From the NCBI GenBank assembly GCA_023259115.1, contig JAHFQW010000001.1, forward strand, positions 81,937 through 145,936: DNA of 64,000 nucleotides. The letters run 5' to 3'. The position numbers and the translations under genes were made by a program. How positions within the stretch are numbered: the first letter of the stretch is position 1; the number at the start of each line of letters is the position of its first letter. The stretch is from an archaeon (GTDB taxonomy: Archaea > Nanobdellota > Nanobdellia > Woesearchaeales > GW2011-AR9). Below, one piece after another: positions 1-64,000 of this stretch. Under the pieces are notes generated by a model. That model was not told the DNA's origin, searched no databases, and saw only the letters and a list, made by a program, of their open reading frames with translations.

Positions 1-58
1 ATATATAAATTAAAAAATTAAAAAGGATAAATAGAATACATATTATGAGAAAGATATA

Positions 59-3000
59 ATGATGCAAGAACAGATTAGAAAATGTATGGGATTGTTTGTG
101 ATGTTTCTCTTTGTAGTGATGCCTCTGACTTCGGCGAGTGCGATGGCGGTGTCGGTGCAAATTACAAAAAATACAGGGGAAGCGAATGTGCCGGAGGTAA
201 TTGATGCGCAGGGGGATGTGTGGAGAGTTGAGGCGCTCATTACAGGTTTGGGTGCTGCAGAGGGGAGTGGTGGGGGAAATGGTAGTACTATTAATGCGCA
301 GGATGTGCATATGAAAATAGGGGAGAATGAGGAGTCGTTTACGAGTTGTTCTTCGAGCCCACTTGGGATTTTATGCCAATATGCGAGTCCGTTGCAAAAT
401 GGGGTGGCACAGGGAACGTATACGTTTACAGTTTTATATAATATGTTTAAGGATGTGTCAGGGAGTGGGGCTAATCCGAGTGCAACGGGTGTTGTGGCGG
501 CGGATGGGAGTGGGCCGAGTGTGAGTACACCAAGTGTTGTAATGGCGGGTGAGGGAAAAATTCATGTTGATTTTACGGTGAACGATTTGCCAGTTGATAA
601 GAATGCAGGACTTAAATCGGTTGAGATTTTGGATGCGGATAGTGGAGTGGTCTTGTTTAGTGTGAGTTCTTTTGAGAATGGCAAAGATACGTTTTCGTTT
701 GCGAATGATGGGGGGACAAAGGGAATTGTTTCTGTGCCTTGGAAAGATGAGGGACTAAAACGTATTAAAGTGCGGGCAGTGGATAGATTAGGACATGTGA
801 CGGCGAGTCCGCCTGTTGTGTCTTTTATGGTTGATTATGTGAAGCCGGTTATTTTGGATTCAACATTAGAGTTTTCTTCTCTTGGTAAATTTATGGGTTC
901 CGTGATTGTGTCAAGTGACATAAGTATTGATATTAATGAGAAAAATTTGAAGAAGGATAGTGTGATTGCGTATTCGGATCAGGCGGGGTTGAGTGGGCAG
1001 AGTGCGCAGTGTGATGTACTTGCTGGTAAAGAGATATGGCATTGTGTGTGGAAGAAGGTTGAGATAAAACCAGTGGAGAGCATTTCTATTAAGATTGCAG
1101 CAGAAGATGAGTCGGGTAATGTGGTTGAGAAAGTTATTTCAAAGTCGTTTACAAAAGATACGAGTGCACCTGTGGTTACGTTTTTTGGGTTGGAGCAGCA
1201 ATTTGAGGATCGAAGTTATTATCCTGCTACGGGTGGGGAACGCAAATTAGTGTTACAGGTTAAAGAGCAAGGTGCGGGGATGAGTATAGATGGGGTTCGT
1301 GCTAATTTAAAAGCGTTTGGCAGGGGTATAACTGAGATGCCTGAGAATTGTTCTGCGGTGGAAGGAACATTTTCGTGTTATTGGATGGTGAATAAACAGT
1401 TTGGTTCTGATGATGTGGTTCATGTTGGTTTATCAAAGTTTGTGGATGGGGTTGGTAATGAGGGGAAGGCGTCGGATATTGAAATTGTTGTTGATAAGGC
1501 CGTGCCAAAAGTTGTGAAAGCGGAATTTTATGGAGTATCGGATGTTGGGGATAAGGAATATTTTCAGAGTAATGATAAGATTAAGTTGAAGTTAACGATT
1601 GCGGAGGAGAATGGGATTGCGGTATTAGTTAATATGAATGATTTGGTTATGGATGCGCAAAATCAGTTTCCTGTAAATAGTTATACGCAAGGGCTTGCGG
1701 ATGAGGCGGGGTGGCAGTTGTTTACACCAGATTTATGTGTGCGGGATAAAGAGAAGAAGCAGTGGACGTGCGAATTGTTGACAACAAGTTTACGTAGTGG
1801 TCCTGATTCAGATGTGGCGTTTGATGTTTTGGTGGTGGATACGGCGGGGAATGTGGCAACGTGGGATGTTGCGCCTAAACATGTTAAAACGGGTTCAAAA
1901 GGAAAAGGTAATTTTAAGATTGATTTGTTAGGGGTGAGTTCAGAGAGTACGCCGGATTATTGGGAGGTTAGTTCTGTGAAAGCGCAAGGAGGAGATAGTG
2001 CGTTTATTGATTTAGATACGACTTCACTTACGTATACACGTTTGCCCTTTGAGGTGGATTTATCACATAAATTGGGGTCAGCTAAAGCGTTGAATATGGA
2101 GATGATTGGTTGTGAACCAAAAGGAGGAGCAGGGGGATTAGCGTTTAATGCAAATAAAACAACGGTTGCGAGTCCTACCGTGAGTCGCGCACTGCTGTAT
2201 GGGGGAAAGAGTGCTATAGGGGTTGATAATCCAAAACCAATAGTTGTGTTGGAATTTGAACCTTTTGATGGGAGGAAAATGTTTAGTTTGCCGTCTGAGG
2301 GTGAATTTGAGAAGAAGTTAGTTGAGTATGAGTGTTCGATTAAGATATATTCGGCGGTGGGTAGTTCGGCGTTGAAATCGGCAGAGATTCAAAAGGTTAG
2401 TGTGAAAGTGCCGTTTGCGTTTTCAACATTGGGCGCGAATGATGAGAATTTAGATGCGTTGGTGAAACAGGCAAAAGAGGATGTGAATTCGGGTGTGCTG
2501 CAGATTGGGAGATTACAGAAGTATATGAAATGGATTGATTATGGGGTGCAGACGGTGATGTTGGTTAAAGGAGTAGAACAGTTATATAGTAATGCACGTT
2601 CGGTATTAGAAGCTCCAACTCAATGGCCACCATCAAAAGCAGGTTCTATTACTGCTTGTTTTGGATTTACTAGCGCTGAAGCTTCAACAGAAAAAGGTAT
2701 ATCTTATTTGGATCAAATTCTCCAAGTATTAACTTGTCGAGGAACGGAGGCTGGCTTGGGATGGTATGGGGCTTGGCAGGAGACGATTTTGAAGTTATAT
2801 AATGTTGAGATGTTACGAGCACCGGATCCGGGACGGCCAAGTTTTGGGGCACCGGCGCGTGATATTAAAGAGAATTTGTATTTATCAATGGCGGGGTTAT
2901 GTGTTCCGGGGATTATTAAGAATGTGGATAAGTATAGGCAGATTAAATGTCGGAAGGTGTATTGTTTACAAAATGAAGTGAAAGCGGGAAGCGCAACGGT

Positions 3001-3331
3001 TGCGATGTGTGATGAATTGGATGGTTTACTTACATGCAAGTATTTCTTTGGGGAGTTGTGGTATATTTTACCGTTCTCACAATTCTATGATAAAACGATA
3101 AAAGCGTTATGGGATGTGTTTCGTGGACCAATTGAAATTATTCGTAATGCAAATATTGTTGGGTGTGGATTATTATGTGCATATAGTCCTTCGGGTGCTA
3201 CTTTCTGTTCTTATACTACTTATTTTTGGCAAGTTATAGATTACATTGAGAGCATGGTTGGGTTTATTACGACAGTGAAAAATGATATACAAGCAGGCGG
3301 GCTACAGTATTGTGATTCGGTGGGGTTGTAG
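59..3331 (+). CDS. Giant secreted/surface protein (1090 aa) with N-terminal signal peptide and Cys-rich C-terminal region
   Basis: Long uninterrupted ORF. N-terminus MGLFVMFLFVVMPLTSASA is a signal-peptide-like hydrophobic stretch. C-terminal ~250 aa is rich in Cys. No recognisable catalytic motif. Confidence 0.5.
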   Translation: MMQEQIRKCMGLFVMFLFVVMPLTSASAMAVSVQITKNTGEANVPEVIDAQGDVWRVEALITGLGAAEGSGGGNGSTINAQDVHMKIGENEESFTSCSSSPLGILCQYASPLQNGVAQGTYTFTVLYNMFKDVSGSGANPSATGVVAADGSGPSVSTPSVVMAGEGKIHVDFTVNDLPVDKNAGLKSVEILDADSGVVLFSVSSFENGKDTFSFANDGGTKGIVSVPWKDEGLKRIKVRAVDRLGHVTASPPVVSFMVDYVKPVILDSTLEFSSLGKFMGSVIVSSDISIDINEKNLKKDSVIAYSDQAGLSGQSAQCDVLAGKEIWHCVWKKVEIKPVESISIKIAAEDESGNVVEKVISKSFTKDTSAPVVTFFGLEQQFEDRSYYPATGGERKLVLQVKEQGAGMSIDGVRANLKAFGRGITEMPENCSAVEGTFSCYWMVNKQFGSDDVVHVGLSKFVDGVGNEGKASDIEIVVDKAVPKVVKAEFYGVSDVGDKEYFQSNDKIKLKLTIAEENGIAVLVNMNDLVMDAQNQFPVNSYTQGLADEAGWQLFTPDLCVRDKEKKQWTCELLTTSLRSGPDSDVAFDVLVVDTAGNVATWDVAPKHVKTGSKGKGNFKIDLLGVSSESTPDYWEVSSVKAQGGDSAFIDLDTTSLTYTRLPFEVDLSHKLGSAKALNMEMIGCEPKGGAGGLAFNANKTTVASPTVSRALLYGGKSAIGVDNPKPIVVLEFEPFDGRKMFSLPSEGEFEKKLVEYECSIKIYSAVGSSALKSAEIQKVSVKVPFAFSTLGANDENLDALVKQAKEDVNSGVLQIGRLQKYMKWIDYGVQTVMLVKGVEQLYSNARSVLEAPTQWPPSKAGSITACFGFTSAEASTEKGISYLDQILQVLTCRGTEAGLGWYGAWQETILKLYNVEMLRAPDPGRPSFGAPARDIKENLYLSMAGLCVPGIIKNVDKYRQIKCRKVYCLQNEVKAGSATVAMCDELDGLLTCKYFFGELWYILPFSQFYDKTIKALWDVFRGPIEIIRNANIVGCGLLCAYSPSGATFCSYTTYFWQVIDYIESMVGFITTVKNDIQAGGLQYCDSVGL

Positions 3332-4167
3332 TGGAATTTGGTGGGTTAAAGAAAATGATTGAAAAAGTTGCGAAACATAAGCAGTATGATGGACTTATTA
3401 AAGAAGTTGGTGTTTTGTTAGAGGAAGCACGAAAAAATGTGTATTATCAGGTTAACCAGATTCTTGTTAAAACGTATTGGGAGATTGGGAAGAGAATTGT
3501 GCAGTTTGAACAGCAGGGCAATAAAAAAGCTGAATATGGAGACAAAATTTTAGATACGTTGGCCGTTGATTTAAAATTAAATTATGGGAAAGGTTTTAGT
3601 AGAAGCAATGTTTATTCGATGCGTTTGTTTTATCTTAAGTATACAAAAATCCAGACAGTGTCTGGAAAATTAAGTTGGTCACATTATTGTGAACTTCTCA
3701 GTGTGTCTGATGATTTAGCTCGGGGTTTTTATGAAAAACAATGTTTAATGGAGAATTGGAGTATAAGAGAGTTGAATCGTCAGATTAATTCTATGCTTTT
3801 TGAGAGAATTGCTTTGAGCAAGGATAAGAAAGAAGTTTTAAAGCTTTCTTATAAAGGGCAAGTTATAGAATCGGAGTATGATATCATTAAAGATCCTTAT
3901 GTTCTTGAATTTCTCAAGATTCCTGAAAATTCTAAGTATAGCGAAAAAGAACTCGAACAAAAGATTATTGATAATTTACAGTTATTTTTATTAGAGTTAG
4001 GAAAAGGTTTTACGTTTGTGGCACGGCAATTTAGACTGACTTTGAATAATAGTCATTATTATGTTGATTTGGTTTTTTATCATCGAATTTTGCGTTGGGT
4101 GGTATTTCCAATAAATTGTTTGTTTCACGATATAAGTTGTATTTGCCTTCCAAAGAGGAGTTGGTGA
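3331..4167 (+). pseudogene. DUF1016/YhcG-like PD-(D/E)XK nuclease family protein, C-terminal catalytic core apparently disrupted
   Basis: N-terminal region (KTYWEIGKRIVQFEQQGNKKAEYGDKIL...GKGFSRSNVYSMRLFY...LSWSHYCELL) matches the YhcG/DUF1016 N-terminal domain pattern. After YVDLVFYHRIL the expected E-x-K core is missing. A YhcG-like C-terminal tail (LYLPSKEELVREIQKLI) is readable in another frame at ~4125-4190, suggesting a deletion or frameshift. Confidence 0.45.
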
Positions 4168-4213
4168 GGGAAATACAGAAACTGATTTAAATGCTTGGAT
4201 ATTACTAGAGATT

Positions 4214-4399
4214 ATGATGAAAAAAGAGGGGATGATTGGAGTTGTACTTTTGGTGTTTCTTAGTGTTAGTTTTGTGTCTGCAGCGGAGGATTCGTGTTTG
4301 GGATTTTTTGGCAGGGTTTCTTGTATTCTGTGGGGGGATCCTAGTGTACGTGCGAATATAGCAGGGGAGGCGATGAGGAATGTGGTGAATGTAAGATGA
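4214..4399 (+). CDS. 61-aa N-terminal fragment paralogous to the 5' end of the 5048..9022 giant protein (signal peptide plus AAEDSCLGFFGRVSCILWGDPS motif)
   Basis: About 90 nt (4283-4372) is near-identical to 5120-5209. The encoded peptide MMKKEGMIGVVLLVFLSVSFVSAAEDSCLGFFGRVSCILWGDPSVRANIAGEA matches the N-terminus of the downstream giant protein. Its stop overlaps the next start (ATGA). Confidence 0.4.
   Translation: MMKKEGMIGVVLLVFLSVSFVSAAEDSCLGFFGRVSCILWGDPSVRANIAGEAMRNVVNVR
4283..4372 (+). repeat. 90-nt direct repeat (copy 1) of the signal-peptide/AAEDSCLGFFGRVSCILWGDPS cassette
   Basis: Differs at 2 positions from 5120-5209. Confidence 0.7.
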
Positions 4400-4905
4400 A
4401 ACGGTTGTTACTTGATACGAATATTTATGGGGAGATGGTTGTTGATGATACTCTTACTATTTTGATTGATACATATGAACAAAAAAAAGATTTGATGGTG
4501 TATGGCTTTACGGTTGTACGTAAAGAGTTACGAGATACTCCACCTCTTAAAAAAATGTTGGGTCGTAATTTACGGGTTGCTTTACTTTCTCTTTATGATC
4601 CAATTGTTAAAGATCACTTATTGATTGTTGATGAGAAAGCATTACAACTCATCGCTGAAGAATATTTTAAACAGTATAAACAATTGGGTGGTGCAAAGTC
4701 TTTTCGTGTGTTAGAGAAAGATTACTTGGTTGTTGCCTGTGGTTCACAGAAAGGGATGGATATTGTTGTGAGTAATGATGATGCATCTATGCTCTCCGAG
4801 TTATCACTGAGAGCGTATGCATTGGTTAATGAGCGGTTGAAATTAAGAAGTCCTGATTTTTTAGATTATAATCAATTTAAAAGTTTGGTTTTTGAGGGGG
4901 TATGA
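4396..4905 (+). CDS. PIN-domain protein (VapC-like nuclease fold)
   Basis: N-terminal LLLDTNIY (first conserved Asp), a mid-region acidic residue and a C-terminal D-x-VV-S-NDD block fit the PIN acidic-residue layout. Translationally coupled to the upstream fragment ORF. Confidence 0.45.
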   Translation: MKRLLLDTNIYGEMVVDDTLTILIDTYEQKKDLMVYGFTVVRKELRDTPPLKKMLGRNLRVALLSLYDPIVKDHLLIVDEKALQLIAEEYFKQYKQLGGAKSFRVLEKDYLVVACGSQKGMDIVVSNDDASMLSELSLRAYALVNERLKLRSPDFLDYNQFKSLVFEGV

Positions 4906-5047
4906 CCGGTATGCATACGGATAAATTGGTAGGCGGCACGAATGAATTCAGGGTCTTTTTGCCATTCTTTGATTTGTGTCGTTATATCTTTCTTTTGTTT
5001 CATGATACTATTAAAGAAAAGCTTATATATAAAGATTTCGTGCTAGA

Positions 5048-8000
5048 ATGATGATGTCAATACAGAGGGTGATAGGACTGGGTTTTATGTTTCTTATACT
5101 TTTGAGTGTATTTGTTGCGGCGGAGGATTCGTGTTTGGGATTTTTTGGCAGGGTTTCTTGTATTCTGTGGGGTGATCCTAGTCTACGTGCGAATATAGCA
5201 GGGGAGGCGTTTGGAAGTGCTGGGAATTTGGTGGGAGGGGCGTATGGCTCTTGCAATGACTTATCTAATTCTAATCTTAAATCTTTTTGTAAAACACAAG
5301 ATGACACACCAAAAACACATCTTCTTTATTTAGCAGATATGTATGGTGAGAACGTTGCTAAAGGAATATATGATAAAGAGAATAATGGGGGAAATGTTTT
5401 TTTTAAAGATAAAAAGGGTGATTATTATTATATGGATTCTTCTGGTCATTCGTCCAAACAAGGTTTCTCTAATAATCAAGAACAGGCTTATAATGATTTA
5501 AAAGGAGGAGTTATAGACCAGACTCAATTTAATCAAAAAGTGGGACAATTACAACTTAAAGCTGATATTAATAAGATTTATGATTCTAGTGATGTACCTT
5601 CACAATTTAGAAAGTCAGGATCTACATTAGGTGCTCAAGCAGATGCCGAAAAGTGGAAAAAAGTTACAGAGAGTGATGTTCCTTCTGAACAAAGAGAGAA
5701 TCTTTATAAAAAAGGGAAAGTTGAAACAGATATTCAAAGTAGTGGTGAAAAGCATTATATCTCTGAATTTGAAATAAAAGGAAATTCAGTTGTTAAAACT
5801 GATAAGTATGCATCTGCCTTTGGTTTTAAGACTGATCAAGCTTTTGTTGAATTTGCAGATAAAGTAAAAAGTGTGCCTGGTTCATATAAAGACTTAGCGG
5901 TTCAATATATTATATGGAAAGATGCAAATAATGATGGAAAAACTCAAATTGATGTTGATTCCTGGTTAAAATCTCGAGAGCCAAAACCAGCAGCACCTAG
6001 CGTGTCTCCTGCGCCAATAGCTGCTTCTGGTAGTGATCCTCAAAAAATATTAGATGCTAGCAAGCCTGAAGGGGCTAGTTTCGTTGAGACGGATTCTCAG
6101 AAACATATAGGATATTATGTGAAAGGGGAAGAGGTTTATGCAGTAGTGGGTGGAAAATGGGTAAAGACTGATTCACTGGTATATCAAAATGGAAATGTTA
6201 TTTCTGCAGCATCTGCAGCAAAATCTCAGGAAGGTTCTGGAAAAGTTGCGGTGTCTCAAGGAGAAACTAATGTTAAAAAAACTGTAGTGAAAGGTATTAC
6301 TGGAAAAAAGGTAAAAAGTAAGCCAGCAGCTAAAAAGGAGGACAAGATTGAAGAGACTACAACAGAGTCTGCTATTCCAATAAAAGAGTCAACTGGGTTT
6401 ACTCATAATGAAAAAGGGGAAGTACTTAAAGATGGTACTAAAGTCGAAGGGGTTATTTATGATGCTAAATCAGATTCTTATAGAGTAACAACAGGTTATA
6501 TTTGGAAATTTAATAGTGATGATAATCTAGATGTTCAAAGAGAGCCGAAAGGGGATTATGTGATTATTGAAGATAAAAGTAACAAATTAGTGGTGTTTCA
6601 AAAGCAATCTGATAATAGTGGTTATAAACTATATGAAGATGGTAATGCGAAAGGGAATGTTGTTTCTGATATAAATAAGCAAGTCCATGATGCAATTGTT
6701 GCAGGAACATACGTGAGTGCGGGGAATAACGAGAAGATAGTTGATACACAACGTGAGGTTGTTCTTAAAGAATATGTTGGTGATGAGTTGTCTAAAAAGT
6801 ATGGTAAGTCCATTGATTGGGATAAAAGGAATGGTGAGCTTGTAAGCTCTGAGGGTGATCAAGTTTTTGAGCTGAAAACTATTAATGGAAAAATAGTTGT
6901 AGATTCTAAATTAAATAGCATGAATGAAGTGAAGGTTACTATAAAAGATGCTAAAGGAGAGGATGATAAGAGTAAGTCATCTATTGTGATTGTTCAGAGT
7001 GGCACAACGGTTTTGAGTGCGTCTTTGGCTGATAAAGAGAAAGGGTTGGCGCAGGTAGAAGGATTTAAAGGTGGGGTGTTTGTGGGAAAAGATAATTTTG
7101 ATGACAAAGTTAAAGATGTAACTGATGGAAAAGCGGTTACTGTTTTTGATTCAGAAGAAGCAATGAAAGCTAATAAGCCGCGAGGGGATTTTAAAGCAGA
7201 TGAGAAACAACGGGTTGCTACGGATTATATTGATGAATCACAATTTGTGGTTAAGAAAAATGGCGAGATAACGAAGTTGACTGGGGATTATTATAAGAAA
7301 GGGGAGACGGGCTTTTTGGGGAGTAGTGATAAGAAGTGTAATGATGATAATGGTTGTTTCAAACCAAGCAAGGGAGAGATTTATGAGAAGGTGACAGTTA
7401 AGGATGATAAAGGAAAAGAGGTTCAAGTTGATAAGTTAAAGTATTTGGCGGATTATGATACGGAAGGATTAGGGGCGGGGCAGAAGTTGGAGAGAGTGGA
7501 GTTGTATGATCCAAAAACGGGGAGGTATGTGGGGGCAGAGGATAGAGATGTGAGTGGTAATTTAAAATGGAGAGTTGTAAATAATCAAAAAGGCTATGTT
7601 TATGTAACAAATGATAAAGGACAAACTTCTTCTTTGTTAGAAGAAAATGATGATCAAGGCATAAAAGATTGGTTAAATAATGGAAGAAATACTGTTAAAA
7701 GTGTTGGGCAATTAGAAGTAGAATTAGGTAGTGATAGTCCTAAGTTAAAATCTATAGGTGATAGTTTTATTGTTAAAGTAAGTGAAGGAACATTACAGAC
7801 TCAAGTTGATTATAGTTACAATGGGAAACCTGTTAGTTGTGAGAAAGGAAATTGTTATTATGTTACCTATGAAGCTAATCCTACCTTTGATAGAACTAAA
7901 CCTACGGCTAGTGACACTCATATTATTGTAAGAGGAGAACAATTATCTTCAAATGAGGTAGCTAATGTTGTAGCTCGTAGCGGGGATAAAGCTAATGAGC

Positions 8001-9022
8001 TGGATAGAGCGTTGCATCCTGATGCTAAAGAATCTTCTTTAAATGAAGAAGATGTGAAAAAAGCTCAAGAAGTTGCAACTGATAGTTCTGGTGCTACTAA
8101 TTTAAAAAATGCACAAAAATCTTTAGAATCTATCTATGCTATAGAGAATTCTATTAAATCGTATCCGGCGTTGAGTCAGTTGATTTTTGGAAGTAATGGA
8201 ACTGTTGCTAATTGGAGAAATAATGCGGATAGAACGTTTGCGCCGATGCTGGGTACGAATTGGTTTCCCTCTGCTATTTGTGAAGGACATTATGATATTC
8301 AACCTGCGGGGTCTGCGGTGATTAAAACAAGTACGGGGACGTATCAGGCGGTGGCGCATGTGGAGGGGGAGATTTCTGATACGAAAACGCCGTTGTTGTG
8401 TTATAGGAATCCTGATAAGGAAGCCAAAGAGAAGTTTGTGTGTGATAGTGGAGAAGTGTGTGGTAGTGATGAGTTGTGTTATGCGGATACGAATGAGGAT
8501 GGGGAAGCGGATTCAGATAAACCACTGCAAGGCTTTTTCTATAAAATTACATGGTCGGTGACAGCACCACGAGATGAGAAGTTGACGCCGTTTATTGATG
8601 AGAATGGGGTAGCGGTGAAGTTTAATGTGGGGGTGGATGAAGTTGCGGATGGTGAGGTAGCATCGGGTGCGGCATTCAAACCATTCTATTCGATTAATGG
8701 GAATACGATTGGACCAATTGAGTTGAAGAATGGGCAATCAGATAAAGATGTGGTGACGCATTATTCGGATAAAGAGTTTAAAGAAGTGTGTATCAAATGG
8801 GCGGCAGCACCGTTGACTGTGCCAACTCCGGGAATTGCTGCGGTGGGATCATTTGGGTTATCTTCTGTTGGGGGTCTTACTAATTCAGTTGAGACAGTCC
8901 CTAACGTCTGTTTTACGTTGACAAAGTCGTCTGTGGGTAAAGTTTCTTGGGAACAGTCAGGCAAGAGCGAGGGGACAACATCTACAGTTTCAAATGGACG
9001 TGTGGCGAGGACGAGTTGGTAG
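5048..9022 (+). CDS. Giant secreted protein (1324 aa), Lys/Asp/Gly-rich low-complexity N-terminal half and Cys-containing C-terminal region
   Basis: Signal-peptide-like N-terminus (GLGFMFLILLSVFVAAEDSCLGFF...). Long uninterrupted ORF with compositionally biased (K, D, G, E) sequence. Shares its 5' cassette with the 4214..4399 ORF. Confidence 0.5.
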   Translation: MMMSIQRVIGLGFMFLILLSVFVAAEDSCLGFFGRVSCILWGDPSLRANIAGEAFGSAGNLVGGAYGSCNDLSNSNLKSFCKTQDDTPKTHLLYLADMYGENVAKGIYDKENNGGNVFFKDKKGDYYYMDSSGHSSKQGFSNNQEQAYNDLKGGVIDQTQFNQKVGQLQLKADINKIYDSSDVPSQFRKSGSTLGAQADAEKWKKVTESDVPSEQRENLYKKGKVETDIQSSGEKHYISEFEIKGNSVVKTDKYASAFGFKTDQAFVEFADKVKSVPGSYKDLAVQYIIWKDANNDGKTQIDVDSWLKSREPKPAAPSVSPAPIAASGSDPQKILDASKPEGASFVETDSQKHIGYYVKGEEVYAVVGGKWVKTDSLVYQNGNVISAASAAKSQEGSGKVAVSQGETNVKKTVVKGITGKKVKSKPAAKKEDKIEETTTESAIPIKESTGFTHNEKGEVLKDGTKVEGVIYDAKSDSYRVTTGYIWKFNSDDNLDVQREPKGDYVIIEDKSNKLVVFQKQSDNSGYKLYEDGNAKGNVVSDINKQVHDAIVAGTYVSAGNNEKIVDTQREVVLKEYVGDELSKKYGKSIDWDKRNGELVSSEGDQVFELKTINGKIVVDSKLNSMNEVKVTIKDAKGEDDKSKSSIVIVQSGTTVLSASLADKEKGLAQVEGFKGGVFVGKDNFDDKVKDVTDGKAVTVFDSEEAMKANKPRGDFKADEKQRVATDYIDESQFVVKKNGEITKLTGDYYKKGETGFLGSSDKKCNDDNGCFKPSKGEIYEKVTVKDDKGKEVQVDKLKYLADYDTEGLGAGQKLERVELYDPKTGRYVGAEDRDVSGNLKWRVVNNQKGYVYVTNDKGQTSSLLEENDDQGIKDWLNNGRNTVKSVGQLEVELGSDSPKLKSIGDSFIVKVSEGTLQTQVDYSYNGKPVSCEKGNCYYVTYEANPTFDRTKPTASDTHIIVRGEQLSSNEVANVVARSGDKANELDRALHPDAKESSLNEEDVKKAQEVATDSSGATNLKNAQKSLESIYAIENSIKSYPALSQLIFGSNGTVANWRNNADRTFAPMLGTNWFPSAICEGHYDIQPAGSAVIKTSTGTYQAVAHVEGEISDTKTPLLCYRNPDKEAKEKFVCDSGEVCGSDELCYADTNEDGEADSDKPLQGFFYKITWSVTAPRDEKLTPFIDENGVAVKFNVGVDEVADGEVASGAAFKPFYSINGNTIGPIELKNGQSDKDVVTHYSDKEFKEVCIKWAAAPLTVPTPGIAAVGSFGLSSVGGLTNSVETVPNVCFTLTKSSVGKVSWEQSGKSEGTTSTVSNGRVARTSW
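5120..5209 (+). repeat. 90-nt direct repeat (copy 2) at the 5' end of the 1324-aa giant protein gene
   Basis: Differs at 2 positions from 4283-4372. Confidence 0.7.
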
Positions 9023-9057
9023 AAATGTTTATATAACTTATAGATATTCAGAGTGAT

Positions 9058-9447
9058 ATGGATATACAGAAAATCGTACAAAAAATATTAAAATTGGATA
9101 CAAAGAAAAAAGTGAAGTTCATAGTTCTTTTTGGGAGTGTGGCGAGAGGAGAGCATACCCCCCTTTCTGATATTGATTTTGCGGTGTATTATGATGGAAA
9201 AGTAGATGAACGATTTCGATTTCGTATCAAATTATTGGGTTTATTGCCAGATAGAGCTGATGTTCAGATGTTTCAAGATTTACCGTTGGCAGTACAAAAA
9301 GAGGTTATCAAAGGAAAAGTAGTATATTCAAATAATTTTCAGTTTGTGTTTGACTCGTTTATGAACGTTATCAAAGAGTTTAGTACGTTTGAAAAGTATT
9401 ATAATCGCGCTTTGGAAGAATTACGTAAAGAAGTGGGTGTGGTATGA
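9058..9447 (+). CDS. Minimal nucleotidyltransferase (MNT, antitoxin-type, Pol-beta superfamily)
   Basis: Motif LFGSVARGEHTPLSDIDFAV, i.e. GS-x9-13-D-x-D of Pol-beta-type NTases. 4-nt overlap with the downstream HEPN gene. Confidence 0.75.
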   Translation: MDIQKIVQKILKLDTKKKVKFIVLFGSVARGEHTPLSDIDFAVYYDGKVDERFRFRIKLLGLLPDRADVQMFQDLPLAVQKEVIKGKVVYSNNFQFVFDSFMNVIKEFSTFEKYYNRALEELRKEVGVV

Positions 9448-9866
9448 ATTTTAAAGATCGTATTATTTTGAAACTGCAAGAGATGAATAGGTACTTGCGT
9501 GATTTGGAAGAACTGCTGCCAGAGGATAAGAAAATTTATCTTATGAATCTCATGCAGCGAAGAGCATGTGAGAAGACAATAGAATTGGCAATTGAGGCGG
9601 TTATTGATATTGTGGCAATGATTGTTTCATATGAGAAATTAGGTGTGCCTGAGAGTGAGGATGATTTGATTAATTTCTTAGCAAAGAAAACGATTTTAAC
9701 ACAAAGAGTAAGAAACACCATACCTAAAATGAAAGGGTTTCGTAATATTTTAGTGCATAAATATGGCGAAATTGATAATGGTTTAGTTTATATGTTTTTA
9801 TCGGAGAAATTGGATGATTTTTATGAATTTGAAAAAGAGATTAAACGATATTTACAAAGAAACTAA
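9444..9866 (+). CDS. HEPN-domain protein (DUF86/HepT-like toxin)
   Basis: R-x4-H motif (FRNILVHKY) near the C-terminus. Paired with the upstream MNT in the classic MNT-HEPN operon arrangement. Confidence 0.7.
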   Translation: MNFKDRIILKLQEMNRYLRDLEELLPEDKKIYLMNLMQRRACEKTIELAIEAVIDIVAMIVSYEKLGVPESEDDLINFLAKKTILTQRVRNTIPKMKGFRNILVHKYGEIDNGLVYMFLSEKLDDFYEFEKEIKRYLQRN

Positions 9867-9888
9867 CATAAATAAGGTGAAAAATATA

Positions 9889-10221
9889 ATGCAACAATGT
9901 GATGAATGTAGTAAGGGTGTACTGAAAAAACAGAAAGTGGATTATATGTTACTTGGACATAATTTGGGAACGTTTGATGCATTAGTGTGTAGTGTATGTA
10001 CAGAAACAATTTTTGAAGGGGATACTTTTGGACTTATTGAGCAAAGAGCAAAAGAGAAAGGGTTGTGGGGTATTTCTGCTAAAACTCGTATTGGTACGTC
10101 TGGCAATGCGTTAGATGTTAAGATTCCAAAGCAAGTGGTTTCTTTTCTTCGGTTGAAGAAAGGACAAGAAGTTTTAATTGAACCCGTTGATGAAAAACGA
10201 TTTCAAGTGCAGATTATTTAA
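9889..10221 (+). CDS. Zn-ribbon (CxxC...CxxC) plus SpoVT/AbrB-like swapped-hairpin DNA-binding protein
   Basis: Start re-assigned to MQQCDECSKG, which is preceded by a GGTGA Shine-Dalgarno-like site. C-DEC...CSVC cysteine pairs. C-terminal GNALDVKIPKQVVSFLRLKKGQEVLIEP resembles an AbrB/MazE-type domain. Confidence 0.45.
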   Translation: MQQCDECSKGVLKKQKVDYMLLGHNLGTFDALVCSVCTETIFEGDTFGLIEQRAKEKGLWGISAKTRIGTSGNALDVKIPKQVVSFLRLKKGQEVLIEPVDEKRFQVQII

Positions 10222-10269
10222 TTGAATAAAACCATAGGTTTTTTATAGTCATATTGATTTTGTGGTGGT

Positions 10270-11121
10270 ATGAAAAAATGGTTTTTGGAGTATATACATT
10301 CGTTTAGATTAGGGTTTGATTTTTGGGCGACGTTTTTAATTGATTTTATGTATTTAGGCTTGTGTATGATGATTTTTACCTGGTTTTTGGATTGGTTGAA
10401 GAATCGCTCGCAGGAGTTATTACAGAATAAAACACTTGAGGAGGTGCAAGCGATGATGGCAAGTGCACATCCGGAACAATCGTTGGTGTTTTTAGCATCA
10501 CTTAAGAATTTTTTATGGCTGGCGATTGGAGGGGTGGTATTTTTGGTTGTGGCGGCGGGATTGCTTTATTCATTATCGCGCGCGGTTATTTGGTATCATT
10601 TACTGGGTAAAAAATGGTCTTGGAAGAATTATGGGAAGTGGAATGTGTTTAATTTGGTGTTGATTATACCTCTCTTATTTTATGGCTTGTTCTATTTTAT
10701 TGGTTCGTCTATTGCGGCGTTGCTGATTAAATGGTTGATTACGTTGATACCGAGTTTGTATTTTAAATTTCCTGCTTTTTTTCAAGGGTTTACAACATTT
10801 GTGAATAGTTTTGTGAGTTTTTCGTATGGGTTGGGCGCATTGATGTTATTATTTCTGTTGTATTATACGTTTGCTACAGAGTATGTGGTGTGGGCGAGTA
10901 TTGGAAAAGCGTTTCATGTAATGAGATTGAAGAAGAAGCAATTGGCTAGAGTATTTTGGCAGGCACTACTTACAACGTTTCTATTGGCGTTAGCGGCGAT
11001 GCCACTGAGAAGCGTGATTCAAGGGATTATATTTTTATCAGTGGGTTTTGATTTAATGTTATTCTGTTTATTTGTGGCATGGCTACGATTAGGCGTGTGG
11101 AGAGTGTTAGAGGAGAATTAA
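10270..11121 (+). CDS. Polytopic integral membrane protein (hypothetical)
   Basis: Multiple long hydrophobic segments (at least 6 predicted TM helices). No catalytic motif recognised. Confidence 0.45.
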   Translation: MKKWFLEYIHSFRLGFDFWATFLIDFMYLGLCMMIFTWFLDWLKNRSQELLQNKTLEEVQAMMASAHPEQSLVFLASLKNFLWLAIGGVVFLVVAAGLLYSLSRAVIWYHLLGKKWSWKNYGKWNVFNLVLIIPLLFYGLFYFIGSSIAALLIKWLITLIPSLYFKFPAFFQGFTTFVNSFVSFSYGLGALMLLFLLYYTFATEYVVWASIGKAFHVMRLKKKQLARVFWQALLTTFLLALAAMPLRSVIQGIIFLSVGFDLMLFCLFVAWLRLGVWRVLEEN

Positions 11122-11211
11122 AGATTACTCTTAGTGTTATATGATGCTAAATATAGTGAAATTTGTAAGAAATTAAATCTCTCTCTATCAGATAAAAATT
11201 AAAAAAAATAA

Positions 11212-11409
11212 TTAACTTTTCTTGAATTCTCCTGCGATGTCAATTAATTCAAGATGGCCTAAGAATAAACCACGACAGCAGTAGCGTTCTAAACCGATAG
11301 CATCCATAGCTTTTTTAGCGGATTCACCCTTCTGAAGTCTTTCCTGGTATTCTTCCCAGAGGTGACCGATGGGTTTTGAGCAACTAAAGCAACGAATTGG
11401 AATCATCAT
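11212..11409 (-). CDS. rpoN: DNA-directed RNA polymerase subunit N (Rpb10 homologue)
   Basis: MIPIRCFSCSKPIGHLWEEY...CCRGLFLGHLELIDI shows the Rpb10/RpoN zinc-bundle signature. Located at the end of the archaeal S13-S4-S11-rpoD-L18e-L13-S9-rpoN cluster. Confidence 0.85.
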   Translation of the reverse strand: MMIPIRCFSCSKPIGHLWEEYQERLQKGESAKKAMDAIGLERYCCRGLFLGHLELIDIAGEFKKS

Positions 11410-11421
11410 GGTATTATAGCC

Positions 11422-11817
11422 TCATCTGTATGATTTTTGTCTCTTTGCACGCGGTTTGGAATCGTTTGGTTTTGATTCTTCGTTCTGACGTACGTCTGCA
11501 ACTAATAATAAACGGTCGTAATCGGTGAAGACTTTTTTGAGTTTTGAGTCAAATTGCACTAATGCCCGGGCGATGGCGAGACGAATAGCATCTGATTGGC
11601 CGTTGACGCCGCCACCTTGGACTCTGATGGAGAGATCGACTTTTGGCGCGAGTTCTGCGGCAAGCATTAAAGGTTCTGAGATACGCAAGAATGATAAGTT
11701 ATCGGTGTAATAACGGGCATCTTGACCGTTGATGGTGATTCTACCTTTTCCTGGTTTTAGGGTTGCTCGGGCAACGGCTTGTTTACGAGTTCCGATTGTT
11801 TGAATAGCATTTTTCAT
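11422..11817 (-). CDS. rps9: 30S ribosomal protein S9 (uS9)
   Basis: Conserved uS9 sequence with the C-terminal ...KRQKSYR tail. Correct operon position. Confidence 0.85.
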   Translation of the reverse strand: MKNAIQTIGTRKQAVARATLKPGKGRITINGQDARYYTDNLSFLRISEPLMLAAELAPKVDLSIRVQGGGVNGQSDAIRLAIARALVQFDSKLKKVFTDYDRLLLVADVRQNEESKPNDSKPRAKRQKSYR

Positions 11818-11830
11818 TGATTTTTTCCAC

Positions 11831-12259
11831 CTAGTTGTTTACTTTGCCACCTAATTGTTTACATACTTCGCCGACAGTCATATAGCGTAAGGAGGGGAGT
11901 TTTTTGGCTGATTCTTTTGTTAAAATAATCGCGGGTTTGTCTTTGAGTCCTATGGGTATACCAATATGGCATTGAATGCGATGAAATGCATCTTTTCCAC
12001 GTGCGAATTTCCAGGGGACCATACCACGAATAGTGCGTCGTACATAGCGATCGGGTAAGCGGGAGAATTTAGCACTCTTTAATGGATAGCCTTTGCGCAA
12101 ACGGCGTTCTCTTTCATGTTCTACCGTGGTTATTTTGTGTCCGCTGATAATGCTTTTTTCGCAGTTAATTACATGAACTTCTTCACCTAAGAGAGCATCT
12201 TTTGCGACAATGGTGGCTAGACGTCCTAGGATTATACCTTCTGCGTTGTAGATTTTCAT
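11831..12259 (-). CDS. rpl13: 50S ribosomal protein L13 (uL13)
   Basis: uL13-like sequence (MKIYNAEGIILGRLAT...). 4-nt overlap with L18e. Correct operon position. Confidence 0.85.
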   Translation of the reverse strand: MKIYNAEGIILGRLATIVAKDALLGEEVHVINCEKSIISGHKITTVEHERERRLRKGYPLKSAKFSRLPDRYVRRTIRGMVPWKFARGKDAFHRIQCHIGIPIGLKDKPAIILTKESAKKLPSLRYMTVGEVCKQLGGKVNN

Positions 12260-12615
12260 CCGATGATCCTCACGTTTTTCCCTTGTGGGTTTTCTTTGAT
12301 TAATTCTTGAATGCTAAGTGTTCTGCCTTTTGCTTGGTTGATTTTAAGTTTTGCTTCAGTTGAGAAGTTTAATGCGGCGACGTTGACTTTTTTGGAAATG
12401 TTGCCTACACTTAAGACTTTTCCTGGGACAATAATGGTTTCACCATCTTGGGCTACTTTGTCAAGGGTGTAGATGTTGACAATTCGGCGTTGACGAGTGG
12501 AACGTGCTACGTCTTCCATGATGCGTTTCCAAAATCTGCTGGTGACAGCTTTTGCTTGCAGTTCTACTATAAGCTGCTGCAGTTGATAATTGGTTGGCCC
12601 TGTGCGTTTTGTCAT
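12256..12615 (-). CDS. rpl18e: 50S ribosomal protein L18e (eL18)
   Basis: eL18-like sequence (TNYQLQQLIVEL...VPGKVLSVG...VAALNFS). Archaeal and eukaryotic-only r-protein. Correct operon position. Confidence 0.8.
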   Translation of the reverse strand: MTKRTGPTNYQLQQLIVELQAKAVTSRFWKRIMEDVARSTRQRRIVNIYTLDKVAQDGETIIVPGKVLSVGNISKKVNVAALNFSTEAKLKINQAKGRTLSIQELIKENPQGKNVRIIG

Positions 12616-12648
12616 GTGATGTCTCTTGGAATATTATGGTTATTATTT

Positions 12649-13431
12649 CTATAATTGTTTTTCTAGTGCTTCGATTTTTTCGATTAAGATGTCCGCACTT
12701 TTGGTTAAGATTTCTTTGTTTGTAAGTTGTCCCCAGTTTTCAAGGGTGAAGATGATGTTGTCGCTGTATTCAACGGTAATACCTTTGTCAAGTTCAGCAT
12801 AGTATTCAATGAGATTACTGTCATAGATTTTTTCTTCATTGAGTTCGAGCTTTTTGTTTTTAAGTGTGAAGACGCCATCGGTTGATTTTTCTGCAACTAA
12901 GTCTGGTTTTTCTACTTTGCCTACTTTGATTATTGGTTCTTTTTTGTAGTAAGCCCAACCTGGCGACCATTTGGTGTGTTCGCGTCCTCTACCTAAGATG
13001 GCGGTCATGGTGACATCCAGTTTTTGTTTTGAGAGTAATTTTGCGGCAGGCATTTTTTCGTAGACAAATGTACATTTAGGATCGGCACTTACGGCTTCTC
13101 CAGCATAGACGTAGCCTTTTTTGCTGGCTTTTAATGTAATTTTTAATTCACATTGTGCGCAACCTGCACCGGCGCATTTACATTGTTCTTTGAGATTGTA
13201 ACTTTTTAAGTCAGTTTTGATAGGGATGAGTCCGAGACGCAGGGCAAGCATTTCATCGTATAAAGAGGAGCTGTTGTCTTTGATTTCTACGTCTTCTACT
13301 GCAAGAGTTGGCACTTCTTCTACAATGAGGCGGCGAATAGTGTTTGCAAATACTTCGTTTGTGCCTTTGAGTAGGAAGATTATACTTCCCTTCTTTTTCT
13401 CTTCACGAATTTTTTCAATTTTGATGGACAT
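12649..13431 (-). CDS. rpoD: DNA-directed RNA polymerase subunit D (Rpb3 homologue) with Fe-S cysteine cluster
   Basis: Rpb3/RpoD-like dimerisation domain. CKCAGAGCAQCE cysteine motif typical of the archaeal RpoD 4Fe-4S domain. Position between S11 and L18e. Confidence 0.8.
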   Translation of the reverse strand: MSIKIEKIREEKKKGSIIFLLKGTNEVFANTIRRLIVEEVPTLAVEDVEIKDNSSSLYDEMLALRLGLIPIKTDLKSYNLKEQCKCAGAGCAQCELKITLKASKKGYVYAGEAVSADPKCTFVYEKMPAAKLLSKQKLDVTMTAILGRGREHTKWSPGWAYYKKEPIIKVGKVEKPDLVAEKSTDGVFTLKNKKLELNEEKIYDSNLIEYYAELDKGITVEYSDNIIFTLENWGQLTNKEILTKSADILIEKIEALEKQL

Positions 13432-13501
13432 GTTGTTTGTTTAATTGTTTATTTTGATTTTTTTTATTTAATTAAATGGTGATGTTATTTGTGTAATTGA
13501 T

Positions 13502-13933
13502 TTATACCCGTCGTCCTCGTCTTCCACCTTTCATACGGCAACCATTGTGTGGTTCTGGGGTGACTTCTTCGATTTTTCCTATACGCATACCAATACGGGA
13601 GAGGGCACGAATGGCGGCTTGTGCTCCGGGCCCGGGATTTTTTGCGCCGTTTTGTCCGCCTTGTGCGCGAACACGAATATATAATCCTGTAATGCCTTTT
13701 TCACGGCAGATTTCTGCGACTTTTTTGGCAGCGCCCATGGCGGCAGTGGGTGAACTTTCTAAGCGATCAGATTTTACAATTTGACCCCCGGATGATCGAG
13801 CGATGGTCTCAGTTCCGGTGATATCGGTGATAGTGATAATGGTGTTGTTATAGGAGGAATAAATGTGAGCGATACCCCAGCGAAGTCTTTGATTCATGGC
13901 AGGAGATTCTTGGCGTTGTTCTGGTTCTGCCAT
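13502..13933 (-). CDS. rps11: 30S ribosomal protein S11 (uS11)
   Basis: [21 protein letters not shown] and the C-terminal ...[16 protein letters not shown] are hallmark uS11 segments. Start moved to the internal Met (MAEPEQ). Confidence 0.85.
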
Positions 13934-13950
13934 TTTGGTTGGTGCGGGTT

Positions 13951-14610
13951 TCATGCGGATGTTTCCTCAACGTTTTTGACAATTTCTTTCACTTCTGTTT
14001 CTTCTGCGGTTTCTGTTGATTGGTCTGTTTTTTCTTTTTTAGTTGTTTTCTTTTTTGGTTTGACGCTTTCGGCTTCTGCGTGTATTTCTTCAGCTTTTAC
14101 AACTACACGTTCGGGATGATCGGCGCTAGCGAGAGCAGATGTGGGTTTGAATGTAAGCTGTGATTCTTCTTCAAGGGTGAGCAGATATGAGGGAGAGGTG
14201 ATTTGTTTATTCCCAATGAGAACGTGTCTGTGGGTGATAAATTGACGAGCTTGTTTCATAGAGCGCGCAAAACCCTTACGAAATAAGATGCTTTGAAGAC
14301 GGCGGTCAAGAATGTCTTTGGTTTCTAATCCTAAAATTTGATCCAGAGGTGCGCCAACGGGGAGCAAGCCAAGACGCAGCAATTTTTCGATGATCATCTT
14401 TTTTTCTTTTTCGGCTTGTGTACTTTTATCTGCAATTAATTTTTTAGAAATGTCTTTGTATTTTTTTAAGAAGGAGATGGCGATGTAGATTTCTTTTTTG
14501 TTGACGAGACCATAGTCGTTTTTGAGTTTACGCTCTGTTTCGATAGCGTTTTTGTTCCAAGGATGAACGGGACTTTGGTACTTTTTCTTTAATTTTTTTG
14601 GATCTCCCAT
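13951..14610 (-). CDS. rps4: 30S ribosomal protein S4 (uS4) with Lys/Glu-rich C-terminal extension
   Basis: uS4 N-terminal segment ([18 protein letters not shown]...). Followed by a ~60 aa K/E/T-rich tail ([36 protein letters not shown]). Confidence 0.8.
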
Positions 14611-14649
14611 GGTATTATATTTTTAAATTAATTTTAAATTAAATATGGT

Positions 14650-15150
14650 TTATTTTTTTCCTTTTGGTTTTTCATCAGATTTGCCGCTATCTGATTTGGC
14701 TGGTTCTTTCTTCTTAGCGACTCCAACGACTTTACCTTTGTTCTTACGGAAGTTAGCTTTTGTGCGCTGACCACGTGTAGGTTGGCCTTGGATGTGTCGT
14801 ACACCACGATAGCATTTGATTTTTTTGAGGCGTTTAAGATCGTTTTCTTGTGTGAAAGTTAAAGAACTGGTGATGAGGTGTTTGTTTTCGCCGGTGTCGT
14901 AATCTTTACGGCGGTTGAAGAACCAGGTAGGAATACCTGCGGGTTGGTTGATTAATTGGGTGATTTTAGCAACTTCTTCAGGTGATAATGTTCCTGTCTT
15001 TTTATGCGGATCGATAGTGGTAATATTACAGATAACGCGGGCGAAGTTGATGCCAATGCCTTTGATACCTGTGAGAGAGAAGGCAACGGGCTTATTTCCG
15101 GGTAGGTCTACGTTGGAAATACGTACGATATGTTTGAATTCTTCGGCCAT
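14650..15150 (-). CDS. rps13: 30S ribosomal protein S13 (uS13) with basic C-terminal tail
   Basis: MAEEFKHIVRISNVDLPGNKPVAFSLTGIKGIG is a typical uS13 N-terminus. First gene of the cluster. Confidence 0.85.
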   Translation of the reverse strand: MAEEFKHIVRISNVDLPGNKPVAFSLTGIKGIGINFARVICNITTIDPHKKTGTLSPEEVAKITQLINQPAGIPTWFFNRRKDYDTGENKHLITSSLTFTQENDLKRLKKIKCYRGVRHIQGQPTRGQRTKANFRKNKGKVVGVAKKKEPAKSDSGKSDEKPKGKK

Positions 15151-15323
15151 TTTATATGTAGTCTTGAGAATGAGCGCACTTAATCTTACCGTTTATGACT
15201 CTTACGGAAGCCCTATACGCTGTTCACTCGGACTTGGTAGGTTAGTGAAAAAAGAGGTTATTTATAAAGGTTTTGGTTTTTGAGATTTTGGAGAGATTAA
15301 ATCGAAGAATGAAGTAGATATAC

Positions 15324-15363
15324 GGGCGGCACTCATTAATCAAGTAGTTTGTTAGTGCCGCCC
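15324..15363 (+). promoter_or_regulatory. 10-bp perfect hairpin (GGGCGGCACT...AGTGCCGCCC) in the divergent promoter region upstream of the rps13 operon, followed by palindromic TATA-containing CCGTATATAAATACGG
   Basis: Seen directly. Lies ~170 nt upstream of the rps13 start and ~170 nt upstream of the 15533 gene. Confidence 0.35.
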
Positions 15364-15532
15364 TATGCACAGAAATTACGATTTTTGGCATGCAGGAAAC
15401 GGCGGTTTCCCCGTATATAAATACGGCTTTTATATGTTCAATAATTTACTGCCGTATCTATATTTCGTAGATTTTAAATAGGGGGTGTGAAAAAGCAGAT
15501 GTATAGCAGATGTACACGTATATGTTATTCAA

Positions 15533-16075
15533 ATGTTTGGTGAACAAGGGTTACAGTTTTGTGCTATCGATAAATCTGATAATGGGAGGGAAATTGTTAT
15601 GACTATTACTGGTGGATTGGGGATTTCGTATACTTCGGGGGCTTTTTCTTCGAGAGAAGAATTGAGACAAAGCCATGATTTGGTTACAGGGTTGTATGCG
15701 TTTGTGGGATTGTTACGTATTCTCTCTGGTCGTGATAAAGAAGTTGAGATGGATCTTTATTATTTTGATAGAACGGGCTTGGATAAGAGTTCTGCGGTGA
15801 TACAAGAGGCTTATGTGAGTCATTCTCGTGAGGGAGAGTTAGAAGTTGCACTTGTGCTTTGGGATAAAAGAGCTAGTTGTGAGAAATGGGATTTAGATAC
15901 TTGGGCGACGGCGAATTTGATGCAATTTTCTGGTTCTGAGTATGTTGATGAGTTGGTGGGCAGAACATTGTGTGTGTATCGGAAGGGAATAGAGAAGATA
16001 CAGGGATTGTCTTATGTGCAGTCGGAGTCGATTTCTACCCTGCAGGAGTTGCGTCGAGTTGGGCGAGAATTGTAG
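15533..16075 (+). CDS. Hypothetical protein
   Basis: ORF only. No motif recognised. Confidence 0.3.
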   Translation: MFGEQGLQFCAIDKSDNGREIVMTITGGLGISYTSGAFSSREELRQSHDLVTGLYAFVGLLRILSGRDKEVEMDLYYFDRTGLDKSSAVIQEAYVSHSREGELEVALVLWDKRASCEKWDLDTWATANLMQFSGSEYVDELVGRTLCVYRKGIEKIQGLSYVQSESISTLQELRRVGREL

Positions 16076-16161
16076 GTTTCAATTATTTTTTTTACTTTTG
16101 ATTAAGTAATATAGTCTTGATTAAATATATTTTTATAAATTTAGGGGTGATTTAGATTTTT

Positions 16162-16902
16162 ATGACGTATTTAATTGGTATTGCTGGAGGTTCTGGTTCT
16201 GGAAAAGGTACGATTGCGACTCTTATGGAGAAGCATTTGTCGTTGTGGGGGTTGAAGGCGTTGGTGTTTTCAACAGATGATTGTTACAAAGATTTGAGTT
16301 ATATGGATAAGATTGAGAGAGATGGGTTGTGTTTTAATCCGAATTTTAATTTTGATCACCCTAAGTGTGTGGATTTTGAGCGGATGGTGGCGTATGCGCA
16401 GAATTTGAAAGGGGGCAGGGCGTTTGGCTATAGACAATATGATTTTTCTGTGCATTCGTATGGGCGAGAAGTGAGGGATGTGCCGGGAAATTTGGATGTG
16501 GCAATTGTTGAGGGAATTTATGCGTTGTATGCGGGCGGGGAGATTGATAATAAACTGATATCTTTGTATGATCAGAAGTTGTTTGTGATCACTACGCCTG
16601 AATTGGCGAATAACCGGCGTATACGTCGAGATGTTCGTGAACGAGGAAGGGAGTTATCGCATGTGCTGCGGCAACTGGATACAACGGTTGTGCCTATGTA
16701 TCAGAAATTTATCTACCCTATGCAGGTGCATGCAGATGATGTGATTGATTGGCGGGTGGATGAGACGAAGAGTTTGGAGGCTGTGAAGAGTCAGTTGATT
16801 ACGATTGCACGGCAGAAGGCGGTATCAGTGTATGAAAAAGTGAGAGAAGCGGTGCTTGCGGAGTTAGATTTGGAAGATGTGGTGATTGAAGGGATTGGGT
16901 GA
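16162..16902 (+). CDS. udk: Uridine kinase / phosphoribulokinase-family P-loop kinase
   Basis: N-terminal P-loop LIGIAGGSGSGKGT is near-identical to the uridine kinase Walker A region. Size ~240 aa. Confidence 0.6.
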   Translation: MTYLIGIAGGSGSGKGTIATLMEKHLSLWGLKALVFSTDDCYKDLSYMDKIERDGLCFNPNFNFDHPKCVDFERMVAYAQNLKGGRAFGYRQYDFSVHSYGREVRDVPGNLDVAIVEGIYALYAGGEIDNKLISLYDQKLFVITTPELANNRRIRRDVRERGRELSHVLRQLDTTVVPMYQKFIYPMQVHADDVIDWRVDETKSLEAVKSQLITIARQKAVSVYEKVREAVLAELDLEDVVIEGIG

Positions 16903-16904
16903 GA

Positions 16905-17441
16905 TTATTTGTTGAGAAAAAGTAGATTTTCTGGTGCGAGATATTTTGTAGGAGGATAATTATTGGAAAGAGTGTCAAAATCGTAATATATTTCTCTTCC
17001 ATCAATAGTACCGGTTGTTTCTCCTGGGGCGGCAGGTTGAAGTGTTCGTGTTTTATTTTTTGTTATATCTTCGATAATTAGAAAATATCTGGGAAATAAG
17101 TAGTTGGGTAGTATTTCTGTTTTTATCGCACCACAAATACGAGGAACATTTTTACCTTGTTCATGTGCTTTGATGATCTGATCTATATAATTCTCGTATT
17201 CTGCTGTTATATCTTCTTCGTCATAGGCAATTCCAATATATTCACGTGTGGCGAGGTGGATATTTTCGATAGTTCCAATATGAAAATGGATGTTATGTTT
17301 TCCAGCACCTAGTGGGGTGATGGTTGGATGGTTAATGAGCAGAAGTCTATCTGTATACGCGTATGTTCTTATATTCTCTATGAGGTCTTTGGTTGTGAGA
17401 ATTTGCTCTTTGAGATGCAAAAAGTATTCAAATGGATTCAT
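16905..17441 (-). CDS. Hypothetical protein
   Basis: ORF only. Confidence 0.3.
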   Translation of the reverse strand: MNPFEYFLHLKEQILTTKDLIENIRTYAYTDRLLLINHPTITPLGAGKHNIHFHIGTIENIHLATREYIGIAYDEEDITAEYENYIDQIIKAHEQGKNVPRICGAIKTEILPNYLFPRYFLIIEDITKNKTRTLQPAAPGETTGTIDGREIYYDFDTLSNNYPPTKYLAPENLLFLNK

Positions 17442-17505
17442 AGTATGTCTTTTTTTTTGACTTATTTAATTAGTTTTCGGTTCAATTGTGGTGTTATTAT
17501 TGTCT

Positions 17506-19146
17506 TTAACTATTATTACATTTATTATTAGTTGAATCAGACTCGTTTGTTGTCATTTGTTGTGTTTCTGATATTGCTTCTTGCTTTTTTCTTCCGCGTT
17601 TTGGTTTGTTTTCCTCTTCTTGGGATTGTTCGAGATGGATTTTCCATTTCAATAATGTGTAGTTGGCGGGGTTTTTGATTTTGGCGCAAAATGAATCTGG
17701 ATGGCAGAGGTTAAGACTTTTGTAGTAGCCTTCGTTGTTGCAGTTGGGGGGAAGGCGTTCATTGGGGATGAAGTGGTGCAATTGGCTCTTGAGGTAGACT
17801 TCGCGCAGGGGTTGGGGATTTTTTTCTTTGTTCCAGTTTGCCAAAAATTCTTCTATGTCGTTTTTGTTCCAACCAATTTTACCAAGATAGTTTGTGAGGA
17901 TGAAGATGCCGCGTTTTTTTCCATCTTCAACTCCTGTGAGAAGCCGTTTTATGCAGGGGGGAAAGAATTCTTCGGTTATGGGACTTTGGATGATGAGTTC
18001 GTTGTAGGGTGGGGATTTTTTGAGTGATTTTTTTTCTATGGCAAATTCTTCTTTTACTTTGAAATCTAATGCTTGAGTTAAGAGATAGCGAGCGGATTGG
18101 GCAGTGATGTTATGGCGAGGTATGAATGTTGGGCTTTGCGTTGTGATGAGAGGAATGTTTTCGGGTTTTGCGGTTGATTTTTCAAAGGTGAGGACGTTTT
18201 TTGGTTCGATGGGGATGCTGACCAGGCCGGATTTTTCGTGCAGGCTGTAGGGCATTCTGTAGAGGTGGCGTGATGAGATGAGAATGGTATCAATTTCAAT
18301 TATGGTTGATGGTTCAAAGTGAAGAGTGGAGGTGTTGGAGCCACAAGAACAGAGGGTGTTTTTGGTCTCGATTTTTTCCATGAGGATGTGGCATTTTTCA
18401 CATTGCACATAGTCTTGTTCGATTTGATATTTCTGATCGCATTTTGGACAGATAAATTCAGTTGTTTGGTGAGTGGTTTCTGATTTTTTTGTGGTTATTT
18501 TCTTTTTGCATTCGCTGCATTTTCGGATGAGGAATTCTTTTTCTCCAAATTTTTCTTTGAGTTGGGCTATGGTGAAAGGATAATTATTGTCAAAGATTAT
18601 GGTGTCGTTTTCAATTTTGATATACTTTGTGGTTATATGGTTGAGGAGGTATTCTGATATTTTTCTAGGTAATTCGGGGAAGAGATGTTTGACTTTTGTT
18701 TGGGCGATTTCGGGAGGGAAGGCTTCATAGGGGACTGCAATATGAAAGCCTTTGTTGCCGGAGAATTTACAGCTGATGTCTTGTACTTGGTTCTGGGCTA
18801 ATGCTTTTATAAATAAGTGGGTGGTGAGTTTGGAGAATTCCCAATCAGGACAGTCGATGTCTAATACTAAGTCCCAGCCGATACGAAGGGTTTCCATCTC
18901 TTGTTTGGTAATTGTGCTGCTCAGGTTGAGGGGGTTGCTCCAGAGTTCTTCACTGCAATGAAATGAGCTGAGGCCGTTGAGGGCGAGTTCTAAAACATCT
19001 TTGGGGTAGGTGAGGGTGTCGGGGCGTTTGCCGAAGAATTCGTTGTAGCGCATGCCGATTTCTTTGTTTTTGGCGTGTTCTACTATTGCTTCTTGGATGT
19101 CTTTACGTTTGTAGAATTTGAGGCAGATGGATTTGTCAAGAGGCAT
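17506..19146 (-). CDS. priS: DNA primase: catalytic small subunit (PriS) fused to a C-terminal PriL/PriX-like Fe-S helical domain
   Basis: WDLVLDIDCPD (DxD catalytic motif of the AEP primase). Internal CxxC...CxxC zinc ribbon. C-terminal four-Cys segment (PPCIKRLL...NCNNEG...LCHPDSFC) resembles the PriL-CTD Fe-S domain. Start set at MPLDKS to avoid overlap with the divergent neighbour. Confidence 0.65.
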   Translation of the reverse strand: MPLDKSICLKFYKRKDIQEAIVEHAKNKEIGMRYNEFFGKRPDTLTYPKDVLELALNGLSSFHCSEELWSNPLNLSSTITKQEMETLRIGWDLVLDIDCPDWEFSKLTTHLFIKALAQNQVQDISCKFSGNKGFHIAVPYEAFPPEIAQTKVKHLFPELPRKISEYLLNHITTKYIKIENDTIIFDNNYPFTIAQLKEKFGEKEFLIRKCSECKKKITTKKSETTHQTTEFICPKCDQKYQIEQDYVQCEKCHILMEKIETKNTLCSCGSNTSTLHFEPSTIIEIDTILISSRHLYRMPYSLHEKSGLVSIPIEPKNVLTFEKSTAKPENIPLITTQSPTFIPRHNITAQSARYLLTQALDFKVKEEFAIEKKSLKKSPPYNELIIQSPITEEFFPPCIKRLLTGVEDGKKRGIFILTNYLGKIGWNKNDIEEFLANWNKEKNPQPLREVYLKSQLHHFIPNERLPPNCNNEGYYKSLNLCHPDSFCAKIKNPANYTLLKWKIHLEQSQEEENKPKRGRKKQEAISETQQMTTNESDSTNNKCNNS

Positions 19147-19221
19147 TTGGATTGTGGATTTTTTGAGATTTAAATACTTTTGTTTCCTAAGGTTAATAAA
19201 GAGTTGTTTGAAATCTAATTT

Positions 19222-19800
19222 ATGGCACAAAATATTATTGATGGATTTGTTGAATTGATGGGTTTTCAAGCGCAACAGGCGTATGGGGCATTGGAATTTT
19301 TTAATACAAAAAGAGATGAATTGCCTAACGTTTCTTTAGCCACTTTTACGCTTCATGCATCGTATGCTCGACATGTCTATCAGGGATTAGCTGATTATAT
19401 TGCTCGTTTGGAAGGACATAAACCTGTTGAAAGAGGCTGTTATTATATTACTACAAATCGTAATGAGACAAAGAGCGATTCTGAGCTTCAACGTTTTGTT
19501 CAAGGCTGTAAAATACAAGCAGTGATTGGGCTATATGGCATGAATTTATTAGATAATATATTAAGTGAAAAAGCAAAAAAAATTCAAGGTCCGATTTGTG
19601 ATTCGAAAGATTTTTTAGCAACGCTTGTGGTGTTGCCTAATGATGGACCAAAGTTAGATGTTCATGAGATTGAATTTGTGGGGAGGTCTTATTTAGATAT
19701 TATATCGTTTACTGATAATGTGGTGATGGCGAAACGTTTTGATTTGATGCTCAAGGCATTGGATGATGTGAGAACAAGTTACCCACAAAAAGTGTGGTGA
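19222..19800 (+). CDS. Hypothetical protein
   Basis: ORF only. Confidence 0.3.
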   Translation: MAQNIIDGFVELMGFQAQQAYGALEFFNTKRDELPNVSLATFTLHASYARHVYQGLADYIARLEGHKPVERGCYYITTNRNETKSDSELQRFVQGCKIQAVIGLYGMNLLDNILSEKAKKIQGPICDSKDFLATLVVLPNDGPKLDVHEIEFVGRSYLDIISFTDNVVMAKRFDLMLKALDDVRTSYPQKVW

Positions 19801-19866
19801 GTTGAAGAGATTTTTACTCAATGAAAAGGGGTCTAATACCCCATAGCTTGCTGTGACGACCACATT

Positions 19867-19894
19867 CGCTGAAAATGTTATCACATTTTCAGCG
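19867..19894 (+). repeat. Hairpin with TTATCACATTT loop related to the 28051 repeat loop
   Basis: CGCTGAAAATG-ttatcac-ATTTTCAGCG, a 10-bp stem. The loop TTATCACATTT matches the loop of the 28051 hairpin. Sits between convergent genes. Confidence 0.45.
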
Positions 19895-19925
19895 TGCCAA
19901 AAATTATTGATTTTTGTGCATTCAA

Positions 19926-19987
19926 GAGTAAAAATCCCTCAATCTTATTGAATGCTCCGCAGCTTTGCGATTGAGATTTTTACTTTT
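19926..19987 (+). repeat. AGTAAAAATC...GATTTTTACT long hairpin repeat (copy 1)
   Basis: Shares the TTCAAGAGTAAAAATC-N-CTCAA 5' arm and GATTTTTACT 3' arm with 28344-28389. Overlaps the stop of the DAHP-synthase-like gene. Confidence 0.45.
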
Positions 19988-20747
19988 TGTTTATGAGTTG
20001 GTGTATCTGTTTACTTTTTTGAATGATATTTTTTAATACGTCTGGAGTTATATGTTGTTCTTTATCTGATTGAGCTTGACTAAGATAAGGTTCAAGGCTT
20101 ACTTCGATGAGTAATCCATCTGCACCGGCGGCAATACCGGCTAAGGCTAATGGTTCAATGAGTTTTGCGGTTCCTGCGGCGTGTGATGGGTCGATGATGA
20201 TACGATGATGAAATAGGGGGTCAGATTTTAATGCGGCGAGGAAGTTGAGATCAAGGGTTGCTCGACTATATTCTCCATCAGTAAATGTGCGAATACCGCG
20301 TTCGCAGAGAATTATTTCACCCTGATGGCCGTATTCTTTGAGGTAGTTGATGGCACCAAGCACTTCTTGTTTGGTTGCGGCGAAACCTCGTTTGAGGAGG
20401 ATGGGGTTTTTGAGATGGGCTTGGGCGATTTTTTTGAGCAGAGCAGAATTATGCATGTTTCTTGAACCGATTTGAATGATGTCAGCAATAGGTGCGATGA
20501 GGAGGAGATGGTCTGGGTCAAGAATTTCGGTGACGAGTTTGAGATGGTATTTTTTGGCAACTGAGCTGATAATTTTGATGCCGTTATGTTCTATTCCTTG
20601 AAATGAGGAAGGAGAGGTACGTGGTTTGAAGATGTTGGCGCGCAGATGCGTTATGCCTAATTTTTGTAGTGATGAGGCGATGGCATCGAGTTGTGCTGGT
20701 GATTCTACGGCACAGGGACCGGCGATTATGAGGAGGGCTTGGGACAT
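19980..20747 (-). CDS. DAHP synthase / KDO8P synthase family (type I-beta 3-deoxy-7-phosphoheptulonate synthase-like)
   Basis: N-terminal LLIIAGPCAVES matches the IAGPC(S/A)VES signature of AroF/KdsA-type TIM-barrel synthases. ~255 aa. Confidence 0.6.
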   Translation of the reverse strand: MSQALLIIAGPCAVESPAQLDAIASSLQKLGITHLRANIFKPRTSPSSFQGIEHNGIKIISSVAKKYHLKLVTEILDPDHLLLIAPIADIIQIGSRNMHNSALLKKIAQAHLKNPILLKRGFAATKQEVLGAINYLKEYGHQGEIILCERGIRTFTDGEYSRATLDLNFLAALKSDPLFHHRIIIDPSHAAGTAKLIEPLALAGIAAGADGLLIEVSLEPYLSQAQSDKEQHITPDVLKNIIQKSKQIHQLINKK

Positions 20748-20815
20748 GATTGGGTTTTTGAATTGAAGTTTATCTTTGGGGTAACAAAGCAGCTAACGAG
20801 ATTTTCTTGTTTAAT

Positions 20816-21187
20816 TTATATCTGTAGTTGTGGGACGAACATTTTTGTTTTTGAGGTAATGCTTTTTCCTAATTCATTATAAAATGTGTTTCCTGCTGAG
20901 AGATTTGAACTGAGTTCAAAACCAAGAGGAACAAATACTTTTTCTTGAAGTTCTCGTTCTATTCTCTCGTACGTTCCTAAAGGAGATATATGATAAACCT
21001 GCGCAATGATATACATTCCTACTACCCCGGCTGATCCAAACATATTTTGGCCGTATTCATCTTTATCCGAGGTATGATACGCGGTGTGAATAGTTCTTAA
21101 TGTAGTTGATCTTACGGGATCTTGTAGTATATCCTCTATACAGAAATTAGCGGCTTCTTCTTGAGTTACTTTCTTTAGTTCAGGCAT
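20816..21187 (-). CDS. Hypothetical protein
   Basis: ORF only. Confidence 0.3.
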   Translation of the reverse strand: MPELKKVTQEEAANFCIEDILQDPVRSTTLRTIHTAYHTSDKDEYGQNMFGSAGVVGMYIIAQVYHISPLGTYERIERELQEKVFVPLGFELSSNLSAGNTFYNELGKSITSKTKMFVPQLQI

Positions 21188-21226
21188 ATTTATTCCTCAA
21201 TCCCATTAAATTCAATGTACTAGAAA

Positions 21227-21496
21227 TTATAAATTTGTTACTTCTTTTTGGAATTCTTTTGCTTTCTTTTTTAAGTTAGCTAATGCTTCTTTGATGGCTT
21301 TTCTGGGTTCGATGCTTTTTGTTTCGATATGAAATTGAGGTACGCCTACAAGAGGGTGGCTGATTCTATAGGTGGCGATTTCTATGCCTTTGATTTCTTG
21401 TAGCTCTTGTTTGAGAGCATTACAGAAGGTATGAGTTTCCCCGGGCAGTTCAAATAGGAGCTTATGTTTGTCTTCTTCGATTACTTTGAATTCCAT
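21227..21496 (-). CDS. rpoL: DNA-directed RNA polymerase subunit L (Rpb11 homologue)
   Basis: MEFKVIEEDKHKLLFELPGETHTFCNAL...ATYRISHPL matches the RpoL/Rpb11 pattern (E-x-HT-x-N...Y...HPL). Confidence 0.7.
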   Translation of the reverse strand: MEFKVIEEDKHKLLFELPGETHTFCNALKQELQEIKGIEIATYRISHPLVGVPQFHIETKSIEPRKAIKEALANLKKKAKEFQKEVTNL

Positions 21497-21621
21497 TTTA
21501 GGAGATATTTAAGAGGGTATTTATAAATGTTACGTTGCCGTTTGAGAATGTTTTGTATTTGAAAAAAAGAGGTGGCGTTTGTTACTTAAATTTTATAAAG
21601 AGATTATTTTTTTGGTTTCTT

Positions 21622-22575
21622 ATGTTAGAAGAACGCATTTTAAAAGTAGGGTTAGTACAGATGGAGATGGCTGAGCGACGTTATGAAAATATGACATGCG
21701 CGCGTGAGCTTGTGCATGAAGCTGCAGCAAAAGGTGCTGAGATTGTGTGTTTGCCAGAGTTGTTTTCTTTGCGATATTTTGCGCAGGCCGTTGATAGAGA
21801 TTTGTTTGCTTTAGCGGAAAAAGATGTAGATGAGCCAGGTACAATGAGAAGCTTTTTGAAAGAGTTAGCAGCTGATGTAAAGGTAATGCTTGTGGGTGGT
21901 TCTTTTTATGAAGTAGATTCAATAGGTGTAGTAGATAACACTCATTCTTTGGCTGGTGTAGCAGATAAGTCTGATTCTACTTTAGATCATAATTTAAATC
22001 ATTTAAATTTAAAATATTATAACACGTCGCTGGTTGTTGATAGTAGAGGAGAGGTTGTTGGGAAATATCGCAAAATTCATATCCCTCAAGATAAGTATTA
22101 TTATGAGCAGTTTTATTTTAGTTCGGGTAATCTAGGATATGTGCAGGTGCAGCATGAGAAAGCAAAAGTTGCACCACTTATTTGTTATGATCAATGGTTT
22201 GCGGAAGCGGCGAGAGCTAATGTGTTAGTAGGGGCGGAAGTGTTATTTTATCCGACAGCGATTGGATGGTTTAATGAGATGAAGAAAGAGGAGCCGTTTG
22301 CGCAACAGCGGTGGGTTGATGCGATGCGGAGTCATGCGTCGTTGAATGGAGTGTATACAGTGGCGGTGAATCGGGTGTGGGTGGATGGAGAGTTGAATTT
22401 TTGGGGTAGTTCTTTTGTGGCTGATCCGTATGGACAAATTGTTGCTCAATGTTCTGATAATCGGGCTGAGGTTTTAGTTGTGGAGTTAGATATGAATTTG
22501 GTTAGAAAATCACAAGAGAGTTGGGGATTTTTAGGAAATAGAAAACCGCAAACGTATGGCGGGATTGTGAGGTAA
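21622..22575 (+). CDS. aguB: Carbon-nitrogen hydrolase (nitrilase superfamily), probable N-carbamoylputrescine amidase
   Basis: VGLVQM start block and CN-hydrolase-like length and sequence. Immediately upstream of agmatine deiminase. Start re-assigned to the internal Met (MLEERIL). Confidence 0.55.
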   Translation: MLEERILKVGLVQMEMAERRYENMTCARELVHEAAAKGAEIVCLPELFSLRYFAQAVDRDLFALAEKDVDEPGTMRSFLKELAADVKVMLVGGSFYEVDSIGVVDNTHSLAGVADKSDSTLDHNLNHLNLKYYNTSLVVDSRGEVVGKYRKIHIPQDKYYYEQFYFSSGNLGYVQVQHEKAKVAPLICYDQWFAEAARANVLVGAEVLFYPTAIGWFNEMKKEEPFAQQRWVDAMRSHASLNGVYTVAVNRVWVDGELNFWGSSFVADPYGQIVAQCSDNRAEVLVVELDMNLVRKSQESWGFLGNRKPQTYGGIVR

Positions 22576-22581
22576 GAAAAA

Positions 22582-23676
22582 ATGATGATATTACGAAAAG
22601 ATTCTGATAATGGATATACTCCAAAACGAGAGGGGTTTCGAATGCCGGCGGAGTGGGAAAGACAGGACGCGATTTGGTTGAGCTGGCCGCATAATACGGA
22701 GTGGTGGGGAGAGGAGATTTCTAGAATGGATGCTATTTATGGGCAGTGGGCAAAGATGTTTTGTGATGATCAAGGGGTGCGTATTCTTGTTCCAAGTAAA
22801 GAGGTTGAGCAGCGAGCAAGGCAGGTTTTAGAGTCAGTTGGTGTTTTAGAGCAGAAGGTGAAGTTTTATCCGATTTCTACTGGTGAGATTTTCATTCGTG
22901 ATTATGGACCAACGTTTGTGGTGCGTGATGCAACTGGTGAGAAGGCGATGGTGTGTTGGGATTTTAATGCGTGGGGTGGGAAATATGAATCATCTCTGAA
23001 TGATGCGTATGTTCCTTATCTTATGAATGAGTATTTACATTTACCTCTTTTTTGTCCAGGGATTGTGATGGAAGGCGGCTCGATTGATGTGAATGGCCGA
23101 GGATGTGTTTTGACAACGGAATCAGTGTTGTTGAATAAGAATAGAAATCCGGAGCTTGGGAAGAGTGAATTGGAGAAGTATTTATGTGACTATTTGAATG
23201 TTGAAAAAGTATTATGGTTGAATCAGGGTTTAGAAGGTGATGATACGGATGGGCATATTGATGATATTGCGCGGTTTGTAAATGCTCGCACGATTTTATG
23301 TGCGTATGAAGAAGATACTACTGATGTAAATTATGCGGCGTTGCATGAAAATTATGAACGGTTAGTTACGATGAGAGATGTGGGGGGGGGCTTATTTGAT
23401 GTGGTGAGAATGCCTATGGCAAAAGTTGTGGCTGAGGAGCATCTGCATACAGGGAATAGTCGCAAGCCGGCGAGTTATTTGAATTTTTATATTGGTAATA
23501 AGATGGTAGCAGTGCCGATTTTTGGGGGAGAACATGATGAGCGGGCACTCGAAATTATTGGGCGTTATTTTCCGGATAGAAGAGTTGCGGGGATTGATTG
23601 TTCAAAGATGGTGCTGGATGGGGGAACGCTGCATTGTGCGAGTCAGCAGGAGCCAGCTTGTGAGAGAAAATTTTAA
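22582..23676 (+). CDS. aguA: Agmatine deiminase (porphyromonas-type peptidylarginine deiminase family)
   Basis: Family-typical C-terminal DGGTLHCASQQ (catalytic Cys in the G-x-x-HC-x-TQQ motif). N-terminal W-x-x-WP block (AIWLSWPHN). Confidence 0.7.
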   Translation: MMILRKDSDNGYTPKREGFRMPAEWERQDAIWLSWPHNTEWWGEEISRMDAIYGQWAKMFCDDQGVRILVPSKEVEQRARQVLESVGVLEQKVKFYPISTGEIFIRDYGPTFVVRDATGEKAMVCWDFNAWGGKYESSLNDAYVPYLMNEYLHLPLFCPGIVMEGGSIDVNGRGCVLTTESVLLNKNRNPELGKSELEKYLCDYLNVEKVLWLNQGLEGDDTDGHIDDIARFVNARTILCAYEEDTTDVNYAALHENYERLVTMRDVGGGLFDVVRMPMAKVVAEEHLHTGNSRKPASYLNFYIGNKMVAVPIFGGEHDERALEIIGRYFPDRRVAGIDCSKMVLDGGTLHCASQQEPACERKF

Positions 23677-23738
23677 TTTTGAATATTTTATTTTGATTCT
23701 CTATTCTTTTTTTATTATCTTTTTTTTTATTTAAGTTG

Positions 23739-24650
23739 TTATGCTTTTTGAATTCTGTTCTGAATTTCTGGAGGGAGCTGCATACAGGCTAGATGAATCT
23801 GTGGTGTGTACCATTTTAATTCTCTTGTGTCAAAGCGATTTGTTCGTTCTTGTAATTTTTGTAACGAGGTGTTGAAGGCGTTATAATTTTTAGAAGCGGT
23901 GACAAATGTGAAATACCCTCCGTGATAGGTTGGTACGGCAGTGATAATTCCTTGTACTGCGCCATTTTGGTATATGTTTTTCAATTGGTGGTAGTGTTCT
24001 GCCATTTCTGTTGGTTGATAAAGACTCGAACCGGTTTGACGGATGCTGACTCCGTATATAGTTAAAAGATCGTGAATATTTTGGTAAAATTCATTGCGAA
24101 ATAATGAGAGAGCAACACCCATGGGGTCAGGTGAATCTACTATAATTATATCATATGTTTTTCCTTGGGCGATTTTTTCTTTGACAAATATTGCACCGTC
24201 AGCAATGGTGAGATTGACACGCGGATCGTCAAATGAGCCGTTAGGAATAGAAGGGATATATTGTTTCATGACGTTTATGATGGTGGCGTCGATATCTACA
24301 ACATCTATTTCTTTTAGTGAGGGATATTTTACGGCTTCACGTAATGTTCCGCCATCACAACCTATGAGAAGGGCGGTTTTTGGCGGGATAAAATAGGAAT
24401 TCATAGGGATATGAACTATTGGTTCGTGATAGTAGGCGTTGTCTTTTTCGGTTGTTTGAATTACGTCGTCAATGGTTAATACTCTGCCGTATTGAGGTGT
24501 GTCGAGAACTTTAATTTGCTGTAGGGGCAGACCTTGTTCATCTTGGCTTGTTTGTTCGAATAGAATCTGAGATACTTTGAATGAAAGAGATACGTTTTCA
24601 AATAAGCTTTCTTGAAACCAGATTTCGTTGTCTTTTGTTATTAGTGGCAT
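23739..24650 (-). CDS. speE: Spermidine synthase / polyamine aminopropyltransferase
   Basis: LLIGCDGGTLREAVKY...IDVVDID corresponds to the GGGDGG...E-I-D SAM/decarboxy-SAM binding signature. ~300 aa. Confidence 0.7.
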   Translation of the reverse strand: MPLITKDNEIWFQESLFENVSLSFKVSQILFEQTSQDEQGLPLQQIKVLDTPQYGRVLTIDDVIQTTEKDNAYYHEPIVHIPMNSYFIPPKTALLIGCDGGTLREAVKYPSLKEIDVVDIDATIINVMKQYIPSIPNGSFDDPRVNLTIADGAIFVKEKIAQGKTYDIIIVDSPDPMGVALSLFRNEFYQNIHDLLTIYGVSIRQTGSSLYQPTEMAEHYHQLKNIYQNGAVQGIITAVPTYHGGYFTFVTASKNYNAFNTSLQKLQERTNRFDTRELKWYTPQIHLACMQLPPEIQNRIQKA

Positions 24651-24683
24651 GTGTATTTGGTTGCGAGGTTATAGTTTATGAAT

Positions 24684-25883
24684 TTATTGGTTTGCTAATA
24701 TCTCTTTTGGAAGGATGTATACTTTTAAAGGAGGAAAGCCATTGAAACAAATGGAGGAGTACGTTTGGGTATATGCGCCGGTTGTGAGGATAAAGGCTCG
24801 GTCACGGCTTTGTAAATCAAGGGGGAGTTGATATTTGAATTTTTCGTACATGATGTCATAGCTGTCACAGGTGGGACCGGCGAGAAATACTTCTCCTGTT
24901 TTAGGTGGGGGTTGATTGATATAGCGTTCAATAAAAATAGGATATTTAATTGATTCGTCTAGTGTTTCAATTAATCCGCCAAATTTGCCAATGTCTAAGT
25001 ATACCCAGCGATCTGGACTGTAGGGTGATTTTTGAGATACAAGAATTACTTCACTTACGATAACGCCGCTATCTGCGGTAATAGAACGTCCGGGTTCAAT
25101 GATGATTTCGGGGAGTTTGGGGAAGTGTTTTTTGAGATAGGAATGCACACCTTGGGCATATTCTTTTATTGAGGGGGTAGTATGGATATATTGCGCGGGA
25201 AATCCGCCGCCAATATCAATTGCTTCAAGAGGGATACCTTGCTGGGAGGTTTGGTCAAATAGACTTTTACAGATGGTGAGGAAGTGGTCCCACTCAGAAA
25301 TATTACGTTGTTGTGAACCGACATGGAAAGATAGTCCGTAGGGGTGCAACCCTAGGTCTTTTGCTTTGGGTATGAGAGTTGTAATAAGATCGGGATGGGC
25401 ACCAAATTTTTTGGAGAGTGGCCAGTCTGCGAATGAGCCACTGCCCTCAGAGATGATTCGGAAAATTATGTTAGAACCAGGTGCGTGCTGTGCGAGGTGT
25501 TCTAAATCCATTTGCGAGTCGGTGGTGAACAGACGGATGCCTTGTTGGTAGGCGTAGGCGATGTCTTGGGATTTTTTGATGGTGTTGCCAAAGCTCATAT
25601 GCTGGGGTGGGATGGCTTGTTGGAATAATTGATCCATTTCATATTTAGAGGCGATGTCAAAATGGGTTCCATGTTCTTTGAGGAGATTAATGACTTCTTC
25701 TTGAGGGTTTGCTTTCATGGCGTAGTAGATTTTGGCATAGGGGAGAGATTGCTGTAGCTCATTATATTTTTGAGCAATCTTTTCAAGATTAATGAGTAGG
25801 AAAGGGGTTTCTTTGTTTTTTGAGAACTCTTGTATGTGATGTAGTTCGGCGGGGGTTAGGTAGTTATAGATTGTTTTGTCCAT
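24684..25883 (-). CDS. PLP-dependent Orn/Arg/Lys decarboxylase (alanine-racemase fold, group IV), probable arginine decarboxylase
   Basis: IYYAMKANP (PLP-lysine motif). GGG near 225-235. C-terminal beta-barrel region. Sits in a polyamine cluster next to speE and aguA/aguB. Confidence 0.65.
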   Translation of the reverse strand: MDKTIYNYLTPAELHHIQEFSKNKETPFLLINLEKIAQKYNELQQSLPYAKIYYAMKANPQEEVINLLKEHGTHFDIASKYEMDQLFQQAIPPQHMSFGNTIKKSQDIAYAYQQGIRLFTTDSQMDLEHLAQHAPGSNIIFRIISEGSGSFADWPLSKKFGAHPDLITTLIPKAKDLGLHPYGLSFHVGSQQRNISEWDHFLTICKSLFDQTSQQGIPLEAIDIGGGFPAQYIHTTPSIKEYAQGVHSYLKKHFPKLPEIIIEPGRSITADSGVIVSEVILVSQKSPYSPDRWVYLDIGKFGGLIETLDESIKYPIFIERYINQPPPKTGEVFLAGPTCDSYDIMYEKFKYQLPLDLQSRDRAFILTTGAYTQTYSSICFNGFPPLKVYILPKEILANQ

Positions 25884-25994
25884 CTTCTATTCCTCACTTT
25901 TTTTGGTTGTTATTCCAGAGAGATTTATGTAGTTTATGTTACATCTTTTAAGTAGTTATTTCAGAAAAGTTTATAAATAGAGGGGTAATTCTGT

Positions 25995-26432
25995 TTGTCT
26001 ATGTGTCCTGAGAGAATGTATTCTGAGAAAATATTTCGAACAACGCCAGTTCGTTCATTAGAGGATACTCTTTTTAATGGAAGGCATACGTTTTTAGATC
26101 ATACTCTACATTATGCGCTGCCGTTAATGAATGGGGTGATTATTGGATGTGGATTAGTATCTAACTATAATGCAGCGATAGTAGCAGTTATGGCTGCTGG
26201 TGGAAGTGGCTATGTTCAAGCACGGAATTATATTAATGATTTATCATATGAATTTGGGAATGTTGAATTGTCTGATGTTTTTGAGAATGAATTTCGTGGT
26301 GAATTTCGAGAAGAATGTAGGGTTAGGGCATCGATTGGGGTGTTGCGCGGTGTAGTGGAAGGAAGTGGTCTGGTTGTTTTGGGATTAGGCATAGCGAATT
26401 ATTTTGAATCGGCGTATCATATGGTGAAGTGA
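25995..26432 (+). CDS. Hypothetical protein
   Basis: ORF only. Contains a hydrophobic/Gly-rich segment. Confidence 0.3.
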   Translation: MSMCPERMYSEKIFRTTPVRSLEDTLFNGRHTFLDHTLHYALPLMNGVIIGCGLVSNYNAAIVAVMAAGGSGYVQARNYINDLSYEFGNVELSDVFENEFRGEFREECRVRASIGVLRGVVEGSGLVVLGLGIANYFESAYHMVK

Positions 26433-26498
26433 AGTTTATTGGATTTCAATTAGAGTTCATTGAGGAAAAGATTTATGAACTTCTCTTAGTTTATTAGA

Positions 26499-28046
26499 TT
26501 GATGAAAAGAGGTAATGTTGAGAAACAAAAAGTACTTTTATTAATTCTGGATGGATTTGGTTATCGAGAGGAGACTCGAGGAAATGCAGTTAAACTGGCT
26601 AAAACGCCGGTGTGGAGTGGTTTGTGGAAAAAGTATCCACATGCATTGCTTGATGCGTCAGGGAAAGCGGTGGGTTTACCTGAGGGATATATGGGCAATT
26701 CTGAAGTGGGTCATTTAACGATTGGGTCAGGTAGAGTTGTAGATACAGATTTTGTGAGAATTGAGAGGGCGATTCGGAGCGGGAAATTCTTTAAAGATAA
26801 AGCATTGCTGGAGGCGATATTGCATGCGAAGAGGAATAAGACAAAATTACATCTGCTAGGGCTTTTGAGTGATTCAGGGGTGCATGCACATATTTCTCAT
26901 TTATTTGCACTGCTTAAGATGGCGAAGATGCATGGACTCAAAGAGGTGTATGTGCATGCGATATTAGATGGACGAGATACACCGCCAAAATCGGCGAAGA
27001 AGTATGTTCAAATGTTACTTGATGAGATGAAGAGGTTGGGAATTGGTACTCTGGCAACGATGATGGGAAGATATTATGCAATGGATCGAGATAATCGATG
27101 GAATCGTGAGCATAGGGCGTATGAATGTATGGTGCAATGTATTGGTCGTCATGCAACAGATCCATTTACAGCGCTTGATTCGGCGTATGCGGTGGGTGAG
27201 ACGGATGAGTTTTTTGAGCCAACAATTTTACTGAATAAATGTATTGTTGAGGAGCATGATTCGGTGATTTTTTTTAATTTCAGATCGGATAGGGCTCGAG
27301 AGTTAACTAAAGCGTTTGTGTTGGGTGAATTTAAGAATTTTAAACGCAAGAAGTTGATTGATTTGAAGTTTGTGACGCTCACACAGTATGATTCACGTGT
27401 GAAAGTTCCTGTAGCGTTTGCACCGGTGGTGCCAGTGATGACGTTAGGTGAGGTTATTTCGAGAGAAGGGTTGAGGCAGTTGCGTATTGCGGAGACGGAG
27501 AAGTGGGCGCATGTGACGTATTTTTTTAATGGGTTGTGCGAGTGTATTTTTCCCCGCGAGCATCGGGTGCATATAGCTAGTTTGAAAGTTGCAAAATATG
27601 ATAAAACACCTGCAATGAGGGCTAAAGGGATTACAGATGTGTTGTTACGCGATCAGAGGGAGTATGATTTTTTTGTTGTGAATTTTGCGAATGCGGATAT
27701 GGTGGGTCATACAGGAAATTTAAAAGCGACTTCTCGATCAATTGAGGTGATTGATAGGCAGTTGGGTCGGATAATTAGGGAGTTTAAAGGAGTAGTTGTG
27801 ATTACGGCGGATCATGGAAATTGTGAAGATATGTTGGGAGAGTGTACTACGTGTCATACGACAGCGAGGGTGCCGTTTATGGTGGTTGGTGGTGGGGAAG
27901 GAAGTGAAGGAAAAAGGAGAGGAAAATGGGGACAGAGAAGATTGATTGAGGTTGGGGCCCTGCAGGATGTGGCGCCAACGGTGTTAGATGTGATGGGTAT
28001 CAAGAAACCTAAAGAGATGAGGGGAAAGAGTTTGTGGGTGATGTGA
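26499..28046 (+). CDS. gpmI: 2,3-bisphosphoglycerate-independent phosphoglycerate mutase (bacterial-type iPGM)
   Basis: N-terminal LLLILDGFGYREE...GNA is a hallmark of GpmI. ~515 aa with phosphatase and transferase domain layout. Confidence 0.75.
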   Translation: MMKRGNVEKQKVLLLILDGFGYREETRGNAVKLAKTPVWSGLWKKYPHALLDASGKAVGLPEGYMGNSEVGHLTIGSGRVVDTDFVRIERAIRSGKFFKDKALLEAILHAKRNKTKLHLLGLLSDSGVHAHISHLFALLKMAKMHGLKEVYVHAILDGRDTPPKSAKKYVQMLLDEMKRLGIGTLATMMGRYYAMDRDNRWNREHRAYECMVQCIGRHATDPFTALDSAYAVGETDEFFEPTILLNKCIVEEHDSVIFFNFRSDRARELTKAFVLGEFKNFKRKKLIDLKFVTLTQYDSRVKVPVAFAPVVPVMTLGEVISREGLRQLRIAETEKWAHVTYFFNGLCECIFPREHRVHIASLKVAKYDKTPAMRAKGITDVLLRDQREYDFFVVNFANADMVGHTGNLKATSRSIEVIDRQLGRIIREFKGVVVITADHGNCEDMLGECTTCHTTARVPFMVVGGGEGSEGKRRGKWGQRRLIEVGALQDVAPTVLDVMGIKKPKEMRGKSLWVM

Positions 28047-28050
28047 AGGT

Positions 28051-28096
28051 ATAGATAACTGCGCAAGTTATATCACATTTGGCGCAGTTATCTAAT
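28051..28096 (+). repeat. Intergenic hairpin repeat, TAGATAA-stem/ACATTTG-loop/TTATCTAATA family
   Basis: ATAGATAACTGCGC-aagttatatcacatttg-GCGCAGTTATCTAATA forms a 12-bp perfect stem. Lies 5 nt after the gpmI stop. Confidence 0.55.
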
Positions 28097-28099
28097 ACA

Positions 28100-28460
28100 A
28101 GAAAATAAATAAACGATTTATTTTCCACAAGACAAAACCGCGATTTTGTCTGTGCACAAATAGGATAGTTTTCCTATTTTGTGTGTACAGAAATACGATC
28201 GTTTTCGTATTTCTTGTAAGTAAACTGCGTGCATAATGTAGTGAAATTCGCAAGAAATGGAACAAAATGTTGCGAATTTCAATATATAAATGAGTTTGAA
28301 TAACTATATCCGATTCAATGAAAATGCAAAAACCATTTTCAAGAGTAAAAATCACCTCAAGTGTTCAAATAGGCAAGTGATTTTTACTTGTCAAACTCAT
28401 TTAAGAAGAACTTTGAATTGATAAAATAAAATATTATTCAAAGTTCTCTATAAAAATTGC
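28100..28460 (+). repeat. Array of at least 6 consecutive unrelated perfect hairpins (stems 7-11 bp) in a 650-nt intergenic region
   Basis: GACAAAA/TTTTGTC. AAATAGGA/TCCTATTT. AGAAATACGA/TCGTATTTCT. GAAATTCGCAA/TTGCGAATTTC. GTAAAAATCAC/GTGATTTTTAC. GAACTTTGAA/TTCAAAGTTC. Confidence 0.5.
28344..28389 (+). repeat. AGTAAAAATC...GATTTTTACT hairpin repeat (copy 2)
   Basis: AGTAAAAATCAC-loop-GTGATTTTTACT, an 11-bp stem. Related to 19926-19987. Confidence 0.45.
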
Positions 28461-28742
28461 CTGGAATGTTCGATTTCTAGGGTAATTTACTATATGATAT
28501 TTGCTGTAAATAGGATTTGCTACAAGTAACGCAGTTTACTATAATATTGTTTAAATGTTTTGCGGTTTTCGGGAAGTTTCTTATTGATTACTATCAAGTG
28601 ATTATTTTTAAGAAAGATTTATAAATGCAGCTTATTTTTGAGGGGATATGGTTTCCGCTCAGTTAATGATAGTACAGTTGTATGTGGTGGTAGAAGAATA
28701 TTTAGGACTGGAAAATGAGAATGTTATTGTTACGAGGATATT

Positions 28743-30032
28743 ATGAGTCCAGTTCAAAATTTGAATAATAGAGTATTACTTTTTCCAGATAAAGGTTCGC
28801 TGTTAGTTTGTTCTGATGTACATGGAAATAAAGAAGATTATTTACATATGGTTGGAATTTTTTTAGATCAATTTAGACAAGATAAAGAAACATATCTTTT
28901 ATTTTTAGGTGATTTAGTTCATGGGCCTCAGGTTGCGCAAAGAGAACGATTTACGTATGTTGATGAGTCTGAATTTATTATGGATCATTTTATGGATATG
29001 GTTCAGACATATTCAGGGAATGTATTTACGCTGTTAGGAAATCATGAACATGGTCATGTGGGAGGAGTACATACGGGAAAATTTTGTACAGATGAAGTAC
29101 TTGAATTAGAGAATAAAGTTGGAGTGTCTAAAGCGAGTACCTATAGGGAGTTTATGGGTTCGTTTCCTTTGATTGCTTTAACACAAACAGGAGTAGCTTT
29201 TACACATGGTGCACCATCAGCAACAATTGGTTGTTTAGATGATTTGTTGAATGTGTTATATTCAGGACATGAAAATAAAACTATTAATCAGATGTATGAT
29301 GTTCCTATATTAGATTTATTATGGAAGCGATGTGCAACTGATCAAGAGACGGATGCATTTTTTAGTTCAATACGATTAGAGGGATACGAATCAAGAGTGG
29401 TTATTTATGGCCATGATATTGTGGAGGAAGGCTTTGCAGTGGAAGGAGTGAATAGAGGAATATTATCAACGTCATTTGGTGTTCCCGATGTCAATAAATT
29501 ATATTTAAGATTAGATTTAGGTGCAAGATATGGAACTATTACTGATTTGCAGGATAAAAAGATTTTGTGTCAATTTTGGGAGTTTGAGAAGTGGTATGTG
29601 GAGGATGGGCGTTATCAATTTGCAGAGAAGGCAATAGCGCAAAAGAAATATGATGCAGCGTTATTTTCTTTAGAACATGGTGAAGAGGATTATCAGAGAT
29701 ATTTTTTGTTAGGGAAAACTTGTTTATTAAAGTCAAGTGAAATGCAAGGAAATTTTTTAGATAGAGCACTTACTTATTTTGAACGATCTTTAGATCTTCT
29801 GTCTTCATTTGCGCCAACACATTATATGATGGCACAATGTTATGAGCTTAAAGGTTTACACGTAAAACAGAAAGGGGAAAAAGGGAATGTTCAGAAAAAG
29901 ATTGGATCTGTGGGGGAGATATTTCTTAAAGCATTACAACATTACCGAAGTGCGGAAACAGATGGTTTAGTCTACAATACTCTTGTTGATAGACAGAGAG
30001 TTCAAAAAGAGATGAGGTCTAGGCTATTATGA
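28743..30032 (+). CDS. Calcineurin-like metallophosphoesterase with C-terminal helical (TPR-like) region
   Basis: LLVCSDVHGN...LLFLGDLVHGP...GNHE are metallophosphoesterase motifs I-III. Confidence 0.55.
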   Translation: MSPVQNLNNRVLLFPDKGSLLVCSDVHGNKEDYLHMVGIFLDQFRQDKETYLLFLGDLVHGPQVAQRERFTYVDESEFIMDHFMDMVQTYSGNVFTLLGNHEHGHVGGVHTGKFCTDEVLELENKVGVSKASTYREFMGSFPLIALTQTGVAFTHGAPSATIGCLDDLLNVLYSGHENKTINQMYDVPILDLLWKRCATDQETDAFFSSIRLEGYESRVVIYGHDIVEEGFAVEGVNRGILSTSFGVPDVNKLYLRLDLGARYGTITDLQDKKILCQFWEFEKWYVEDGRYQFAEKAIAQKKYDAALFSLEHGEEDYQRYFLLGKTCLLKSSEMQGNFLDRALTYFERSLDLLSSFAPTHYMMAQCYELKGLHVKQKGEKGNVQKKIGSVGEIFLKALQHYRSAETDGLVYNTLVDRQRVQKEMRSRLL

Positions 30033-30994
30033 TTCTGAATAAAGAAATACGTTTCGATAAAATTAAAGGATGTTTGGTTGGTGCGGCGGTCGGAGATGCA
30101 TTAGGGATGCCTACAGAATATTTATCAAAAACTGAACTTAATCAATTTTATAATGGCAGAATTACCGACTATCAAGCACCGTTATCTACACATCCTTGCG
30201 GGCATCTTAAAGCGGGTCAATATACGGATGATACACAACAGCTTTTACTTTTAGCTGATTCATTAGTTGAAAAAAATGGGTTTGACATTAATGATTTTGG
30301 TCAAAGAGTGGGCAATTGGGGTTGGAAATGTAGAAGTGTGCCGGGATATAATCGTTTTGCTGGTGGTACCAGTATGTCTGCGGCTTTAGAACTTTATGCG
30401 GGGGGTAATCCTCTCTTTACTGGTAAAAATCGTGCTACTTGTGGTTCAGCTATGAGAGTAGCTCCTCTAGGACTATTCTATTCTGATGAGAAACCAGAGG
30501 TGTTAAAGGATATTGCTTCTGTAGTTTCACGTGTAACACATACACATCCTGCAGCGGTGGATAGTAGTGTGTTTATTTCATTACTGGTGGCTAATTTATA
30601 TAATGGTTTTGATGTTGAGAGTGCGGTTTCTCGTTCACTTTCTTATTTGGATTCTGATTTAAAAGATAAATTGGACTATGTTGTACGTAATCAATCTAAA
30701 AATCCGACAGATATGGGAGAAGTGGTGGGGTGTTCTGAGAGTTGTTATGAAACGGTTCCGATGGCGCTATATTGTTTTTTGCATAGTTCAACTGATTTTG
30801 AAAAAACAGTGGTGGAAGCGGCTAATTTAGTTCCAGGAGATACTGATTCTATTGCATGTATTGCGGGAGCTCTATCAGGGGTATATAATGGATATCACAA
30901 AATACCTCTCAAATTTATTAATACTTTAGAAAATATTGATTATTTTAATGTTTTATCTTTGAAATTTGTTGATAGAAAAAGGAAAACTCTTTAA
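30029..30994 (+). CDS. ADP-ribosylglycohydrolase family protein (DraG-like)
   Basis: GCLVGAAVGDALGMPTE at the N-terminus. Internal YTDDTQ. C-terminal D-x-D-S motifs (PGDTDSIACIAGAL) typical of the family. Confidence 0.65.
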   Translation: MILNKEIRFDKIKGCLVGAAVGDALGMPTEYLSKTELNQFYNGRITDYQAPLSTHPCGHLKAGQYTDDTQQLLLLADSLVEKNGFDINDFGQRVGNWGWKCRSVPGYNRFAGGTSMSAALELYAGGNPLFTGKNRATCGSAMRVAPLGLFYSDEKPEVLKDIASVVSRVTHTHPAAVDSSVFISLLVANLYNGFDVESAVSRSLSYLDSDLKDKLDYVVRNQSKNPTDMGEVVGCSESCYETVPMALYCFLHSSTDFEKTVVEAANLVPGDTDSIACIAGALSGVYNGYHKIPLKFINTLENIDYFNVLSLKFVDRKRKTL

Positions 30995-31016
30995 AGGATA
31001 GGGTTATGGTTCTCTT

Positions 31017-31373
31017 ATGAAAATTATTACTATTAATATTAATCAGCTGGCGTTACAAGATCCTTTAAAAATTTGTTTGGGTTCAGATACATTTTATAAA
31101 AAATGTTCTCGATATCTAGGTAAACTAACAAAAGAAATAGCGTTATTTTATGAAAGCCAAGGATTTGAACAGGTTTCAGTGGATAGTTCTACTATGGATG
31201 CTACTTTTTTATTTCATAAAGAAAAACATTGGTGGAAGATTACTAATTTTTTACCTGTTGAAATGGAAAAAAGTTCCAAAGCTTTCTTAACTTTGGAATT
31301 TTCAGAGAGTGCATTATTGTATGTTCAGGCGTTGCTTACACAGTTGAAAATTCCTAGAGTAGCTATTTCTTAA
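31017..31373 (+). CDS. Hypothetical protein
   Basis: ORF only. Confidence 0.3.
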   Translation: MKIITININQLALQDPLKICLGSDTFYKKCSRYLGKLTKEIALFYESQGFEQVSVDSSTMDATFLFHKEKHWWKITNFLPVEMEKSSKAFLTLEFSESALLYVQALLTQLKIPRVAIS

Positions 31374-31776
31374 AAATAAATAAAATCTTAATTTTATTTT
31401 ACTCTTCTTTTTTGTCTTCTTCTGGGAAAAAAGAGTCAAGCTTTTTACACTTCTGCTGTGCGTTATAAGAAATTTTTGTCATGAAAATCTATCACCTCTT
31501 TTTTCTAACATCTACCAAATGTTAGAAAGAAATGTTGATATATAAAGACTGTTGATTTGTAAACTATAGTCTTGATTGCGATACCACTTGGAAAATGAAA
31601 AAGGGATTTGTTACTTGATAATGTGTGGTGAGTAAGGGAAATAATTAGATGTTTTGTGTTTGATGTGTTTGGGAAAAGATATTGATTAAAACATTTGAGC
31701 AGAGGGGTCTTGTTTGGGATATATAATTGTTGAGAAGTTTGGTTAATTCATATTTTTAGTTAAATTCCTCTATTGT

Positions 31777-32304
31777 TTAGTTTGCTGAAGGTTGCTTTTT
31801 ATCTAGCAATTCAATGGTTTGATGCGATTCAAGAACACCCGTTTGAGCATTGATTTTGAGGTTGATAAATTGGATGGAGCGGGTGATGAATGTGACGTTG
31901 TAGAGTGTTATGTTGTTGAGGGTTTGAATGATGAGAAAGCCGTTGCCGATTTGTTCTTTGGGAAAATAGGTTTTGAGTTTTTCTGCAATGAGGGGGAAGA
32001 GGACGTCAAGCGTGAGATTAAATGTGTTGATGGCAAGGGTTTCTACCGTGGATGTTTCTTGTTTAAAAACGTCATCGGCGGGTTTGATTTCAAAGTCGTT
32101 ATTCTCTAAGGGAACAAAGACGGTAATTTTCTGACTAGTTGGATCAAAATATCCTAGTTCCCAATCACTGAGTGGCGCAATCTGCTCATTTATTGGTAGG
32201 AAGAGATGTGATAGATATGCTTGAGGATGCTGAAAGAACCATTTTTGAAAGAGTTCGTTTTGCTCAAGAAGAGTGATTATTTGCTGAGGTGATTGAAGTG
32301 TCAT
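31777..32304 (-). CDS. Hypothetical protein
   Basis: ORF only. Confidence 0.3.
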   Translation of the reverse strand: MTLQSPQQIITLLEQNELFQKWFFQHPQAYLSHLFLPINEQIAPLSDWELGYFDPTSQKITVFVPLENNDFEIKPADDVFKQETSTVETLAINTFNLTLDVLFPLIAEKLKTYFPKEQIGNGFLIIQTLNNITLYNVTFITRSIQFINLKINAQTGVLESHQTIELLDKKQPSAN

Positions 32305-32363
32305 GAGGTTTATGCTTTTTAGTTATTACAGATTAATTACAGATTATTAATCATTATGCCTGA

Positions 32364-32690
32364 TTATGCGTATTCTCTCCAGGTGTGGTTGCATTTGGTG
32401 CATTTAAAGAAGCGTGTTTCGGGTTCATCAGCACCGCGAGTTTGCTGTGTCCAATAATAAGCAATAGTATTGTTGCATTTGTCGCAGGTGATTTTTATTT
32501 TAGGATTGATTTCGATGTTTTCGACTACTTCAATTTTTTTTGCGACTTTGGTGGTTTCTTTTAATTCGGCAGAGGTTTCTTGTTCGCCAGGGGTTTTAGT
32601 GAAACCACAGTTACAGAAGAGAATTTTTTTACCCGCTTTTTCTTTTGGACGTAAAATGGAACCGCATTTTGGACAAAACATTATTTTCAC
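32364..32690 (-). CDS. tfs: Transcription factor S / RNA polymerase subunit M (TFIIS-type zinc ribbon)
   Basis: N-terminal CPKCGS...CNCG zinc ribbon. C-terminal TFIIS-type ribbon CDKCN...QTRGADEPETRFFKCTKCNHTWRE (the RSADE-like acidic loop). Confidence 0.8.
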   Translation of the reverse strand: MKIMFCPKCGSILRPKEKAGKKILFCNCGFTKTPGEQETSAELKETTKVAKKIEVVENIEINPKIKITCDKCNNTIAYYWTQQTRGADEPETRFFKCTKCNHTWREYA

Positions 32691-32795
32691 CTGATTTGTG
32701 TGTATTTTAGTTTCTTGATTGATTTTGGTTCCTGTTTATATACTTTACTTATTTAGGGTATATGTTTTTGGTTGATATATGTGGTCTTAGGGGGT

Positions 32796-34157
32796 TTAGA
32801 GTTTATATCCTAGAGTTTTTACTGCGTTCATAAAAGGGATTTTTGTGTTTTCATCAATTAATCCTTCATCTTGGAACCATCTTAATGACTCGCGTCCGTT
32901 TCCCTGATGTCCAAGGCATAAGAAAAATATTTCTTTTGTTTTCTCATCGCGTGAAGAAATGGAGCTCTGGTAACTTTGTTTAATGTTAATTCTCTTAGTG
33001 AGGGTGTTTATACCAATGAGATCTTGCAGAGCGAGACTACGGAATCCATACACTTCTTTTTCAAATTCACAGAAGAGGGGTGTGTAATATAAAATGGCTT
33101 GGCTCATCTGTTTTTGTTCTCTAGGAGAACAGTTATTTGCTTCAAATTCAAATAGTGAGTTTAGTATTTCTATAAAATTATCTAGAGGCATACTTCTTTT
33201 TTGTTCTAGGGTCATGTGATAGGCAATTTTATGTATTGCTCTTTGGTATTCTCCTCCTAGGTTCCAACTCCCTCTATTAAATTTTGCATCAAATAAACGG
33301 AGACCATATTGTTGTTCGGTGGGTGATGTTGTAAATTCATCTTTTTCTAATATGGTTCCTACGGTGGGTGCAACAAGATCATTGACAATTCTCTCGGAAA
33401 AATCTACGATGTTATGCCCCATAGATCTTGTGTGTTGATACATAATTCGGGCATATTCGAATAGTGCGGGGTTAGAGAGTATTATTTCAGCAAAAGGTAA
33501 TTTTTCTAATGCTTGGGCAAAATCTTGATAGATCTCTTTACCATCCAGTTGTTTTCTGAGGATCCATTCTGCATATTCTAATGCCTCTTTTTTTGAAGCT
33601 GATTTAATGGTGTAATGGTTTTGTGAGAGAAGGGTAGAATTTGGACGTGAAGTGAGTAATATACGATTTTGGTTTAGTGTTTTTTGAATGAAATCTAGGG
33701 TTTGTTGCCGAGATTTTACATCAAATATTTCATCTAGTCCATCGAGAATGATGAGGGGGTCTTTTTGTTCTACGAGTTGTTGATATTTTTGAGGTTGTTC
33801 ATCAAGAATAGACAAAGTGACTTTAGAGAGATGGTCATATAATTCTGGAAGAGATTGAATAGAGGCGAAGTGTTCATCAAGACGGATGAAGAGAGGTGTT
33901 ACTTTGTGTTGAAAGGGAGAATATCCTTCCTGTGCTTGGTACGCAAGATGTTTTGCGACAACGCTTTTGCCTGAGCCACCATCACCAACTAAAATGTTAA
34001 TGCCGGTTTCAATTAATTTTTCTTCATTTACTTCATTTTTTGCTGTATCTTGGAGTATTGGCTTAAGAAAAGGCATGCATTTGCCAAGATAGAGGGGATG
34101 AGGAACACTTTTGTATTGTTGTGCTAATAAACTTAATTTTAGTTCGAGTTGTTGCAT
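32796..34157 (-). CDS. NACHT-type STAND P-loop NTPase
   Basis: Walker A GDGGSGKS. Walker B hhhhDGLDE (LIILDGLDE). Downstream LLTSRP sensor-like motif. ~250 aa C-terminal helical region. No recognisable N-terminal effector domain. Confidence 0.55.
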   Translation of the reverse strand: MQQLELKLSLLAQQYKSVPHPLYLGKCMPFLKPILQDTAKNEVNEEKLIETGINILVGDGGSGKSVVAKHLAYQAQEGYSPFQHKVTPLFIRLDEHFASIQSLPELYDHLSKVTLSILDEQPQKYQQLVEQKDPLIILDGLDEIFDVKSRQQTLDFIQKTLNQNRILLTSRPNSTLLSQNHYTIKSASKKEALEYAEWILRKQLDGKEIYQDFAQALEKLPFAEIILSNPALFEYARIMYQHTRSMGHNIVDFSERIVNDLVAPTVGTILEKDEFTTSPTEQQYGLRLFDAKFNRGSWNLGGEYQRAIHKIAYHMTLEQKRSMPLDNFIEILNSLFEFEANNCSPREQKQMSQAILYYTPLFCEFEKEVYGFRSLALQDLIGINTLTKRINIKQSYQSSISSRDEKTKEIFFLCLGHQGNGRESLRWFQDEGLIDENTKIPFMNAVKTLGYKL

Positions 34158-34307
34158 GGTTATTGTTTTTTGAATAGGATATATAAATCTTTCCTATTTA
34201 GTACTTTTAAGTGATACTCTAATTTATTATTAGTATTATTATAATTATTATCATTATAATTATTATCAAGAATATGACTTAAAGATGAATGTTTTAAATT
34301 TATGAAG

Positions 34308-34964
34308 TTATCGTTCTATTACAATTCCAAAGGGAGCTAAGAGTTGGACAAAGAGAATTTTGACCCAGCCGAGATATGGAATGCGCAGAGTGGCTTTGCC
34401 ATAAATACGGTCGATGGTGATATCGGTTTCAGGATAATTTCCGGTGATGCTATTGCTATTATGGTCGCCTTTGGTTTGGTAATGTTTTTGGCCGTCTTGT
34501 TCCCAGATTTTGATGACGCGATGAATGATGGGTTGTGGACGATCGCCTCTGAAGATGAGGATATCGCCTAGATGGATGTTATTTGTATTGGCGCGCCAGA
34601 TGAGGATGACGTCACCTTTGCGAAAGCCTTGGTTTAAGGTGAAGGTTTGAAATTGTTCTTTGGTGATGCTATGTTGTTCGTACCAGGCGCCACAGGTTTT
34701 CCAATAGTTGTCATAGGATTCTTTGAAGTCGCTGAATTGCTGACCGCAGAGGATGTTGTCGTGCAGGCCATGTTCCATACTCTCGCTTACAACTGCGACA
34801 ATGGGAAAACCTGTGCCAAAAATAATGGCTAAGATGGGATAGACAATGAAACGGATGAGAACAAATGCGACAGCAAGATTTGCAAGCCAGCTCCAAATCG
34901 AGTCGTCATGCCAGAGAAAGTGCCATGTGGCTTTGACATAGTGTTTCCATTTGTTCTGGGTCAT
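34308..34964 (-). CDS. Signal peptidase I (S26 family, archaeal Sec11-like)
   Basis: N-terminal TM helix followed by AVVSESMEHG (S-x-SM-x-P-type catalytic Ser box) and GDILIF. Typical size. Confidence 0.6.
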   Translation of the reverse strand: MTQNKWKHYVKATWHFLWHDDSIWSWLANLAVAFVLIRFIVYPILAIIFGTGFPIVAVVSESMEHGLHDNILCGQQFSDFKESYDNYWKTCGAWYEQHSITKEQFQTFTLNQGFRKGDVILIWRANTNNIHLGDILIFRGDRPQPIIHRVIKIWEQDGQKHYQTKGDHNSNSITGNYPETDITIDRIYGKATLRIPYLGWVKILFVQLLAPFGIVIER

Positions 34965-34969
34965 AGGAT

Positions 34970-35899
34970 GTGGGGATTGTTTGGGCGTTTAAAAAGGTTT
35001 TTATATATTATAGGAATTGTTATGAAGATATGGGATTAACGGATGAACAAGTGCGTATGTTGGTTGCGGATATCTGTCGTAAGAAAGAGCTGCAAGGTTT
35101 GTCTTTGGGGTATGTTGAGAGAGTGCTGCGTGATTTTTTACGTCAAAATTCACAAGTTGAGGAAAGACTTGCGGCCAAATTTCATGTGAAATCGGCGGTG
35201 TATGAGAAAGTGTTGAAGGGAGTAAGAGCAGGTTTGCGACGAAAAGTGGGGTTATTTGGGCATGAGAGCAATTTAGATGATGCACGAGAGCTGATGCATA
35301 CATATTTTAATGTTAGTTTGTCTGAAAAGAAAAAAGTGTTAGGTGAGTTGTTGTTGGCACATTCTTCTACTCGAGAGAGAGTGGGATTTGCCAGAGAGTT
35401 GTATCAGAAGATTTTTATTTCTTGTCCGGAGAAGATTTTGGATTTGGGATGTGGGCTGCATCCGTTGTCTGTGCCGTTGATGGGGCTTAGGAAGTCTGGG
35501 GTGCAATATTTTGCGTATGATATTCATGCTGATGAGATGGAAGTTGTAAATGAATTCTTTGGGTTGTGGATGAGGGAGCATAAGACATTTAGGGCAAAGG
35601 CAGGGGTTTTGGATCTATTGGATGTGGGTGAGGTTGAGAAGTTGCCAGAAGCAGATATAGCTTTGTTGTTTAAAGTGGTTGATGTACTTGATGCAAATAG
35701 AGGACATACGCGCAGCGAGGCGTTGTTGAGAGCGGTGCCATCTTCTAGGATGGTTGTGAGTTTTGCGACCAAGACGATGAGTGGGAGGAAGATGACGGCT
35801 CCTCGAAGACGTTGGATGGAGTGGATGTGTTCACGTTTGGGGTGGAAGTTTATGATATTTGAGTTTGAGAATGAGATTTTTTATGTGATTGAGAAATAA
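34970..35899 (+). CDS. Class I SAM-dependent methyltransferase (probable start at the internal Met ~35030)
   Basis: ILDLGCGLHP (motif I). Downstream acidic motif II-like FAYDIHAD. Target unknown. Confidence 0.45.
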   Translation: MGIVWAFKKVFIYYRNCYEDMGLTDEQVRMLVADICRKKELQGLSLGYVERVLRDFLRQNSQVEERLAAKFHVKSAVYEKVLKGVRAGLRRKVGLFGHESNLDDARELMHTYFNVSLSEKKKVLGELLLAHSSTRERVGFARELYQKIFISCPEKILDLGCGLHPLSVPLMGLRKSGVQYFAYDIHADEMEVVNEFFGLWMREHKTFRAKAGVLDLLDVGEVEKLPEADIALLFKVVDVLDANRGHTRSEALLRAVPSSRMVVSFATKTMSGRKMTAPRRRWMEWMCSRLGWKFMIFEFENEIFYVIEK

Positions 35900-35947
35900 C
35901 TATTATTTAATAGTAATGTTTATAACTGTCGTGATTTTTTCAATGTT

Positions 35948-36628
35948 ATGGATGTAGATCTGGCAAATATGGTTCAAAGAGAATTAGGAACGCGTTGTAG
36001 TTTTGCAGAGCAGAGTGTATTACGTAATCACTTTTTTTTCCAAGATGAGATGTTGGCAGAGGATGTGGCGTTGCCGATGTGTTCTTTTTATTTTTATGGT
36101 TTAATTGGTAGAGGAATTTATGGGATTCTTCAAGAAGTTGTAACAAAAGAACCTGTTTTTGATCTTTTTTTCTTTCATCAAGCATCTACTTTTGAGGTGT
36201 TAGATGATAGTACTAATGGGATGTATTATACTTTTATTGATGGAGGAGATGTACGTATACCCATTGAGGATCCTATGTCTGTGGATGATTTTTGTTCTAC
36301 GCTTGGAACAGATGCATATAAACCTCTAATAGATGAGCGCGCGGTATTAAATGCGAGTTGGATTCGTGTGAAACCGTTTTATTCAATAGGCAATAAAGAT
36401 AATTCTTTTGATAAAGCATTGCGAAATAGTTTGCAGCATACTTTATTTTTTTTACGAAATTATCAACCTCTAAATAGGCTGCAAATTGATTTTGATTATA
36501 CTATTCATGAACCACATTTATTTTCACGTTTTTTAGTGGGGGCGCATTTTAATTTTGCTGATCTTTGTGATGGTGGTGAACGATTTGTTGAGAAAGCAAG
36601 AGAAGTGTATTCTATGTTAAAGAAATAG
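35948..36628 (+). CDS. Hypothetical protein
   Basis: ORF only. Confidence 0.3.
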   Translation: MDVDLANMVQRELGTRCSFAEQSVLRNHFFFQDEMLAEDVALPMCSFYFYGLIGRGIYGILQEVVTKEPVFDLFFFHQASTFEVLDDSTNGMYYTFIDGGDVRIPIEDPMSVDDFCSTLGTDAYKPLIDERAVLNASWIRVKPFYSIGNKDNSFDKALRNSLQHTLFFLRNYQPLNRLQIDFDYTIHEPHLFSRFLVGAHFNFADLCDGGERFVEKAREVYSMLKK

Positions 36629-36678
36629 TTTCTGAATTATCGTATTTTTTATAAAGAGTTGTTGTTTTTCTATTCATT

Positions 36679-37776
36679 ATGGTTCATTTTGAGTATATTG
36701 AAACACAAGAGCAGCTGCAGAGGGCGGCTTTAGAGTGGTGTGAGGAGAAAGAGCTGGCTATCGACCTAGAATGTGAGAATAATTTACATCATTATGGTAC
36801 GTTTATTTCGCTGATTCAGCTTTCTTCACGAAGTAAGCATTGGGTTGTTGATGTGTTGGTGTTGAAAGAGATACAGTTGCTACTAGATGTATTTTTGAAG
36901 GATACGATATTGAAAGTGTTTCATGATATTAGTTTTGATTTTCGTATTTTGTTTATGCAGTTTAAATGTGTGCCAAGATATTTTTTTGATACGCAGGTTG
37001 CGGCTTTGTTTTTAGGTGAGGAGAAGTTAGGGTTGGGATCTTTACTTGAGAAGTATTTTCAGATCATTTGTGAAAAGAAGTTTCAGCAGATGGATTGGAC
37101 AAGACGTCCGTTGTCAAAACCCATGTTAGAGTATGCGTCAGGGGATACGGCACATTTGTTGGGATTGAAAGATGTGCTGTGTGATATTTTACGAGAGAGA
37201 GGAAGAGTGAGTTGGGTTGAGGAGGAGTGTCGATATTTAGAGGGGCAAGATTATACGCTACGTGAGCAGGAGTATAAAGATATTTCGGGGTTTCGCAGTA
37301 TGAGTGTGCAGGAGAGAGCGATTTTACATGTGCTCTTTGATGAGAGGCGCAAGTTGGGAAGAGTTGCGGATAAGCCGTTATTTATGATTTTTTCAAATAA
37401 ACAGATGCTGGCGTTTGTGAAAAATCCTCCCTATAATGTTGAGGGGTGGAAACGTTTGCATGGTGTGCATCCACTGGTGAAAGAGAATGCGGTGGAGTTG
37501 TTTAGGTTGGTGGAGGAAGCGCGTACGGGTGGTGGAGAGGAGTATGTTGTGGAACGTAAAGAGAAGTTGGCGCCACGGTTGTATGAATTGATGTTAGAGT
37601 TGGGAGAGCGCAGAAATGTGGTTGCAAAAAGTTTGGGATTACGTGGGCATTTGTTGCTCTCTGAGGAGCAGATGCGGGATATGGTTGTGGGGAAATCGTT
37701 TGGTATGCTACGAGGATGGCAGAGGGAGTTGTGGGAGAAAGAGGAGGTGGTACGTAAGGTAATGGGTGTCAAATAA
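36679..37776 (+). CDS. RNase D-like 3'-5' exonuclease (DEDDy) with HRDC-like C-terminal region
   Basis: ExoI-like LAIDLECEN. ExoIII-like YASGDTAHLL (Y-x3-D). Followed by a helical region consistent with HRDC. Confidence 0.6.
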   Translation: MVHFEYIETQEQLQRAALEWCEEKELAIDLECENNLHHYGTFISLIQLSSRSKHWVVDVLVLKEIQLLLDVFLKDTILKVFHDISFDFRILFMQFKCVPRYFFDTQVAALFLGEEKLGLGSLLEKYFQIICEKKFQQMDWTRRPLSKPMLEYASGDTAHLLGLKDVLCDILRERGRVSWVEEECRYLEGQDYTLREQEYKDISGFRSMSVQERAILHVLFDERRKLGRVADKPLFMIFSNKQMLAFVKNPPYNVEGWKRLHGVHPLVKENAVELFRLVEEARTGGGEEYVVERKEKLAPRLYELMLELGERRNVVAKSLGLRGHLLLSEEQMRDMVVGKSFGMLRGWQRELWEKEEVVRKVMGVK

Positions 37777-37814
37777 GTCGAAATGTTTATTAATGAAGTA
37801 TGTAGATTCTCTTT

Positions 37815-38144
37815 ATGGCGAGTCTTACAGTTATTTTGTCGGAAACGTTAAAGCCTCCAGAGGGAGATATTGAGAGAAGGCAATACTTTTTTACTTCACT
37901 GAGCCAATCTTTGCTGGAGCAGTTTACGGTTTTAGCCCATGGAACTGTTTTATCTGAGCAGGTGGAGAAAGAAGTTAGGATTCTGGGGTGGTTCGATCCA
38001 AAAAAAAGCCCAAATTTTAAAGCGAGAGCAGAGCCAAAACAAGTGTATGAATTACAACCTCTGCCGGAGAGATTGTTGGGAGAAATATCAAGATATATGA
38101 AAATGGCGGATAAGTATAGTTCGTTGTTTTATCGTTGGCAATGA
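37815..38144 (+). CDS. Hypothetical protein
   Basis: ORF only. Confidence 0.3.
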   Translation: MASLTVILSETLKPPEGDIERRQYFFTSLSQSLLEQFTVLAHGTVLSEQVEKEVRILGWFDPKKSPNFKARAEPKQVYELQPLPERLLGEISRYMKMADKYSSLFYRWQ

Positions 38145-38169
38145 GTGTGTTTGAATTAGTTTTTTATAG

Positions 38170-39132
38170 GTGTTCTTCTATTTGGTAGATTTAATGGATA
38201 AATTACAATTTTCAGATTCTATTCTTGATTGGTATAGTATACATAAGCGTGATTTACCATGGCGTGCTTTGGGGGTAGATCCGTATTATGTGGTGGTGTC
38301 AGAGATTATGCTGCAGCAAACACAAGTGCCAAGGGTGATTGAGAAGTATAAAGAGTTTTTGTCAAGGTTTCCGACTATTTTTGATTTGGCTAGTGCTCCT
38401 AGAGGGGAGGTGATTGATGCGTGGAGCGGTCTTGGTTATAATCGACGGGCGATTATGCTGCAGCAGTTTGCGCAGGAAGTGGTTAGGTTGTATGATGGAA
38501 AGATTCCTGCGGTTCCTGAGGCGTTGATTAAGTTGTCCGGAATTGGCCCGTATGCGGCGGGTTCAATTGCGAGTTTTGCGTTTAATCGAGCGGAGCCGGC
38601 GATTGATGTGAATGTACGTCGGATTTATATGCGTTATTTTCATGGGCGGGATCAAGGTTTACCTATGTCAAAAGAGGAGGAGAAAAAGTTATATGGGCTT
38701 GTGAAAGAGAGTATCCCCTCGGGTCGTAGTTGTGATTTACATAATGGATTGATGGACTTTGGCTCACTTGTGTGTTTGCGGGATGCGCCGAAATGTCAGG
38801 ATTGTGTTTTAAAACAGAGTTGTGCTTTTTTTCCGTTGTATACAAATGCTAAGGAAAAAGTGTTGTTTGTGGCAGAGAAGAGGGTGGAGAGGGGAATTTA
38901 TGAGAATGGACGTCATATACCTAATAGGATTTTTCGGGGCAGAATTGTGGAGTTTGTGCGCAAACACACAGGGGAGGAAATTTCGCTTCTGGAGTTAGGT
39001 ACATGTGTCAAGAAAGATTTTGTTGATAGCGAGAAAGAGTGGTTGTTTGGGTTGTGTGAGAAGCTGCGGAAAGAGGGGATGATTGAGATAGAATTGAAAA
39101 ATGAAAACGTGAGGTTGAGGTTGGGGAAGTAA
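38170..39132 (+). CDS. HhH-GPD DNA glycosylase with 4Fe-4S cluster, MutY-like (A/G-specific adenine glycosylase family)
   Basis: DWYSIHKRDLPWR N-terminal MutY/Nth block. HhH LSGIGPYAAGSIASFAF. Catalytic Asp region AIDVNVRRI. CLRDAPKCQDCVLKQSC Fe-S loop. Confidence 0.65.
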   Translation: MFFYLVDLMDKLQFSDSILDWYSIHKRDLPWRALGVDPYYVVVSEIMLQQTQVPRVIEKYKEFLSRFPTIFDLASAPRGEVIDAWSGLGYNRRAIMLQQFAQEVVRLYDGKIPAVPEALIKLSGIGPYAAGSIASFAFNRAEPAIDVNVRRIYMRYFHGRDQGLPMSKEEEKKLYGLVKESIPSGRSCDLHNGLMDFGSLVCLRDAPKCQDCVLKQSCAFFPLYTNAKEKVLFVAEKRVERGIYENGRHIPNRIFRGRIVEFVRKHTGEEISLLELGTCVKKDFVDSEKEWLFGLCEKLRKEGMIEIELKNENVRLRLGK

Positions 39133-39197
39133 CGTTTTTACTTTAAAGTAGTCCTATATCCATAATATTTTTAAATGGCGGCTATTTTTAGGGGTGT

Positions 39198-40301
39198 ATG
39201 AAAGCAGTTGTTGTTGGTGCGGGTCCGGCGGGATTATATTTTGCGCTTAAGTTGAAGCAGCTAGAGCCTTGTGCTGAAATCAAAATAGTTGAAAAAGAGT
39301 TAAGAGCTAGTTCAAATGGGTTGGGGTATGTGTTGCAAAAACCTATTTTTGATTTATTGGGTGATATTGGTTCTTTTTCTGAGGAAGAATTTCTGGATAA
39401 ATGTACCGTTGGTTGGGATGTTGTGGATATTGAGGCCAAAAGTGTTGTATCAACGAGGAGGTTTCCTTATTCTGTGGGTATTAGACGTGGTTTGTTGGTT
39501 GATTATTTGCGTGATTTAGTGCAGCGTGCTGGTGTGGAAGTTGTGTATGGTTGTTCTCTTAATTCTGCAGATATTACCGCTTTTAAAAGAGATGCGGATG
39601 TGGTGGTGGGGGCGGATGGTTTACATAGCGTGGTGCGTTCTTTTTATTCTGAGGAATTTGGTGCTTCGGCAATTGAGAGTACGAATTCGTATATTTGGCT
39701 GGGTAAGACAAATCGAGAAGCACTGATGCGAGTGAGTGTACAGGAACATAAAGGAGTTGCGTTGGTTGGAACAACGTATCCGATAGGCAGGACACTGGAT
39801 ACGATGATTGTGGAGGCAAATACGCAAAAGTTGCGCAGTTCAGGAATGCTTTCTTTGGTTCAAACGGATGAGATGATTTCAACAAAAGGATTAAAAGATT
39901 TGGAATGGGGTTTTTTCACACTGTATTCTGGAGTGAATTTACAATCAATTCATTCCCATTGGAGTGCGGTTGTGGTGAATAGTTGTGAGAGATTGACGTT
40001 TGAAAATGTAGCGTTGATGGGGGAAGCAGGAATTTCTACGCATTATAGTGCGGGTGCAGGGCTGCTAGTGGCGTTTAAAGCGGCGGGGAGTTTGGCTGAG
40101 CAGTTAACATCAATTAGACATATTCCTAGTGCGTTAGGACACTATAATAGATTAATGTTGCCGTTTCTTCTAAGTGCTTCTGAGATGTCTTTACAGAGTA
40201 TGCGTTGGTTAGAACGGGTAGATTCTTTTTATGCGGATTTAGAGGGTGATGCTTTTATTCATGCATTTGGATTGAAAGGAAGAGAGGTTAGTTTATACTA
40301 A
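39198..40301 (+). CDS. FAD-dependent oxidoreductase (monooxygenase / geranylgeranyl-reductase-like)
   Basis: N-terminal Rossmann dinucleotide motif VVVGAGPAGLYFALKL...VEKE. ~367 aa. Confidence 0.55.
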   Translation: MKAVVVGAGPAGLYFALKLKQLEPCAEIKIVEKELRASSNGLGYVLQKPIFDLLGDIGSFSEEEFLDKCTVGWDVVDIEAKSVVSTRRFPYSVGIRRGLLVDYLRDLVQRAGVEVVYGCSLNSADITAFKRDADVVVGADGLHSVVRSFYSEEFGASAIESTNSYIWLGKTNREALMRVSVQEHKGVALVGTTYPIGRTLDTMIVEANTQKLRSSGMLSLVQTDEMISTKGLKDLEWGFFTLYSGVNLQSIHSHWSAVVVNSCERLTFENVALMGEAGISTHYSAGAGLLVAFKAAGSLAEQLTSIRHIPSALGHYNRLMLPFLLSASEMSLQSMRWLERVDSFYADLEGDAFIHAFGLKGREVSLY

Positions 40302-40329
40302 AAGTACGAAATATTCGTATATTTGGTTA

Positions 40330-40470
40330 TATAGTAATGGTGAATAGTTTTCGAATTCGAGTCACTCCGTTCGTGACTTTGCTAAAGCAAAGCTTTGTTC
40401 ACCATTACTAATAAGTAAATGTGTAGATTAATATTCGATTATTTTACACATTTACTATATTATTCAGTAT
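40330..40470 (+). terminator. Nested palindromic structure in intergenic region (AGTAATGGTGAA...TTCACCATTACT enclosing AGTCAC...GTGACT and TTTGCTAAAGCAAA. Then TAAATGTGTA...TACACATTTA)
   Basis: Multiple perfect inverted repeats read directly from sequence downstream of the FAD-oxidoreductase gene. Confidence 0.35.
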
Positions 40471-40474
40471 AGAA

Positions 40475-40855
40475 ATGATTATAAATCTGTTTTCTCTCTA
40501 TTTTTTTATGGTGGAAGAATATATTTGTCCTATTGATGGTTCATCGATGAGGTCTGAGAATTTAGGTGATGGGCATGAGAGTGATTTTGGGGCGGTGTGT
40601 GGAACATGTCAATTTGAATATTCTCGCCGTGCGCCTGGTGATCTTGAAGATCAGGCGAGGAGATATGTGTCTGGGGTAATTGATAAATATCAAGGTTTAA
40701 AATCACGAGCTCAAGGTTATTTGCAGCAACTTCGTGATGAGAAACCGGGCTTAGAGGCTAAGCTTGATTTGTTGAAGAAGTGTGCACAGGGTGAATTTTC
40801 TGAGCCATTGGCTTGTGTGATGAAATATGAGATTAAGATAAGCGAGAGATTGTAA
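40475..40855 (+). CDS. Small zinc-ribbon protein (hypothetical)
   Basis: CPIDG...CGTC cysteine pairs near the N-terminus. Likely start at the internal MVEEY. Confidence 0.35.
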   Translation: MIINLFSLYFFMVEEYICPIDGSSMRSENLGDGHESDFGAVCGTCQFEYSRRAPGDLEDQARRYVSGVIDKYQGLKSRAQGYLQQLRDEKPGLEAKLDLLKKCAQGEFSEPLACVMKYEIKISERL

Positions 40856-40931
40856 TCTTTTGTTTACTTCTCATTTTGTTTAAGATACTTCTTTACTAAA
40901 GAAAAGCATAAAAAGGTTAAGTGATTTTAGG

Positions 40932-41369
40932 TTGTTTATGGATAAAGCATTTTACAAGTTTTTGGATCATACGGCGGATGTGATGTTTGTGGCGAAAGCG
41001 GCAACGTTACCTGAATTGTTTGAGCAGTGTGCTCTGGCAACAGAAGAGACAATGGTGGATGTTGCGAAGGTGAAGCAGAAGGAGCAGACGAAAATTTTAA
41101 TTGAGGAGAAGACGGTGGAACAGCTGCTGTTTAGTTTTTTGGATGAGTTGGTGTTTTTTAAGGATTATAAACAGATGATGTTTAGTACATTTGAGATTCA
41201 GATTGGTGAGGTAAAAGAGGGCTATGAGTTGAAGTGTGTGGCGCATGGGGAGAAGCTGGATATGACAAGACATAATCCTAAAGTAGATGTGAAAGCAGTT
41301 ACTATGCATTTGTTTAAAGTGGAGCAGAGTAATGGGTTGTGGAAGGCGCAGGTGATTTTGGATATTTGA
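40932..41369 (+). CDS. Archease (RtcB tRNA-ligase cofactor family)
   Basis: FLDHTADVMF (archease EHTAD(I/V) signature). ~140 aa size. C-terminal conserved Lys/Asp block. Confidence 0.7.
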   Translation: MFMDKAFYKFLDHTADVMFVAKAATLPELFEQCALATEETMVDVAKVKQKEQTKILIEEKTVEQLLFSFLDELVFFKDYKQMMFSTFEIQIGEVKEGYELKCVAHGEKLDMTRHNPKVDVKAVTMHLFKVEQSNGLWKAQVILDI

Positions 41370-41389
41370 GAATATTTATATAGCTTGTT

Positions 41390-42253
41390 TTGTTTCTTGC
41401 TCTTATGAGAAGAGGATGTTTATGGTTACTGGGGTTATTGCTGTTTATAGTGGGATGTAGTTCTATTCATAATTATTTGAATAGTTCTCTTGATAAAAAT
41501 ACTTTTGTTGTGAATGATTCAGTGGCAAGTTCTGTAATTTCTGCGGGTGATGTTTCTACGAGGAATGTTTCGGTTAATGAAACGCAGATTACTACGCAGA
41601 TTACTATTAAAGAGAGTATAGATAATTCTGTGGGTTATAATACATTTTGTACAGAATTATCTAATAAGACAATTCTGAATAGTTGTCATATAAGTAACAG
41701 AATTGTCTATAATATTACTGTTTGTTCTGCGCAATGGGTTTGTTTGAACTCAAAGACGAAAATATATAGGGTACAAAATTGTAGTTTTACGCAACGAGTG
41801 GATTGCAAGTTTGGGTGTAAGAATGATTCTTGTGCGATTGCACCAGTATGCAAGGCGGGGTGGAATTGTGATGGAAACTATTATCGTGGGTATCGAATGG
41901 AGAGTTGTGAATTTATAAAGAGGGAAAAATGTGAGTTTGGTTGTAGAGAGGGTGATTGTTCGGTTGAGGTTGTTGAAAATACATCAACAATTATTGTTAA
42001 AACGGGAGTGGAGGAGGCAAGGCCGGCGTTGGCAACGCTTAATTCTGGTGATATGGTCTTGTTGAAGAATCATAATGTGACTATTTATACGATGACGGAT
42101 GAACAAGTAATTCTGATTATCGATGGGAGGAAAAGCAATCTACTCAAGGAAGGTGAGAGTGTTACGCGTGATGATTTGACGATTGTGGTGGAAGAGATTT
42201 TATTTCAAGCGTATGGGGAAGGAAAGAAGATGATTAGTTATACGGTTACATGA
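41390..42253 (+). CDS. Secreted Cys-rich protein carrying the 97-nt in-frame repeat element
   Basis: N-terminal hydrophobic signal/lipobox-like segment (LWLLGLLLFIVGCSS). More than 20 Cys. Contains IDNSVGYNTFCTELSNKTILNSCHISNRIVYN encoded by the repeat at 41617-41713. Confidence 0.5.
   Translation: MFLALMRRGCLWLLGLLLFIVGCSSIHNYLNSSLDKNTFVVNDSVASSVISAGDVSTRNVSVNETQITTQITIKESIDNSVGYNTFCTELSNKTILNSCHISNRIVYNITVCSAQWVCLNSKTKIYRVQNCSFTQRVDCKFGCKNDSCAIAPVCKAGWNCDGNYYRGYRMESCEFIKREKCEFGCREGDCSVEVVENTSTIIVKTGVEEARPALATLNSGDMVLLKNHNVTIYTMTDEQVILIIDGRKSNLLKEGESVTRDDLTIVVEEILFQAYGEGKKMISYTVT
41617..41713 (+). mobile_element. 97-nt AT-rich palindromic repeat element, copy A (in frame inside 41390..42253)
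   Basis: Over 95% nucleotide identity with 48623-48719 and 57203-57299 while flanks are unrelated. Internal inverted repeats CAGAATT/AATTCTG and GACAATTCTG/CAGAATTGTC. GC far below the host gene. Confidence 0.6.
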
Positions 42254-42268
42254 TTTTTTGAGGAAGTT

Positions 42269-42814
42269 ATGGCAGATACACTTTTTTCATTGGCGGAAGG
42301 AATTAGACGTTGTACGGCGTGTCCTCTTTATAAGAATAGAACACTGGCAGTGCCAGGTGAAGGAGGAGTTGGTGCGCGCTTGATGTTGATTGGGGAAGCG
42401 CCGGGAGCGCAAGAAGATCGAGTGGGGTTGCCGTTTGTGGGTAGATCGGGGAAGTTTTTGGATTTGATGCTGCAGAAAATTGGTTTGTTGCGCAATGAGG
42501 TATTTGTGACGGGGGCGTGTAAGTGCAGACCGCTTGATAATAGGATGCCGATGCACAAAGAGCTTGTGATGTGTCGGGAGTTGTGGCTGAACAAGCAAAT
42601 TGAGCTTGTGAGTGCAAGAGTTGTGGTATTGCTTGGTGGAGCGGCGTTATGGTCGGTGCTGGGTGAGAAAGATGTGAAGAAGTGGCATGGACGGGTGGTT
42701 GTGCGAGATGCTCGGATGTATTTTGTGACGTATCATCCGGCAGCGGGGATGAGATTTCCAGCGATTAGAAAGATTATGGAGAGAGATTTTGAAAAGTTGA
42801 AGAAGATGGTGTGA
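42269..42814 (+). CDS. Uracil-DNA glycosylase, family 4 (Fe-S UDG)
   Basis: CTACPLY...VPGEG...MLIGEAPGAQED...PFVGRSGKFL are the family 4 UDG motifs. Confidence 0.8.
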   Translation: MADTLFSLAEGIRRCTACPLYKNRTLAVPGEGGVGARLMLIGEAPGAQEDRVGLPFVGRSGKFLDLMLQKIGLLRNEVFVTGACKCRPLDNRMPMHKELVMCRELWLNKQIELVSARVVVLLGGAALWSVLGEKDVKKWHGRVVVRDARMYFVTYHPAAGMRFPAIRKIMERDFEKLKKMV

Positions 42815-42867
42815 TAGAGATATTCTAATCTCATAAATTTAATAAAGTATTCCGAGGTTTTAAGAGT

Positions 42868-43365
42868 ATGGTTTCAAGAAGCTCGGGTTTAGTTCAATAT
42901 TCTGGCGATTTTCATCATTTAGTACTGCGTGATCTTGAGAGATTTTATGAGTTATCTCATTTTTCTTCAGGTAGTTCTAGGTTGGAAGATTATAAAGGGT
43001 CTCAATTCATGTCCGCCTCTTTTTTATTTCATCATCCCTCACATGGTTTCTTCAAGTCGGGTAGTACTTCTGATTTTAATTCAAATCTTGAAGATGTATT
43101 GGGATTGTTTTCTTCTTATTTTAATGCGCATGGAAATACAGAGAAGATATTGGGGGATTATGGTGCTCTTTCTCTTTTAAAATTATTACCTACTGTATCA
43201 CAGAGCTTAAATCTTACTTTAGATGAAAAGATGGAGATGTATGTTAAACGGTTTGATGATAATATGATTCAGTTTGCTTCGTTTGGTTTAGAATATACCC
43301 CTAAGCTAAATGTAGCAAAAGGGACAAGAGGGATATTATATGGACAGATTACTCTGTTTGGATAA
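42868..43365 (+). CDS. Hypothetical protein
   Basis: ORF only. Confidence 0.3.
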   Translation: MVSRSSGLVQYSGDFHHLVLRDLERFYELSHFSSGSSRLEDYKGSQFMSASFLFHHPSHGFFKSGSTSDFNSNLEDVLGLFSSYFNAHGNTEKILGDYGALSLLKLLPTVSQSLNLTLDEKMEMYVKRFDDNMIQFASFGLEYTPKLNVAKGTRGILYGQITLFG

Positions 43366-43435
43366 TTACTGTTGTATCTATATCTCTTCTTTATATCTTT
43401 CTTCTTTAAATGTGTGTGAAATCTATGTGTTAAAG

Positions 43436-43487
43436 TATAGATAATTCTGCAGATTAGATTACATTTGGCAGAATTATCTAATATAAC
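43436..43487 (+). repeat. Intergenic hairpin repeat, same family
   Basis: TATAGATAATTCTGC-agattagattacatttg-GCAGAATTATCTAATATAAC. Flanks and loop are conserved. Stem hexamer is changed with compensating change relative to the 28051 copy. Confidence 0.55.
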
Positions 43488-43594
43488 GAAGGACACAAAT
43501 AATCAATAAAATAGTTGTGTCCTTCGAATATAGTAAGTGATATTTGTATAAATATTTAGGTCACTTACTATAAGTAAATTCTGTCGATAATGAT

Positions 43595-43642
43595 TATCAA
43601 ATATAATACCAAAAATTAGCATAATTAACAGAATTTACTATA
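43595..43642 (+). repeat. Module-2 repeat (TATCAAATATAATACCAAAAATTAGCATAATTAACAGAATTTACTATA)
   Basis: ~90% identical to 63694-63740. Abuts the stop of the 43625..44548 minus-strand gene. Confidence 0.5.
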
Positions 43643-44548
43643 ATTTCCTGCTCTGTCAAATACGTAATGTTTTAGATCAATCCATTGTTTTAATGCGGTA
43701 TATATCTCTTTTTGGTGTTGTGTTTTGAGATGAGATAGTCCCTCTTGGTATAGTTTTTCTGCTTTTTTTTCAAGGGTTATCATTATTTCCTGTCTGGTTT
43801 TTGGTGTGTTTCCTTGTTCTTTTATTTTCAATACGGGGTACGTAGGGGTATTATTTTTAAGATCTTCATTGAGGTCTATCATGTCATCAAGTAATTTTAA
43901 GTAGCCGCCGAGATTATAGATGGCATGGATGGTGTTCTTATCGTTGGATTTCTGAGAATATTGTGCGATTACTGCAGGAATTAAGAAGCAGCATCCACCC
44001 ACTTCTATGGCATGATCTATTGATTGTTCTAAATCAGTATTTTTACTTTCTTCAATAATGGCAATTACTGTTCTTTCATATATCTCTTTTAGAGAGGGGA
44101 GAGATTGGTTTTTATGATATTGTTGGTAGGAGTATTCTGCTTGGCTTAGAACGATTTTTCTCTCGATGTCAGTTGTGGTTTTTGTTCTTCCTTCAAACAT
44201 GACATCCATGATACTTTCTAAGAATTGCTGGGATTCTTTTGGCGTCATTTTTTCTTGGTCGATGATGTTATCTGCACGATCGTTGAGAGTGGCGTAGAGG
44301 ATGTTTCTTTTGATGATTTCTGTGGATTGTTTTTTTTGAGGTGCTTGTGAATGGAGAAGTTCATATATTTTTACACCCAGAACGCCGGTAAATTGAAATG
44401 CGAGGGTGCTTTTGCTTTTCTGAAAGTGTTGGCCTAACGCATCAGCGGGGTATTGTTGGTTGAGAAATTTTGTTTGTTCTTCTATGAATTCGTGTACTAT
44501 TTTTTTTGCGCAGAGGGCTTCAAGTCCAAGGGAGAGGAATTGGTTCAT
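43625..44548 (-). CDS. Hypothetical protein (possible all-helical isoprenoid-synthase-like fold)
   Basis: ORF with an Asp-rich DDMIDLNED segment reminiscent of DDxxD motifs. Weak. Confidence 0.3.
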   Translation of the reverse strand: MNQFLSLGLEALCAKKIVHEFIEEQTKFLNQQYPADALGQHFQKSKSTLAFQFTGVLGVKIYELLHSQAPQKKQSTEIIKRNILYATLNDRADNIIDQEKMTPKESQQFLESIMDVMFEGRTKTTTDIERKIVLSQAEYSYQQYHKNQSLPSLKEIYERTVIAIIEESKNTDLEQSIDHAIEVGGCCFLIPAVIAQYSQKSNDKNTIHAIYNLGGYLKLLDDMIDLNEDLKNNTPTYPVLKIKEQGNTPKTRQEIMITLEKKAEKLYQEGLSHLKTQHQKEIYTALKQWIDLKHYVFDRAGNYSKFC

Positions 44549-44994
44549 GTTTTTTCTTTTCGATTATTAGAGGTATATTTTGGAGCATATTTTTCAAATG
44601 TTTCTTTGCTGCCAAGATAGAGGATGATATATTCTCCAGCACCGATGAAGTAGGCTTTTTTTTCTGTTGGTAGAGGGGTTATGCCTAGATTTATCCTATT
44701 TTGGTTATCTAATTTTAATTCTCTTAGTCCATGGATTTGTTGTAATTTTTCAAGTGTTTGTTCTAGGTCGAATTTTTGATCTAGAGGTGAGGGAATATGT
44801 TCCCATTGGTGTTTGATGTATTGTTCAGGGTAGATGAAATAGAGGGGTGTATTGTTTTCTAGATGATTCTCTGGTTTCTGTTCCTGAAGATAGATTTTTT
44901 CTGGCTGGATTTGTTTACAGATTTCTGCGGGAAGATAACATCTACATTTATGATCTAGAGATACTTCGTGTCGATTGGTAAAGCGCAGGGACAT
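44545..44994 (-). CDS. Hypothetical protein
   Basis: ORF overlapping upstream gene by 4 nt. Confidence 0.3.
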   Translation of the reverse strand: MSLRFTNRHEVSLDHKCRCYLPAEICKQIQPEKIYLQEQKPENHLENNTPLYFIYPEQYIKHQWEHIPSPLDQKFDLEQTLEKLQQIHGLRELKLDNQNRINLGITPLPTEKKAYFIGAGEYIILYLGSKETFEKYAPKYTSNNRKEKT

Positions 44995-45123
44995 GTGGTT
45001 TTCTTTGATTTATAGTAATTGTGAATAATTTTTGTATATTTGCTATACTTTCTTTTAGTATTTTAACATTTCTTAGTATTCTAACACTTAGAAACCATAA
45101 CTTCTTTTTTGACTAATAAAAAG

Positions 45124-45221
45124 TAGCGGGGGGTGGACTTTCAGAGTTCTTGTGAACTTATTTGAACCACCGACCTATGGGTTATGAGCCCATCGGGCAC
45201 TCCGAGCTACCCTACCCCGCT
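45124..45221 (-). tRNA. Initiator tRNA-Met (anticodon CAT) with a 23-nt insertion immediately after the T-loop
   Basis: Hand-folded on the minus strand: AGCGGGG-TA-GGGT-AGCTCGGAGT-GCCC-G-ATGGG-CTCATAA-CCCAT-AGGTC-GGTGG-TTCAAAT-[AAGTTCACAAGAACTCTGAAAGT]-CCACC-CCCCGCT-A. A1:U72 and three G:C pairs at 29-31:39-41 are initiator hallmarks. Perfect acceptor, anticodon and T stems. Confidence 0.65.
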
Positions 45222-45341
45222 ATATATCTTAGAAAAGAGGAGTGTTTTAAAAAGGTTTGGTTTGGATTTGGTATAATTTTTGGTGGAAGATTTGCTTTTA
45301 TGAGGTTAATATTTATAAATAATCTATCATTCTGATGATGT

Positions 45342-45986
45342 ATGGTAACACCATATACTTTTACATTACGTGAACAATTGAATGCGCTCAATGGTTTAGA
45401 ACAGCAGGTTGGCTCGCTTTTTGTGGATAATCCATTTTTTACTAAAGCGGATAATAAATTTTCCTCTGCCTCTGAGGCTGTTCTTATGACTTTTCTTCAA
45501 CATAATCCATTAGTATATGCGGTGGCAAAAGGAGAAGAATCGTATGTTCGCAAGATTCAACCCATTTGTGAGCGATATGATTCTGTGTGGAAAAGAGTTA
45601 GGCTATCTGTGAAAGATGAGGCGTTTGATACCTATGTTGATGAGATATTAGGTTCGATGAATTCGGTTGGGGAAGTATCTATGCCTGTGGATAATTTTAA
45701 ACTAACTTCGCGGCGTGAGGAGTTTCTTCAACTTAATAAATCGTCTGGAGTGATGGGACTTATGATGGGATCACTATTTGGTGCGCCGCCGTATTTTTCA
45801 GAAATTACGTATGGTAAGCTTTTGGGTGTAGGCATATTTTCACTGAGTGTTTTGGGTTTTCCTGGCTTGATTAATGGTATTCAATCTGGAAAAACTCATT
45901 CTTTTGTAAAAGAGTTATATCTGGATGCTGAAAAGACGGATACGTTTTTGCGTGAGACTTATATTAAACATAGTGGACAGAAATAA
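45342..45986 (+). CDS. Hypothetical protein
   Basis: ORF only. Confidence 0.3.
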   Translation: MVTPYTFTLREQLNALNGLEQQVGSLFVDNPFFTKADNKFSSASEAVLMTFLQHNPLVYAVAKGEESYVRKIQPICERYDSVWKRVRLSVKDEAFDTYVDEILGSMNSVGEVSMPVDNFKLTSRREEFLQLNKSSGVMGLMMGSLFGAPPYFSEITYGKLLGVGIFSLSVLGFPGLINGIQSGKTHSFVKELYLDAEKTDTFLRETYIKHSGQK

Positions 45987-46056
45987 AAATATTTTTTTTC
46001 TTTATTTTTCTATATAATATTCTATATAATATGTAACAGTTTTTTAGAGTATTCTC

Positions 46057-46971
46057 TTATGAATTTTCATTGGCGGGATAAATGACTTCACCATTATATG
46101 TTCCACCGATACTTTTGGTTTTTTGGTCTTTCTGGGTGTTTTCTGCTACTGGTCCACAATCGGGATTGAGGGGAGCTGATATGAACGTATTTTTTTCGAA
46201 CATTGGTTTGGCGTTGAATTCGCAGTTGAGGCTGAGTTGTGCGTCATGAATGTTGTTGTTTTTGATGAAATTGTTGCTTTGGGTTTTAATGCCAATGGCT
46301 TGATGCCAGCAGTGATCGATTTCGTTGTGTTCGATGAGATTTCCTGCAGAGAAAATGTCGATGCAACTCCAGAGGGAGTGATGGATGTGGCTTTGACGAA
46401 TGATGATATTTCCTCCCTCAATGTCATTTTGGAGGTTGATGCCGTTATGAGCATAGGAGAGTTCGATATTTTCAAGAATGCTGTCTTTGTATAATACTAA
46501 TTCATCCCAATCAGCGTATTCTGGTTGTTTTTGTGCTGAGGTGAAGAGGATTGGTTGTTGAGTTGTGCCGTGGGCGATGATTTTGGCGGTGAGGTCGAAG
46601 TGAGTTGTGGCGTAGTTCTCTTTGCCGGTGGGGTCGTTATGATTTTTGATGAAGTCGTCGGCGGAGTTTGACCAAGGAATTTCTTTGGTTACTTTGTTTT
46701 CATTGGTGTTTTTATTGATATTTTCATCAGGGATTTTTTCAAAGAGAATTGTTGTACCGGGTTCAATGTAGAGTGTGGTCCAAGGTAAAAAGAGGGTGTC
46801 TTTGGTTATGGTGATGGTGCCAGACCATTGGTGAGGGAGGAAGTAGGTGCCGCCGATAGTTATGTCTTTATCTTGCAGAATGATTTTTTGTGATAGATAG
46901 TATAGGGTGATGAGTGCGATTATGCTGATGACTATTACTAATTTGATGAATGCTTTTTTTGATTTGAACAT
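46057..46971 (-). CDS. Membrane-anchored/secreted right-handed beta-helix repeat protein (pectate-lyase-like fold)
   Basis: N-terminal TM/signal anchor (LVIVISIIALITLYYL). Repeated short N-x-I-x-D/H-rich segments (NNIHDAQ, HNEIDHCWHQAIGI, IRQSHIHHSLWSCIDIF) typical of parallel beta-helix repeats. Confidence 0.45.
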   Translation of the reverse strand: MFKSKKAFIKLVIVISIIALITLYYLSQKIILQDKDITIGGTYFLPHQWSGTITITKDTLFLPWTTLYIEPGTTILFEKIPDENINKNTNENKVTKEIPWSNSADDFIKNHNDPTGKENYATTHFDLTAKIIAHGTTQQPILFTSAQKQPEYADWDELVLYKDSILENIELSYAHNGINLQNDIEGGNIIIRQSHIHHSLWSCIDIFSAGNLIEHNEIDHCWHQAIGIKTQSNNFIKNNNIHDAQLSLNCEFNAKPMFEKNTFISAPLNPDCGPVAENTQKDQKTKSIGGTYNGEVIYPANENS

Positions 46972-47116
46972 TTCTTTGTTATATTCTTCTCATTTAAATA
47001 TATAATTATCTTACTACTCAGAGGTTAAGTGAAGAGGGTGTTGGTTTAGGCGGCGGCTTTTTCTACAGGGATGTCTAAGAATAACATTTATATAGGTTGG
47101 TTTGTTTTTATGATGT

Positions 47117-48055
47117 ATGAGTGTTATAAGAAAAGTGGATGGGGAGAATGGGGGGAGAAGTAAGTCTATTTTGTTTACGATTTTAATATTATTTTTGGTT
47201 TTTTTTGTGGTGATTCCACTTGCAACGAGTTTTTTATTTGATAAGAAATTATCAGGGAATATTGCAATTATTCCTATTGAGGGGGAGATTACTAGTGATG
47301 GTTCATCTTCTTATTTTGGTTCGAGTTCAGTTGGTTCAAGTCAAATTGTTGATTTTATTGAACAGGCGGATGAGAATAGTAATGTTAAAGTGATTTTGCT
47401 TGAGATAAATTCTCCGGGGGGGTCGGCGGTGGCATCAGATGAAATTGCGGCGGCGGTTAAGAGTGCGAAAAAACCGGTGGTTGCGTTAATTCGAGAAGCA
47501 GGGGCAAGCGGGGCGTATTGGATTGCGTCTGCATCGGATCATATTGTTGCAAATAGAATGTCGATTACAGGGAGTATTGGAGTGGTTGCATCTTATTTAG
47601 AGTTTAGTGGACTGATGGAGAAGTATGGGGTTGGGTATCAACGCATGGTTGCAGGTAAAGAAAAAGATTTAGGAACGCCCTATCGTAAATTAACACCAGA
47701 GGAAGAGGGGATTATGCAGAAGAAGTTAGATATATTGCATGGATATTTTATTGATGAGGTGGCGTTCAATCGCAAGTTACCTCGGGAAAAAGTGGTGGAG
47801 TTGGCGACAGGAGAATTTTATCTTGGTTCTGAGGCGTTACAGTTAGGTTTAGTTGATGAGTTGGGTGATATTCATACGGCGGAACAATATATTAATAAAA
47901 CGTATGGGACGGGTGCGCCAGAGTATGTTCGATATGAGCCAGAAAAAGGTTTTTTGCAGATGTTGACAGGGGCTGAGGCGGATTTTGCGTATCATTTTGG
48001 GCAAGGAATTGGTTCGATGTTTGTGAAGCAAGATACAGGATTGCAATTGAAGTAG
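47117..48055 (+). CDS. sppA: Signal peptide peptidase SppA (S49 family, 36K type)
   Basis: N-terminal TM segment. LEINSPGGSAVASDEI (S49 catalytic Ser region). Downstream Lys-containing block. Confidence 0.7.
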   Translation: MSVIRKVDGENGGRSKSILFTILILFLVFFVVIPLATSFLFDKKLSGNIAIIPIEGEITSDGSSSYFGSSSVGSSQIVDFIEQADENSNVKVILLEINSPGGSAVASDEIAAAVKSAKKPVVALIREAGASGAYWIASASDHIVANRMSITGSIGVVASYLEFSGLMEKYGVGYQRMVAGKEKDLGTPYRKLTPEEEGIMQKKLDILHGYFIDEVAFNRKLPREKVVELATGEFYLGSEALQLGLVDELGDIHTAEQYINKTYGTGAPEYVRYEPEKGFLQMLTGAEADFAYHFGQGIGSMFVKQDTGLQLK

Positions 48056-48140
48056 GAAGTTAAAATAAAGAAGTTAAAATAAGAAGTAGAAATAGAATGT
48101 AGAAGAATTTAGGCTGTGACTTTGTGTTTGTGTTGCTAAG

Positions 48141-51100
48141 TTGGTTGTTGAGAGCGGTTTTGCGATGAAGAAGGTGGTTTTATTATTGTTGGTACTCTTG
48201 GTTTCTTTTTCTATTGTGTATGCTGCTGATGTGCATGTTGATGCGAAGGTGCAGGAGGCGTTGGTGCATGGTTCAAATGCGTCGGTGATTGTGGTGCTCA
48301 AGCATTCTTCAAGTGCCGTGGCTGATTTAGGTTTAGAGAGTGCAGGGGCTGATGATGAGATGGTTGCTTCTGTTGGTGGTGGTGATGGTAGTAATAGATT
48401 TAGGGGTTTGAGAGGCACTCGCGTTTTAAAAGAGGTGGAATTACGTGAGGAGCGTCAAAAACAGGAAGCGAGAGTTGTAGAAGAAAATGTACTTGGGGGG
48501 TTACGAGTGCGAGAAGAGGGGATAGTGAAAAACTCGATGAATAACTCAGTGACAAATTTAGTGACAAACTCAGAGAAAAGTTTGGGGAATAGTTCAGGGT
48601 TGGATGTTGAGGATGTAGTTAGTATAGATGATTCTGTGGGTTATAATACATTTTGTACAGAATTATCTAATAAGACAATTCTGAATAGTTGTCATATCAG
48701 TAACAGAATTGTCTATAATGATACTTATGATATTGCGCTACGTACACGATATAATTTATTTAATGGATTTAGCGGTGATGTGACGGCAGAGGGATTGAAA
48801 AAATTGCAGGAAAATTCACAAGTTGAGAGTGTGTATCTGGATGAGGAGCGGCATGTGTTTTTAACGGATTCGGTGCCGCAGATTAATGCAAATAAAGTGT
48901 GGAATTTTTCGCTGAGTCATTATAATATTACAGGTGTTGGGGAAACGGTGTGTGTGGTTGATACGGGTATCAATTATAGCCATAGTGGATTAGGTGGAGG
49001 ATTAGGTATTCGAGTGATTGATGGATATGATTTTGTGAATTCAGATACAGATCCGGCAGATGATCATGGCCATGGTACGCATGTGGCAGGAATTATTGGT
49101 TCAAATGATAGTGTGTATAGAGGTGTTGCACCGGGAGTTAAATTTGTGGCGTTGAAAGCGTGTAATTCAGGTGGCTCATGTAGTGATTCTAATGTGTTGT
49201 CAAGTATTAGTTGGTGTATTGATAATTCAACTATCTATAATATCTCGGTGATTAGTATTAGTTTAGGCGGGGGTCAATATACGAGTTATTGCGACAATGA
49301 TGTGAATTCGCAGTATCATTCGTTGATTGGTCAGGCGGTAGGGAAGAATATCAGTGTGGTTATTGCAACGGGGAATACGGGAAGCACGTATACCAATAAT
49401 ACAGGAGGTATTGCGGCGCCGGCGTGTATCCAGAATGCGACACGAGTAAGTGCGGTGGATAAATCGGATGTGATGGCGAGTTATGCGTTTCGGCATTTTA
49501 ATTTTACAGATATTATTGCAGCGCCCGGGAGTTCTATTACGTCGTTATCGTATACAGGTGGAACGACGACGTTATCGGGTACATCGATGTCGACACCGCA
49601 TGTGTCAGGAGCTGTTGCGTTGATGCGGCAGTATTGGCGATTAGCATATACGCAGACGCCGTCGGTTAGTTTTGTGACAAATAAGATTCTCAAGACGGGA
49701 GTTTCTATTGATGATACGGGAAGTGGATCTACGTTGATAATTCCTCGTGTTAATATATTGGCGTTGCTACAGCCATTCATTAATTATACCACGACGAGCG
49801 TGGTAAATGGATCGGTGCGTAATGTGAATACGGCGTTGATTAACATTAGTTCAGATGTGAATTTAAGCTCTGCGTTGTTGGAGTGGCATTATAATAATGG
49901 GACGATTCGCAATATTTCGATGAGTTCTTTTAATGGTACGAGTTATTCTTTAACGCTTGGCAATTTGGCGGATGGGACGGATTTTTATGAGGTATATGGG
50001 AATGATACCGCGAATACGTTTGGGCAAATAAGTATTCGTAATATTACCGTTGATGCAACGGTGCCGGCAGTTACGGTTGTAAATCCAGCGAATGGCACAA
50101 ATATGAGTAGTGGTAGCGCAGCGTTTAATGCGACGGTTTTGGAGAAGAATATTGATAGTGTATTATTTAGTTTTGATAATGTGACGGGAAGCGGGGTGGC
50201 GTTTAATGTGACGGCAACGAATAGCAGCGGCAATTGGAATGCGAATGTGGATTTGACGCGGTTGAAGGAAGGTAGGCATGTGATGAATGTACTGGCAAAT
50301 GATACGGCAGGGAATTATAATAGGTCTTCAATTGTGCAATTTGTGGTGGATAGAACGGCGCCGAATGTGACGGTTATTATACCGTTTTCTAATCGTAATT
50401 TCACGTTGAGTTCAGGCAATCAGACGTTTAATGTTTCATTGCGGGAGAGTTTGTTAACGGTAGATTCAGTTATTTTTAGTTTTGATAATGCGAGTGGTGT
50501 GAATTTTAATGTGACGGCGCAGAATAATTCAGGGTATTGGGCTGTATCTTATAATGTGTCGAGTTTAGCTGAAGGGAGCCATACGATGACGGTGCTTGCT
50601 AATGATACGGTGGGGAATTATAATCGGACGGTAAATGTATCGTTTACGGTGGATTTTACGGTGCCAAGTGTGACGTTGAATGCGCCGAGCGCGGGAGTAG
50701 TGTTTACAATAGTATCTAGCAACCAGACGTTTAATGCAACGATTCGCGATGGTGTTAGCGGGGTGCGTGATGTGGTATTTAGTTTTGCTAATTCTACTAC
50801 GGGGTTTAATGTGACGGCGCAGAATAATTCAGGCTATTGGATTGTTTCATATAATGTTTCTACGTTGGGACATGGCAGTCATAGTATAGTGGTGTTTGCT
50901 AATGATTCAGCGGGTAATATGAATACGACAAGTTCGGTGAGTTTTACAGTGGATTTAGATACACCTCTGGCGATTTTAAATAGTCCGGTGGATTTTTTTA
51001 ATTCTTCTACGGCATTACTGGTGTTTAATTGTTCTACTTTGGATAATACCAGTTTGTTGAATGTGACGTTGTATGGAAATTGGAGCAGTGGCTGGCATGG

Positions 51101-52016
51101 GAATGTGACGACATCTATTTCGGGGAGAAATAATGAGACGACGTTTAGTCGTACACTGCTTGATGGGACATATAGGTGGAGTTGTTTAGCAGGTGATGGG
51201 CAGGGTAATGTAGGGTTTGCGAGCAGTAATTATACGATTACAGTGGATACAGTATATCCGTTGATTACGTCTGTGAGTTCGGGAAGTCCCACTTCATCTG
51301 CGGCGACAATTACGTGGACGACAAGTGAGGGGGGGAATGCGAGTGTGGATTATGGTGTAGATACGTCTTTAGGTTCGCGCAGCTCGAGTTTGACGTTTAG
51401 TACTTCGCATAGTGTGGGGTTGTCTGGCTTGACTGCTTCAACTACGTATTATTATAATGTGACGAGTTGTGATGCTTCGGGGAATTGTAATACGACTGGT
51501 ATGAATTCTTTTACGACAGCGTCTTCTGGTGGAAGTGGCAGTAGTAGTTCTTCGTCTGGTGGCGGTGGCGGAGGAGGAGGCGGGGGTGGAGGTGGTGGTG
51601 GTTCTTCGAGTAAGATTGCAGCGGCTGTTACAACAACACCTGTCAAAATTGAAACTCCTGTTGCAAAAGAACCTAGTGCGCCAGCAGCAGAGAGCGGGGG
51701 AGCTGGAGCTGCAGTGAGTGTGCTTTCAGATGGTGGAAGTAGCAGGGGAGAGAGCAAGAATGAGATAGCTGCGGCGTTAGGGCAAGATAAAGGTTCGACT
51801 AATTTGGCAGGAAATGCTGCGAGTGTGGGTCAGAGTTCTACGAGTTCACGTTTGGCGCTAGCAGGAAGGGCGTTCTTTCAGAGCGGAGTACAATTATTTA
51901 AGAATAAAGTAGTATTAGGTGTGATGGTTGTAATTGTGGGATTATTGATTATTATTTTATCTTTATTGTCCTGGAGAAGAAAGAATGAAGTGGCGAAGCA
52001 GGGGTTTGGGTTTTGA
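48141..52016 (+). CDS. Subtilisin-like serine protease (S8) with long N-glycosylation-sequon-rich Ig-like tandem repeats, poly-Gly and Thr/Pro linker and C-terminal TM anchor
   Basis: Catalytic triad blocks VCVVDTGIN (Asp), HGHGTHVAGII (His), GTSMSTPHVSGA (Ser). N-terminal signal peptide. At least 3 tandem ~85-aa repeats (FNVTAQNNSGYW...VLANDT.GNYN...FTVD). GGGGGGGGGGGGGGG tract. C-terminal hydrophobic helix plus RRKN tail. Contains the 97-nt repeat at 48623-48719. Confidence 0.8.
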   Translation: MVVESGFAMKKVVLLLLVLLVSFSIVYAADVHVDAKVQEALVHGSNASVIVVLKHSSSAVADLGLESAGADDEMVASVGGGDGSNRFRGLRGTRVLKEVELREERQKQEARVVEENVLGGLRVREEGIVKNSMNNSVTNLVTNSEKSLGNSSGLDVEDVVSIDDSVGYNTFCTELSNKTILNSCHISNRIVYNDTYDIALRTRYNLFNGFSGDVTAEGLKKLQENSQVESVYLDEERHVFLTDSVPQINANKVWNFSLSHYNITGVGETVCVVDTGINYSHSGLGGGLGIRVIDGYDFVNSDTDPADDHGHGTHVAGIIGSNDSVYRGVAPGVKFVALKACNSGGSCSDSNVLSSISWCIDNSTIYNISVISISLGGGQYTSYCDNDVNSQYHSLIGQAVGKNISVVIATGNTGSTYTNNTGGIAAPACIQNATRVSAVDKSDVMASYAFRHFNFTDIIAAPGSSITSLSYTGGTTTLSGTSMSTPHVSGAVALMRQYWRLAYTQTPSVSFVTNKILKTGVSIDDTGSGSTLIIPRVNILALLQPFINYTTTSVVNGSVRNVNTALINISSDVNLSSALLEWHYNNGTIRNISMSSFNGTSYSLTLGNLADGTDFYEVYGNDTANTFGQISIRNITVDATVPAVTVVNPANGTNMSSGSAAFNATVLEKNIDSVLFSFDNVTGSGVAFNVTATNSSGNWNANVDLTRLKEGRHVMNVLANDTAGNYNRSSIVQFVVDRTAPNVTVIIPFSNRNFTLSSGNQTFNVSLRESLLTVDSVIFSFDNASGVNFNVTAQNNSGYWAVSYNVSSLAEGSHTMTVLANDTVGNYNRTVNVSFTVDFTVPSVTLNAPSAGVVFTIVSSNQTFNATIRDGVSGVRDVVFSFANSTTGFNVTAQNNSGYWIVSYNVSTLGHGSHSIVVFANDSAGNMNTTSSVSFTVDLDTPLAILNSPVDFFNSSTALLVFNCSTLDNTSLLNVTLYGNWSSGWHGNVTTSISGRNNETTFSRTLLDGTYRWSCLAGDGQGNVGFASSNYTITVDTVYPLITSVSSGSPTSSAATITWTTSEGGNASVDYGVDTSLGSRSSSLTFSTSHSVGLSGLTASTTYYYNVTSCDASGNCNTTGMNSFTTASSGGSGSSSSSSGGGGGGGGGGGGGGGSSSKIAAAVTTTPVKIETPVAKEPSAPAAESGGAGAAVSVLSDGGSSRGESKNEIAAALGQDKGSTNLAGNAASVGQSSTSSRLALAGRAFFQSGVQLFKNKVVLGVMVVIVGLLIIILSLLSWRRKNEVAKQGFGF
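48623..48719 (+). mobile_element. 97-nt palindromic repeat element, copy B (in frame inside subtilase 48141..52016)
   Basis: See copy A. Confidence 0.6.
51556..51603 (+). repeat. GGN microsatellite encoding a poly-Gly tract inside the subtilase gene
   Basis: GGTGGCGGTGGCGGAGGAGGAGGCGGGGGTGGAGGTGGTGGTGGT encodes 15 consecutive Gly. Confidence 0.6.
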
Positions 52017-52085
52017 GTGGGAAGAGGGAAAGTTTTGGGCAGTTATGTGTAATTTTCAAAATCAATTTTAGTGAAAGGAAAAATT

Positions 52086-53015
52086 CTACTGAAGGCCCAA
52101 TAAATTTGCTGAGTTGCTATGAAATAACTTTTCTTGGAGTTCTTCATCTCTATCACAAGCTAACTTTATCATCTTTATAGAAGTTTTACGATCACCATAT
52201 GGCCAATCTGATGCAAACAAAACTCTTTCAGAGCCAAACGCATTTACTAATTCTTTTATTTTCTCTGGCGATTGAAAAGAAGTATCAACATAAGCATTAT
52301 CATATTTTGGAAGTGTCTCGATAACTTCTCTCACCTCAATTCCTCCTGCATGACCAACAATAAATCTTACATTTGGAAAATCGGCTATCAATTGTTCTGC
52401 TTGAGAAATATTTCCATTTTTTGGTTCTTGTTTACTCTTTTCTTTTCCATGATAATATGATGTAACTCCACTATGAAACAAGACAGGAAGATTATAAACT
52501 GAAAAGATTTCAATTCCTTCTCGTAATCTTCTATCAGATAAAGAAACTTTTTGTATTATTGGATGTAACTTCATTCCTTTTGCTCCTCTTTGAACTTGAT
52601 GAGCTAAAGTTTTTTCAAGATCATATTCTCGGGTGAAGTCAATCCCGGTAAAAGGAATTATTCTTTCATCATTCGCTTCTTTTATATCTTCAAAAGTAAC
52701 ATATGGAGGAATTGGTAAACAACATGTTTGAGTTACACCTGATGCATCTAATGATTTCTGCATATTCTCAACTGACGCAACGAAATTTCTTTGTCTATTG
52801 GAATATGTACCCCATTCACGAATAAGATTGTGGGGTTGTTTACCTCTATGCCTATAATGAATTAAAGCTGCATAAAAACCAGCATCAAATAAATTTCTTA
52901 ACTTAAATCCAGTATCAAAAAGATTCCTATCAGGTAAACTTTTTTCATGAATTACATGACCGCCACAATCATATAATATATCTCCTAAGTGTGTATGGAC
53001 ATCAATGATTTTCAT
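52086..53015 (-). CDS. Metal-dependent amidohydrolase family protein (TIM-barrel, amidohydrolase_2-like)
   Basis: N-terminal MKIIDVHTHLGD (HxH metal-binding start). Downstream His/Asp positions consistent with the family. Confidence 0.5.
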   Translation of the reverse strand: MKIIDVHTHLGDILYDCGGHVIHEKSLPDRNLFDTGFKLRNLFDAGFYAALIHYRHRGKQPHNLIREWGTYSNRQRNFVASVENMQKSLDASGVTQTCCLPIPPYVTFEDIKEANDERIIPFTGIDFTREYDLEKTLAHQVQRGAKGMKLHPIIQKVSLSDRRLREGIEIFSVYNLPVLFHSGVTSYYHGKEKSKQEPKNGNISQAEQLIADFPNVRFIVGHAGGIEVREVIETLPKYDNAYVDTSFQSPEKIKELVNAFGSERVLFASDWPYGDRKTSIKMIKLACDRDEELQEKLFHSNSANLLGLQ

Positions 53016-53211
53016 TTTATATTGATATTAGGTCTTCTTTAAATATTTAACTCTTAAACAAGAGTTCTCTATCGCTTATTGGCTTAACTTTAGATTTCTG
53101 AAAACTTGCTCCGCTGATGCTAGGCACCCAGATGTGAAGTCTGGAACATATAACCTCATATACATTTTCTTTTAAGGAAAATTTAAATAGATGATTTGCT
53201 AGAAGAATTTT

Positions 53212-53460
53212 ATGTCTCAACAAATTGCCATTGGCGTGGTGCACACAGTGTCAGTCGATTTGAGAAAAGCTCTGACTTCCTCTTCAGCGGTCCGAGATGC
53301 ATGGAATGGTCTTACCCCACTTGCTCGCAATGAGTGGATTTGCTGGATTACTTCTGTTAAGAAATTGGAGACACGTAGAGATCATATACACCGATTATGT
53401 AAAGATATTTTAGAGGGAAAACGCCGACCGTGTTGTTGGCCAGGTTGTCCTCATCGTTGA
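53212..53460 (+). CDS. YdeI/OmpD-associated family small protein
   Basis: ...RNEWICWITSVKKLETRRDHIHRL resembles the YdeI (PF13376) W-I..AK..ETR..RI block. Locally higher GC than neighbours. Confidence 0.4.
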   Translation: MSQQIAIGVVHTVSVDLRKALTSSSAVRDAWNGLTPLARNEWICWITSVKKLETRRDHIHRLCKDILEGKRRPCCWPGCPHR

Positions 53461-53540
53461 AATAAATGGGTTATTCAAGGTTTTCTATAAAGATGTTGAT
53501 GTGTTAATTATATCAAAACATTTAGCTGGTAATTTCAAAC

Positions 53541-53557
53541 CGTGACAAATTGTCACG
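53541..53557 (+). promoter_or_regulatory. Perfect palindrome CGTGACAAATTGTCACG about 105 nt upstream of the speH-like gene
   Basis: 8-bp arms with a 1-nt centre. Candidate transcription-factor operator. Confidence 0.3.
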
Positions 53558-53661
53558 AGTTGGGGTTCCCTCTGTTTTAAATACTTTCTTACGTTATACA
53601 ACATAGCATTTAGGCTGGCAGAACAATAGGTTTTTAAATCTCTTCCCCCTACAATACAAAT

Positions 53662-54036
53662 ATGAAAATTGTACACCACCATCTTATATATCAAGCAAAA
53701 GTTGGCAACAATGAACTTGGTGCTGATTCTGAAAAAGTGTTCGAACAATTTCTCTACAATCTTCTCGATGAAGTTAAAATGAAATGCTTAATTCCAGTAC
53801 AACTAAAATTTAGTAATCAAAAAGCATGGACGGGTATTGTTGGAATTATCACTTCACATATCGCATTTCATTTCTGGACTATAGAGAAATATGTTCAACT
53901 CGACATCTATAGTTGTAAGCCTTTCGAAAAACAAAAAGCTGTAAAATTCTTAAATAACTTTTGGAAAGCAAGTGATGTTCGAGTACTTTTTATTGATAGA
54001 GAAGTCGGGAAGAAATTTAAAATTGAAGAATTGTAG
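53662..54036 (+). CDS. speH: S-adenosylmethionine decarboxylase proenzyme (SpeH-type, class 1b pyruvoyl enzyme) or paralogous pyruvoyl arginine decarboxylase
   Basis: ITSHIAFHFWTIEKYVQLDIYSCKPF aligns with the AESHI(S/T)IHTWPE...VDVFTCG signature containing the self-cleavage Ser. ~124 aa. Confidence 0.55.
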   Translation: MKIVHHHLIYQAKVGNNELGADSEKVFEQFLYNLLDEVKMKCLIPVQLKFSNQKAWTGIVGIITSHIAFHFWTIEKYVQLDIYSCKPFEKQKAVKFLNNFWKASDVRVLFIDREVGKKFKIEEL

Positions 54037-54235
54037 ATCAGCTAGCCTAAATATTATGCAATGGGGGGATGCTGCGTGCTCGTTGTGCAAACGAGTATTC
54101 TGATTAACTATTCTACTCTCGTTTGCTCTACTGATCTACTTAACAGCAACTGTATGGCTCGCTCATTGTAGTTGCTCTCCCAAGTGCTTTAATGTTCTGC
54201 GGGACTTAAAGCACTTCGTACAGTTGCATACGTTA
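54030..54235 (+). ncRNA. Candidate structured non-coding RNA downstream of speH
   Basis: Nested long-range pairings: AGATCAG(54036)/CTGATCT(54139). CAGCAACTGTA(54150)/TACAGTTGC(54213) enclosing a perfect 11-bp hairpin AAGTGCTTTAA...TTAAAGCACTT. Plus CTCGTT-GTGCAA-ACGAG. Confidence 0.3.
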
Positions 54236-54470
54236 ACTTTTCACTTCAACATTAGGAATAGTTGGTTTTTTGTTAGGGTTAACTTTACCAAATGCTTATA
54301 AAGGTGGATAGTTTACTCTCTGTGTTAAAAAGAGTTATTAGGAAATATATTAGAAGAGTTATTAAGAGGGCTATTAAAAGAGGTATTAGAAGAGTTCTCT
54401 ATACTTTTTTATAATCTCTAAAATATAATCTCTAAAGTAATATCAACAAAAAATAATATCTAAAAAAAGA

Positions 54471-57400
54471 GTGGTGGCTATGGGAACGGGTGGACGGAAT
54501 CATCGTTTTATTATTACGGGGTTTGTGTTAGTGTTTGCGCTCTTTGCGGTGGTGCTATATCATGAGTCTACAACTTCTTCACTTGATGTGACGGGATATG
54601 TTATTTTAGAGGATGGAGTGAGAGTGAGTACGCAGAAGATGGATAGTTCTTTGGTTACAGAGATTAGAGGGGGAGATGTGACGCCTAAAGTGGTGGTGGT
54701 CTTAGATGAGAGTGCAAGTGTGAATACTGATGGTGTAGGTGGTGGGAAAAGTCAGCAAGAATTTATTGATCAATTAAAACAAAATATTGTTGTGTCGGAT
54801 TCTTCTTCTGCGAGGAGTGGTGTTGAGGATGTGAAGAAAATAAGCAGTAGTGGGAGTAGTGGGGTTGATGGCAGTTCAGATTTTGCGTTGACACATACAT
54901 TTAGTTCTGTCTCAGCGATTGCAGGGGAAGTTACAAGTGCAGATGGGTTAGTTGAGCTGACTAAAAACAAACATGTTAGAAAAATTTTGTTAGATTATCC
55001 GGTGAGTGTGAATTTGGATAAAAGTGCATTACACATTAATGCGCCTCGTGTGTGGAATGTGACGTTGAATGGCTCAAGTGTTGATGGCCGAGGGGGGGCT
55101 GTGTGTATTATTGATACGGGTGTTGATTATGCGCATGCGGCGCTAGGTGGATGTAGTGCTGCAACGATGCAGTTGAATGGGGCAGTTGAGATGCTTTCTG
55201 TACCGGTTGAGTCAAGTCATCCGTATAGTGATACTATGGATCAGACATGGGTTATACAGCGTGAAGGATTTGAACATATGGCGCTGCATTTTTCTAAGAT
55301 TGAATTAGAGCAGATATCAAGTGCGGGGGATACGACGGATAGGGTATATGTTTATGATTCACAAAATAGGACAGTTGCTGTCTACAAAGGTATTTCAAAT
55401 GATATGTGGACGCCTTCGGTTCTAGGGGATATGATGTATGTGCGTTTGGTGTCAGATGGTTCGGTGAGTGGGTATGGATTTTCTGTTGATTCTATAATTA
55501 ATGGAACGACGAATGTGACGATGGATTGGAGCGGATGTTCTAAAGTTGTGGGGGGATATGATGTGTATAATAATGATGCGAATCCTCAAGATGATCATGG
55601 CCATGGTACGCATGTGGCGGGTATTATCGGTTCAACGGATTTGACATATAGGGGGATTGCACCAGGGGCAAACATTGTGGCATTGAAGGCGATGAGTGGT
55701 TCGGGGAGCGGTTATTCGTCTGATGTGTTGGCGGCAATGGAGTGGTGTACGAAAAATAAAGAAAAGTTTGGTATTTCGGTTATTAGTATGAGTTTAGGGT
55801 GTGATGGAGGGAGTTGTCCGCATTATCAGACTTATTGTTCGGATGATATTTTAGCAAGTGCGGTTGCAGGGGCGATTGCTAAAAATATTAGTGTGGTTGT
55901 GGCGGCAGGGAATTCAGGCTGGGTGGATGGGATTTCAAGTCCGGCGTGTATCAATGGCGTGATTCCAGTTGGTGGGGTGAATAGTGCGGATGAAATTTTG
56001 TTTAACCGTGGGAAATTGTTGCGATTGCTTGCGCCAGCGCAAGGTATTACGTCGGCAAAGTTAGCAGGGGGATTTGTGGCGTTGAGTGGTACGTCGATGG
56101 CAACTCCGCATGTTGCAGGGGCAATTTTGTTGTTGCAGGATTATGCAAAACGTGTGTATGGGCGGGAATTGACATCGGCAGAGGTGAATGTGAAGTTAAT
56201 TGAGAGTGGGAAGAAGGTGTATGATAGTAGGGTGGGGTTGAATTTTTCACGTATTGATGTATTTGCGGCAATTGGTGGAGCTGAGGGTTTGAGTGGTGTT
56301 AATAAAAATGTGTCAAATAGTTCAGCGGTTATTTTGAATGAAACAGAAAGAATTGGTGATTTAAGTTTGATTGTACTCCCTGTGAATAATAGTTATGTTT
56401 CTACTCTGTTGAATGTGAGTGTTGCTGCTCGTAGTAATGTGTCGTTGTATGGGGTGTGGTATAGTGTTTCTGGAGATAATGGGAGTGTGTTGTTGAATAA
56501 TTCAATGGTGTGGGATGTGTCGGGTGCTACTAGTTCTGTTGAGAATTATACTCTTTTTGATTCTGTTGTTGTGTCTGGTTGGAGGGAGGGGAGTTATACT
56601 TTAGCAAGTTATGTGATTGATAGGGAAGGAAAAGAGGTGTTTGTGTTTTCTACTTTTAATGTGGATAGAACATTTCCTCGTGTTGGGAATGTAGATTATA
56701 TGCCTGTTTTACTATATACAAATACGAGTGCGTTGTTTACGGTTATTGTGAATGAGAGTTCTATTGATTCTACTTTGGTTAAATTGTGGTATACGGTTAA
56801 TGGGAGTGATTGGCAGAGTGGGGTTATGAGTAAGGATATGAGTGGACGAACTTGGGGAAGTGGTGCGGGAAGTGAGGTGTATACGTATTCATTGAATTTG
56901 ACGCAGTTTGCACCAAATAGTGTGTTGCAATTTTATGTTTCAGGGAGTGATTTGGCGGGTAATGTGAATACGAGTGCGATGGGGAATGTGACGATATATG
57001 AGGGGGTGAATGCGGTTGTGGTGCCGCCGGTGAATGCGGGTGCTGCTGTGCTTACTATTACGTCTCCTTTGAATGGGTCGGTTGTTGAGGTTGGCAGTGT
57101 TATTTCTTATACTGGTGTGGTTGAGAATTTGAATGTGTCACGTGTGTTTTGGAATTTTTCTAGTGGGGGGAGTGATACTGTTTTGAGTGGTGTTACGCAG
57201 TTTATAGATAATTCTGTGGGGTATAATACCTTTTGTACAGAATTATCTAATAAGACAATTCTGAATAGTTGTTATATAAGTAACAGAATTGTCTATAATA
57301 AGACGGGAATTGTTGTGATGCAAGTATGGGTGAATGCAACAGAGGGACAATTTGCAGTGAATACAACTGTTGTTGTGAATGATACAACTGCTCCAAAAAT

Positions 57401-58076
57401 TGAGATGATGAGTTTTGCAAAAGAGATTCATCTTGGTAAAGTTAAGAGTCAACAAGTGAATGTGAGTGTGTTTGATTATTCAGGGATTTCGGCTTTAACG
57501 CTGGGGCTCAATGGAGTATTAGAGAATGGGGTGTGTTCAAAAGAGAGTAGTCGCTGGAGTTGCGGGTGGAATATGTCGAATTTGAGTTTGGGGAATGCAA
57601 CGTTAATGTTGACTGTTGCGGATGGGGCGAGTGTGGTGCATACTAATCTGACAAATTATACGTTTGTGGTGCAATCCTGTAGTGATTTTATACAAAATGG
57701 GGATGAGGCGGGAGTTGATTGTGATGGTTCTTGTGGTGCTTGTAATGGAAGTGTATCAAGTGCTAATGTGAGTGCGGTGATTGAGGCAACGCCTGTGGCT
57801 GCTGCGGTGGCAGATGTTGCTCAGTCTACGCCTGTGGTAGTGGCAGCACCTGTTGATTCTACTGTGGTGAATAAGGCAGAAGGAGTAGTACCGGTTCAGA
57901 CGGCTTCTGTGAAGAATCAGGAAGTTGGGCAGAGTGCGGATAAAAAAGAAGTTGCAAGTGCGAGTGTGGTGCAAGCAACGGATGAGAGTCAGAAAGAGGG
58001 AGTGTTGTATGTGCTAGGTTTACTGGTTGTGGTATTGAGTGGGTTGTATGTGTTTATGATGCGGGAAGGTCTGTGA
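54471..58076 (+). CDS. Second subtilisin-like serine protease (S8) with sequon-rich extracellular domains and C-terminal TM anchor
   Basis: VCIIDTGVD, HGHGTHVAGIIGS and GTSMATPHVAGA catalytic blocks. N-terminal TM/signal anchor. C-terminal Ala/Val/Pro-rich linker plus hydrophobic helix (LYVLGLLVVVLSGLYVFMM). Contains the 97-nt repeat at 57203-57299. Confidence 0.8.
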   Translation: MVAMGTGGRNHRFIITGFVLVFALFAVVLYHESTTSSLDVTGYVILEDGVRVSTQKMDSSLVTEIRGGDVTPKVVVVLDESASVNTDGVGGGKSQQEFIDQLKQNIVVSDSSSARSGVEDVKKISSSGSSGVDGSSDFALTHTFSSVSAIAGEVTSADGLVELTKNKHVRKILLDYPVSVNLDKSALHINAPRVWNVTLNGSSVDGRGGAVCIIDTGVDYAHAALGGCSAATMQLNGAVEMLSVPVESSHPYSDTMDQTWVIQREGFEHMALHFSKIELEQISSAGDTTDRVYVYDSQNRTVAVYKGISNDMWTPSVLGDMMYVRLVSDGSVSGYGFSVDSIINGTTNVTMDWSGCSKVVGGYDVYNNDANPQDDHGHGTHVAGIIGSTDLTYRGIAPGANIVALKAMSGSGSGYSSDVLAAMEWCTKNKEKFGISVISMSLGCDGGSCPHYQTYCSDDILASAVAGAIAKNISVVVAAGNSGWVDGISSPACINGVIPVGGVNSADEILFNRGKLLRLLAPAQGITSAKLAGGFVALSGTSMATPHVAGAILLLQDYAKRVYGRELTSAEVNVKLIESGKKVYDSRVGLNFSRIDVFAAIGGAEGLSGVNKNVSNSSAVILNETERIGDLSLIVLPVNNSYVSTLLNVSVAARSNVSLYGVWYSVSGDNGSVLLNNSMVWDVSGATSSVENYTLFDSVVVSGWREGSYTLASYVIDREGKEVFVFSTFNVDRTFPRVGNVDYMPVLLYTNTSALFTVIVNESSIDSTLVKLWYTVNGSDWQSGVMSKDMSGRTWGSGAGSEVYTYSLNLTQFAPNSVLQFYVSGSDLAGNVNTSAMGNVTIYEGVNAVVVPPVNAGAAVLTITSPLNGSVVEVGSVISYTGVVENLNVSRVFWNFSSGGSDTVLSGVTQFIDNSVGYNTFCTELSNKTILNSCYISNRIVYNKTGIVVMQVWVNATEGQFAVNTTVVVNDTTAPKIEMMSFAKEIHLGKVKSQQVNVSVFDYSGISALTLGLNGVLENGVCSKESSRWSCGWNMSNLSLGNATLMLTVADGASVVHTNLTNYTFVVQSCSDFIQNGDEAGVDCDGSCGACNGSVSSANVSAVIEATPVAAAVADVAQSTPVVVAAPVDSTVVNKAEGVVPVQTASVKNQEVGQSADKKEVASASVVQATDESQKEGVLYVLGLLVVVLSGLYVFMMREGL
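57203..57299 (+). mobile_element. 97-nt palindromic repeat element, copy C (in frame inside subtilase 54471..58076)
   Basis: See copy A. Confidence 0.6.
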
Positions 58077-58176
58077 AGGGTTCTGAGAAAAATGTAACCA
58101 CTTTATTGTAATAAAAATATAGGAAGATTTATATAGTATATGTTCTTTTTGCCATAAAAATCAATGAGGTTATACT

Positions 58177-59034
58177 ATGACAATTGAACTTGCGGGATAT
58201 GATATGCTTTTGACAAATGCGCTGTATACTACAGATTTTGCTAAAACAGCTCGAGATCAAGAAGGTAATGAAGTTTCTTTAGGAGTGTATGTACTGCCGA
58301 TGGTCTATAGACAGCCAACGGAGGATGCGGTGGTTAATTATTTGATGAAAGAGGCAGGACGTTTAGAGATGGCGGCGAGTTTGCCACCTATTGTTCAGAA
58401 TTCTGTTGCGATAACTCCGGTTGCAAAAATTTTAATGAGTGTACCTCAGTTACGTCAAGATTTGCAGCATGGAGATATGAATTTACTTTCATTTGTACGT
58501 AAGTATACTCCTGCACCGGCTCTTTCTGATCCCTGTTATTTTGTGAAAGTGATGTATGGGATTTTGCCACAAGCAGTGGTTGAGAAGTATAGTGATACTA
58601 CAGAGAAAGAAGATGCACAATGGTATGCACAAGCGCTTACACATTTTCGTTCGATGGGTCTTGGTGAGTTGTTTACGTTACAAATGACACTGGATGAACA
58701 GAGAAAATTGCCTGATAAAACAGTTATTGATATGCTTGTAGGATTAGGAGTATATGGTTCTCCAGCTTTGGAATTGAATAAGCCTATCTATGATAAAAAA
58801 TTAGTGGGAGAATTATTGAATAAGTTATATGAGGGGCTAGAAGGAGAAAATATCTTGACGTTGCGAGATGTGTCAGAGCAGGAATTGCAGCCGTATGCGT
58901 TAGCACCGTTGGAGAAAGTATTAGAACAATCAAGTCGAAATGCTGCTGCACAACACATGGCTGTGATGGGACAGAGAGGGGGAAATGGTGGTGGGCAGCC
59001 GGCGGTTAAGTTGGATTTTGGCAGTCGAAAATAA
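58177..59034 (+). CDS. Hypothetical protein
   Basis: ORF only. Confidence 0.3.
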   Translation: MTIELAGYDMLLTNALYTTDFAKTARDQEGNEVSLGVYVLPMVYRQPTEDAVVNYLMKEAGRLEMAASLPPIVQNSVAITPVAKILMSVPQLRQDLQHGDMNLLSFVRKYTPAPALSDPCYFVKVMYGILPQAVVEKYSDTTEKEDAQWYAQALTHFRSMGLGELFTLQMTLDEQRKLPDKTVIDMLVGLGVYGSPALELNKPIYDKKLVGELLNKLYEGLEGENILTLRDVSEQELQPYALAPLEKVLEQSSRNAAAQHMAVMGQRGGNGGGQPAVKLDFGSRK

Positions 59035-59139
59035 ATAAAGTTATATCTCCCCATGGGAACATCTACTATTAAACTAAAAATTGGAAAATTATCAGCGATT
59101 GGCTCTTCGATTTTAAAAGAAGGGTATTGATTTGAACGA

Positions 59140-59814
59140 TTGGAAGAGAGTTGGCATTTATATTGGGAGATGATGTTTTCTGAGAAGATGATTGATTTTT
59201 CAGCGCAGCATATTGTGTTTACTGAGCCGTCTGTGATTGCGCAATGTGTGGAGGAGAAGGGTGAACGTGATTTTTCGGTGATTCATTCGTTGCTGCCTGC
59301 AGCGTTACAGAAAAGATATGGGGTAGATGTTGTACGAGGGGTGTATGAGCATTGTTTGGCAGGTGTGATAGAGAGCATGAGAAAAGAATTTGGTGATATT
59401 GTAGTTGGACATTATAATAGTGTTGCTGATCGATGTTATGTTTCAGATTTTTTTTATGGAAATGAGGGTAATCCTTTAGCTTGTAATCAAATGGTTACGG
59501 CAGGTCATGAGTTGACACATCGATATATTTATCATAAACGGTTGGAGCATAGTGAATTATCAGATGGACGATGGCTTAGTGATGGAGGACTTGAGGAACA
59601 GTTCTGTTATGCGGTAAAGAGAGGTTATACGTTTTATTTATTTTCTTTGCGTGCGCAAGAGGCAGGATTGAAAGAAGTTCGTGCATCTCAAAAACGTCTT
59701 GTTCCTGAATTGACAACGCTTTTGGAGCCAAGTTCAGTGATTATACATACGGGGAAGACGGTGGGATATTATGCTGTTTGTTTGGATAAATTGAAAAAAC
59801 AGATGGTACCGTAG
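59140..59814 (+). CDS. Hypothetical protein with HExxH motif (possible minimal zinc metallopeptidase)
   Basis: TAGHELTHRYIYH contains HELTH. No other support. Confidence 0.3.
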   Translation: MEESWHLYWEMMFSEKMIDFSAQHIVFTEPSVIAQCVEEKGERDFSVIHSLLPAALQKRYGVDVVRGVYEHCLAGVIESMRKEFGDIVVGHYNSVADRCYVSDFFYGNEGNPLACNQMVTAGHELTHRYIYHKRLEHSELSDGRWLSDGGLEEQFCYAVKRGYTFYLFSLRAQEAGLKEVRASQKRLVPELTTLLEPSSVIIHTGKTVGYYAVCLDKLKKQMVP

Positions 59815-60066
59815 ACTGTGCGGAGATAATGATTGTGAATAATCTATTTTTGGGAGGGATGATTTGATTTTCATGTTTCTTTTGAGGAGATTTAATATTC
59901 CATTAAATTCTTTTGTTTCTTCTGTTCGTGTATCATATAGGATCCGTGTTAGTTTCTCCACCAGTTACGTAAGTTCTGGTGGATTTAGTCAGAAAAGTTG
60001 AGAAAAAGACCGACCAATCCTGCATGGAGTGCCATAAAGGAAAAGAGTCAAAGGCGGGACTAATAT

Positions 60067-60678
60067 TTAATTTATAAAATAACCTGCTTCCTTAATTTTA
60101 TCTGTTATAGATATTAAAGATTTTGGAGTTAATTCTAGATGTAGGTCTGGTCTAAATATATCGTTACCAGTTGGACCCATATCAAATAGTACTATACCTA
60201 ATAAAGATTTTCTTCTTTGACTAACATCTTTTTGGCCATAGACAGTATAGGATAATTCAGTATATGCTCTCCCATCAACAATTAGAATTGCCAGACTTAC
60301 GCCGTTAGGAGCACCAGACCAAGTATAAGGTGCTATTTGTTTGTCTCTTAAAACAGGCTTAGCCCACATAACATCCTCACGTTGATATCCTGCTTCAGCA
60401 ATTTTTCCATAAGGATCTATGTTTTTATCAAGAACACTTTGATCTGACCCATCATTACCATTTGTAGTACAATGAGTTAATAAATTATCAATCCCGTGAA
60501 ATAATTCGCTTTCCCTATTAAAATCAGGAACAGTACGTAAGAGTAAGTAATTTGGCATTTTTTTCCTTAAATTTTCTAATGCTTCATCTAACTTTTTTTG
60601 AAGACTTATTTCTACACCATTTCGATCTTGATGTCGTAATCTGAAAGGATAACCGTCATATACAAAGATATCTGTCAT
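60067..60678 (-). CDS. Hypothetical protein (AT-rich gene)
   Basis: ORF only. Noticeably lower GC than flanking genes. Confidence 0.3.
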   Translation of the reverse strand: MTDIFVYDGYPFRLRHQDRNGVEISLQKKLDEALENLRKKMPNYLLLRTVPDFNRESELFHGIDNLLTHCTTNGNDGSDQSVLDKNIDPYGKIAEAGYQREDVMWAKPVLRDKQIAPYTWSGAPNGVSLAILIVDGRAYTELSYTVYGQKDVSQRRKSLLGIVLFDMGPTGNDIFRPDLHLELTPKSLISITDKIKEAGYFIN

Positions 60679-60773
60679 TTTATTATCATAAAATAAAAGT
60701 AGTATTTAAATCTTTCTATTTATATTAACTTATAAGTAATAACATTATTGTTAAGTCCCGCCTCTTCTATTTT

Positions 60774-61361
60774 TTAGGTCTTTTTCTCAATTGCAACTAA
60801 CACTTGATTGATGAGTTGGAAGTCAGAGGCCATTTGTTTGAACATTTCGGGGTTTCGACCATTGTAGAGGTAGTTGGCGGGGTGGATGATGGGGATTACA
60901 GCGATTTCTTGGTTGTTGATGATTGCGAGGTGGATTTTGCCACGCAGTGTTGTGATGCCGGTTTTGTTGAGGATGCGTTGTGTTGCGAAGTTGCCAATGG
61001 TGATGATGACTTTTGGCTGCATGATGTGGATGAGTTGGTCTAATCGGTCACGGCAATTGTTTACTTCTTCTTTGTTAGGGTTACGGTTGTTTTCAGGATG
61101 ACAGAGAATAGTGTTGGTGATGAAGATGTCTTCACGATTAAGATTGATGGTTGCGAGGAGTTGTTGCAAAATTTGGCCTGAGGCGCCGCAGAAGGGGATG
61201 CCTTGCTTGTCTTCGGTGGCACCGGGCGCTTCGCCGATGAAGAGAATTTTAGAGAGGGGATTGCCGTTGCCAAAGACGACTTGAGAACGAGATTGGCATA
61301 AGGAGGGACATTTCTGGCAGGATTGATATTGTGTTTTGAGACTGTCGAGGGATGGTGGCAT
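60774..61361 (-). CDS. Uracil-DNA glycosylase, family 4 (second paralog)
   Basis: [11 protein letters not shown]...[35 protein letters not shown] are family 4 UDG motifs. Distinct sequence from the 42269 copy. Confidence 0.75.
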
Positions 61362-61483
61362 GTTGTAAATCTAGTTCTAATGGTATTTAATGGTTGCGGG
61401 TTATCTTCATTTTTATATCTGGTTTTTTACTTTTAAAAATTCTTAGCGCAAAGTTTATAAACTATAACTTATAGGCTATAGGT

Positions 61484-61690
61484 ATGTCTACGACAATACA
61501 GGTTAATGACGATACGATGATTTTTTTGAAGAAGTTACGGTTGCAGTACGAGGCGTCTTCGTATGATGCATTGTTACAAATTCTGGTTAAAAAAGATTTG
61601 AAGCCAAAAAAGTCGTTATGGGGTGCGGGAGGGAAGATGACGATGAAAGAGATTCTGTCGGATTTGAGGGATAAACATGACCGATACTAA
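61484..61690 (+). CDS. VapB-like antitoxin (small DNA-binding partner of a PIN toxin)
   Basis: 68-aa ORF overlapping the downstream PIN gene by 14 nt. Typical TA operon architecture. Confidence 0.45.
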   Translation: MSTTIQVNDDTMIFLKKLRLQYEASSYDALLQILVKKDLKPKKSLWGAGGKMTMKEILSDLRDKHDRY

Positions 61691-62069
61691 CTCTGGAGCG
61701 GTGTCTAGGATTATTTGTCTTGATTCTTCTGCGTGGCTGGCGTATTATTTTGCTGAGAATAATGAGGTTAAAGAAATCGTTGATGGTTCTGTGCTTGTGA
61801 TGACTTCTTCATTATGTCTATTTGAGGTAAAGAAACGATTGTTAATTTTGAAAAAAGATTTTAAAGTGCTGCTTGATTTTATTAAACAGCGCGGGGAAAT
61901 AGTTTTTCCGGATGTGGTTATTGTGGAGAGAGCGGCGGAGTTTGCAGTGGAGAAGAAATTGGGAGCGATGGATGCGTTGATTTATGCAACGAGTGTTAGT
62001 TGTAGAGCGAAATTGATTAGCGGGGATAATGATTTTCGTGGTTTGGAGGGAGTGAGGATTATTTCTTGA
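61677..62069 (+). CDS. PIN-domain VapC-like toxin
   Basis: IICLDSSAWLAY (first Asp). ...MDALIYATSV... and C-terminal GDNDF acidic residues fit PIN. ~130 aa. Confidence 0.55.
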   Translation: MTDTNSGAVSRIICLDSSAWLAYYFAENNEVKEIVDGSVLVMTSSLCLFEVKKRLLILKKDFKVLLDFIKQRGEIVFPDVVIVERAAEFAVEKKLGAMDALIYATSVSCRAKLISGDNDFRGLEGVRIIS

Positions 62070-62133
62070 GAGGGGTAGTATTTTTCCAATTCCAATAGTA
62101 ACCTTTATAAAGCATTATTCTGTTTTGAGGTAA

Positions 62134-62334
62134 ATGGATGAAGAAGTGTTCCAGCAGGATGTACCGCAAGGTAAGGTGAAGCGTTTTTTTAAGGAAACGG
62201 CACGTGTGTTACGTATTACGAAGCGGCCCGATTGGCAGGAATATAAGACGTTATTGAAAGTAACGGGAATTGGTATTGGTATTATTGGGGGATTGGGATT
62301 TGCAATTTTCCTGATTAAGCAGTTATTATTTTAG
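62134..62334 (+). CDS. secE: Preprotein translocase subunit SecE (Sec61-gamma)
   Basis: 66-aa protein with a C-terminal single TM helix (GIGIGIIGGLGFAIFLI). Immediately upstream of spt5 as in the conserved archaeal secE-nusG arrangement. Confidence 0.6.
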   Translation: MDEEVFQQDVPQGKVKRFFKETARVLRITKRPDWQEYKTLLKVTGIGIGIIGGLGFAIFLIKQLLF

Positions 62335-62346
62335 AGGTTTAGGCAA

Positions 62347-62814
62347 ATGGAAACACATCTATATGGATTACGAACGGCAGCGAATAGAGAAGACCAAGTG
62401 GTTGATTATTTAGTTTCTAAGTTACATAGCAAAACGTTAGGTGTTTTAGCTGTGATTAAAGCGCATGGGATGCGTGGTTATGTTTTTATTGAGGCGACGT
62501 CTAAAGAGGATGCAGAGACGGCTCTACAAGGTGTGCCGTATGCACGTGGATTGTTACCTGCAGAAATTCCATATCAAGAGATTGAACATATGCTTGAGCA
62601 AGTGAAAGTGGAGATGAATGTTCGCAAGAGTGATATTGTGGAAATTATTTCTGGTCCATTCAAACGGGAAAATGCGAAAGTTATTCGTATCAATCGCCAG
62701 AAAGAAGAGATTGTGGTGGAATTACTTGAATCGGCTGTGCCTATTCCAATTACTGTGAAGATGGATGCGGTGAAAGTTGTGCGTCGAGAGGAGGATGCAC
62801 CGGCAGAAGAGTAA
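62347..62814 (+). CDS. spt5: Transcription elongation factor Spt5 (archaeal NusG) with NGN and KOW domains
   Basis: NGN block HLYGLRTAANREDQV...MRGYVFIEA. KOW block DIVEIISGPFKRENAKVIRIN. Confidence 0.75.
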   Translation: METHLYGLRTAANREDQVVDYLVSKLHSKTLGVLAVIKAHGMRGYVFIEATSKEDAETALQGVPYARGLLPAEIPYQEIEHMLEQVKVEMNVRKSDIVEIISGPFKRENAKVIRINRQKEEIVVELLESAVPIPITVKMDAVKVVRREEDAPAEE

Positions 62815-62823
62815 ATGTAGACG

Positions 62824-63063
62824 ATGACACTAGACGATTTTGTGGGTGCTGCACCTGATGAGGTTGGTTTACGTGCAGCTGATTTTGTGCCGTATTTTGG
62901 CAAGCGAGCGTATGAGACGCGTGTGGCACATTTACGGTTTTCTGAGAAGGCTAGGGTAATTGAGGATAGGATTGATGATTTGGGTTTTCTTCAAGGAACG
63001 TATATGACGGTTGTAGGACTTTGCGCATTTTATGTGTTATCAGTATATTTTCCTTTGAAGTGA
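62824..63063 (+). CDS. Hypothetical 79-aa protein in the position where rpl11 normally follows spt5
   Basis: ORF only. Not L11-like. C-terminal hydrophobic segment. Confidence 0.25.
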   Translation: MTLDDFVGAAPDEVGLRAADFVPYFGKRAYETRVAHLRFSEKARVIEDRIDDLGFLQGTYMTVVGLCAFYVLSVYFPLK

Positions 63064-63169
63064 ATATTCCTAAAAACTTAAATAGGGAACTTGTTTTTGT
63101 GTATTTTATACGGCTGTGATCCAACCTCGCTATCGTTCGGAGGATCACTGCGTATTCACTTGCGTTCAT

Positions 63170-63347
63170 ACGGCTGTGATCTAGTGGTATGATGTGAGCT
63201 TCCCACGCAACTTTTAAGAAAAGTTGCATCAAAACAGGGCCTACGGGTGGTGAGAACGAGCTTAACGGGGAGTTTACGGAAACAGCTTAATGTCCGGGTT
63301 CGATTATGCGTTACGTTTGTAATGCGACGAGAGTCCCGGCAGCCGTA
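63170..63347 (+). tRNA. Candidate multi-intron tRNA (tentative anticodon CCC, Gly) with ~82-nt intron at 37/38 and ~29-nt insertion after the T-loop
   Basis: Hand fold: ACGGCTG-TG-ATCT-AGTGGTA-TGAT-G-TGAGC-TTCCCA[intron]A-GCTTA-ATGT-CCGGG-TTCGATT-[29 nt]-CCCGG-CAGCCGT-A, followed by a T7 run. Acceptor, anticodon and T stems pair. D stem has one mismatch. A1:U72 is unusual for an elongator. Confidence 0.4.
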
Positions 63348-63668
63348 GTTTTTTTCTATTTAAGTTTCACTCCTCATATCTATCTCCTTCACAGCAGGGT
63401 TTGATGTGGTGGCAGTTATTATAGAGGGGTTTGATTAACCATCTAAAATTCCTCAAACCCCTCTAAGAAGTATACCAACGAACCTAATTTTTAATTAAAG
63501 TAGTTATGTTCGTTGTACAAGAAAACAAACAACGATTTGTTTTCTGTACAGAAAATAAGTTGTTTCTTATTTTCTTGTATATACAAAAGCACTAACTATT
63601 TTTGGAATTAATTAGTGCTTTTGGTATACTTTGAATAATTGATGAAAATAGGGTTATTCAAAGTCCTC

Positions 63669-63740
63669 TATAGATAATTCTGCTGATTAGATTATCAGAT
63701 ATAATACAAAAAATTAGCCTAATTAACAGAATTTACTATA
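63669..63740 (+). repeat. Composite intergenic repeat: TAGATAATTCTGC module fused to the module-2 repeat (...AATTAACAGAATTTACTATA)
   Basis: The 5' part matches 43436-43450. The 3' part matches 43595-43642 at ~90%. Confidence 0.5.
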
Positions 63741-63876
63741 CAGATGTATTTCTGTTTGATTGGTTCCATTTCGTGCTGGCATTGTTCGCAGAGGAGGGGC
63801 ATAGATAGTATATTTTCTTTGAGAATTAAAATGTTACGACAGCTTTTTATAGTATTGTGAGGCTCTAGGTGTTTAT

Positions 63877-64000
63877 GGGCGCGTGGCTCAACGGTACTTT
63901 GTTCATATAATCTGGATAAGGCGAAAAAGAGCGCTTCGTTCGCAACGAAGAGGTTTCGGGTTCAAATAGATACAATCAATAAGGTTGTTTGAGAAAGTCC
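63877..64000 (+). tRNA. Candidate tRNA (anticodon CGC, Ala-like) with 32-nt D-loop intron, truncated by window end (probably a further insertion after the T-loop)
   Basis: GGGCGCG-TG-GCTC-AACGGTA-[32 nt]-GAGC-G-CTTCG-TTCGCAA-CGAAG-AGGTT-TCGGG-TTCAAAT-... Perfect D, anticodon and 5' T-stem pairing once the 63897-63928 insertion is removed. 3' T-stem and acceptor strand not found before the window ends. Confidence 0.45.

Follow-up and report, generated by a model that had tools for sequence, protein, structure and literature searches.

Three protein-coding genes in a 64,000-nucleotide stretch of archaeal DNA (the whole of which was analysed and is hereafter called the window) carry near-identical 95-nt hairpin repeats in frame. 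The repeats belong to a dispersed repeat family, homologues of the host genes preserve exact empty sites, TA stands at both junctions, and the host reading frames are intact. The best explanation, and in our view a probable one, is that the 97-mer reported in the initial annotation is a mobile element, small and non-autonomous, inserted in frame in the style of the Rickettsia palindromic elements (RPE). Such in-frame insertion occurred in at least three, and probably four, protein genes.

Results

Position and anatomy of the three in-frame copies

Each half of the 97-mer matched the window exactly three times, always on the + strand (at 41617, 48623 and 57203) and with 0-2 mismatches per half, while shuffled sequence gave 0 matches. 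The three near-identical copies of the initial annotation were thereby recovered, with 2, 3 and 5 pairwise substitutions among them; its length of 97 nt was not. As shown in Table 1, the repeat unit is 95 nt long (TATAG...CTATA, that is, TA + 91 nt + TA), and the last AT of the 97-mer is host sequence, completing an AAT Asn codon that is conserved in homologues of all three hosts. Compared with those homologues, the net insertion is 93 nt, or 31 codons. The flanks are unrelated, as had been claimed: when ±300 nt around the copies was aligned with MAFFT, near-identity was confined to the element and its edges were sharp. The element is also AT-rich, with a GC content of 0.237 compared with 0.37-0.43 in the host genes.

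Table 1. Coordinates of the in-frame copies, their host genes and the intergenic relatives in the window.
Feature	Position	Strand	Description
Host gene 1	41405..42253	+	Cys-rich secreted or lipoprotein-like protein; no Pfam match; 190 homologues
Copy 1	41617..41711	+	In frame in the 282/287-aa Cys-rich gene; CM 95.8 bits
Copy 1, hairpin 1	41619-41663
Copy 1, hairpin 2	41667-41708
Host gene 2, subtilase 1	48162..52016	+	S8 subtilase; I9 propeptide, Ig-like repeats, C-terminal TM segment
Copy 2	48623..48717	+	In frame in subtilase 1
Host gene 3, subtilase 2	54480..58076	+	S8 subtilase, identical to P0001 (100% identity); CUB-like insert, C-terminal TM segment
Copy 3	57203..57297	+	In frame in subtilase 2
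Nest	28050..28543	+	Intergenic; CTGCG-core hairpin 1 and matching hairpin-2 3′ end (...CGCAGTTTACTATA)
Weak relative	40383..40459	+	Intergenic; hairpin-2-like stem AGTAAATGTGTAG...CACATTTACT; 24.5 bits, E 0.03
Composite relative	43436..43642	+	Intergenic; 5′ hairpin as in the copies (TATAGATAATTCTG...), hairpin-2-type 3′ end (...CAGAATTTACTATA)
Internal-deletion derivative, 72 nt	63669..63740	+	Intergenic; both termini as in the composite relative

The element consists of two similar tandem hairpins, arranged as TAGATAA-core-loop-core′-TTATCTA, a short linker, and (G)ACAA/GTAAA-core-loop-core′-TT(G/T)(T/A)C-TA. The internal inverted repeats noted earlier are real, and the RNA fold has a dG of -33.6 kcal/mol (z -4.9). 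The ends also form terminal inverted repeats: 13 of 14 positions of TATAGATAATTCTG are matched by the 3′ end (TATAGACAATTCTG) in reverse complement. Family-wide, TATAGATAAYTSYG agrees with the corresponding 3′ terminus at 12-13 of 14, and the hairpin/terminus type can be written as TATAGATAA. At the junctions of copy 1 (41616-41619 compared with 41709-41712), any target duplication would be at most TA. The window subfamily is young, with copies 95-99% identical. It carries no transposase coding; the 95 nt hold a single short open frame with no Pfam match.

Insertion sites in the host proteins

The hosts had been described as unrelated genes. Subtilases 1 and 2 are in fact paralogous S8 subtilases, but their insertion sites are non-homologous, so that the sites, if not the genes, are unrelated. 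In host gene 1 the insert lies in the linker separating the lipobox from the Cys-rich domain. In subtilase 1 it occupies the variable linker of the propeptide (I9), which precedes the S8 domain. The insert of subtilase 2 falls within a C-terminal Ig/PKD-like domain and is immediately followed by a conserved (F/Y)NxTG motif. In the AF2 model of subtilase 2, the host domain folds around the insert, and the C-terminal part of the insert is built into the host beta-sheet.

A fourth copy, 98.9% identical and in the same frame, was found in a 217-aa hypothetical ORF without a Pfam match (P0364), whose contig differs from that of the window and was present in the same sample and in a second one. Both P0001 and P0364 were retrieved by an exhaustive HMMER protein search. 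A peptide search with a 41-aa query gave no match, though P0001 carries the peptide and was also missed, and this negative is therefore unreliable. Exact database look-up of the gene 1 protein, with two alternative start codons, returned no record.

Reading frame and probable translation of the insert

All three window copies are read in one phase, as I(D)(N/D)SVGYNTFCTELSNKTILNSC(H/Y)ISNRIVY, in agreement with the initial annotation. The shared phase is explained by stop codons, which are absent from only one of the six frames of the window subfamily. Without selection, the chance that four of four copies would fall in the open frame is about (1/6)^4. That there is one open frame and that every copy uses it argues that the insert is translated and not spliced out, and from the sequences we infer that it forms a 31-aa loop, with two Cys residues and one NKT sequon. 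The substitution check proposed earlier gave 3 synonymous and 4 non-synonymous changes among the four copies, and nothing in these counts points to purifying selection on the peptide. We considered whether the open frame reflects coding adaptation and rejected this: of 71 intergenic members of the family, 23 are likewise open in that frame, about what chance would give, because the conserved stems lack stops.

All four known copies of the subfamily lie in ORFs and are followed by AT. In three of the four, namely those of the window, an N-x-T sequon follows immediately (P about 0.001-0.002), whereas this holds for only 12.6% of in-phase T|A sites. The genic, AT and sequon pattern is not fully explained by random insertion combined with a frame filter.

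Empty sites in homologues

An empty-site comparison, also proposed in the initial annotation, was carried out with homologues of all three hosts, and none of them carries the 31-aa segment. In nine homologues of subtilase 2 the alignment leaves a gap of exactly 31 columns at the insert, and when the 93 nt were excised from subtilase 2, the sequence read QFNKTG, agreeing with the FNxTG of the homologues. A syntenic relative (L104) holds orthologues of both the Cys-rich gene and subtilase 1, precisely without the element. Positions 934-1683 of L104 are the syntenic orthologue of host gene 1 and lack copy 1; the subtilase 1 orthologue (P0122) reads ...SVV|NDSYDIAL with no insert. In blastn comparison of the window with L104, the alignments resumed at 41711 and 48716, which are the element ends.

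A second filled/empty pair was found in another genome, where a related 128-nt hairpin element sits at a TA in the linker of a canonical element. Filled sites have TA on both sides while empty sites have one TA, as seen for both gene 3 and the nested 128-nt pair, which fits either duplication of TA or insertion 3′ of it. The insertions are not an assembly artefact: independent assemblies from different samples share them, and the flanks of each site can be aligned with homologues on either side.

Relatives in the window and across DPANN archaea

Further copies in intergenic DNA, whose existence the initial annotation had suggested looking for, were found both in the window (Table 1; these copies had been missed earlier) and at about 95 DPANN and metagenome loci. 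The linker of the composite relative contains two extra nested single-hairpin modules, each bounded by TA. The 72-nt derivative sits in a larger hairpin nest (63420-63740), and the nest at 28050 is made up of many nested hairpin modules ending in CTATA. When flanking proteins were searched beyond the window, only short contigs ending near repeat nests were found, and the elements probably break short-read assemblies.

The hairpin pattern was present at 82 genome and 13 metagenome loci, nearly all from DPANN archaea. The hosts include many MAGs of Woesearchaeota, Pacearchaeota and Nanoarchaeia; genomes hold several copies, and both orientations occur. The exact length of 95 nt was found in 43 of 62 full copies, and TATAG...ATA in all 62, although TA on both sides was not demanded by the search pattern. 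Beyond TA...TA the flanks are random, positions -1 to -3 being non-specific, with a mirror-symmetric composition (C-poor at -1/-2, G-poor at +1/+2). Copies usually lie between genes, mostly at 3′ ends; among the family loci found in other genomes, none was demonstrably inside a long ORF. No copy was found in the viral contigs searched, which gives no sign of a viral origin. Rfam gave no window match at the gathering threshold and nothing over the elements at E<=1; its low-level matches were chance miRNA-like hairpins only. Literature searches, together with Rfam, yielded no description of a 95-nt DPANN hairpin family. It is a new archaeal family of an already known kind of element.

Hairpin covariation and strand bias

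With two hairpins, the family model scored 0.397, with 93.4% paired cells and double changes in 12 pairs. The corresponding values for a single long hairpin were 0.228, 85.5% and 6 pairs; this fold was rejected for the family as a whole, though the window subfamily could adopt it. Hairpin 2 covaries at positions that differ from hairpin 1, and both hairpins are evidently maintained independently across the family. Relative to local GC skew, which is a proxy only for the replication strand, orientation was distributed 60:30 overall and 36:7 where |skew|>0.1; with one vote per genome the ratio was 15:10, which is not significant. Relative to gene direction there was no bias (48:42). The orientation bias relative to strand skew is thus suggestive, and together with the stem covariation it hints at mobility that depends on hairpins or single strands.

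Search for a transposase in the window and near family copies

A Pfam scan of 40 window ORFs revealed no transposase. When 500 ORFs neighbouring the copies were clustered, neither a transposase nor a recurrent candidate emerged; the recurrent neighbours (SpoIIM, metallophosphoesterase, MNT nucleotidyltransferase and DUF1016/YhcG nuclease) had <=4 members each. No Y1 or RAYT-like transposase was detected among the window ORFs or the neighbours of copies, and no IS630-like gene in the window or near about 95 copies. An autonomous partner was sought in the loci as hairpin 1...hairpin 2 pairs 120-6000 nt apart, and none was found; nor did the window or the family loci contain a full-length IS with tnpA and/or tnpB bearing the family hairpins. 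A diversity-generating (DGR) variable repeat was also considered and rejected, given the few substitutions, the lack of adenine bias and the absence of a template repeat or reverse transcriptase.

Discussion

Mechanism and alternative explanations

We propose that a young subfamily inserted at TA dinucleotides inside protein-coding genes, adding 93 nt, or 31 codons, each time. Only one orientation and phase would leave a host gene intact, and surviving genic copies would therefore share their phase. Inserts would be tolerated at the lipoprotein linker, the subtilase propeptide linker and a strand edge of the Ig/PKD-like domain, where the insert's own C-terminal ...RIVY may mimic the displaced ...TQF. 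Movement could quite plausibly proceed through hairpins in single-stranded DNA, in the manner of IS200/IS605 and PATEs or of REP and RAYT, with replication-coupled insertion 3′ of TA. We consider it doubtful that the system is a previously unrecognised, DPANN-specific, replication-coupled, single-strand hairpin system, possibly with a non-canonical enzyme, whose ORF-compatible subfamily favours, or is retained at, N-glycosylation sequons of surface proteins. A cut-and-paste DDE transposase of the IS630/Tc1-mariner type would instead recognise the 14-nt terminal inverted repeats and duplicate TA, and the element would then be a MITE resembling Stowaway, RUP or Correia elements. This is possible, though less likely than the single-strand route: the near-matching termini, the mirror-symmetric flanks, the TA around every full copy and the single TA at the empty sites, which limits duplication to TA, all agree with it. 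However, the internal arms covary with the terminal arms even where the ends differ, which would be needless for a protein that binds only double-stranded terminal repeats, and neither the suggestive skew bias in orientation nor the absence of an IS630-like gene from the window and the surroundings of about 95 copies is in keeping with such a transposase. Domestication, in which the 31-aa segment is retained or targeted because it diversifies or decorates surface proteins at glycosylated loops, strikes us as improbable. The four known subfamily copies are all genic, three of them in proteins that are secreted or at the cell surface, each window site has a sequon immediately after it, and AF2 places part of the insert in the host beta-sheet. 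Yet glycosylation sites mark exposed loops, so that simple tolerance would explain the site bias; the sample is small, and its fourth copy came from a protein search, which is biased to genic copies. The substitution counts, the absence of the segment from all host homologues and the near-chance openness of the intergenic members also speak against selection for the peptide.

Archaeal bulge-helix-bulge structures have two 3-nt bulges with a 4-bp helix between them. Removal at the RNA level, whether by splicing of an intron-like or bulge-helix-bulge substrate or through bypass during translation, would yield proteins without the 31 aa, and the strong hairpin, the exact restoration of the ancestral frame by loss of 93 nt, and the non-canonical tRNA insertions in this genome (e.g., tRNA-Met at 45125-45220) could be read in its favour. 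We nevertheless hold it to be very unlikely: the use of the only stop-free frame and orientation by all four copies would be needless under splicing or bypass, the outer stem is a continuous helix of ~15 bp without bulge-helix-bulge geometry at the junctions, most family copies are intergenic, and Rfam gave no match. The initial annotation had also offered gene conversion of a shared protein module or an mRNA localisation signal. Near-identical copies on one strand within 16 kb might invite the view that a protein module or RNA signal was spread by conversion, or that the repeat was misassembled, but this can scarcely be entertained. There is no flanking homology to drive conversion, and the edges of the copies are those of the repeat in its family at large, which is otherwise non-coding and present in dozens of genomes; the recurrence of the insertions in independent assemblies, with homologues aligning continuously on both sides of each site, contradicts an artefact. 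A localisation signal is contradicted by the intergenic position of the family copies and by their lack of orientation bias relative to genes. In contrast, the reading of the repeat as a selfish, RPE-like in-frame element, also put forward in the initial annotation, gains support from the extra copies, the precise empty sites and the lack of purifying selection.

Comparison with known elements

Rickettsia palindromic elements were reportedly described by Ogata et al. in 2000. They have since been summarised in a review (PMC10969869). Like them, the mobile hairpin element described here is a short palindromic repeat without a transposase, found in frame in unrelated protein genes and also in non-coding DNA, and its translation would add a peptide at permissive positions exposed on the protein surface. 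The phenomenon is likewise the same, with in-frame ORF insertion, an intact host ORF and orthologues without the insert. The archaeal (DPANN) element differs from the alphaproteobacterial ones in its length (95 nt compared with about 100-150 bp), its two-hairpin architecture and the TA at both junctions. Moreover, the great majority of family members lie between genes, with genic copies seen in a single genome, whereas RPE-1 often lies within genes. Judged from host lineage and sequence, homology to RPE-1 to RPE-10 is unlikely.

RUP of Streptococcus pneumoniae is linked to IS630-Spn1. Both RUP and the Neisseria Correia elements share with the archaeal family a length of about 100-150 nt, a non-coding nature, terminal inverted repeats capable of forming hairpins, insertion at TA with apparent TA duplication, and many copies located mostly at gene ends. 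The archaeal element differs in that no partner IS630-type transposase was found and in its independently maintained hairpin halves and skew-tracking orientation, neither of which has, to our knowledge, been described for RUP or Correia elements. As in MITEs generally, the element is short and without a transposase, and its dispersed copies have conserved termini with terminal inverted repeats; an autonomous partner with the same ends was absent from the window, the family loci and the neighbouring genes.

Among archaea, the PATEs and SMR-A repeats of Haloquadratum walsbyi are transposase-free and about 100 nt or longer (PMC3119063). PATEs have near-terminal palindromes that are similar at both ends and derive from IS200/IS605-type ends, they nest in one another and yield internal-deletion derivatives, and by definition they lack terminal inverted repeats or target duplications (PMC3119063). 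The present family resembles them in nesting and internal deletion (compare 43436-43642 with 63669-63740, and the nests) and in its similar sub-terminal hairpins on one strand, which share a common core and are each kept by covariation. Unlike PATEs, its ends read as inverted repeats flanked by TA...TA, its target is apparently only TA rather than the specific 4-5-nt target of the IS200/IS605 type, and no IS605-type element with the family hairpins was found; unlike in IS608, only 2-3 nt separate the foot of the hairpin from the end of the element. REP/REPIN elements, which are mobilised by RAYT tyrosine transposases (PMC3733652), are likewise small palindromic units, found alone as well as in doublets; they too lie outside genes in many copies, and have genome-specific sequence variants with conservation at the level of structure. 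The archaeal ends, however, are TATAG/CTATA and carry neither a GTAG nor a CGTC tag, RAYT-like genes were not detected, the hairpins are in tandem and not in an inverted doublet, and the sequence is AT-rich whereas REPs are GC-rich and bacterial.

Implications

The genomes of DPANN archaea are very small, and few mobile elements are believed to reside in them. The present data reveal an abundant 95-nt mobile hairpin family across Woesearchaeota and Pacearchaeota, and the three window copies may be the first clean archaeal case of RPE-style in-frame insertion, exact empty sites included. The elements could serve as strain markers in population metagenomics, and hairpin covariation, the TA target and the strand bias together provide a concrete search image for the missing transposase. 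Protein segments born from selfish DNA become open to study in archaeal surface proteases. If the sequon-targeting reading were true, the subfamily would be a natural source from which an episymbiotic archaeon with a minimal genome acquires new Cys-containing loops on its cell surface.

Genic copies and empty sites

The initial annotation proposed that a palindromic 97-mer had been inserted in frame into three unrelated genes in the manner of the Rickettsia palindromic elements (RPEs). Each half of the 97-mer matched at all three genic positions listed in the table, always on the forward strand and with 0-2 mismatches per half, where no matches would be expected by chance. When the copies were aligned with 300-nt flanks, near-identity was confined to the element and the sequences on both sides were unrelated. 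As claimed, the element was more AT-rich than its hosts (23.7% GC, compared with 37-43% for the host genes), contained inverted repeats, and was read in a single phase, as IDNSVGYNTFCTELSNKTILNSCHISNRIVY. Its predicted fold is a strong hairpin (dG -33.6 kcal/mol, z -4.9). The source organism is a DPANN archaeon with its closest homologues in Woesearchaeota and Nanoarchaeota MAGs, and the window carries archaeal housekeeping genes (archease, Spt5-NGN beside SecE, the small primase subunit, and an Rpb3-like subunit).

Coordinates of the element, its relatives, and other features (window positions unless a locus is named)
Feature	Coordinates	Strand	Remarks
Genic copy 1	41617-41711	+	77/180 host codons on either side
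Genic copy 2	48623-48717	+	167/1099 host codons on either side
Genic copy 3	57203-57297	+	920/259 host codons on either side
Host gene 1	41405-42253		282/287-aa Cys-rich protein, lipobox-like N-terminus
Host gene 2	48162-52016		large S8 subtilase (subtilase 1)
Host gene 3	54480-58076		large S8 subtilase (subtilase 2)
Composite relative, 207 nt	43436-43642		intergenic; repeat scan
Internal-deletion derivative, 72 nt	63669-63740		intergenic; repeat scan
Diverged copy	28050		intergenic; compensatory stem changes TAGATAACTGCGC...GCGCAGTTATCTA
Hairpin-module nests	28050-28543, 40383-40459, 43436-43642, 63420-63740		intergenic; many different short hairpins
Tandem units in subtilase 1	50202-50929		three units of ~300 nt, 67-75% identical, matching its repeated Ig-like (Big_13/Big_3_3) domains
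tRNA-Met (CAT)	45125-45220	-	23-nt T-loop insertion, GGTGGTTCAAAT[AAGTTCACAAGAACTCTGAAAGT]CCACC
tRNA-Met without insertion	L104 4143-4230		88% identity, above the surrounding genes
tRNA-like ends	63876-63965	+	starts GGGCGCGTGGCTCAACGGTA..., ends ...GGTTTCGGGTTCAAAT, extra sequence between
MNT nucleotidyltransferase and HepT pair	9058-9866		defence/toxin type
NACHT/STAND NTPase	32796-34157		defence/toxin type
PIN-domain protein	61677-62069		defence/toxin type; adjoins SecE and Spt5
DUF1016_N and YhcG PD-(D/E)XK nuclease gene	3331-4167; L002 2870-3871; L019 6220-7098		in element-bearing loci

Homologues of the hosts without the segment bore out its insertion. Gene 3 is the database protein P0001 (100% identity), and nine homologues of 38-52% identity, conserved on both sides, showed a gap of exactly 31 columns at the element (...GVTQ[FIDNSV...NRIV]YNKTG versus ...GEKL-FNSTG). 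When 93 nt (the 91-nt body plus one TA) are removed, gene 3 reads CAG TTT AAT AAG ACG (QFNKTG), and the conserved motif is thus restored. L104, a groundwater-metagenome locus in synteny with the window (71-75% nucleotide identity), carries archease, the gene-1 orthologue, UDG, further genes, an S49 peptidase, the gene-2 orthologue (P0122), and the gene-3 orthologue, which ends at the contig end short of the insertion site; the element was absent throughout this locus. In blastn comparison with L104, alignments resumed exactly where the elements end on their 3' side (window 41711 and 48716). Gene 1 reads ...ITIKES[31 aa]NITVCSAQW versus ...SIKSKIENKTICVAEW in L104, and gene 2 reads ...DVVS[31 aa]NDTYDIAL versus ...ESVVNDSYDIAL. 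Because both of these empty sites keep the Asn, the final 'AT' of the span originally described belongs to a host Asn codon; the copies are real, but the length of 97 nt does not hold. Comparison of positions p and p+93 limited any target duplication to TA at most. A second filled/empty pair came from another genome, where a related 128-nt hairpin element occupies the linker TA of an otherwise canonical element (TTATC-TA-ATAG becoming TTATC-TA...TA-ATAG). Recurrence of the insertions in independent assemblies ruled out an assembly artefact.

In the AF2 model of gene 3, the Ig/PKD-like domain is confident (pLDDT 80-93). Disorder (<50) is predicted for the host strand that was displaced and for inserted residues 1-19, and the strand preceding YNKTG is built by the insert's C-terminal SCYISNRIV. 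The lipoprotein linker, the I9 propeptide linker, and the Ig/PKD-like domain are plausibly permissive insertion sites.

An exhaustive protein search with gene 1 yielded two proteins matched through the element peptide alone, P0001 and the 217-aa hypothetical protein P0364. The latter lies on a contig differing from that of the window and present in the same sample, a second sample, and an NCBI record; its element, in the same frame, shares 98.9% identity with copy 1 and has TG rather than TA as its 5' flank.

A repeat family of DPANN archaea

Further copies, including intergenic ones, were found as related elements both in the intergenic DNA of the window, where a repeat scan detected elements with the same termini, and at many loci in other DPANN genomes. 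A degenerate hairpin pattern recovered 82 loci from a species-representative genome collection, nearly all in Woesearchaeota, Pacearchaeota, or Nanoarchaeia MAGs and with 5-8 hits apiece in several genomes; a narrower pattern added 13 metagenomic loci, and the viral contigs searched gave no match. A profile search returned 81 full-length copies. In the 62 full-length copies whose ends were complete and whose flanks were long enough, 43 were exactly 95 nt long and all 62 started with TATAGATAA and ended with ATA, the outer TA not having been demanded by the search pattern; no sequence constraint was seen outside TA...TA. The architecture is two tandem hairpins, whose 5-nt stem core (CTGCG, TTCTG, or TTGCG) is usually common to both hairpins and varies between genomes, copies within a genome being nearly identical. 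With filters off, a covariance model identified only the three genic copies as full-length in the window, plus weaker matches in four intergenic nests. Rfam gave no match to the element, and no account of such elements in DPANN turned up in the literature searched.

Modules within the nests are mostly TA-bounded, end in CTATA or ACTATA, and have apparently inserted within each other; units of a single hairpin (~40-45 nt) seem mobile on their own, recalling REP singlets and doublets. Same-population short-read contigs from several samples (L083 and L099-L103; ends compared at window 49885, about 63240, and 3331-4167) stop near nests, one of them ~420 nt past the Spt5 gene and just ahead of the nest at 63420-63740, which suggests that hairpin repeats fragment short-read assemblies. 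Upstream of the PIN gene, L099 has small ORFs in place of the UDG gene.

In other genomes and metagenomes, no full-length copy was demonstrably within a long ORF, L046 and L043 being cut off by the locus end; the best candidates outside the window had ~23 codons on the shorter side (31 for one partial copy). L046 (JACPBN01), truncated at that point, may hold a further near-C-terminal genic copy. Intergenic copies preferred the 3' ends of genes (27 convergent, 23 tandem, and 6 divergent regions), with no preferred orientation relative to the adjacent gene (39:38). Some supply the stop codon of the upstream gene: several overlap the end of its ORF (distances -8 to -3 nt), so that the gene stops at a TAG or TAA belonging to the element.

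No tRNA was called across the 64 kb. The tRNA-Met, missed by both ARAGORN and Rfam, can be folded into a cloverleaf whose T-loop bears an extra stem, and the tRNA-like ends near the window's 3' end may mark another tRNA with a non-canonical insertion.

Reading frame, insertion sites, and proposed mobility

Stop codons occur in five of six frames of the subfamily formed by the near-identical genic copies, and therefore only one in six random genic insertions leaves the gene open. All four copies lie in the open frame (chance about (1/6)^4), which places the constraint at translation and argues against removal of the element at the RNA level; the junctions, moreover, lie within a continuous stem, without the bulge-helix-bulge geometry. 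Of 71 distinct members of the family, nearly all of them intergenic, 23 are open in the same frame, about as expected because the conserved stems have no stops in that frame, and a special adaptation was thereby ruled out. Substitutions between the copies gave no hint of purifying selection on the peptide: seven among the four, 3 synonymous and 4 non-synonymous, with six in loops or the flanking TA and the remaining one a stem A to G that keeps a G.T pair. All four known subfamily copies are in ORFs, the fourth having come through a protein search and hence being biased towards genic sites. AT directly follows all four (P about 0.0015), and an N-x-T sequon directly follows at 3 of 3 window sites versus 12.6% of in-phase T|A sites (P about 0.001-0.002). 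The simplest reading is tolerance at exposed, glycosylated loops; target preference or domestication of the genic copies is a less likely alternative.

As to mobility, two models were compared on 40 diverse copies. One long hairpin (85.5% of cells paired, 6 pairs changed on both sides, covariation score 0.228) was clearly worse than two hairpins (93.4%, 12 pairs, 0.397). Hairpin 2, left free by the search pattern, covaries at 52/96, 54/94, and 55/93, positions at which the two hairpins differ. Complementarity between internal and terminal arms is thus maintained, something that would be unnecessary for a transposase recognising double-stranded terminal repeats alone. Element orientation also follows local GC skew, the 'top' strand being the locally G-rich strand far above expectation (loci L001-L098): G-rich to C-rich counts were 60:30 for all copies (P 0.002), 36:7 under strong local skew (absolute value >0.1; P about 9e-6), and, under strong skew, 19:7 for genome loci (P 0.029) and 11:0 for metagenome loci, some of which are one site sampled twice (P 0.001); for the window plus L084 they were 4:0 (P 0.125). 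At one vote per genome, the bias was non-significant (15:10). Orientation split 17:3 at loci where genes on both strands share the + strand skew, and it showed no link to flanking gene direction (48:42). Skew is very strong at window 38000-60000 (+ strand G-rich, 0.3-0.6 per 200 nt); throughout L084 its sign is the same in genes of both orientations, and it therefore reflects an asymmetry between the strands, of the replication type, and not an effect of coding strand. GC skew is a mere proxy for replication strand. Hairpin covariation and the tracking of skew lead us to favour, tentatively, a hairpin-recognising, single-strand, replication-coupled mechanism akin to that of IS200/IS605-PATE or REP-RAYT elements. 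An IS630/Tc1-type DDE enzyme, with which the TA...TA signature fits equally well, is the next most likely candidate. Neither the 40 window ORFs nor the intervals between separated hairpins held a transposase, and none recurred next to the ~95 copies; the DUF1016_N/YhcG gene turns up in the window and in a few loci with the element, its four occurrences not clearly above chance.

Taken together, family membership, intergenic copies, clean empty sites, and intact reading frames uphold the reading as an RPE-like selfish repeat. Functionally this is the same phenomenon as the RPEs (reviewed in PMC10969869), here in an archaeon. The structure of the element is similar to that of TA-flanked bacterial MITEs (RUP, Correia) and of the PATE/SMR repeats found in the archaeon Haloquadratum (PMC3119063); each of these has at least one defining feature that the element lacks or shows only ambiguously, and we classify the element family as a new one of a known kind of repeat. 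It is notable in being both widespread and undescribed, and in its unusually clean empty sites.

Follow-up and report, generated by a model that had tools for sequence, protein, structure and literature searches.

The window, meaning the whole 64,000-nt stretch of DNA analysed here, is archaeal chromosomal DNA. Its genes encode Spt5 (NGN/KOW), TFS, RpoD, RpoL, the primase small subunit, archease and the ribosomal proteins S9, L13, L18e, S11, S4 and S13. Related loci carry the labels Woesearchaeota or Nanoarchaeota. Pfam identified no transposase domain in the window ORFs (non-overlapping ORFs of at least 80 aa, except 42929-43180 and 62574-62903). Perfect stems of at least 10 bp are abundant; the window has 28, compared with 2.9 in shuffled sequences. 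These stems are concentrated in six of the 34 intergenic regions of at least 60 nt, and the other 28 regions have none. The hairpin-rich intergenic regions are 28047-28742, 43366-43624, 63380-63760, 31374-31776, 40302-40474 and 54037-54470.

We focused on hairpin H1 (43438-43480). This is a perfect 13-bp stem in which TAGATAATTCTGC (43438-43450) and GCAGAATTATCTA (43468-43480) enclose a 17-nt loop. The surrounding interval, 43436-43487, reads TATAGATAATTCTGC-agattagattacatttg-GCAGAATTATCTAATA. A hairpin at 28052-28094 consists of TAGATAACTGCGC, a 17-nt loop and GCGCAGTTATCTA. The first-pass annotation had given sequences at 43436 and 28051, and re-reading of the window showed both to be correct. 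It had also described conserved outer arms and a conserved loop core around an inner stem that changes on both strands. The two hairpins agree with this. TAGATAA/TTATCTA and the loop end ACATTTG are common to both, while the inner hexamer is CTGCGC/GCGCAG at 28052 and TTCTGC/GCAGAA at 43438. The pattern TAGATAA-N20-45-TTATCTA has four matches in the window and none in 100 shuffles, and the ssDNA folding z-scores of the hairpins are -5.8 and -6.0. Relatives of H1 lie at 28052, 41619, 48625 and 57205, with a fused copy at 63669. At 19867, the supposed loop-only relative has a perfect 12-bp stem closed by a 4-nt loop, and the covariance model of the family does not recognise it. The elements in the window are as follows.

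28050-28097, plus strand: H1 of the CTGCG subfamily, beginning 3 nt past the iPGM stop codon.
28098-28218, plus strand: insert in the central TA, 119 nt (28098-28216), with ends CAAGAAA..TTTCTTG and four small hairpins.
28219-28543, plus strand: H2 of the CTGCG unit, with arms AGTAAACTGCGT (28219-28230) and ACGCAGTTTACT (28529-28540), then ATA.
40329-40460, plus strand: unit of another subfamily, TATAG-TAATGGTGAA..TTCACCATTA-CTAATA-AGTAAATGTGTA..TACACATTTACT-ATA, between two plus-strand genes; 44.3 bits, E 8e-7.
41617-41713, plus strand: in-frame copy, a 91-nt element (41619-41709) flanked by TA; 85.3 bits.
43436-43483, plus strand: H1, TA then TAGATAATTCTGC, 17-nt loop, GCAGAATTATCTA and ATA; left end of a composite MITE-like element (43436-43642) of the TTCTG subfamily; 71.6 bits for 43435-43531.
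43484-43572, plus strand: nested two-hairpin MITE-like element (X1 CGAAGGACACAA.., X2 TAGTAAGTGA..) in the central TA of H1-H2.
43573-43642, plus strand: H2, AGTAAATTCTGT, 43-nt loop, ACAGAATTTACT and ATA; right end of the composite.
48620-48719, plus strand: in-frame copy in the S8 subtilase gene 48141-52016; 81.9 bits.
57203-57299, plus strand: in-frame copy in the S8 subtilase gene 54471-58076; 79.4 bits.
63420-63672, plus strand: composite MITE-like element bounded by TATAGAGGGGTTTGATTAACC and GGTTATTCAAAGTCCTCTATA, holding a 44-nt mini-hairpin (63422-63465).
63669-63740, plus strand: putative deletion derivative made of the H1 left arm, the H2 loop end and the H2 right arm.

The unit to which H1 belongs has two hairpins, TA^TAGATAA-core..core'-TTATCTA-ATA-AGTAAA-core..core'-TTTACTA^TA, where carets mark the element boundaries; H1 forms its left half. 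The basic unit is 91-116 nt long. Extracted units fall in two size classes, 95-97 nt and 118-121 nt, and are preceded by N-TA. Briefly, H1 has the arms TAG-ATAA-core and core'-TTAT-CTA and a loop ending in ACATTTG. After ATA comes H2, with the arms AG-TAAA-core and core'-TTTA-CTA. The arm and about 14 nt of loop in H1 align with the reverse complement of H2. Judged by this alignment, H2 repeats H1 in inverted form, including the start of the loop. The unit is bounded by imperfect terminal inverted repeats of about 27 nt, with termini TAG.../...CTA. The H1 loop would thus be conserved because H2 copies H1 in inverted form, the element ends being terminal inverted repeats. Each end can also fold back onto an internal copy of its own first 12-13 nt. 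The unit and its composites, which reach about 500 nt at most, contain no gene. A predicted minus-strand ORF (43625-44548) terminates within H2 (43573-43642).

Public genomes and metagenomes were scanned with the pattern TAGATAA-N-ACATTT-N-TTATCTAATA. The unit was found in about 10 archaeal MAGs and about 25 metagenome contigs, besides unrelated bacterial chance matches. Nearly all of the archaeal matches have H1, then ATA, AGTAAA-core...core'-TTTACT and ATA. Carriers include many Woesearchaeota/Nanoarchaeota-like MAGs and groundwater metagenomes. In viral contigs, the full pattern had no hits, and two 14-mer scans gave chance hits only, none with a hairpin. Within the 64 kb window, the covariance model finds seven plus-strand sites that score 28 bits or more, and their contexts are unrelated. 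The genome scans and the covariance model revealed many further copies with varied stems, and they support the initial view of a mosaic, multi-copy family of the MITE or REP kind in an archaeal genome. The frame TATAG-stem-loop(...ATTTG)-stem'-CTAATA-AG...-CTATA recurs in at least six subfamilies whose stems are unrelated. Examples are the unit at 40329-40460 of the window, those at 2995 of locus L061, 4884 and 16119 of L063 and 2539 of L049, and the H1-H2 types.

Several observations bear on mobility. The neighbours of the unit are non-syntenic between genomes. In certain metagenomes, a composite of about 228 nt, or units of about 115-130 nt, are present in many nearly identical copies whose flanks differ. 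The H1 at 28050-28097 is 100% identical to that of metagenome contigs L040, L044, L047 and L055. Contig ends often coincide with the element, also in the population from which the window comes.

Copies are also inserted into one another. The CTAA-TA-AGTAAA junction at the centre of the unit is intact in about 25 copies, and TA-flanked inserts occupy it at 43484-43570 and 28098-28216. The first insert is 87 nt long, with TA at 43482-43483 and 43571-43572, and has homologues at 16119-16211 and 17977-18071 of L063. The second has TA on its left (28096-28097) and right (28217-28218). In the same copy (28050-28543), the H2 loop is enlarged to about 298 nt by nested hairpin modules. The 63669 copy had been described as a fusion of the 5' arm to another module, and this holds: 63669-63694 matches 43436-43461 at 96% identity, and 63690-63740 matches 43592-43642 at 94%. 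It folds as a single long hairpin. From this arrangement, the most plausible origin of the fusion is an internal deletion that joined H1 to H2 at a GATTA present in both. The mosaic appearance of the family, so far as the letters tell, comes from nesting and internal deletion.

The element reported as lying in frame within a gene is real and belongs to the family. However, there are three such copies (41617-41713, 48623-48719 and 57203-57299), not one. They are 92-100% identical over about 97 nt, with unrelated flanks, sharp boundaries and differing positions in the proteins. The copy at 41617-41713 sits in a 287-aa lipoprotein-like ORF (41390-42253), and six homologues of this protein (P0002-P0007) are without the inserted segment. 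For the subtilase genes, codon alignments were made across empty sites in syntenic orthologues of 50-69% amino-acid identity. Loci L061, L062, L063 and L065 are syntenic, with orthologues of the flanking genes and of both subtilases. Gene 48141-52016 is 96 nt longer than its orthologues in L061, L062 and L065. Its filled site, GTA GTT AGT ATA GAT GAT...GTC TAT AAT GAT, corresponds to the empty site GTG GTT^AAT GAT (GTGGT-TA-ATGAT). Gene 54471-58076 is 93 nt (31 codons) longer than its orthologues in L061 and L065. Here, CAG TTT ATA GAT AAT...GTC TAT AAT is the filled site and CAG TTT^AAT (CAGTT-TA-AT) the empty one.

Both empty sites have TA right at the junction, and the filled sites have TAG...CTA with TA on either side. 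On these alignments, the pattern is the signature of a 2-bp TA target duplication, 91 + 2 nt giving 31 codons; formally, insertion beside TA by an element that itself ends in TA would leave the same TA on both sides. The 96-nt difference at the 48620 site requires three extra bases (GTA or AGT). The unrelated flanks and the empty orthologous sites show that the copies are not parts of a single duplicated segment. From non-synteny, near-identical dispersed copies, homologues without the segment and empty orthologous sites, we conclude that the element moves.

The intragenic variant is suited to its location. One of its six reading frames is free of stops. Its H1 loop is 19 nt long, so that element and duplication come to 93 nt; the common 17-nt loop would shift the frame. 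In L037 and L051, this ORF-compatible variant lies between genes. The frame and orientation of the intragenic copies need no cause beyond selection after insertion.

Every copy in the window has the plus orientation (TTTACTATA, 6/6), on the G-rich strand, and the plus strand is G+T-rich. Opposite orientations are present in L021. Across loci, the upstream gene is co-oriented with the unit in 18 of 25 cases. Uniform orientation in the window, together with this co-orientation, is not predicted for symmetric cut-and-paste unless there is selection after insertion. Several ORFs end ...TAT AGA TAA within the element, which thus supplies the stop codon. This suggests that an element inserted at the TA of a stop codon is retained when its orientation provides a new stop.

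A candidate transposase was identified through the neighbouring element at 63420-63672. In an end-match search with a limit of four mismatches, its ends (TATAGAGGGGTTTGATTAACC and the inverted partner) differed at 2-4 of 21 positions from those of an insertion sequence (IS) in L063. This IS (13526-14742) is 1.2 kb long and encodes a 331-aa DUF772+DDE_Tnp_1 transposase. Close homologues of the transposase number over 1300, most of them from contigs of 1.2-1.9 kb; one is named IS5 family transposase, Nanoarchaeota archaeon. IS copies in L063, L067, L069 and L070 are each flanked by TA at both ends. This TA is immediately next to TAGAG...CTCTA in L063, L067 and L069; in L070 there is one extra base, TA^ATAGAGG...CCTCTAT^TA. 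IS5-family elements of the TA^TAG...CTA^TA type are abundant in related archaea. Duplications of 2 bp are documented for IS5/IS427-group elements (PMC3281130, Table 2). Bacterial IS427-group elements measure about 850 bp and have a frameshifted ORF (PMC3281130); the L063-type IS is longer with a single ORF.

The H1-H2 type has the same outermost bases and flanking TA as the IS5-family IS of L063, L067 and L069. However, those are 1.2 kb long, with a single 331-aa ORF and a different inner terminal repeat, and the likeness between the ends is confined to TA^TAGA.AA, or the first 3-8 nt. No autonomous IS with the H1-H2 ends TAGATAACTGCG/TAGTAAACTGCG was found, the viral contig scans included. 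Inspection of the L070 IS and its neighbour found no H1-H2-like ends.

The reading we consider probable is that H1 is one end of a non-autonomous MITE superfamily with TA duplication, likely moved in trans by IS5-like transposases. A gene-less element would insert at a TA dinucleotide and duplicate it. Most likely, it would be cut and pasted by a DDE transposase that an IS5-family IS of the TA^TAG...CTA^TA type supplies in trans. New copies would land preferentially in the central TA of existing copies, which would build mosaic hairpin arrays in few intergenic regions. The 19-nt-loop subfamily, at 93 nt with its duplication and with one stop-free frame, would survive inside genes. A DDE enzyme of the IS5-like family may also move the H1-H2 type, and the elements would have no host function.

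MITEs derived from DDE IS are known in prokaryotes. Examples are the Sulfolobus SM elements and IS5-family or IS630-derived MITEs with short TA-type duplications. Like these, the elements described here are small (about 45-250 nt) and gene-less, have terminal inverted repeats and a 2-bp TA duplication, are mostly intergenic and nested, and occur at many unrelated loci, present in some genomes and absent from others. For the TAGAGG-type element at 63420-63672 alone, an autonomous IS with matching ends was found. By its behaviour and by four of five defining features, the family is a MITE family. It differs from the known examples in its anatomy. Each end of the H1-H2 unit is itself a perfect hairpin of 12-13 bp, and many subfamilies keep the frame and loop motifs while their stems differ. 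MITE-kind elements are already well known; this family is new, and it is in DPANN. A 2024 review does not have DPANN among the archaeal MITE hosts that it lists (PMC10969869).

Some features would be expected if the hairpins instead resembled REP/REPIN elements or IS200/IS605-derived PATEs. Folded ssDNA hairpins would then be cut by a Y1 HUH enzyme (RAYT/TnpA) near TATAG/CTATA and inserted beside TA, with no true duplication. H1 and H2 form a doublet of inverted copies, as REPINs do. The almost perfect stems vary freely while unpaired TATAG, ATTTG, CTAATA and CTATA are kept, the window copies are all on the G-rich strand, and the extragenic palindromes cluster in arrays as in BIMEs, with a conserved motif at the stem foot. 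However, the TATAG/CTATA motif belongs to symmetric terminal repeats with TA on both sides, unlike REP/REPIN-RAYT systems, and copies are also intragenic. Symmetric termini and flanking TA, compared with REP-type insertion lacking a duplication, favour a DDE mechanism. PATEs derived from IS200/IS605 have no terminal inverted repeats; their left and right subterminal hairpins differ, and they insert 3' of a fixed tetranucleotide. The H1-H2 element does not fit this class, because its ends are inverted repeats of each other, unlike the asymmetric IS200/IS605 ends. Relatives hold DDE IS with TA^TAG..CTA^TA ends that match the neighbouring hairpin, opposite orientations occur (L021), and no Y1 HUH transposase or RAYT gene was found in the window or in the annotated related loci. 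We therefore regard a REP- or PATE-like origin as unlikely.

The six or more subfamilies, with one frame and wholly different stems, speak against the MITE view in one respect, being easier to obtain by recognition of a folded structure than through a DDE transposase that reads a specific sequence. Each subfamily may derive from its own IS variant, or recognition may be structure-dependent (REP/RAYT-like); either would account for the stem diversity. A broader form of the second idea is a mobile superfamily of DPANN defined by structure, in which some enzyme reads folded ssDNA or RNA. In addition, the intragenic subfamily could have been co-opted, as a 31-residue Cys cassette placed directly before N-x-T/S sequons in secreted proteases. 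This too seems to us improbable.

The first-pass annotation had argued from the paired stem changes for selection on a hairpin in RNA or cruciform DNA and not on primary sequence. We measured covariation in 21 distinct units, taken from the window and other genomes; the outer seven H1 pairs in this set were fixed by the search pattern. In the two-hairpin structure, 96% of cells are paired and 15 of 25 pairs are doubly changed, which was reached in 0 of 500 shuffles. Slid controls gave 27-41% pairing. The covariation thus reaches far past the two copies in which it was noted. However, in each unit one 5-nt core word (CTGCG, TTGCG, TCCCG or TTCTG) occurs in all four arms of H1 and H2. Cross-pairings (the H1 5' arm with the H2 3' arm, and the H1 3' arm with the H2 5' arm) are 94.8% paired, with nine of ten pairs doubly changed. 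G-U pairs make up about 5 of 523 cells, despite the G/T-rich plus strand. The covariation is real but, as these units are read, consists of four copies of one word in alternating orientation, and no single RNA fold is picked out. Stem changes look compensatory because all arms copy one terminal-repeat word that differs between subfamilies. Cross-pairings that covary equally, scarce G-U pairs and an H2 that is inverted H1 argue against selection on a specific hairpin, and they are the pattern expected of a transposon terminal repeat copied in both orientations. Caution is due more widely, as stem covariation may stem from inverted copies of transposon ends and not only from selected RNA structure.

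The same results weigh on the idea of a host-functional element that only seems mobile. This could be a two-hairpin small RNA, a 3'-UTR stabiliser or terminator, or a DNA site for a host protein, conserved across DPANN. Its loops are conserved, its stems covary across many species, and the unit is often just 3' of a co-oriented gene (the 18 of 25 cases above), sometimes giving the stop codon. Most MAGs have a single strict copy, which is a point against the MITE view and would also fit a conserved host element. Conversely, Rfam 15 gave no gathering-threshold match in the window and none at E<=1 in six unit-bearing loci, G-U pairs are near absent and the covariation crosses between arms. Neighbours are non-syntenic, and insertions occur in coding sequence and in other copies. 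The first-pass annotation had proposed a check for terminator or 3'-UTR placement of the hairpins. No T-run follows them, a consensus terminator scan found no terminator-like sites at H1 or H2 and counts at the level of shuffles, and most gene ends are hairpin-free, as are 28 of 34 intergenic regions. Intrinsic terminators were rejected on these grounds. A host function is, on balance, very unlikely.

Two further candidates were discarded. The ATA after each hairpin recalls H/ACA or C/D sRNAs. By eye, the geometry does not fit, with stems of 12-13 bp, loops of 17-24 nt, and no pocket, upper stem or K-turn. A replication origin, ORB or dif-like site was rejected because the element is multi-copy, non-syntenic and also intragenic.

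Within genes, the insert adds 31-32 residues to three exported proteins, and the 32-residue peptide contains two Cys and an N-x-T sequon. A protein database search with a 41-aa query found no word-sharing candidate among other proteins that might hold the peptide in frame. That the copies are a conserved protein module of paralogous surface proteins, with only incidental likeness to the hairpins, is hardly credible. The shared in-frame peptide would fit, but the copies are near-identical as DNA, with sharp edges and unrelated flanks, and each falls at another point of its protein. The segment is exactly absent from orthologues, and these empty sites already contradict the idea. In L037 and L051 this DNA unit lies between genes, and the peptide word search was empty. 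A diversity-generating retroelement was rejected as well, since bases other than adenine also differ and the three intragenic copies are almost the same.

A MITE superfamily probably moved by IS5-like enzymes has implications beyond this locus. DPANN archaea have small genomes and are mostly known from fragmented MAGs. Hairpin MITEs that break assemblies, accumulate at intergenic hot spots and enter exported protease genes in frame help to account for broken contigs and unusual gene models in this group. The motif TA^TAG...CTA^TA is a compact marker for IS5-like transposon activity and exchange among these lineages.

The family is also an archaeal counterpart to the Rickettsia palindromic elements. 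These are palindromic repeats of about 100-150 nt that lie in frame in unrelated genes, lengthening the products while leaving them undisrupted (PMC10969869). In the same way, the three in-frame copies lengthen their products and orthologues are without them, a likeness of behaviour only. The family is in another domain of life than the Rickettsia elements, and a sequence relationship to them is not expected. It also has one ORF-compatible subfamily, with three intragenic copies in 64 kb, and carries a TA duplication and DDE-type ends.

The two-hairpin, TA-flanked element (H1-H2 unit) is found both within and at the ends of coding sequences. All three in-frame insertions in the window lie directly 5' of an AAT codon that opens an N-x-T sequon (41710-41720, 48716-48726 and 57296-57306), in the target context T/G-TA-AT. 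The sequons 3' of the insertions are NIT, NDT and NKT, compared with NKT, NDS and NTT at the empty sites of the orthologues. In five loci from related genomes or metagenome contigs (L020, L022, L028, L031 and L032), upstream ORFs enter the element and terminate at its TAA (TAT AGA TAA) or TAG. Similarly, the minus-strand ORF 43625-44548 of the window ends within H2, the inverted hairpin copy (43625-43642). Hence, the elements provide C-terminal codons and stop codons to ORFs.

The H1-H2 unit also occurs inside a larger composite. In one groundwater metagenome (L033-L036, L039, L043, L052) it is part of a four-hairpin structure of ~228 nt. Upstream of H1-H2 is an additional hairpin, TATAG-TCGTCCAACA..TGTTGGACGA-CTAATA, and downstream is the hairpin AACCAACTAA..TTGGTTGGTT. 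This composite is multi-copy too, with flanks that differ between copies.

The intergenic arrays contain other hairpin modules. A second family of mini-hairpins, ~26 nt long, has the form TA-CA(A)GAAA[AT]..-5/6-nt loop-..TTTC(T)TG-TA and is likewise bordered by TA. Its copies in the window are paired within arrays:

28101-28125, ~26-nt mini-hairpin
28189-28214, ~26-nt mini-hairpin
63520-63545, ~26-nt mini-hairpin
63550-63575, ~26-nt mini-hairpin

Because the stem word AGTAAAAATC/GATTTTTACT is found in two different intergenic arrays (19807-19984 and 28344-28388), its recurrence points to a further module shared between arrays. Between copies of this word, at 19867-19894, lies a hairpin whose 12-bp stem is perfect and whose loop is 4 nt long.

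Two further intergenic regions are of note. The first, a block of ~140 nt at 31418-31560, adjoins the TFS gene and is ~80% identical to the syntenic intergenic region of L020. This conserved block had no Rfam match at E<=1 and could correspond to a promoter region or to an RNA missing from the annotation. The second is a divergent intergenic region of 382 nt (15151-15532), also without an Rfam match. Its hairpins are G+C-rich, whereas those of the MITEs are AT-rich:

15324-15363, G+C-rich hairpin GGGCGGCACT..AGTGCCGCCC
within 15151-15532, further G+C-rich hairpins GGAAACGGCGGTTTCC and CCGTATATAAATACGG

Longer repeats are present as well. A direct repeat of 180 nt (4211-4390 and 5048-5227, 78% identity) represents the start of a 1324-aa ORF duplicated into its upstream intergenic region. 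Within a subtilase gene, three tandem repeats of ~300 nt (50202-50929, 67-75% identity) match the Ig-like (Big_13 / Big_3_3) domains of that subtilase.

The window also encodes a nucleotidyltransferase (MNT)/HepT toxin-antitoxin pair (9058-9866), a NACHT/STAND NTPase (32796-34157) and a PIN-domain protein (61677-62069). The same MNT/HepT pair is found in L063 (15115-15935), where it adjoins the IS5-like element.

Plus-strand GC skew is extreme across the window (1-64000): measured over 2 kb at a time it runs from +0.2 to +0.5, and it remains positive even in stretches with minus-strand genes. The sole dip, to -0.02, is at 52001-54000. In L008, from a related MAG, the skew is -0.27 and the element sits on the G-rich strand.

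Follow-up and report, generated by a model that had tools for sequence, protein, structure and literature searches.

Our analysis of a 64-kb stretch of DNA (hereafter the window, 64,000 nucleotides numbered from its first letter) identified a real archaeal initiator tRNA-Met gene in the DNA of a member of the Woesearchaeota (DPANN), located at 45221..45124 on the minus strand and interrupted by 23 nt between T-loop positions 59 and 60. The junctions of the interruption form a BHB motif, this motif is conserved with covariation in initiator genes of other archaea, and removal of the 23 nt leaves a regular cloverleaf. We put the probability that this is an EndA-type intron at 59/60 inside a functional initiator tRNA gene, carried by a 98-nt precursor, at about 0.9.

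An interrupted initiator tRNA-Met gene of a Woesearchaeota archaeon

The host is an archaeon, as the window harbors an S13-S4-S11-RpoD-L18e-L13-S9 operon together with genes for Spt5, SecE, and the primase small subunit. The best named relatives of RpoD and Spt5 (76-83% identity) are found in records of Candidatus Woesearchaeota, Nanoarchaeia or Nanoarchaeota, and the window sequence recurs in several metagenome assemblies. Further genes of the window include iPGM, polyamine biosynthesis genes, subtilases, and archease.

The initiator tRNA-Met(CAU) gene (45124..45221, minus strand) is 98 nt long with its intron and 75 nt long in mature form, and CCA is absent from the gene. Direct reading of the minus strand from 45221 to 45124 gives AGCGGGG TA GGGT AGCTCGGAGT GCCC G ATGGG CTCATAA CCCAT AGGTC GGTGG TTCAAAT, followed by the 23-nt insert AAGTTCACAAGAACTCTGAAAGT and then by CCACC CCCCGCT A. 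Exon 1 (tRNA positions 1-59, 61 nt, 45161..45221, minus strand), delimited by a BHB scan combined with ARAGORN and by hand reading, contains the T-stem strand GGTGG (45171..45167) and the T-loop sequence TTCAAA; exon 2 (positions 60-73, T CCACC CCCCGCT A, 45124..45137, minus strand) was delimited by reading, ARAGORN, and the BHB scan as well. Excision of the 23 nt restores the cloverleaf, which ARAGORN calls as a 75-nt tRNA-Met(cat), and the drawing of the spliced sequence shows a CAU anticodon, an A1:U72 pair, and G:C pairs at 29-31:39-41. This confirms the fold given in a preliminary description of the locus, in which these same features appeared on the minus strand once the 23 nt were taken out. 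The A1:U72 pair is a criterion for archaeal initiator tRNA-Met (PMC5393177).

A search pattern was built from the anticodon-arm, T-arm, and 3' acceptor sequence of the window gene, with several positions left degenerate. Its matches include initiator genes of many archaeal groups, and most of these genes, when their 5' end is uninterrupted, start with AGCGGGG. The window gene has this exon type, AGCGGGG...GGGCTCATAACCC...CCCCGCTA, which is common to archaeal initiators, and the identical gene with its intron is present in independent metagenome assemblies (L120 and L121).

Upstream of the gene, a TATA-box-like sequence, TTTTTAAAA, was read at 45245..45253 on the minus strand (-32..-24 from tRNA position 1), where it may act as the promoter element. 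TATA-like boxes lie at an equal distance before the tRNA-Ala gene of the window (63877) and before the element upstream of its tRNA-Gly gene, both described below. On the other side, an oligo-T run (45118..45122, minus strand, also identified by reading) directly follows discriminator base A73 and is likely an archaeal terminator.

The 23-nt intron lies within a BHB motif at position 59/60

The intron (TAAGTTCACAAGAACTCTGAAAG, 23 nt, 45160..45138, minus strand) was placed by the BHB scan, which found a central helix with zero mismatches. Its layout is T AAGTTCACAAGAACTC TGAA AG, with an internal hairpin, AGTTC-ACAA-GAACT, that corresponds to helix h', and its G+C content is 35% by our own count compared with 61% in the exons. 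In a BHB motif, each 3-nt bulge lies 3' of its central-helix strand and is cut between its second and third nucleotides. We took this rule from the canonical 37/38 intron, in which the anticodon stem ends at position 31, the central helix comprises positions 32-35, and the bulge consists of 36, 37 and, beyond the cut, intron nucleotide 1.

In the initiator gene, the 5' strand of the central helix is T54-A57 (TTCA, 45163..45166, minus strand), which pairs with TGAA at intron nt 18-21 (45143..45140) through four of four Watson-Crick pairs. The two 3-nt bulges are AA|T (A58 A59 | T, 45162..45160) and AG|T (A G | T60, 45139..45137). The outer helix h is the T-stem, GGTGG/CCACC, with all five pairs formed, and the inner helix h' is AGTTC/GAACT, of 5 bp with an ACAA loop, separated from the central helix by one A.C mismatch. 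The motif formed at the exon-intron junctions is a strict hBHBh' except for this one A.C pair; since the mismatch occupies the first inner-helix pair, the 5' bulge side is slightly relaxed. The preliminary description had placed the intron at about position 60/61, and while its T-loop site stands, the BHB motif fixes the exact position at 59/60. As there is a T at either end of the intron, the mature RNA is identical under the two placements.

The minimum-energy fold of the 98-nt precursor, with z = -2.9, keeps the acceptor, D, anticodon, and T stems as well as the intron hairpin. The central 4-bp helix is absent from this minimum-energy structure, which is expected of a 4-bp helix isolated between bulges. 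Other classes of interruption were also considered and rejected: the anticodon loop CTCATAA is uninterrupted and the intron lies in the T-loop, which is incompatible with a canonical 37/38 intron; the exons are contiguous and in normal order, which is incompatible with a split or permuted tRNA gene; and the insert has only 23 nt, as against the hundreds of nucleotides in the catalytic core of a self-splicing group I or group II intron, with no intron matches in Rfam.

Given that the insert folds into its own stable hairpin, it could conceivably remain after maturation and form an additional arm at the T-loop, yielding a structurally unusual initiator tRNA. From general knowledge of tRNA, a retained insert would break the T54-A58 pair and the contacts between the T-loop and the D-loop. 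It would also give no role to the two 3-nt bulges or to the conserved base pairs that TTCA forms with the intron's 3' end, although these together are exactly what an EndA substrate requires. In addition, 59/60 introns have been published for ARMAN-2, whose EndA cuts BHB pre-tRNA substrates in vitro (PMC3239211). We consider the retention of the 23 nt extremely improbable, and treat them as an intron in what follows.

Standard searches miss the tRNA genes of the window

ARAGORN returned no tRNA from the raw 64-kb window, either with default settings or with its canonical-intron option. The suggestion to search for the gene with the intron option therefore failed on the raw window (zero genes), whereas the spliced sequence was called as tRNA-Met(cat). 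Lowering the ARAGORN threshold to 80% produced 124 calls, which were plainly spurious and were discarded. Likewise, Rfam gave no match in the window at the gathering score, and a permissive E-value scan of the full window did not list tRNA; a local Rfam search of 251 nt gave a partial tRNA match of 15.1 bits that ends within the insert.

The BHB scan covered both strands of the full window and accepted excisions of 10-130 nt with a 4-bp central helix containing at most one mismatch and with two outer-helix pairs. Approximately 390,000 candidate excisions satisfied this loose rule, and each of them was spliced in silico and passed to ARAGORN. A tRNA was returned only at the initiator locus, where the best solution was the 23-nt intron after position 59 with zero mismatches, and this combined procedure gave no false positives elsewhere in the window. 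The recovery of the initiator tRNA exceeds chance expectation.

Neither ARAGORN nor the Rfam tRNA model at its curated threshold detects any of the three tRNA genes of the window (this gene and the tRNA-Gly and tRNA-Ala genes described below), and herein lies the main practical interest of the initiator gene. Annotation artefacts therefore explain at least part of the incompleteness of tRNA sets in MAGs of this kind, as already suspected for DPANN genomes (PMC5829648). A T-arm intron escapes tools that model 37/38 introns only. Introns of this type are modeled by tRNAscan-SE 2.0 (PMC8450103).

Initiator genes of other archaea carry a structured intron at the same site

To cover other archaea, one genome per species was scanned with the initiator exon pattern, allowing a gap in the T-arm region, which gave at least 119 loci. 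About two thirds of the 119 loci listed were bacterial fMet tRNA genes with a chance or duplicated CCCCGCTA behind them, and were excluded; the bacterial matches fail the T-stem or the central-helix test. Our analysis identified at least 25 distinct archaeal initiator genes (that of the window and at least 24 others) with an intron of 21-37 nt located exactly at 59/60. According to submitter labels, they belong to at least eight high-level groups: Thermoproteota, Bathyarchaeia, Hadarchaeia, Thermococci, Asgard, Woesearchaeota, Micrarchaeota, and Aenigmatarchaeota. Among the matches listed, the labels include Ignisphaera, Desulfurococcales, and Thermoproteales; Bathyarchaeia, Hadarchaeia, a Thermococci MAG, and Candidatus Njordarchaeum (Asgard); three Woesearchaeota (L014, L064, and L098), Micrarchaeota, and Aenigmatarchaeota; and two MAGs labeled Methanosarcinales and two labeled only "uncultured archaeon". 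At least four further genes, two labeled Aenigmatarchaeota and two "uncultured archaeon", have an insertion a few nucleotides further 3'. A tblastn comparison of the genes flanking the initiator tRNA with 30 archaeal loci revealed no common neighborhood.

Across the 25 archaeal initiator genes, the T-stem is paired in 125 of 125 cells. The central helix is paired in 92 of 100 cells, compared with 42-59 of 100 when its partner is slid, and the first six pairs of the inner helix are formed in 136 of 150 cells (91%), compared with 63-82 of 150 (42-55%) in the slid controls. Up to six standard pair types occur at a given inner-helix position, and the intron sequences are unrelated among the 25 genes. 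Pairing that is kept while the sequence is not is the mark of a structure under selection, and this structure is that of an EndA substrate. Both the junction motif and the covariation across the 25 genes agree with the earlier proposal that the 23 nt are a non-canonical T-loop intron, predicted to be of the protein-spliced (BHB) type.

The rejection of the locus by standard tRNA finders would also be expected of a tRNA pseudogene with a random 23-nt insertion that is never removed. This explanation is highly improbable, considering that a BHB with zero mismatches arises in one register only, which is where the insertion is found, that the two exons are undamaged and agree with the initiator tRNAs of other archaea, and that the gene is flanked by a TATA-like box and an oligo-T run. 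Furthermore, the same architecture recurs, with covarying helices, in at least 24 other archaeal initiator genes, and a pseudogene here would require all three tRNAs of the window to be pseudogenes. The evidence favors a functional initiator gene with a removable intron.

The other tRNA genes of the window and the turnover of their introns

A tRNA-Gly(CCC) gene with two introns is located at 63170..63347 on the plus strand, and ARAGORN calls it as tRNA-Gly(ccc) once both introns are removed. The first is a canonical 37/38 intron of 78 nt (63206..63283), with central helix TTCC:GGAA and bulges CA|C and AC|A. The second is a 59/60 intron of 29 nt (63305..63333), with central helix TTCG:CGAG, bulges AT|T and AG|T, and an 8-bp inner helix.

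The third tRNA gene, a plus-strand tRNA-Ala(CGC) gene (63877..64000), is cut off by the end of the window and has insertions in the D-loop and at 59/60. Its 59/60 insertion (31 nt, 63967..63997) would pair TTCA with AGAA through three of four pairs, and its D-loop insertion has approximate boundaries of 63897..63928. A complete homologue in a related contig (L126, 155-297) has G3:U70 and both insertions, the D-loop insertion being ~32 nt in the window and ~35 nt in L126. The D-loop insertion starts with CTTT right after GGTA and ends with GCG(A/G)AAAA before the D-stem, and a D-loop intron in the tRNA-Gly gene of another relative (L139) starts in the same way. We found no strict BHB for the tRNA-Ala D-loop insertion; the best solution in both genomes has three of four central pairs and leaves an 11-nt D-loop, and the insertion may use a relaxed motif.

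Each of the three tRNA genes of the window is thus interrupted at 59/60, and the tRNA-Gly and tRNA-Ala genes have a second interruption. This bears out the earlier observation that two other tRNA candidates of the window had insertions at the same place, and identifies them as tRNA-Gly(CCC) and tRNA-Ala(CGC).

Orthologues of the tRNA-Gly(CCC) gene were retrieved by way of Spt5 homologues with 83-89% identity, and their intron sets differ. L132 has no intron, L131 has only the 37/38 intron, and L140 has only a 59/60 intron, of 19 nt. L139 combines its D-loop intron with a 59/60 intron of 16 nt, and L138 combines a 37/38 intron with a 59/60 intron of 260 nt. Both introns are also present in L136/L137, L126, and the window gene, with 59/60 introns of 68, 17, and 29 nt, respectively. 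By our count, 59/60 introns occur in five of eight distinct tRNA-Gly(CCC) genes (that of the window and four of seven orthologues from related contigs). Such varied intron sets among orthologues indicate that gain, loss, and resizing are fast in this group, and Woesearchaeota are unusually rich in 59/60 introns.

The 260-nt intron of L138 (minus strand) resembles the 19-nt intron of L140, with the same ends (AGAAT...TCCGAATG) and about 240 nt added in the loop. Parts of this insert resemble hairpin-rich intergenic repeats of the window (28154-28455, 43436-43642, and 63350-63860); for instance, TAGAGGGGTTTGATT...CAAACCCCTCTAAGAAG at 63421-63468 is 78% identical to the L138 insert over 49 nt. 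Intergenic segments of the window also resemble each other, as seen for 63676-63740 and 43577-43642 (89%). Judging from these similarities, the intergenic and intron repeats may be small mobile or regulatory repeat modules.

A conserved element (63108-63169) lies directly upstream of the tRNA-Gly(CCC) gene. It opens with a copy of the first ~12-20 nt of the tRNA, differing at positions 9, 10, and 13: ATACGGCTGTGATC has one copy at 63108-63121 and a second copy at the start of the tRNA (63168-63181). A TATA-like box, CTTAAATA (-33..-26), precedes the upstream copy and not tRNA-Gly itself. The element is also present in L126, L131, and L136/L137, where a longer version includes the hairpin GTG[GA]GTTT/AAG[CT][CT]CA[CT], with compensatory changes, and it is absent from L132, L138, L139, and L140. 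In L136 the tRNA has a second TATA box of its own, and the element therefore looks like a separate small transcription unit. We also considered the duplicated 5' end as a third intron and rejected this, as it gives only a trivial repeat-derived motif (GGCT/GGCT or a GATC palindrome) almost without flanking helices; no convincing BHB links the upstream element to tRNA-Gly. The element might be the 5' fragment of a split tRNA, a tRNA-derived small RNA, or a structured leader.

Choice of position 59/60 and origin of the initiator intron

Position 59/60 follows the sixth nucleotide of a 7-nt T-loop on a 5-bp stem, and the same geometry is found at 37/38 in the anticodon arm, which makes 59/60 the T-arm equivalent of the canonical site. 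The common position in all three tRNAs of the window is explained by the register of the BHB (31+6 = 37 and 53+6 = 59), with no need for a special enzyme preference. Nor is the site lineage-specific, because 59/60 is a published recurrent site and our scan places it in at least eight archaeal groups. The preliminary description had read the shared position as a lineage-specific preference of the splicing endonuclease; this idea is not upheld, as the site is a published hot spot, occurs across those groups, and is accounted for by geometry. What does survive of the lineage idea is the richness and fast turnover of 59/60 introns in Woesearchaeota.

The identical site in the same tRNA is shared by DPANN, Asgard, Thermoproteota, Bathyarchaeia, Hadarchaeia, and Thermococci-labeled genomes. 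From this distribution, the initiator intron could be viewed as an ancient, vertically inherited archaeal feature kept for function and not as a recurrent accident. We consider this view clearly unlikely; the wide distribution and the conserved structure fit inheritance and repeated gain alike and cannot separate the two. If it were true, the intron could possibly impose an order on the maturation or modification of the T-loop, or protect the usually single-copy initiator gene from integrating elements.

A different origin, which concerns only where the intron came from, is a recent insertion by intron transposition within this genome. The three 59/60 introns of the window share a local pattern, with TA at the start and GA(A/G)AG at the end, which would speak for this origin, although these shared ends are mostly forced by the BHB itself. 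The tRNA-Gly orthologues of close relatives gain, lose, and resize their 59/60 intron quickly, and there is a precedent in the intron transposition proposed for Thermoproteales, as stated in the passage of PMC4090602 that cites Fujishima 2010. On the other hand, the same tRNA is interrupted at this site in the Woesearchaeota loci L014, L064, and L098 as well as in many distant archaea, which fits inheritance or strong recurrence. We therefore regard a recent insertion as a tentative possibility that is somewhat unlikely. Both proposals bear on the history of what we read as an EndA-type intron.

Strand asymmetry and other features of the window

The window has a GC skew of +0.34 (16729 G and 8180 C on the plus strand, positions 1-64000), which is positive in all 2-kb windows except one (about -0.02, at 52-54 kb). 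Plus-strand genes show a skew of +0.80 at third codon positions; for minus-strand genes the third-position value is -0.62 on the coding strand, equivalent to +0.62 on the plus strand. As the third-position skew is positive on the plus strand for both gene orientations, it looks like a mutational or replication-strand bias and not like a coding effect. Elsewhere, L126 has a GC skew of -0.25, and other Woesearchaeota loci are near 0. Two UDG genes and a HhH-GPD glycosylase gene are encoded in the window with this extreme skew. A literature search on GC skew in DPANN found nothing relevant.

In addition, the window harbors candidate defense or toxin-antitoxin genes at 9058-9866, 61677-62069, and 32796-34157, the types represented being a nucleotidyltransferase/HepT pair (MNT-HEPN type), a PIN-domain protein, and a NACHT/STAND NTPase. 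The window also encodes two subtilases of the secreted type (48141-52016 and 54471-58076), which are very large (1291 and 1201 amino acids) and contain Ig-like, fn3, and CUB domains, and homologous large S8 peptidases are encoded near Spt5 in L131, L135, and L139. The GC skew, the tRNA-Gly-derived element, and the fast turnover of tRNA-Gly introns may be more unusual than the initiator intron.

Proposed maturation of the initiator tRNA

By analogy with the established archaeal pathway, from which the enzymatic steps are drawn, we infer transcription, cleavage, and ligation of the precursor in the following order. The gene would be transcribed into a 98-nt precursor with the 23-nt intron between T-loop positions 59 and 60. 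EndA would recognize the hBHBh' built on the T-arm and cut in both bulges, and the RtcB ligase, with archease as its helper, would ligate the two exons. Addition of CCA would be the last step, giving a normal 75-nt (+CCA) initiator tRNA.

Archease is a cofactor of the RtcB tRNA-splicing ligase. An archease gene (Pfam PF01951, E = 2.4e-42) is located at 40932..41369 on the plus strand, 4 kb from the initiator tRNA. Pfam scans of ~60 ORFs of the 64-kb window gave no tRNA_int_endo or RtcB match, and thus no EndA or RtcB gene.

Comparison with known systems

Position 59/60 is listed among the non-canonical archaeal intron sites (PMC4090602) and is a recognized intron, split, and permutation site (PMC4090602; PMC3239211; PMC3218864); it is also used by the red alga Cyanidioschyzon merolae (PMC3978253). 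Because the intron class, the site, and the DPANN context have all been published, the initiator intron comes as a small surprise, and what is new here is one more example of a well-described class of archaeal tRNA introns. The at least 24 further initiator genes with a 59/60 intron may help in tracing the origin and persistence of tRNA introns, as may the set of closely related tRNA-Gly orthologues with zero, one or two introns of 16 to 260 nt.

A close parallel is ARMAN-2, in which 59/60 introns are found in pre-tRNA-Cys(GCA) and pre-tRNA-Pro(GGG), and whose EndA acts in vitro on pre-tRNA substrates with strict as well as relaxed BHB motifs, cutting both (PMC3239211). The two cases have in common the position, an outer helix supplied by the T-stem, the shortness of the intron, the DPANN host, and the frequent co-occurrence of other introns in the same gene. 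They differ in that the intron described here interrupts initiator Met in Woesearchaeota, and in that its motif is a near-strict hBHBh', whereas that of ARMAN-2 tRNA-Cys is of the relaxed hBH type.

DPANN lineages are also reported to possess a loop-bearing alpha4 EndA alongside numerous disrupted tRNA genes, with incomplete automatic tRNA sets; one of the four DPANN genomes analyzed came from Woesearchaeota (PMC5829648). The window resembles those genomes, whose alpha4 EndA carries an L3 loop, in its DPANN host, in its many non-canonical or multiple introns, and in the incomplete tRNA sets that automatic prediction gives.

The initiator tRNA itself is disrupted at this position in Thermofilum pendens, where a permuted tRNA-iMet(CAU) gene has its junction at 59/60 (PMC3218864). 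There, the order of the two pieces is reversed, the 3' one being upstream, and the transcript must be circularized and reopened, whereas here the exons are in normal order and simple excision would be sufficient.

Finally, the initiator intron can be compared with the canonical 37/38 intron of archaea and eukaryotes. Both follow the same BHB logic, with a 5-bp stem, a 7-nt loop, and a cut after the sixth loop nucleotide, and the same enzymes are expected to act on them; the difference is that in the initiator gene of this Woesearchaeota archaeon the T-arm takes the place of the anticodon arm.

Follow-up and report, generated by a model that had tools for sequence, protein, structure and literature searches.

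The window, by which the whole 64-kb stretch of DNA analysed here is meant, had a G+C content of about 39%, and the closest homologues of its Spt5 protein carried the names Woesearchaeota or Nanoarchaeota, which assigns the DNA to a DPANN archaeon. The G-over-C skew on the + strand was very strong in all 4-kb bins (+0.19 to +0.45), and genes lay on both strands. A tRNA gene interrupted by two introns was located at 63170-63347 on the + strand, and its upstream neighbours were a SecE/Spt5 (NGN+KOW) gene pair. Defence/toxin-type genes of the window, at 9444-9866, 32796-34157 and 61484-62069, comprised a HepT-like ribonuclease, a NACHT NTPase and a 68-aa ORF paired with a PIN-domain gene, the last pair lying just 5' of SecE/Spt5. 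On the other side of the tRNA gene, a zinc-ribbon ORF (CxxC...CxxC) was found on the - strand at 63367-63802. This ORF was whole (38 aa) at the orthologous locus L004 (orthologous loci are given L-numbers) and was split in the window by an AT-rich insertion of 322 nt (63418-63739) with long hairpins at 63515-63580 and 63575-63632. No bulge-helix-bulge (BHB) motif was found at the ends of this 322-nt insertion, which looks like a small insertion element breaking the zinc-ribbon gene.

The features of the tRNA locus were as follows.

63072-63084, + strand: archaeal promoter, an A-rich BRE-like run followed by the TATA box CTTAAATA (63077-63084), which lies 25 nt 5' of the A1 of the distal copy (63110).
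63108-63169, + strand: putative 5' leader of the pre-tRNA, consisting of a hairpin (63108-63155) and a spacer (63156-63169).
63108-63123, + strand: distal direct copy ATACGGCTGTGATCCA of tRNA nt -2 to +14, identical to 63168-63183 at 15 of 16 positions.
63142-63155, + strand: inverted arm GGATCACTGCGTAT, which is in degenerate form the reverse complement of ATACGGCTGTGATCC from the distal copy, the perfect reverse complement being GGATCACAGCCGTAT; it pairs with 63108-63122 to give the leader hairpin.
63170-63205, + strand: exon 1, tRNA nt 1-37, with the acceptor 5' strand ACGGCTG, the D arm, the 5' strand of the anticodon stem and the loop TTCCCA.
63202-63204, + strand: anticodon CCC, within exon 1.
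63206-63283, + strand: intron 1, 78 nt, at the canonical site 37/38, placed by its BHB and by homologous introns in orthologues.
63284-63304, + strand: exon 2, nt 38-59, with the 3' strand of the anticodon stem, a 4-nt variable region, the 5' strand of the T stem and the T-loop TTCGAT.
63305-63333, + strand: intron 2, 29 nt, in the T-loop at 59/60, placed by the BHB rule.
63334-63347, + strand: exon 3, nt 60-73, with T60, the T-stem strand CCCGG, the acceptor strand CAGCCGT and the discriminator A73; CCA is not encoded.
63349-63355, + strand: oligo-T archaeal terminator (T7), recognised from its sequence.

In the unspliced 64-kb window no tRNA was called by ARAGORN with or without its intron mode, and a relaxed threshold gave nothing or noise. 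Rfam, at gathering and at E-value thresholds, called no tRNA in the unspliced window and gave no match in the leader. Splicing by hand joined 63170-63205, 63284-63304 and 63334-63347 into a 71-mer that ARAGORN identified as tRNA-Gly(CCC), with a standard cloverleaf, A1:U72 and A73. The spliced tRNA carried U8, A14, G18G19, A21 and T54T55C56. A tRNA fold with anticodon CCC and two introns had been proposed in a first-pass annotation made from the sequence alone; the clean spliced cloverleaf, the BHB at both junctions and an intronless orthologue called by ARAGORN bear this proposal out. The 3' end CCCGG-CAGCCGT-A was also read correctly there, and the T7 run noted after it is separated from A73 by one G. 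T-rich sequence directly 3' of A73 was present in several orthologues too.

Intron 1 interrupts the anticodon loop at the site given in the first pass; its length, put there at about 82 nt, was measured as 78 nt. Its BHB has a central helix of TTCC (63200-63203; nt 32-35) with GGAA (63278-63281) and the bulges CA/C and AC/A. The motif scored H 4/4, h 5 and h' 1, which is a relaxed hBH, and its outer helix is the anticodon stem. The inner helix is weak (h' = 1), and in the RNAfold minimum-free-energy structure of the anticodon region the alternative pairing GUGAGCUUCCC/GGGGAGUUUAC was favoured over the BHB. Because nearest-neighbour folding draws no BHB bulges, the structural claim was drawn from comparison with orthologues. 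Homologous 37/38 introns were found in L086, L089, L071, L062, L095, L012 and L105. The 9-bp intron hairpin noticed earlier, GCAACTTTT/AAAAGTTGC, is present at 63207-63215 and 63219-63227. Intron 1 further contained a degenerate copy, GAACGAGCTTAA (63254-63265), of its own 3' junction GAAACAGCTTAA (63279-63290). This copy sits in about 25 nt that are missing from homologous introns elsewhere and is a second partial self-duplication in the gene. The contigs of L001 and L002, near-identical strains from other samples, both stop at 63237/63238 in intron 1, where divergence from the orthologous introns starts, and these contig ends may reflect population heterogeneity in intron 1.

Intron 2 has a BHB with the central helix TTCG (63299-63302; nt 54-57) and CGAG (63328-63331) and the bulges AT/T and AG/T. 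It scored H 4/4, h 5 and h' 9; the outer helix is the T stem, and the inner helix TGCGTTAC/GTAATGCG has about 8-9 bp. The size of the T-loop insertion, 29 nt, had been given correctly in the first pass. Its position was moved from 60/61 to 59/60 by the BHB rule, which leaves the spliced product unchanged.

The gene was compared with 26 orthologues lying 3' of the same Spt5 gene, giving a set of 27 genes, of which 21 sequences were used for the cloverleaf alignment and 12 orthologues for the T-loop BHB. All 27 genes carried between zero and three introns, at the sites 20/21, 37/38 and 59/60, and all spliced to exactly 71 nt. The cloverleaf was 95.5% paired over the 21 aligned sequences, and four pairs showed compensatory changes; controls with a shifted register gave 24-47%. 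The T-loop intron BHB was 97% paired over the 12 orthologues, and the pair of its central helix between nt 57 and the intron showed a compensatory change from G:C to A:U. Exons of the window gene were 86-90% identical to those of the orthologues, and every cloverleaf pair was kept. A1:U72, which had been thought to make the fold uncertain, was invariant in 21/21 aligned orthologues, and that worry can be dropped. At the same locus in L004, with an Spt5 86% identical, the orthologue was intronless and was recognised by ARAGORN. Intronless orthologues occurred in five species (L004, L011, L065, L075 and L084). Introns at both 37/38 and 59/60 were carried by the window, L066, L071, L086, L017, L096 and L012, and all three sites were occupied in L020 and L027. 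The further states among the 27 genes were 37/38 only, 59/60 only, 20/21 with 59/60, and 20/21 with 37/38. The gene was unchanged in three near-identical strains.

Short hairpin modules recurred in this series at different places. The module GGGCGTAAAGCCC was found in the 37/38 intron of L095 (1258) and in the 59/60 intron of L096 (1957), and the module TTTCGCT..CGCTCAAG in the leader of L007 (5188) and in the 37/38 intron of L070 (4863). Hairpin modules common to introns and a leader of different species suggest that these may be mobile intron modules.

The 64-kb window contains two exact copies of the 14-mer ATACGGCTGTGATC and no more, one at 63108-63121 and the other, 60 nt further on, at 63168-63181. 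Chance matches to it with at most two mismatches were expected 0.14 times, and 1 of 100 shuffled sequences reached two. The first tRNA nucleotide, A1, is 63170, hence the exact repeat corresponds to -2 to +12. The 14-nt copy 60 nt upstream reported in the first pass is thus exact as described, but its span is shifted from the "first 14 nt" of the gene. Allowing one mismatch in each direction lengthens the repeat to 17 nt (63105-63121 and 63165-63181) and carries it, downstream, to tRNA nt +14. A common leader motif, present upstream of many genes, had been considered as another source of the 14-mer; no further copy was present in the 64-kb window.

The order of elements in the leader is direct copy, loop, inverted copy, spacer and real gene. 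The 7-bp hairpin GTGATCC/GGATCAC (63116-63122 and 63142-63148) seen earlier is present, and it extends to about 13 bp (ATACG...CGTAT). RNAfold gave the leader -16.3 kcal/mol, a hairpin no stabler than shuffled sequence (z = -1.1; 27/200 shuffles fold as well). No convincing C/D-box or K-turn motif was found by eye in the leader or in intron 1. The view that the leader is what an internal deletion left of a tandem tRNA copy (its acceptor and T arm) was not borne out, as only GTTCG in the loop goes beyond the similarity that the hairpin requires. Also rejected was a pairing of the 3' trailer with the mature 5' end into a BHB of the sort known from rRNA processing stems or permuted tRNAs; by eye, only 2-3 of the 4 pairs formed, and not consistently from species to species.

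Homologous leaders were found in at least five other species (L061, L095, L007, L096 and L012), with arms re-matched to each tRNA variant. Among the matches listed, leaders clearly alignable as type 1 were those of the window, L061 and L095, and type 2 leaders were those of L007, L096 and L012. Comparison of the window with L061 showed that leader nt 1-38 were identical at 37 of 38 positions and the tRNAs at 61 of 71, while the rest of the leader and the flanks were unalignable. The arms were GGTCT/AGACC in L095 versus GATCC/GGATC in the window and L061, which amounts to two double compensatory changes tracking the local tRNA variant; this apparent covariation of the leader arms is based on few sequences, three of type 1 and three of type 2 among the matches listed. 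In type 2 leaders the distal copy runs to about nt 20 and is followed by other hairpins, and MAFFT gave no reliable alignment of the type 2 leader of L007 with type 1. The closest relative, L096, has a separate TATA box for the real gene, 3' of the distal element. L102 had no leader although its Spt5 is 95% identical to that of L095. A metagenome pattern scan for the two-copy arrangement had five matches listed, the relevant ones being only L093 (the same as L061) and L095, and the pattern scan of viral contigs gave 0 matches.

The best TATA-like 8-mer of the 27 genes (usually TTTAAATA) lay at a median of 25 nt before A1, and at 24-28 nt in 24 of them. In the window, L061, L095 and L007, the usual spacing was met only by the distal copy, and no TATA-like element stood at the usual spacing before the proximal copy. 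No TATA was found within the introns of the window gene. Since the TATA spacing fits only the distal copy, the distal copy was taken as the ancestral gene start, and the transcript must include it. The fixed short TATA distance of these tRNA genes suggests that they are transcribed nearly without leaders, and the 60-nt leader is an exception that needs a postulated processing activity.

On this evidence, 63170-63347 is read as a functional tRNA-Gly(CCC) gene with two BHB introns, and the upstream repeat as part of a leader derived from the gene itself, with a probability of about 0.8. The repeat would belong to a direct/inverted/direct arrangement of about the first 15 nt of the gene. The option of a partial gene duplication, raised in the first pass, fits the direct and inverted copies of the gene's 5' end, and the leader is most simply seen as the product of a local duplication/inversion that was then kept by selection as a closed hairpin. 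Alternatively, the inverted arm and the proximal copy could join in a BHB-like motif, with cuts at 63148 and 63183 that would destroy the tRNA. It is plausible, though speculative, that the distal copy has been kept because its hairpin holds the inverted arm away.

Maturation could then proceed as follows. Transcription would start near 63108-63110 from the TATA box at 63077-63084 and stop at the T7 run. The first 48 nt of the leader would form a hairpin in which the decoy tRNA 5' end (nt -2 to +14) pairs with its reverse complement, and both strands would be kept off the tRNA body. The body would fold with one BHB in the anticodon arm and one in the T arm, and the archaeal splicing endonuclease would cut at 63205/63206, 63283/63284, 63304/63305 and 63333/63334. 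The three exons would be joined by RtcB ligase with Archease. The 60-nt leader would be cut at 63169/63170, most likely by RNase P, the trailer would be trimmed, and CCA would be added to give a 71-nt tRNA (plus CCA) reading GGG.

Archease, a cofactor of the RtcB tRNA-splicing ligase, is encoded in the window at 40932-41369, and an adjoining ORF of 287 aa (41390-42253) had no Pfam match. The proteins scanned in the 64-kb window included no splicing endonuclease (EndA), RtcB or RNase P, and Rfam gave no match to RNase P RNA there. A literature search on RNase P in Woesearchaeota returned nothing usable.

The 60-nt segment could instead be a third intervening sequence, with leaderless transcription starting at the distal copy (63110), which would be the mature 5' end, and with 63124-63183 or an equivalent register excised. 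The TATA box stands 25 nt before the distal A1, the median spacing of the compared genes, most of which are leaderless; nt 10 of the distal copy agrees with the local tRNA variant (A in the window and L061, G in L095); and the alternative spliced product was also called tRNA-Gly(CCC) by ARAGORN. The failure to find RNase P among the scanned proteins or by Rfam points the same way. Scanning the precursor for BHB motifs without restriction proved too permissive, and register-restricted tests were used instead. In these, none of 22 registers in the window, L061 and L007 combined a central helix of 4 bp with flanking helices; H = 4 was reached only by the palindromic tetramers GGCU and GAUC, with h/h' of 0-2. 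Real D-loop introns of the orthologues end in CAC(G), which is complementary to the D-loop, but the segment ends in D-loop sequence itself. The hairpin of the distal copy with the inverted arm would also compete with any joining motif, and in L096 the second TATA box stands between the distal element and the gene. A third interruption is accordingly rated very unlikely. Since no BHB joins the distal to the proximal copy, the segment was read as a 5' leader that would be removed by 5' processing, presumably by RNase P. Another idea is that the leader is a new kind of cis-acting element, controlling the folding or processing of the interrupted precursor, or else the mark of a third intervening sequence that leaves the precursor by some route other than BHB splicing; this is an unlikely proposal. 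Under such a route, the mature 5' end would come from the promoter-proximal copy.

An origin of the repeat from att sites had been suggested in the first pass. An element would have integrated in the tRNA gene and duplicated its 5' end, nearly all of the element would have been deleted, and the remaining 46 nt between the copies would be neutral junk. Integration into archaeal tRNA genes does leave partial tRNA copies, the leader is patchily present (L102 and, in part, L096 are close relatives without it), and the hairpin modules common to introns and leaders of different species suggest mobility. Against such a scar, there is no ORF in the 46-nt interval or beside the copies and no integrase among the window proteins scanned, and the interval holds the reverse complement of the repeat, which is unexpected from simple integration. 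The near-identity of the module in the window and L061 amid unalignable flanks and the re-matched arms of L095 do not resemble neutral decay, and the hairpin arrangement is conserved in other species; an att-type scar is unlikely. It is highly improbable that the distal element is an independent unit, either a small RNA driven by a promoter or, in a split or tri-split tRNA, the 5' piece that is joined in trans to pieces encoded elsewhere. In its favour, the distal element of L096 has its own TATA box at the right spacing and the real gene a second one, a tri-split tRNA-Gly exists in Caldivirga (PMC4090602), and L105, where a promoter, intron sequence and 3' exons stand without a 5' exon in 5.4 kb, indicates that split genes may exist in the lineage. 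But no terminator or second promoter stands between the distal element and the gene in the window, L061, L095 and L007, and the window exons are contiguous. The acceptor-like strand is paired to its adjacent complement and is not free for a partner; the distal element spans only nt 1-14, and no partner piece is known. That the locus is a decaying pseudogene full of insertions, making no functional tRNA, is hardly credible. Standard tRNA finders do fail on it, the gene contains two partial self-duplications, and the neighbouring small gene is broken by an insertion; yet the exons are intact and keep every cloverleaf pair, both insertions lie exactly at BHB motifs, promoter and terminator are intact, the near-identical strains show no change, and the other two tRNA genes of the window are interrupted likewise.

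The first of these other two genes is an initiator-type tRNA-Met(CAT) at 45124-45221 on the - strand, which begins AGCGGGG..., has A1:U72 and was missed by ARAGORN and Rfam. Its T-loop holds a 23-nt BHB intron, at about 45138-45160 (site 59/60), that scored H 4/4, h 5 and h' 5. ARAGORN identified the spliced product, a 75-mer, as tRNA-Met, and a TATA-like sequence, TTTTTAAAA, lies about 25 nt 5' of the gene. The second is the 5' part of a tRNA-Ala(CGC) at 63877-64000 on the + strand, cut by the window end, with a complete orthologue in L012. Its D-loop is interrupted after GGT by an intron that starts ACTTTG..., and another intron lies in the T-loop. The intron start GGTACTTTG of tRNA-Ala(CGC) was common to the tRNA-Gly D-loop introns of L080, L081 and L085.

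Two orthologous loci differed from the rest. In L012 (about 2040-2450, - strand), a spacer of 96 nt, with no TATA box in it, lay between intron-bearing genes for tRNA-Ala(CGC) and tRNA-Gly(CCC), and the two tRNAs are probably made as one transcript. This spacer is homologous to the leader of L007 and L096 and holds a degenerate distal copy; a promoterless 96-nt spacer would imply that long 5' extensions are processed in this lineage. In L105 (3370-3496), a TATA box was followed directly by conserved 37/38-intron sequence and the 3' exons of tRNA-Gly(CCC) with the T-loop intron. HicB-like and PemK genes flank this 5.4-kb locus, in which no 5' exon of tRNA-Gly(CCC) was found. L105 is a candidate for either a stand-alone 3' half of a split tRNA or a truncated pseudogene.

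At least three tRNAs (Gly-CCC, initiator Met and Ala-CGC), all interrupted in the T-loop, lie in the window where standard tools see none, which shows under-calling of tRNA sets in DPANN genomes. The orthologue series, with its zero to three introns, shared hairpin modules, possible stand-alone 3' half and leaders made from the gene's own 5' end, is a natural experiment on the gain, loss and movement of archaeal tRNA introns. The leader itself matters only if selection maintains it for some part in the folding or processing of the precursor.

Interrupted tRNA genes in such archaea are already known, and only the self-copy leader hairpin is unusual. The sites 20/21, 37/38 and 59/60 are documented archaeal tRNA intron sites (PMC4090602). 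A marked increase of tRNA gene disruption was reported in DPANN archaea, including a Woesearchaeota genome, with tRNA sets left incomplete through undetected disrupted genes (Kaneta et al. 2018, PMC5829648). The window gene resembles those disrupted genes, which occur with L3-loop splicing endonucleases, and is one such undetected case; a self-derived leader is not described there. As far as the work on multiple-intron tRNA genes in Crenarchaeota/Thermoproteales is presented in PMC4090602 (Marck & Grosjean 2003; Sugahara et al. 2007, 2008), the likeness lies in BHB introns at 37/38 and at non-canonical sites including 20/21 and 59/60, in a number of up to three introns and in being missed by standard finders. 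Unlike those genes, as described in that source, the present one belongs to a mesophilic-looking, low-GC DPANN archaeon, and a single orthologous locus ranges from 0 to 3 introns among relatives whose Spt5 proteins are 75-95% identical. The near-identical modules at different positions and genes recall the tRNA intron transposition of Thermoproteales (Fujishima et al. 2010, as cited in PMC4090602), although, by that account, the present case differs in that only short hairpin modules are common and that a 5' leader contains them as well.

Split and tri-split tRNAs (Nanoarchaeum equitans; tRNA-Gly of Caldivirga; PMC4090602) likewise have a tRNA piece directly behind a promoter, and L105 resembles a stand-alone 3' half; the window exons, in contrast, are contiguous in one transcription unit and need no partner in trans. 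In Caldiarchaeum subterraneum, a mobile element has left a 5' fragment of tRNA-Thr 1.8 kb 5' of the gene (Sugahara et al. 2012, PMC3293823). Both cases have a 5' tRNA copy upstream of an intact intron-containing gene, and populations are heterogeneous there and may be so here; the interval in Caldiarchaeum is 1.8 kb long with a recombinase, whereas here it measures 46 nt, includes the copy's reverse complement and folds into a hairpin that is conserved.
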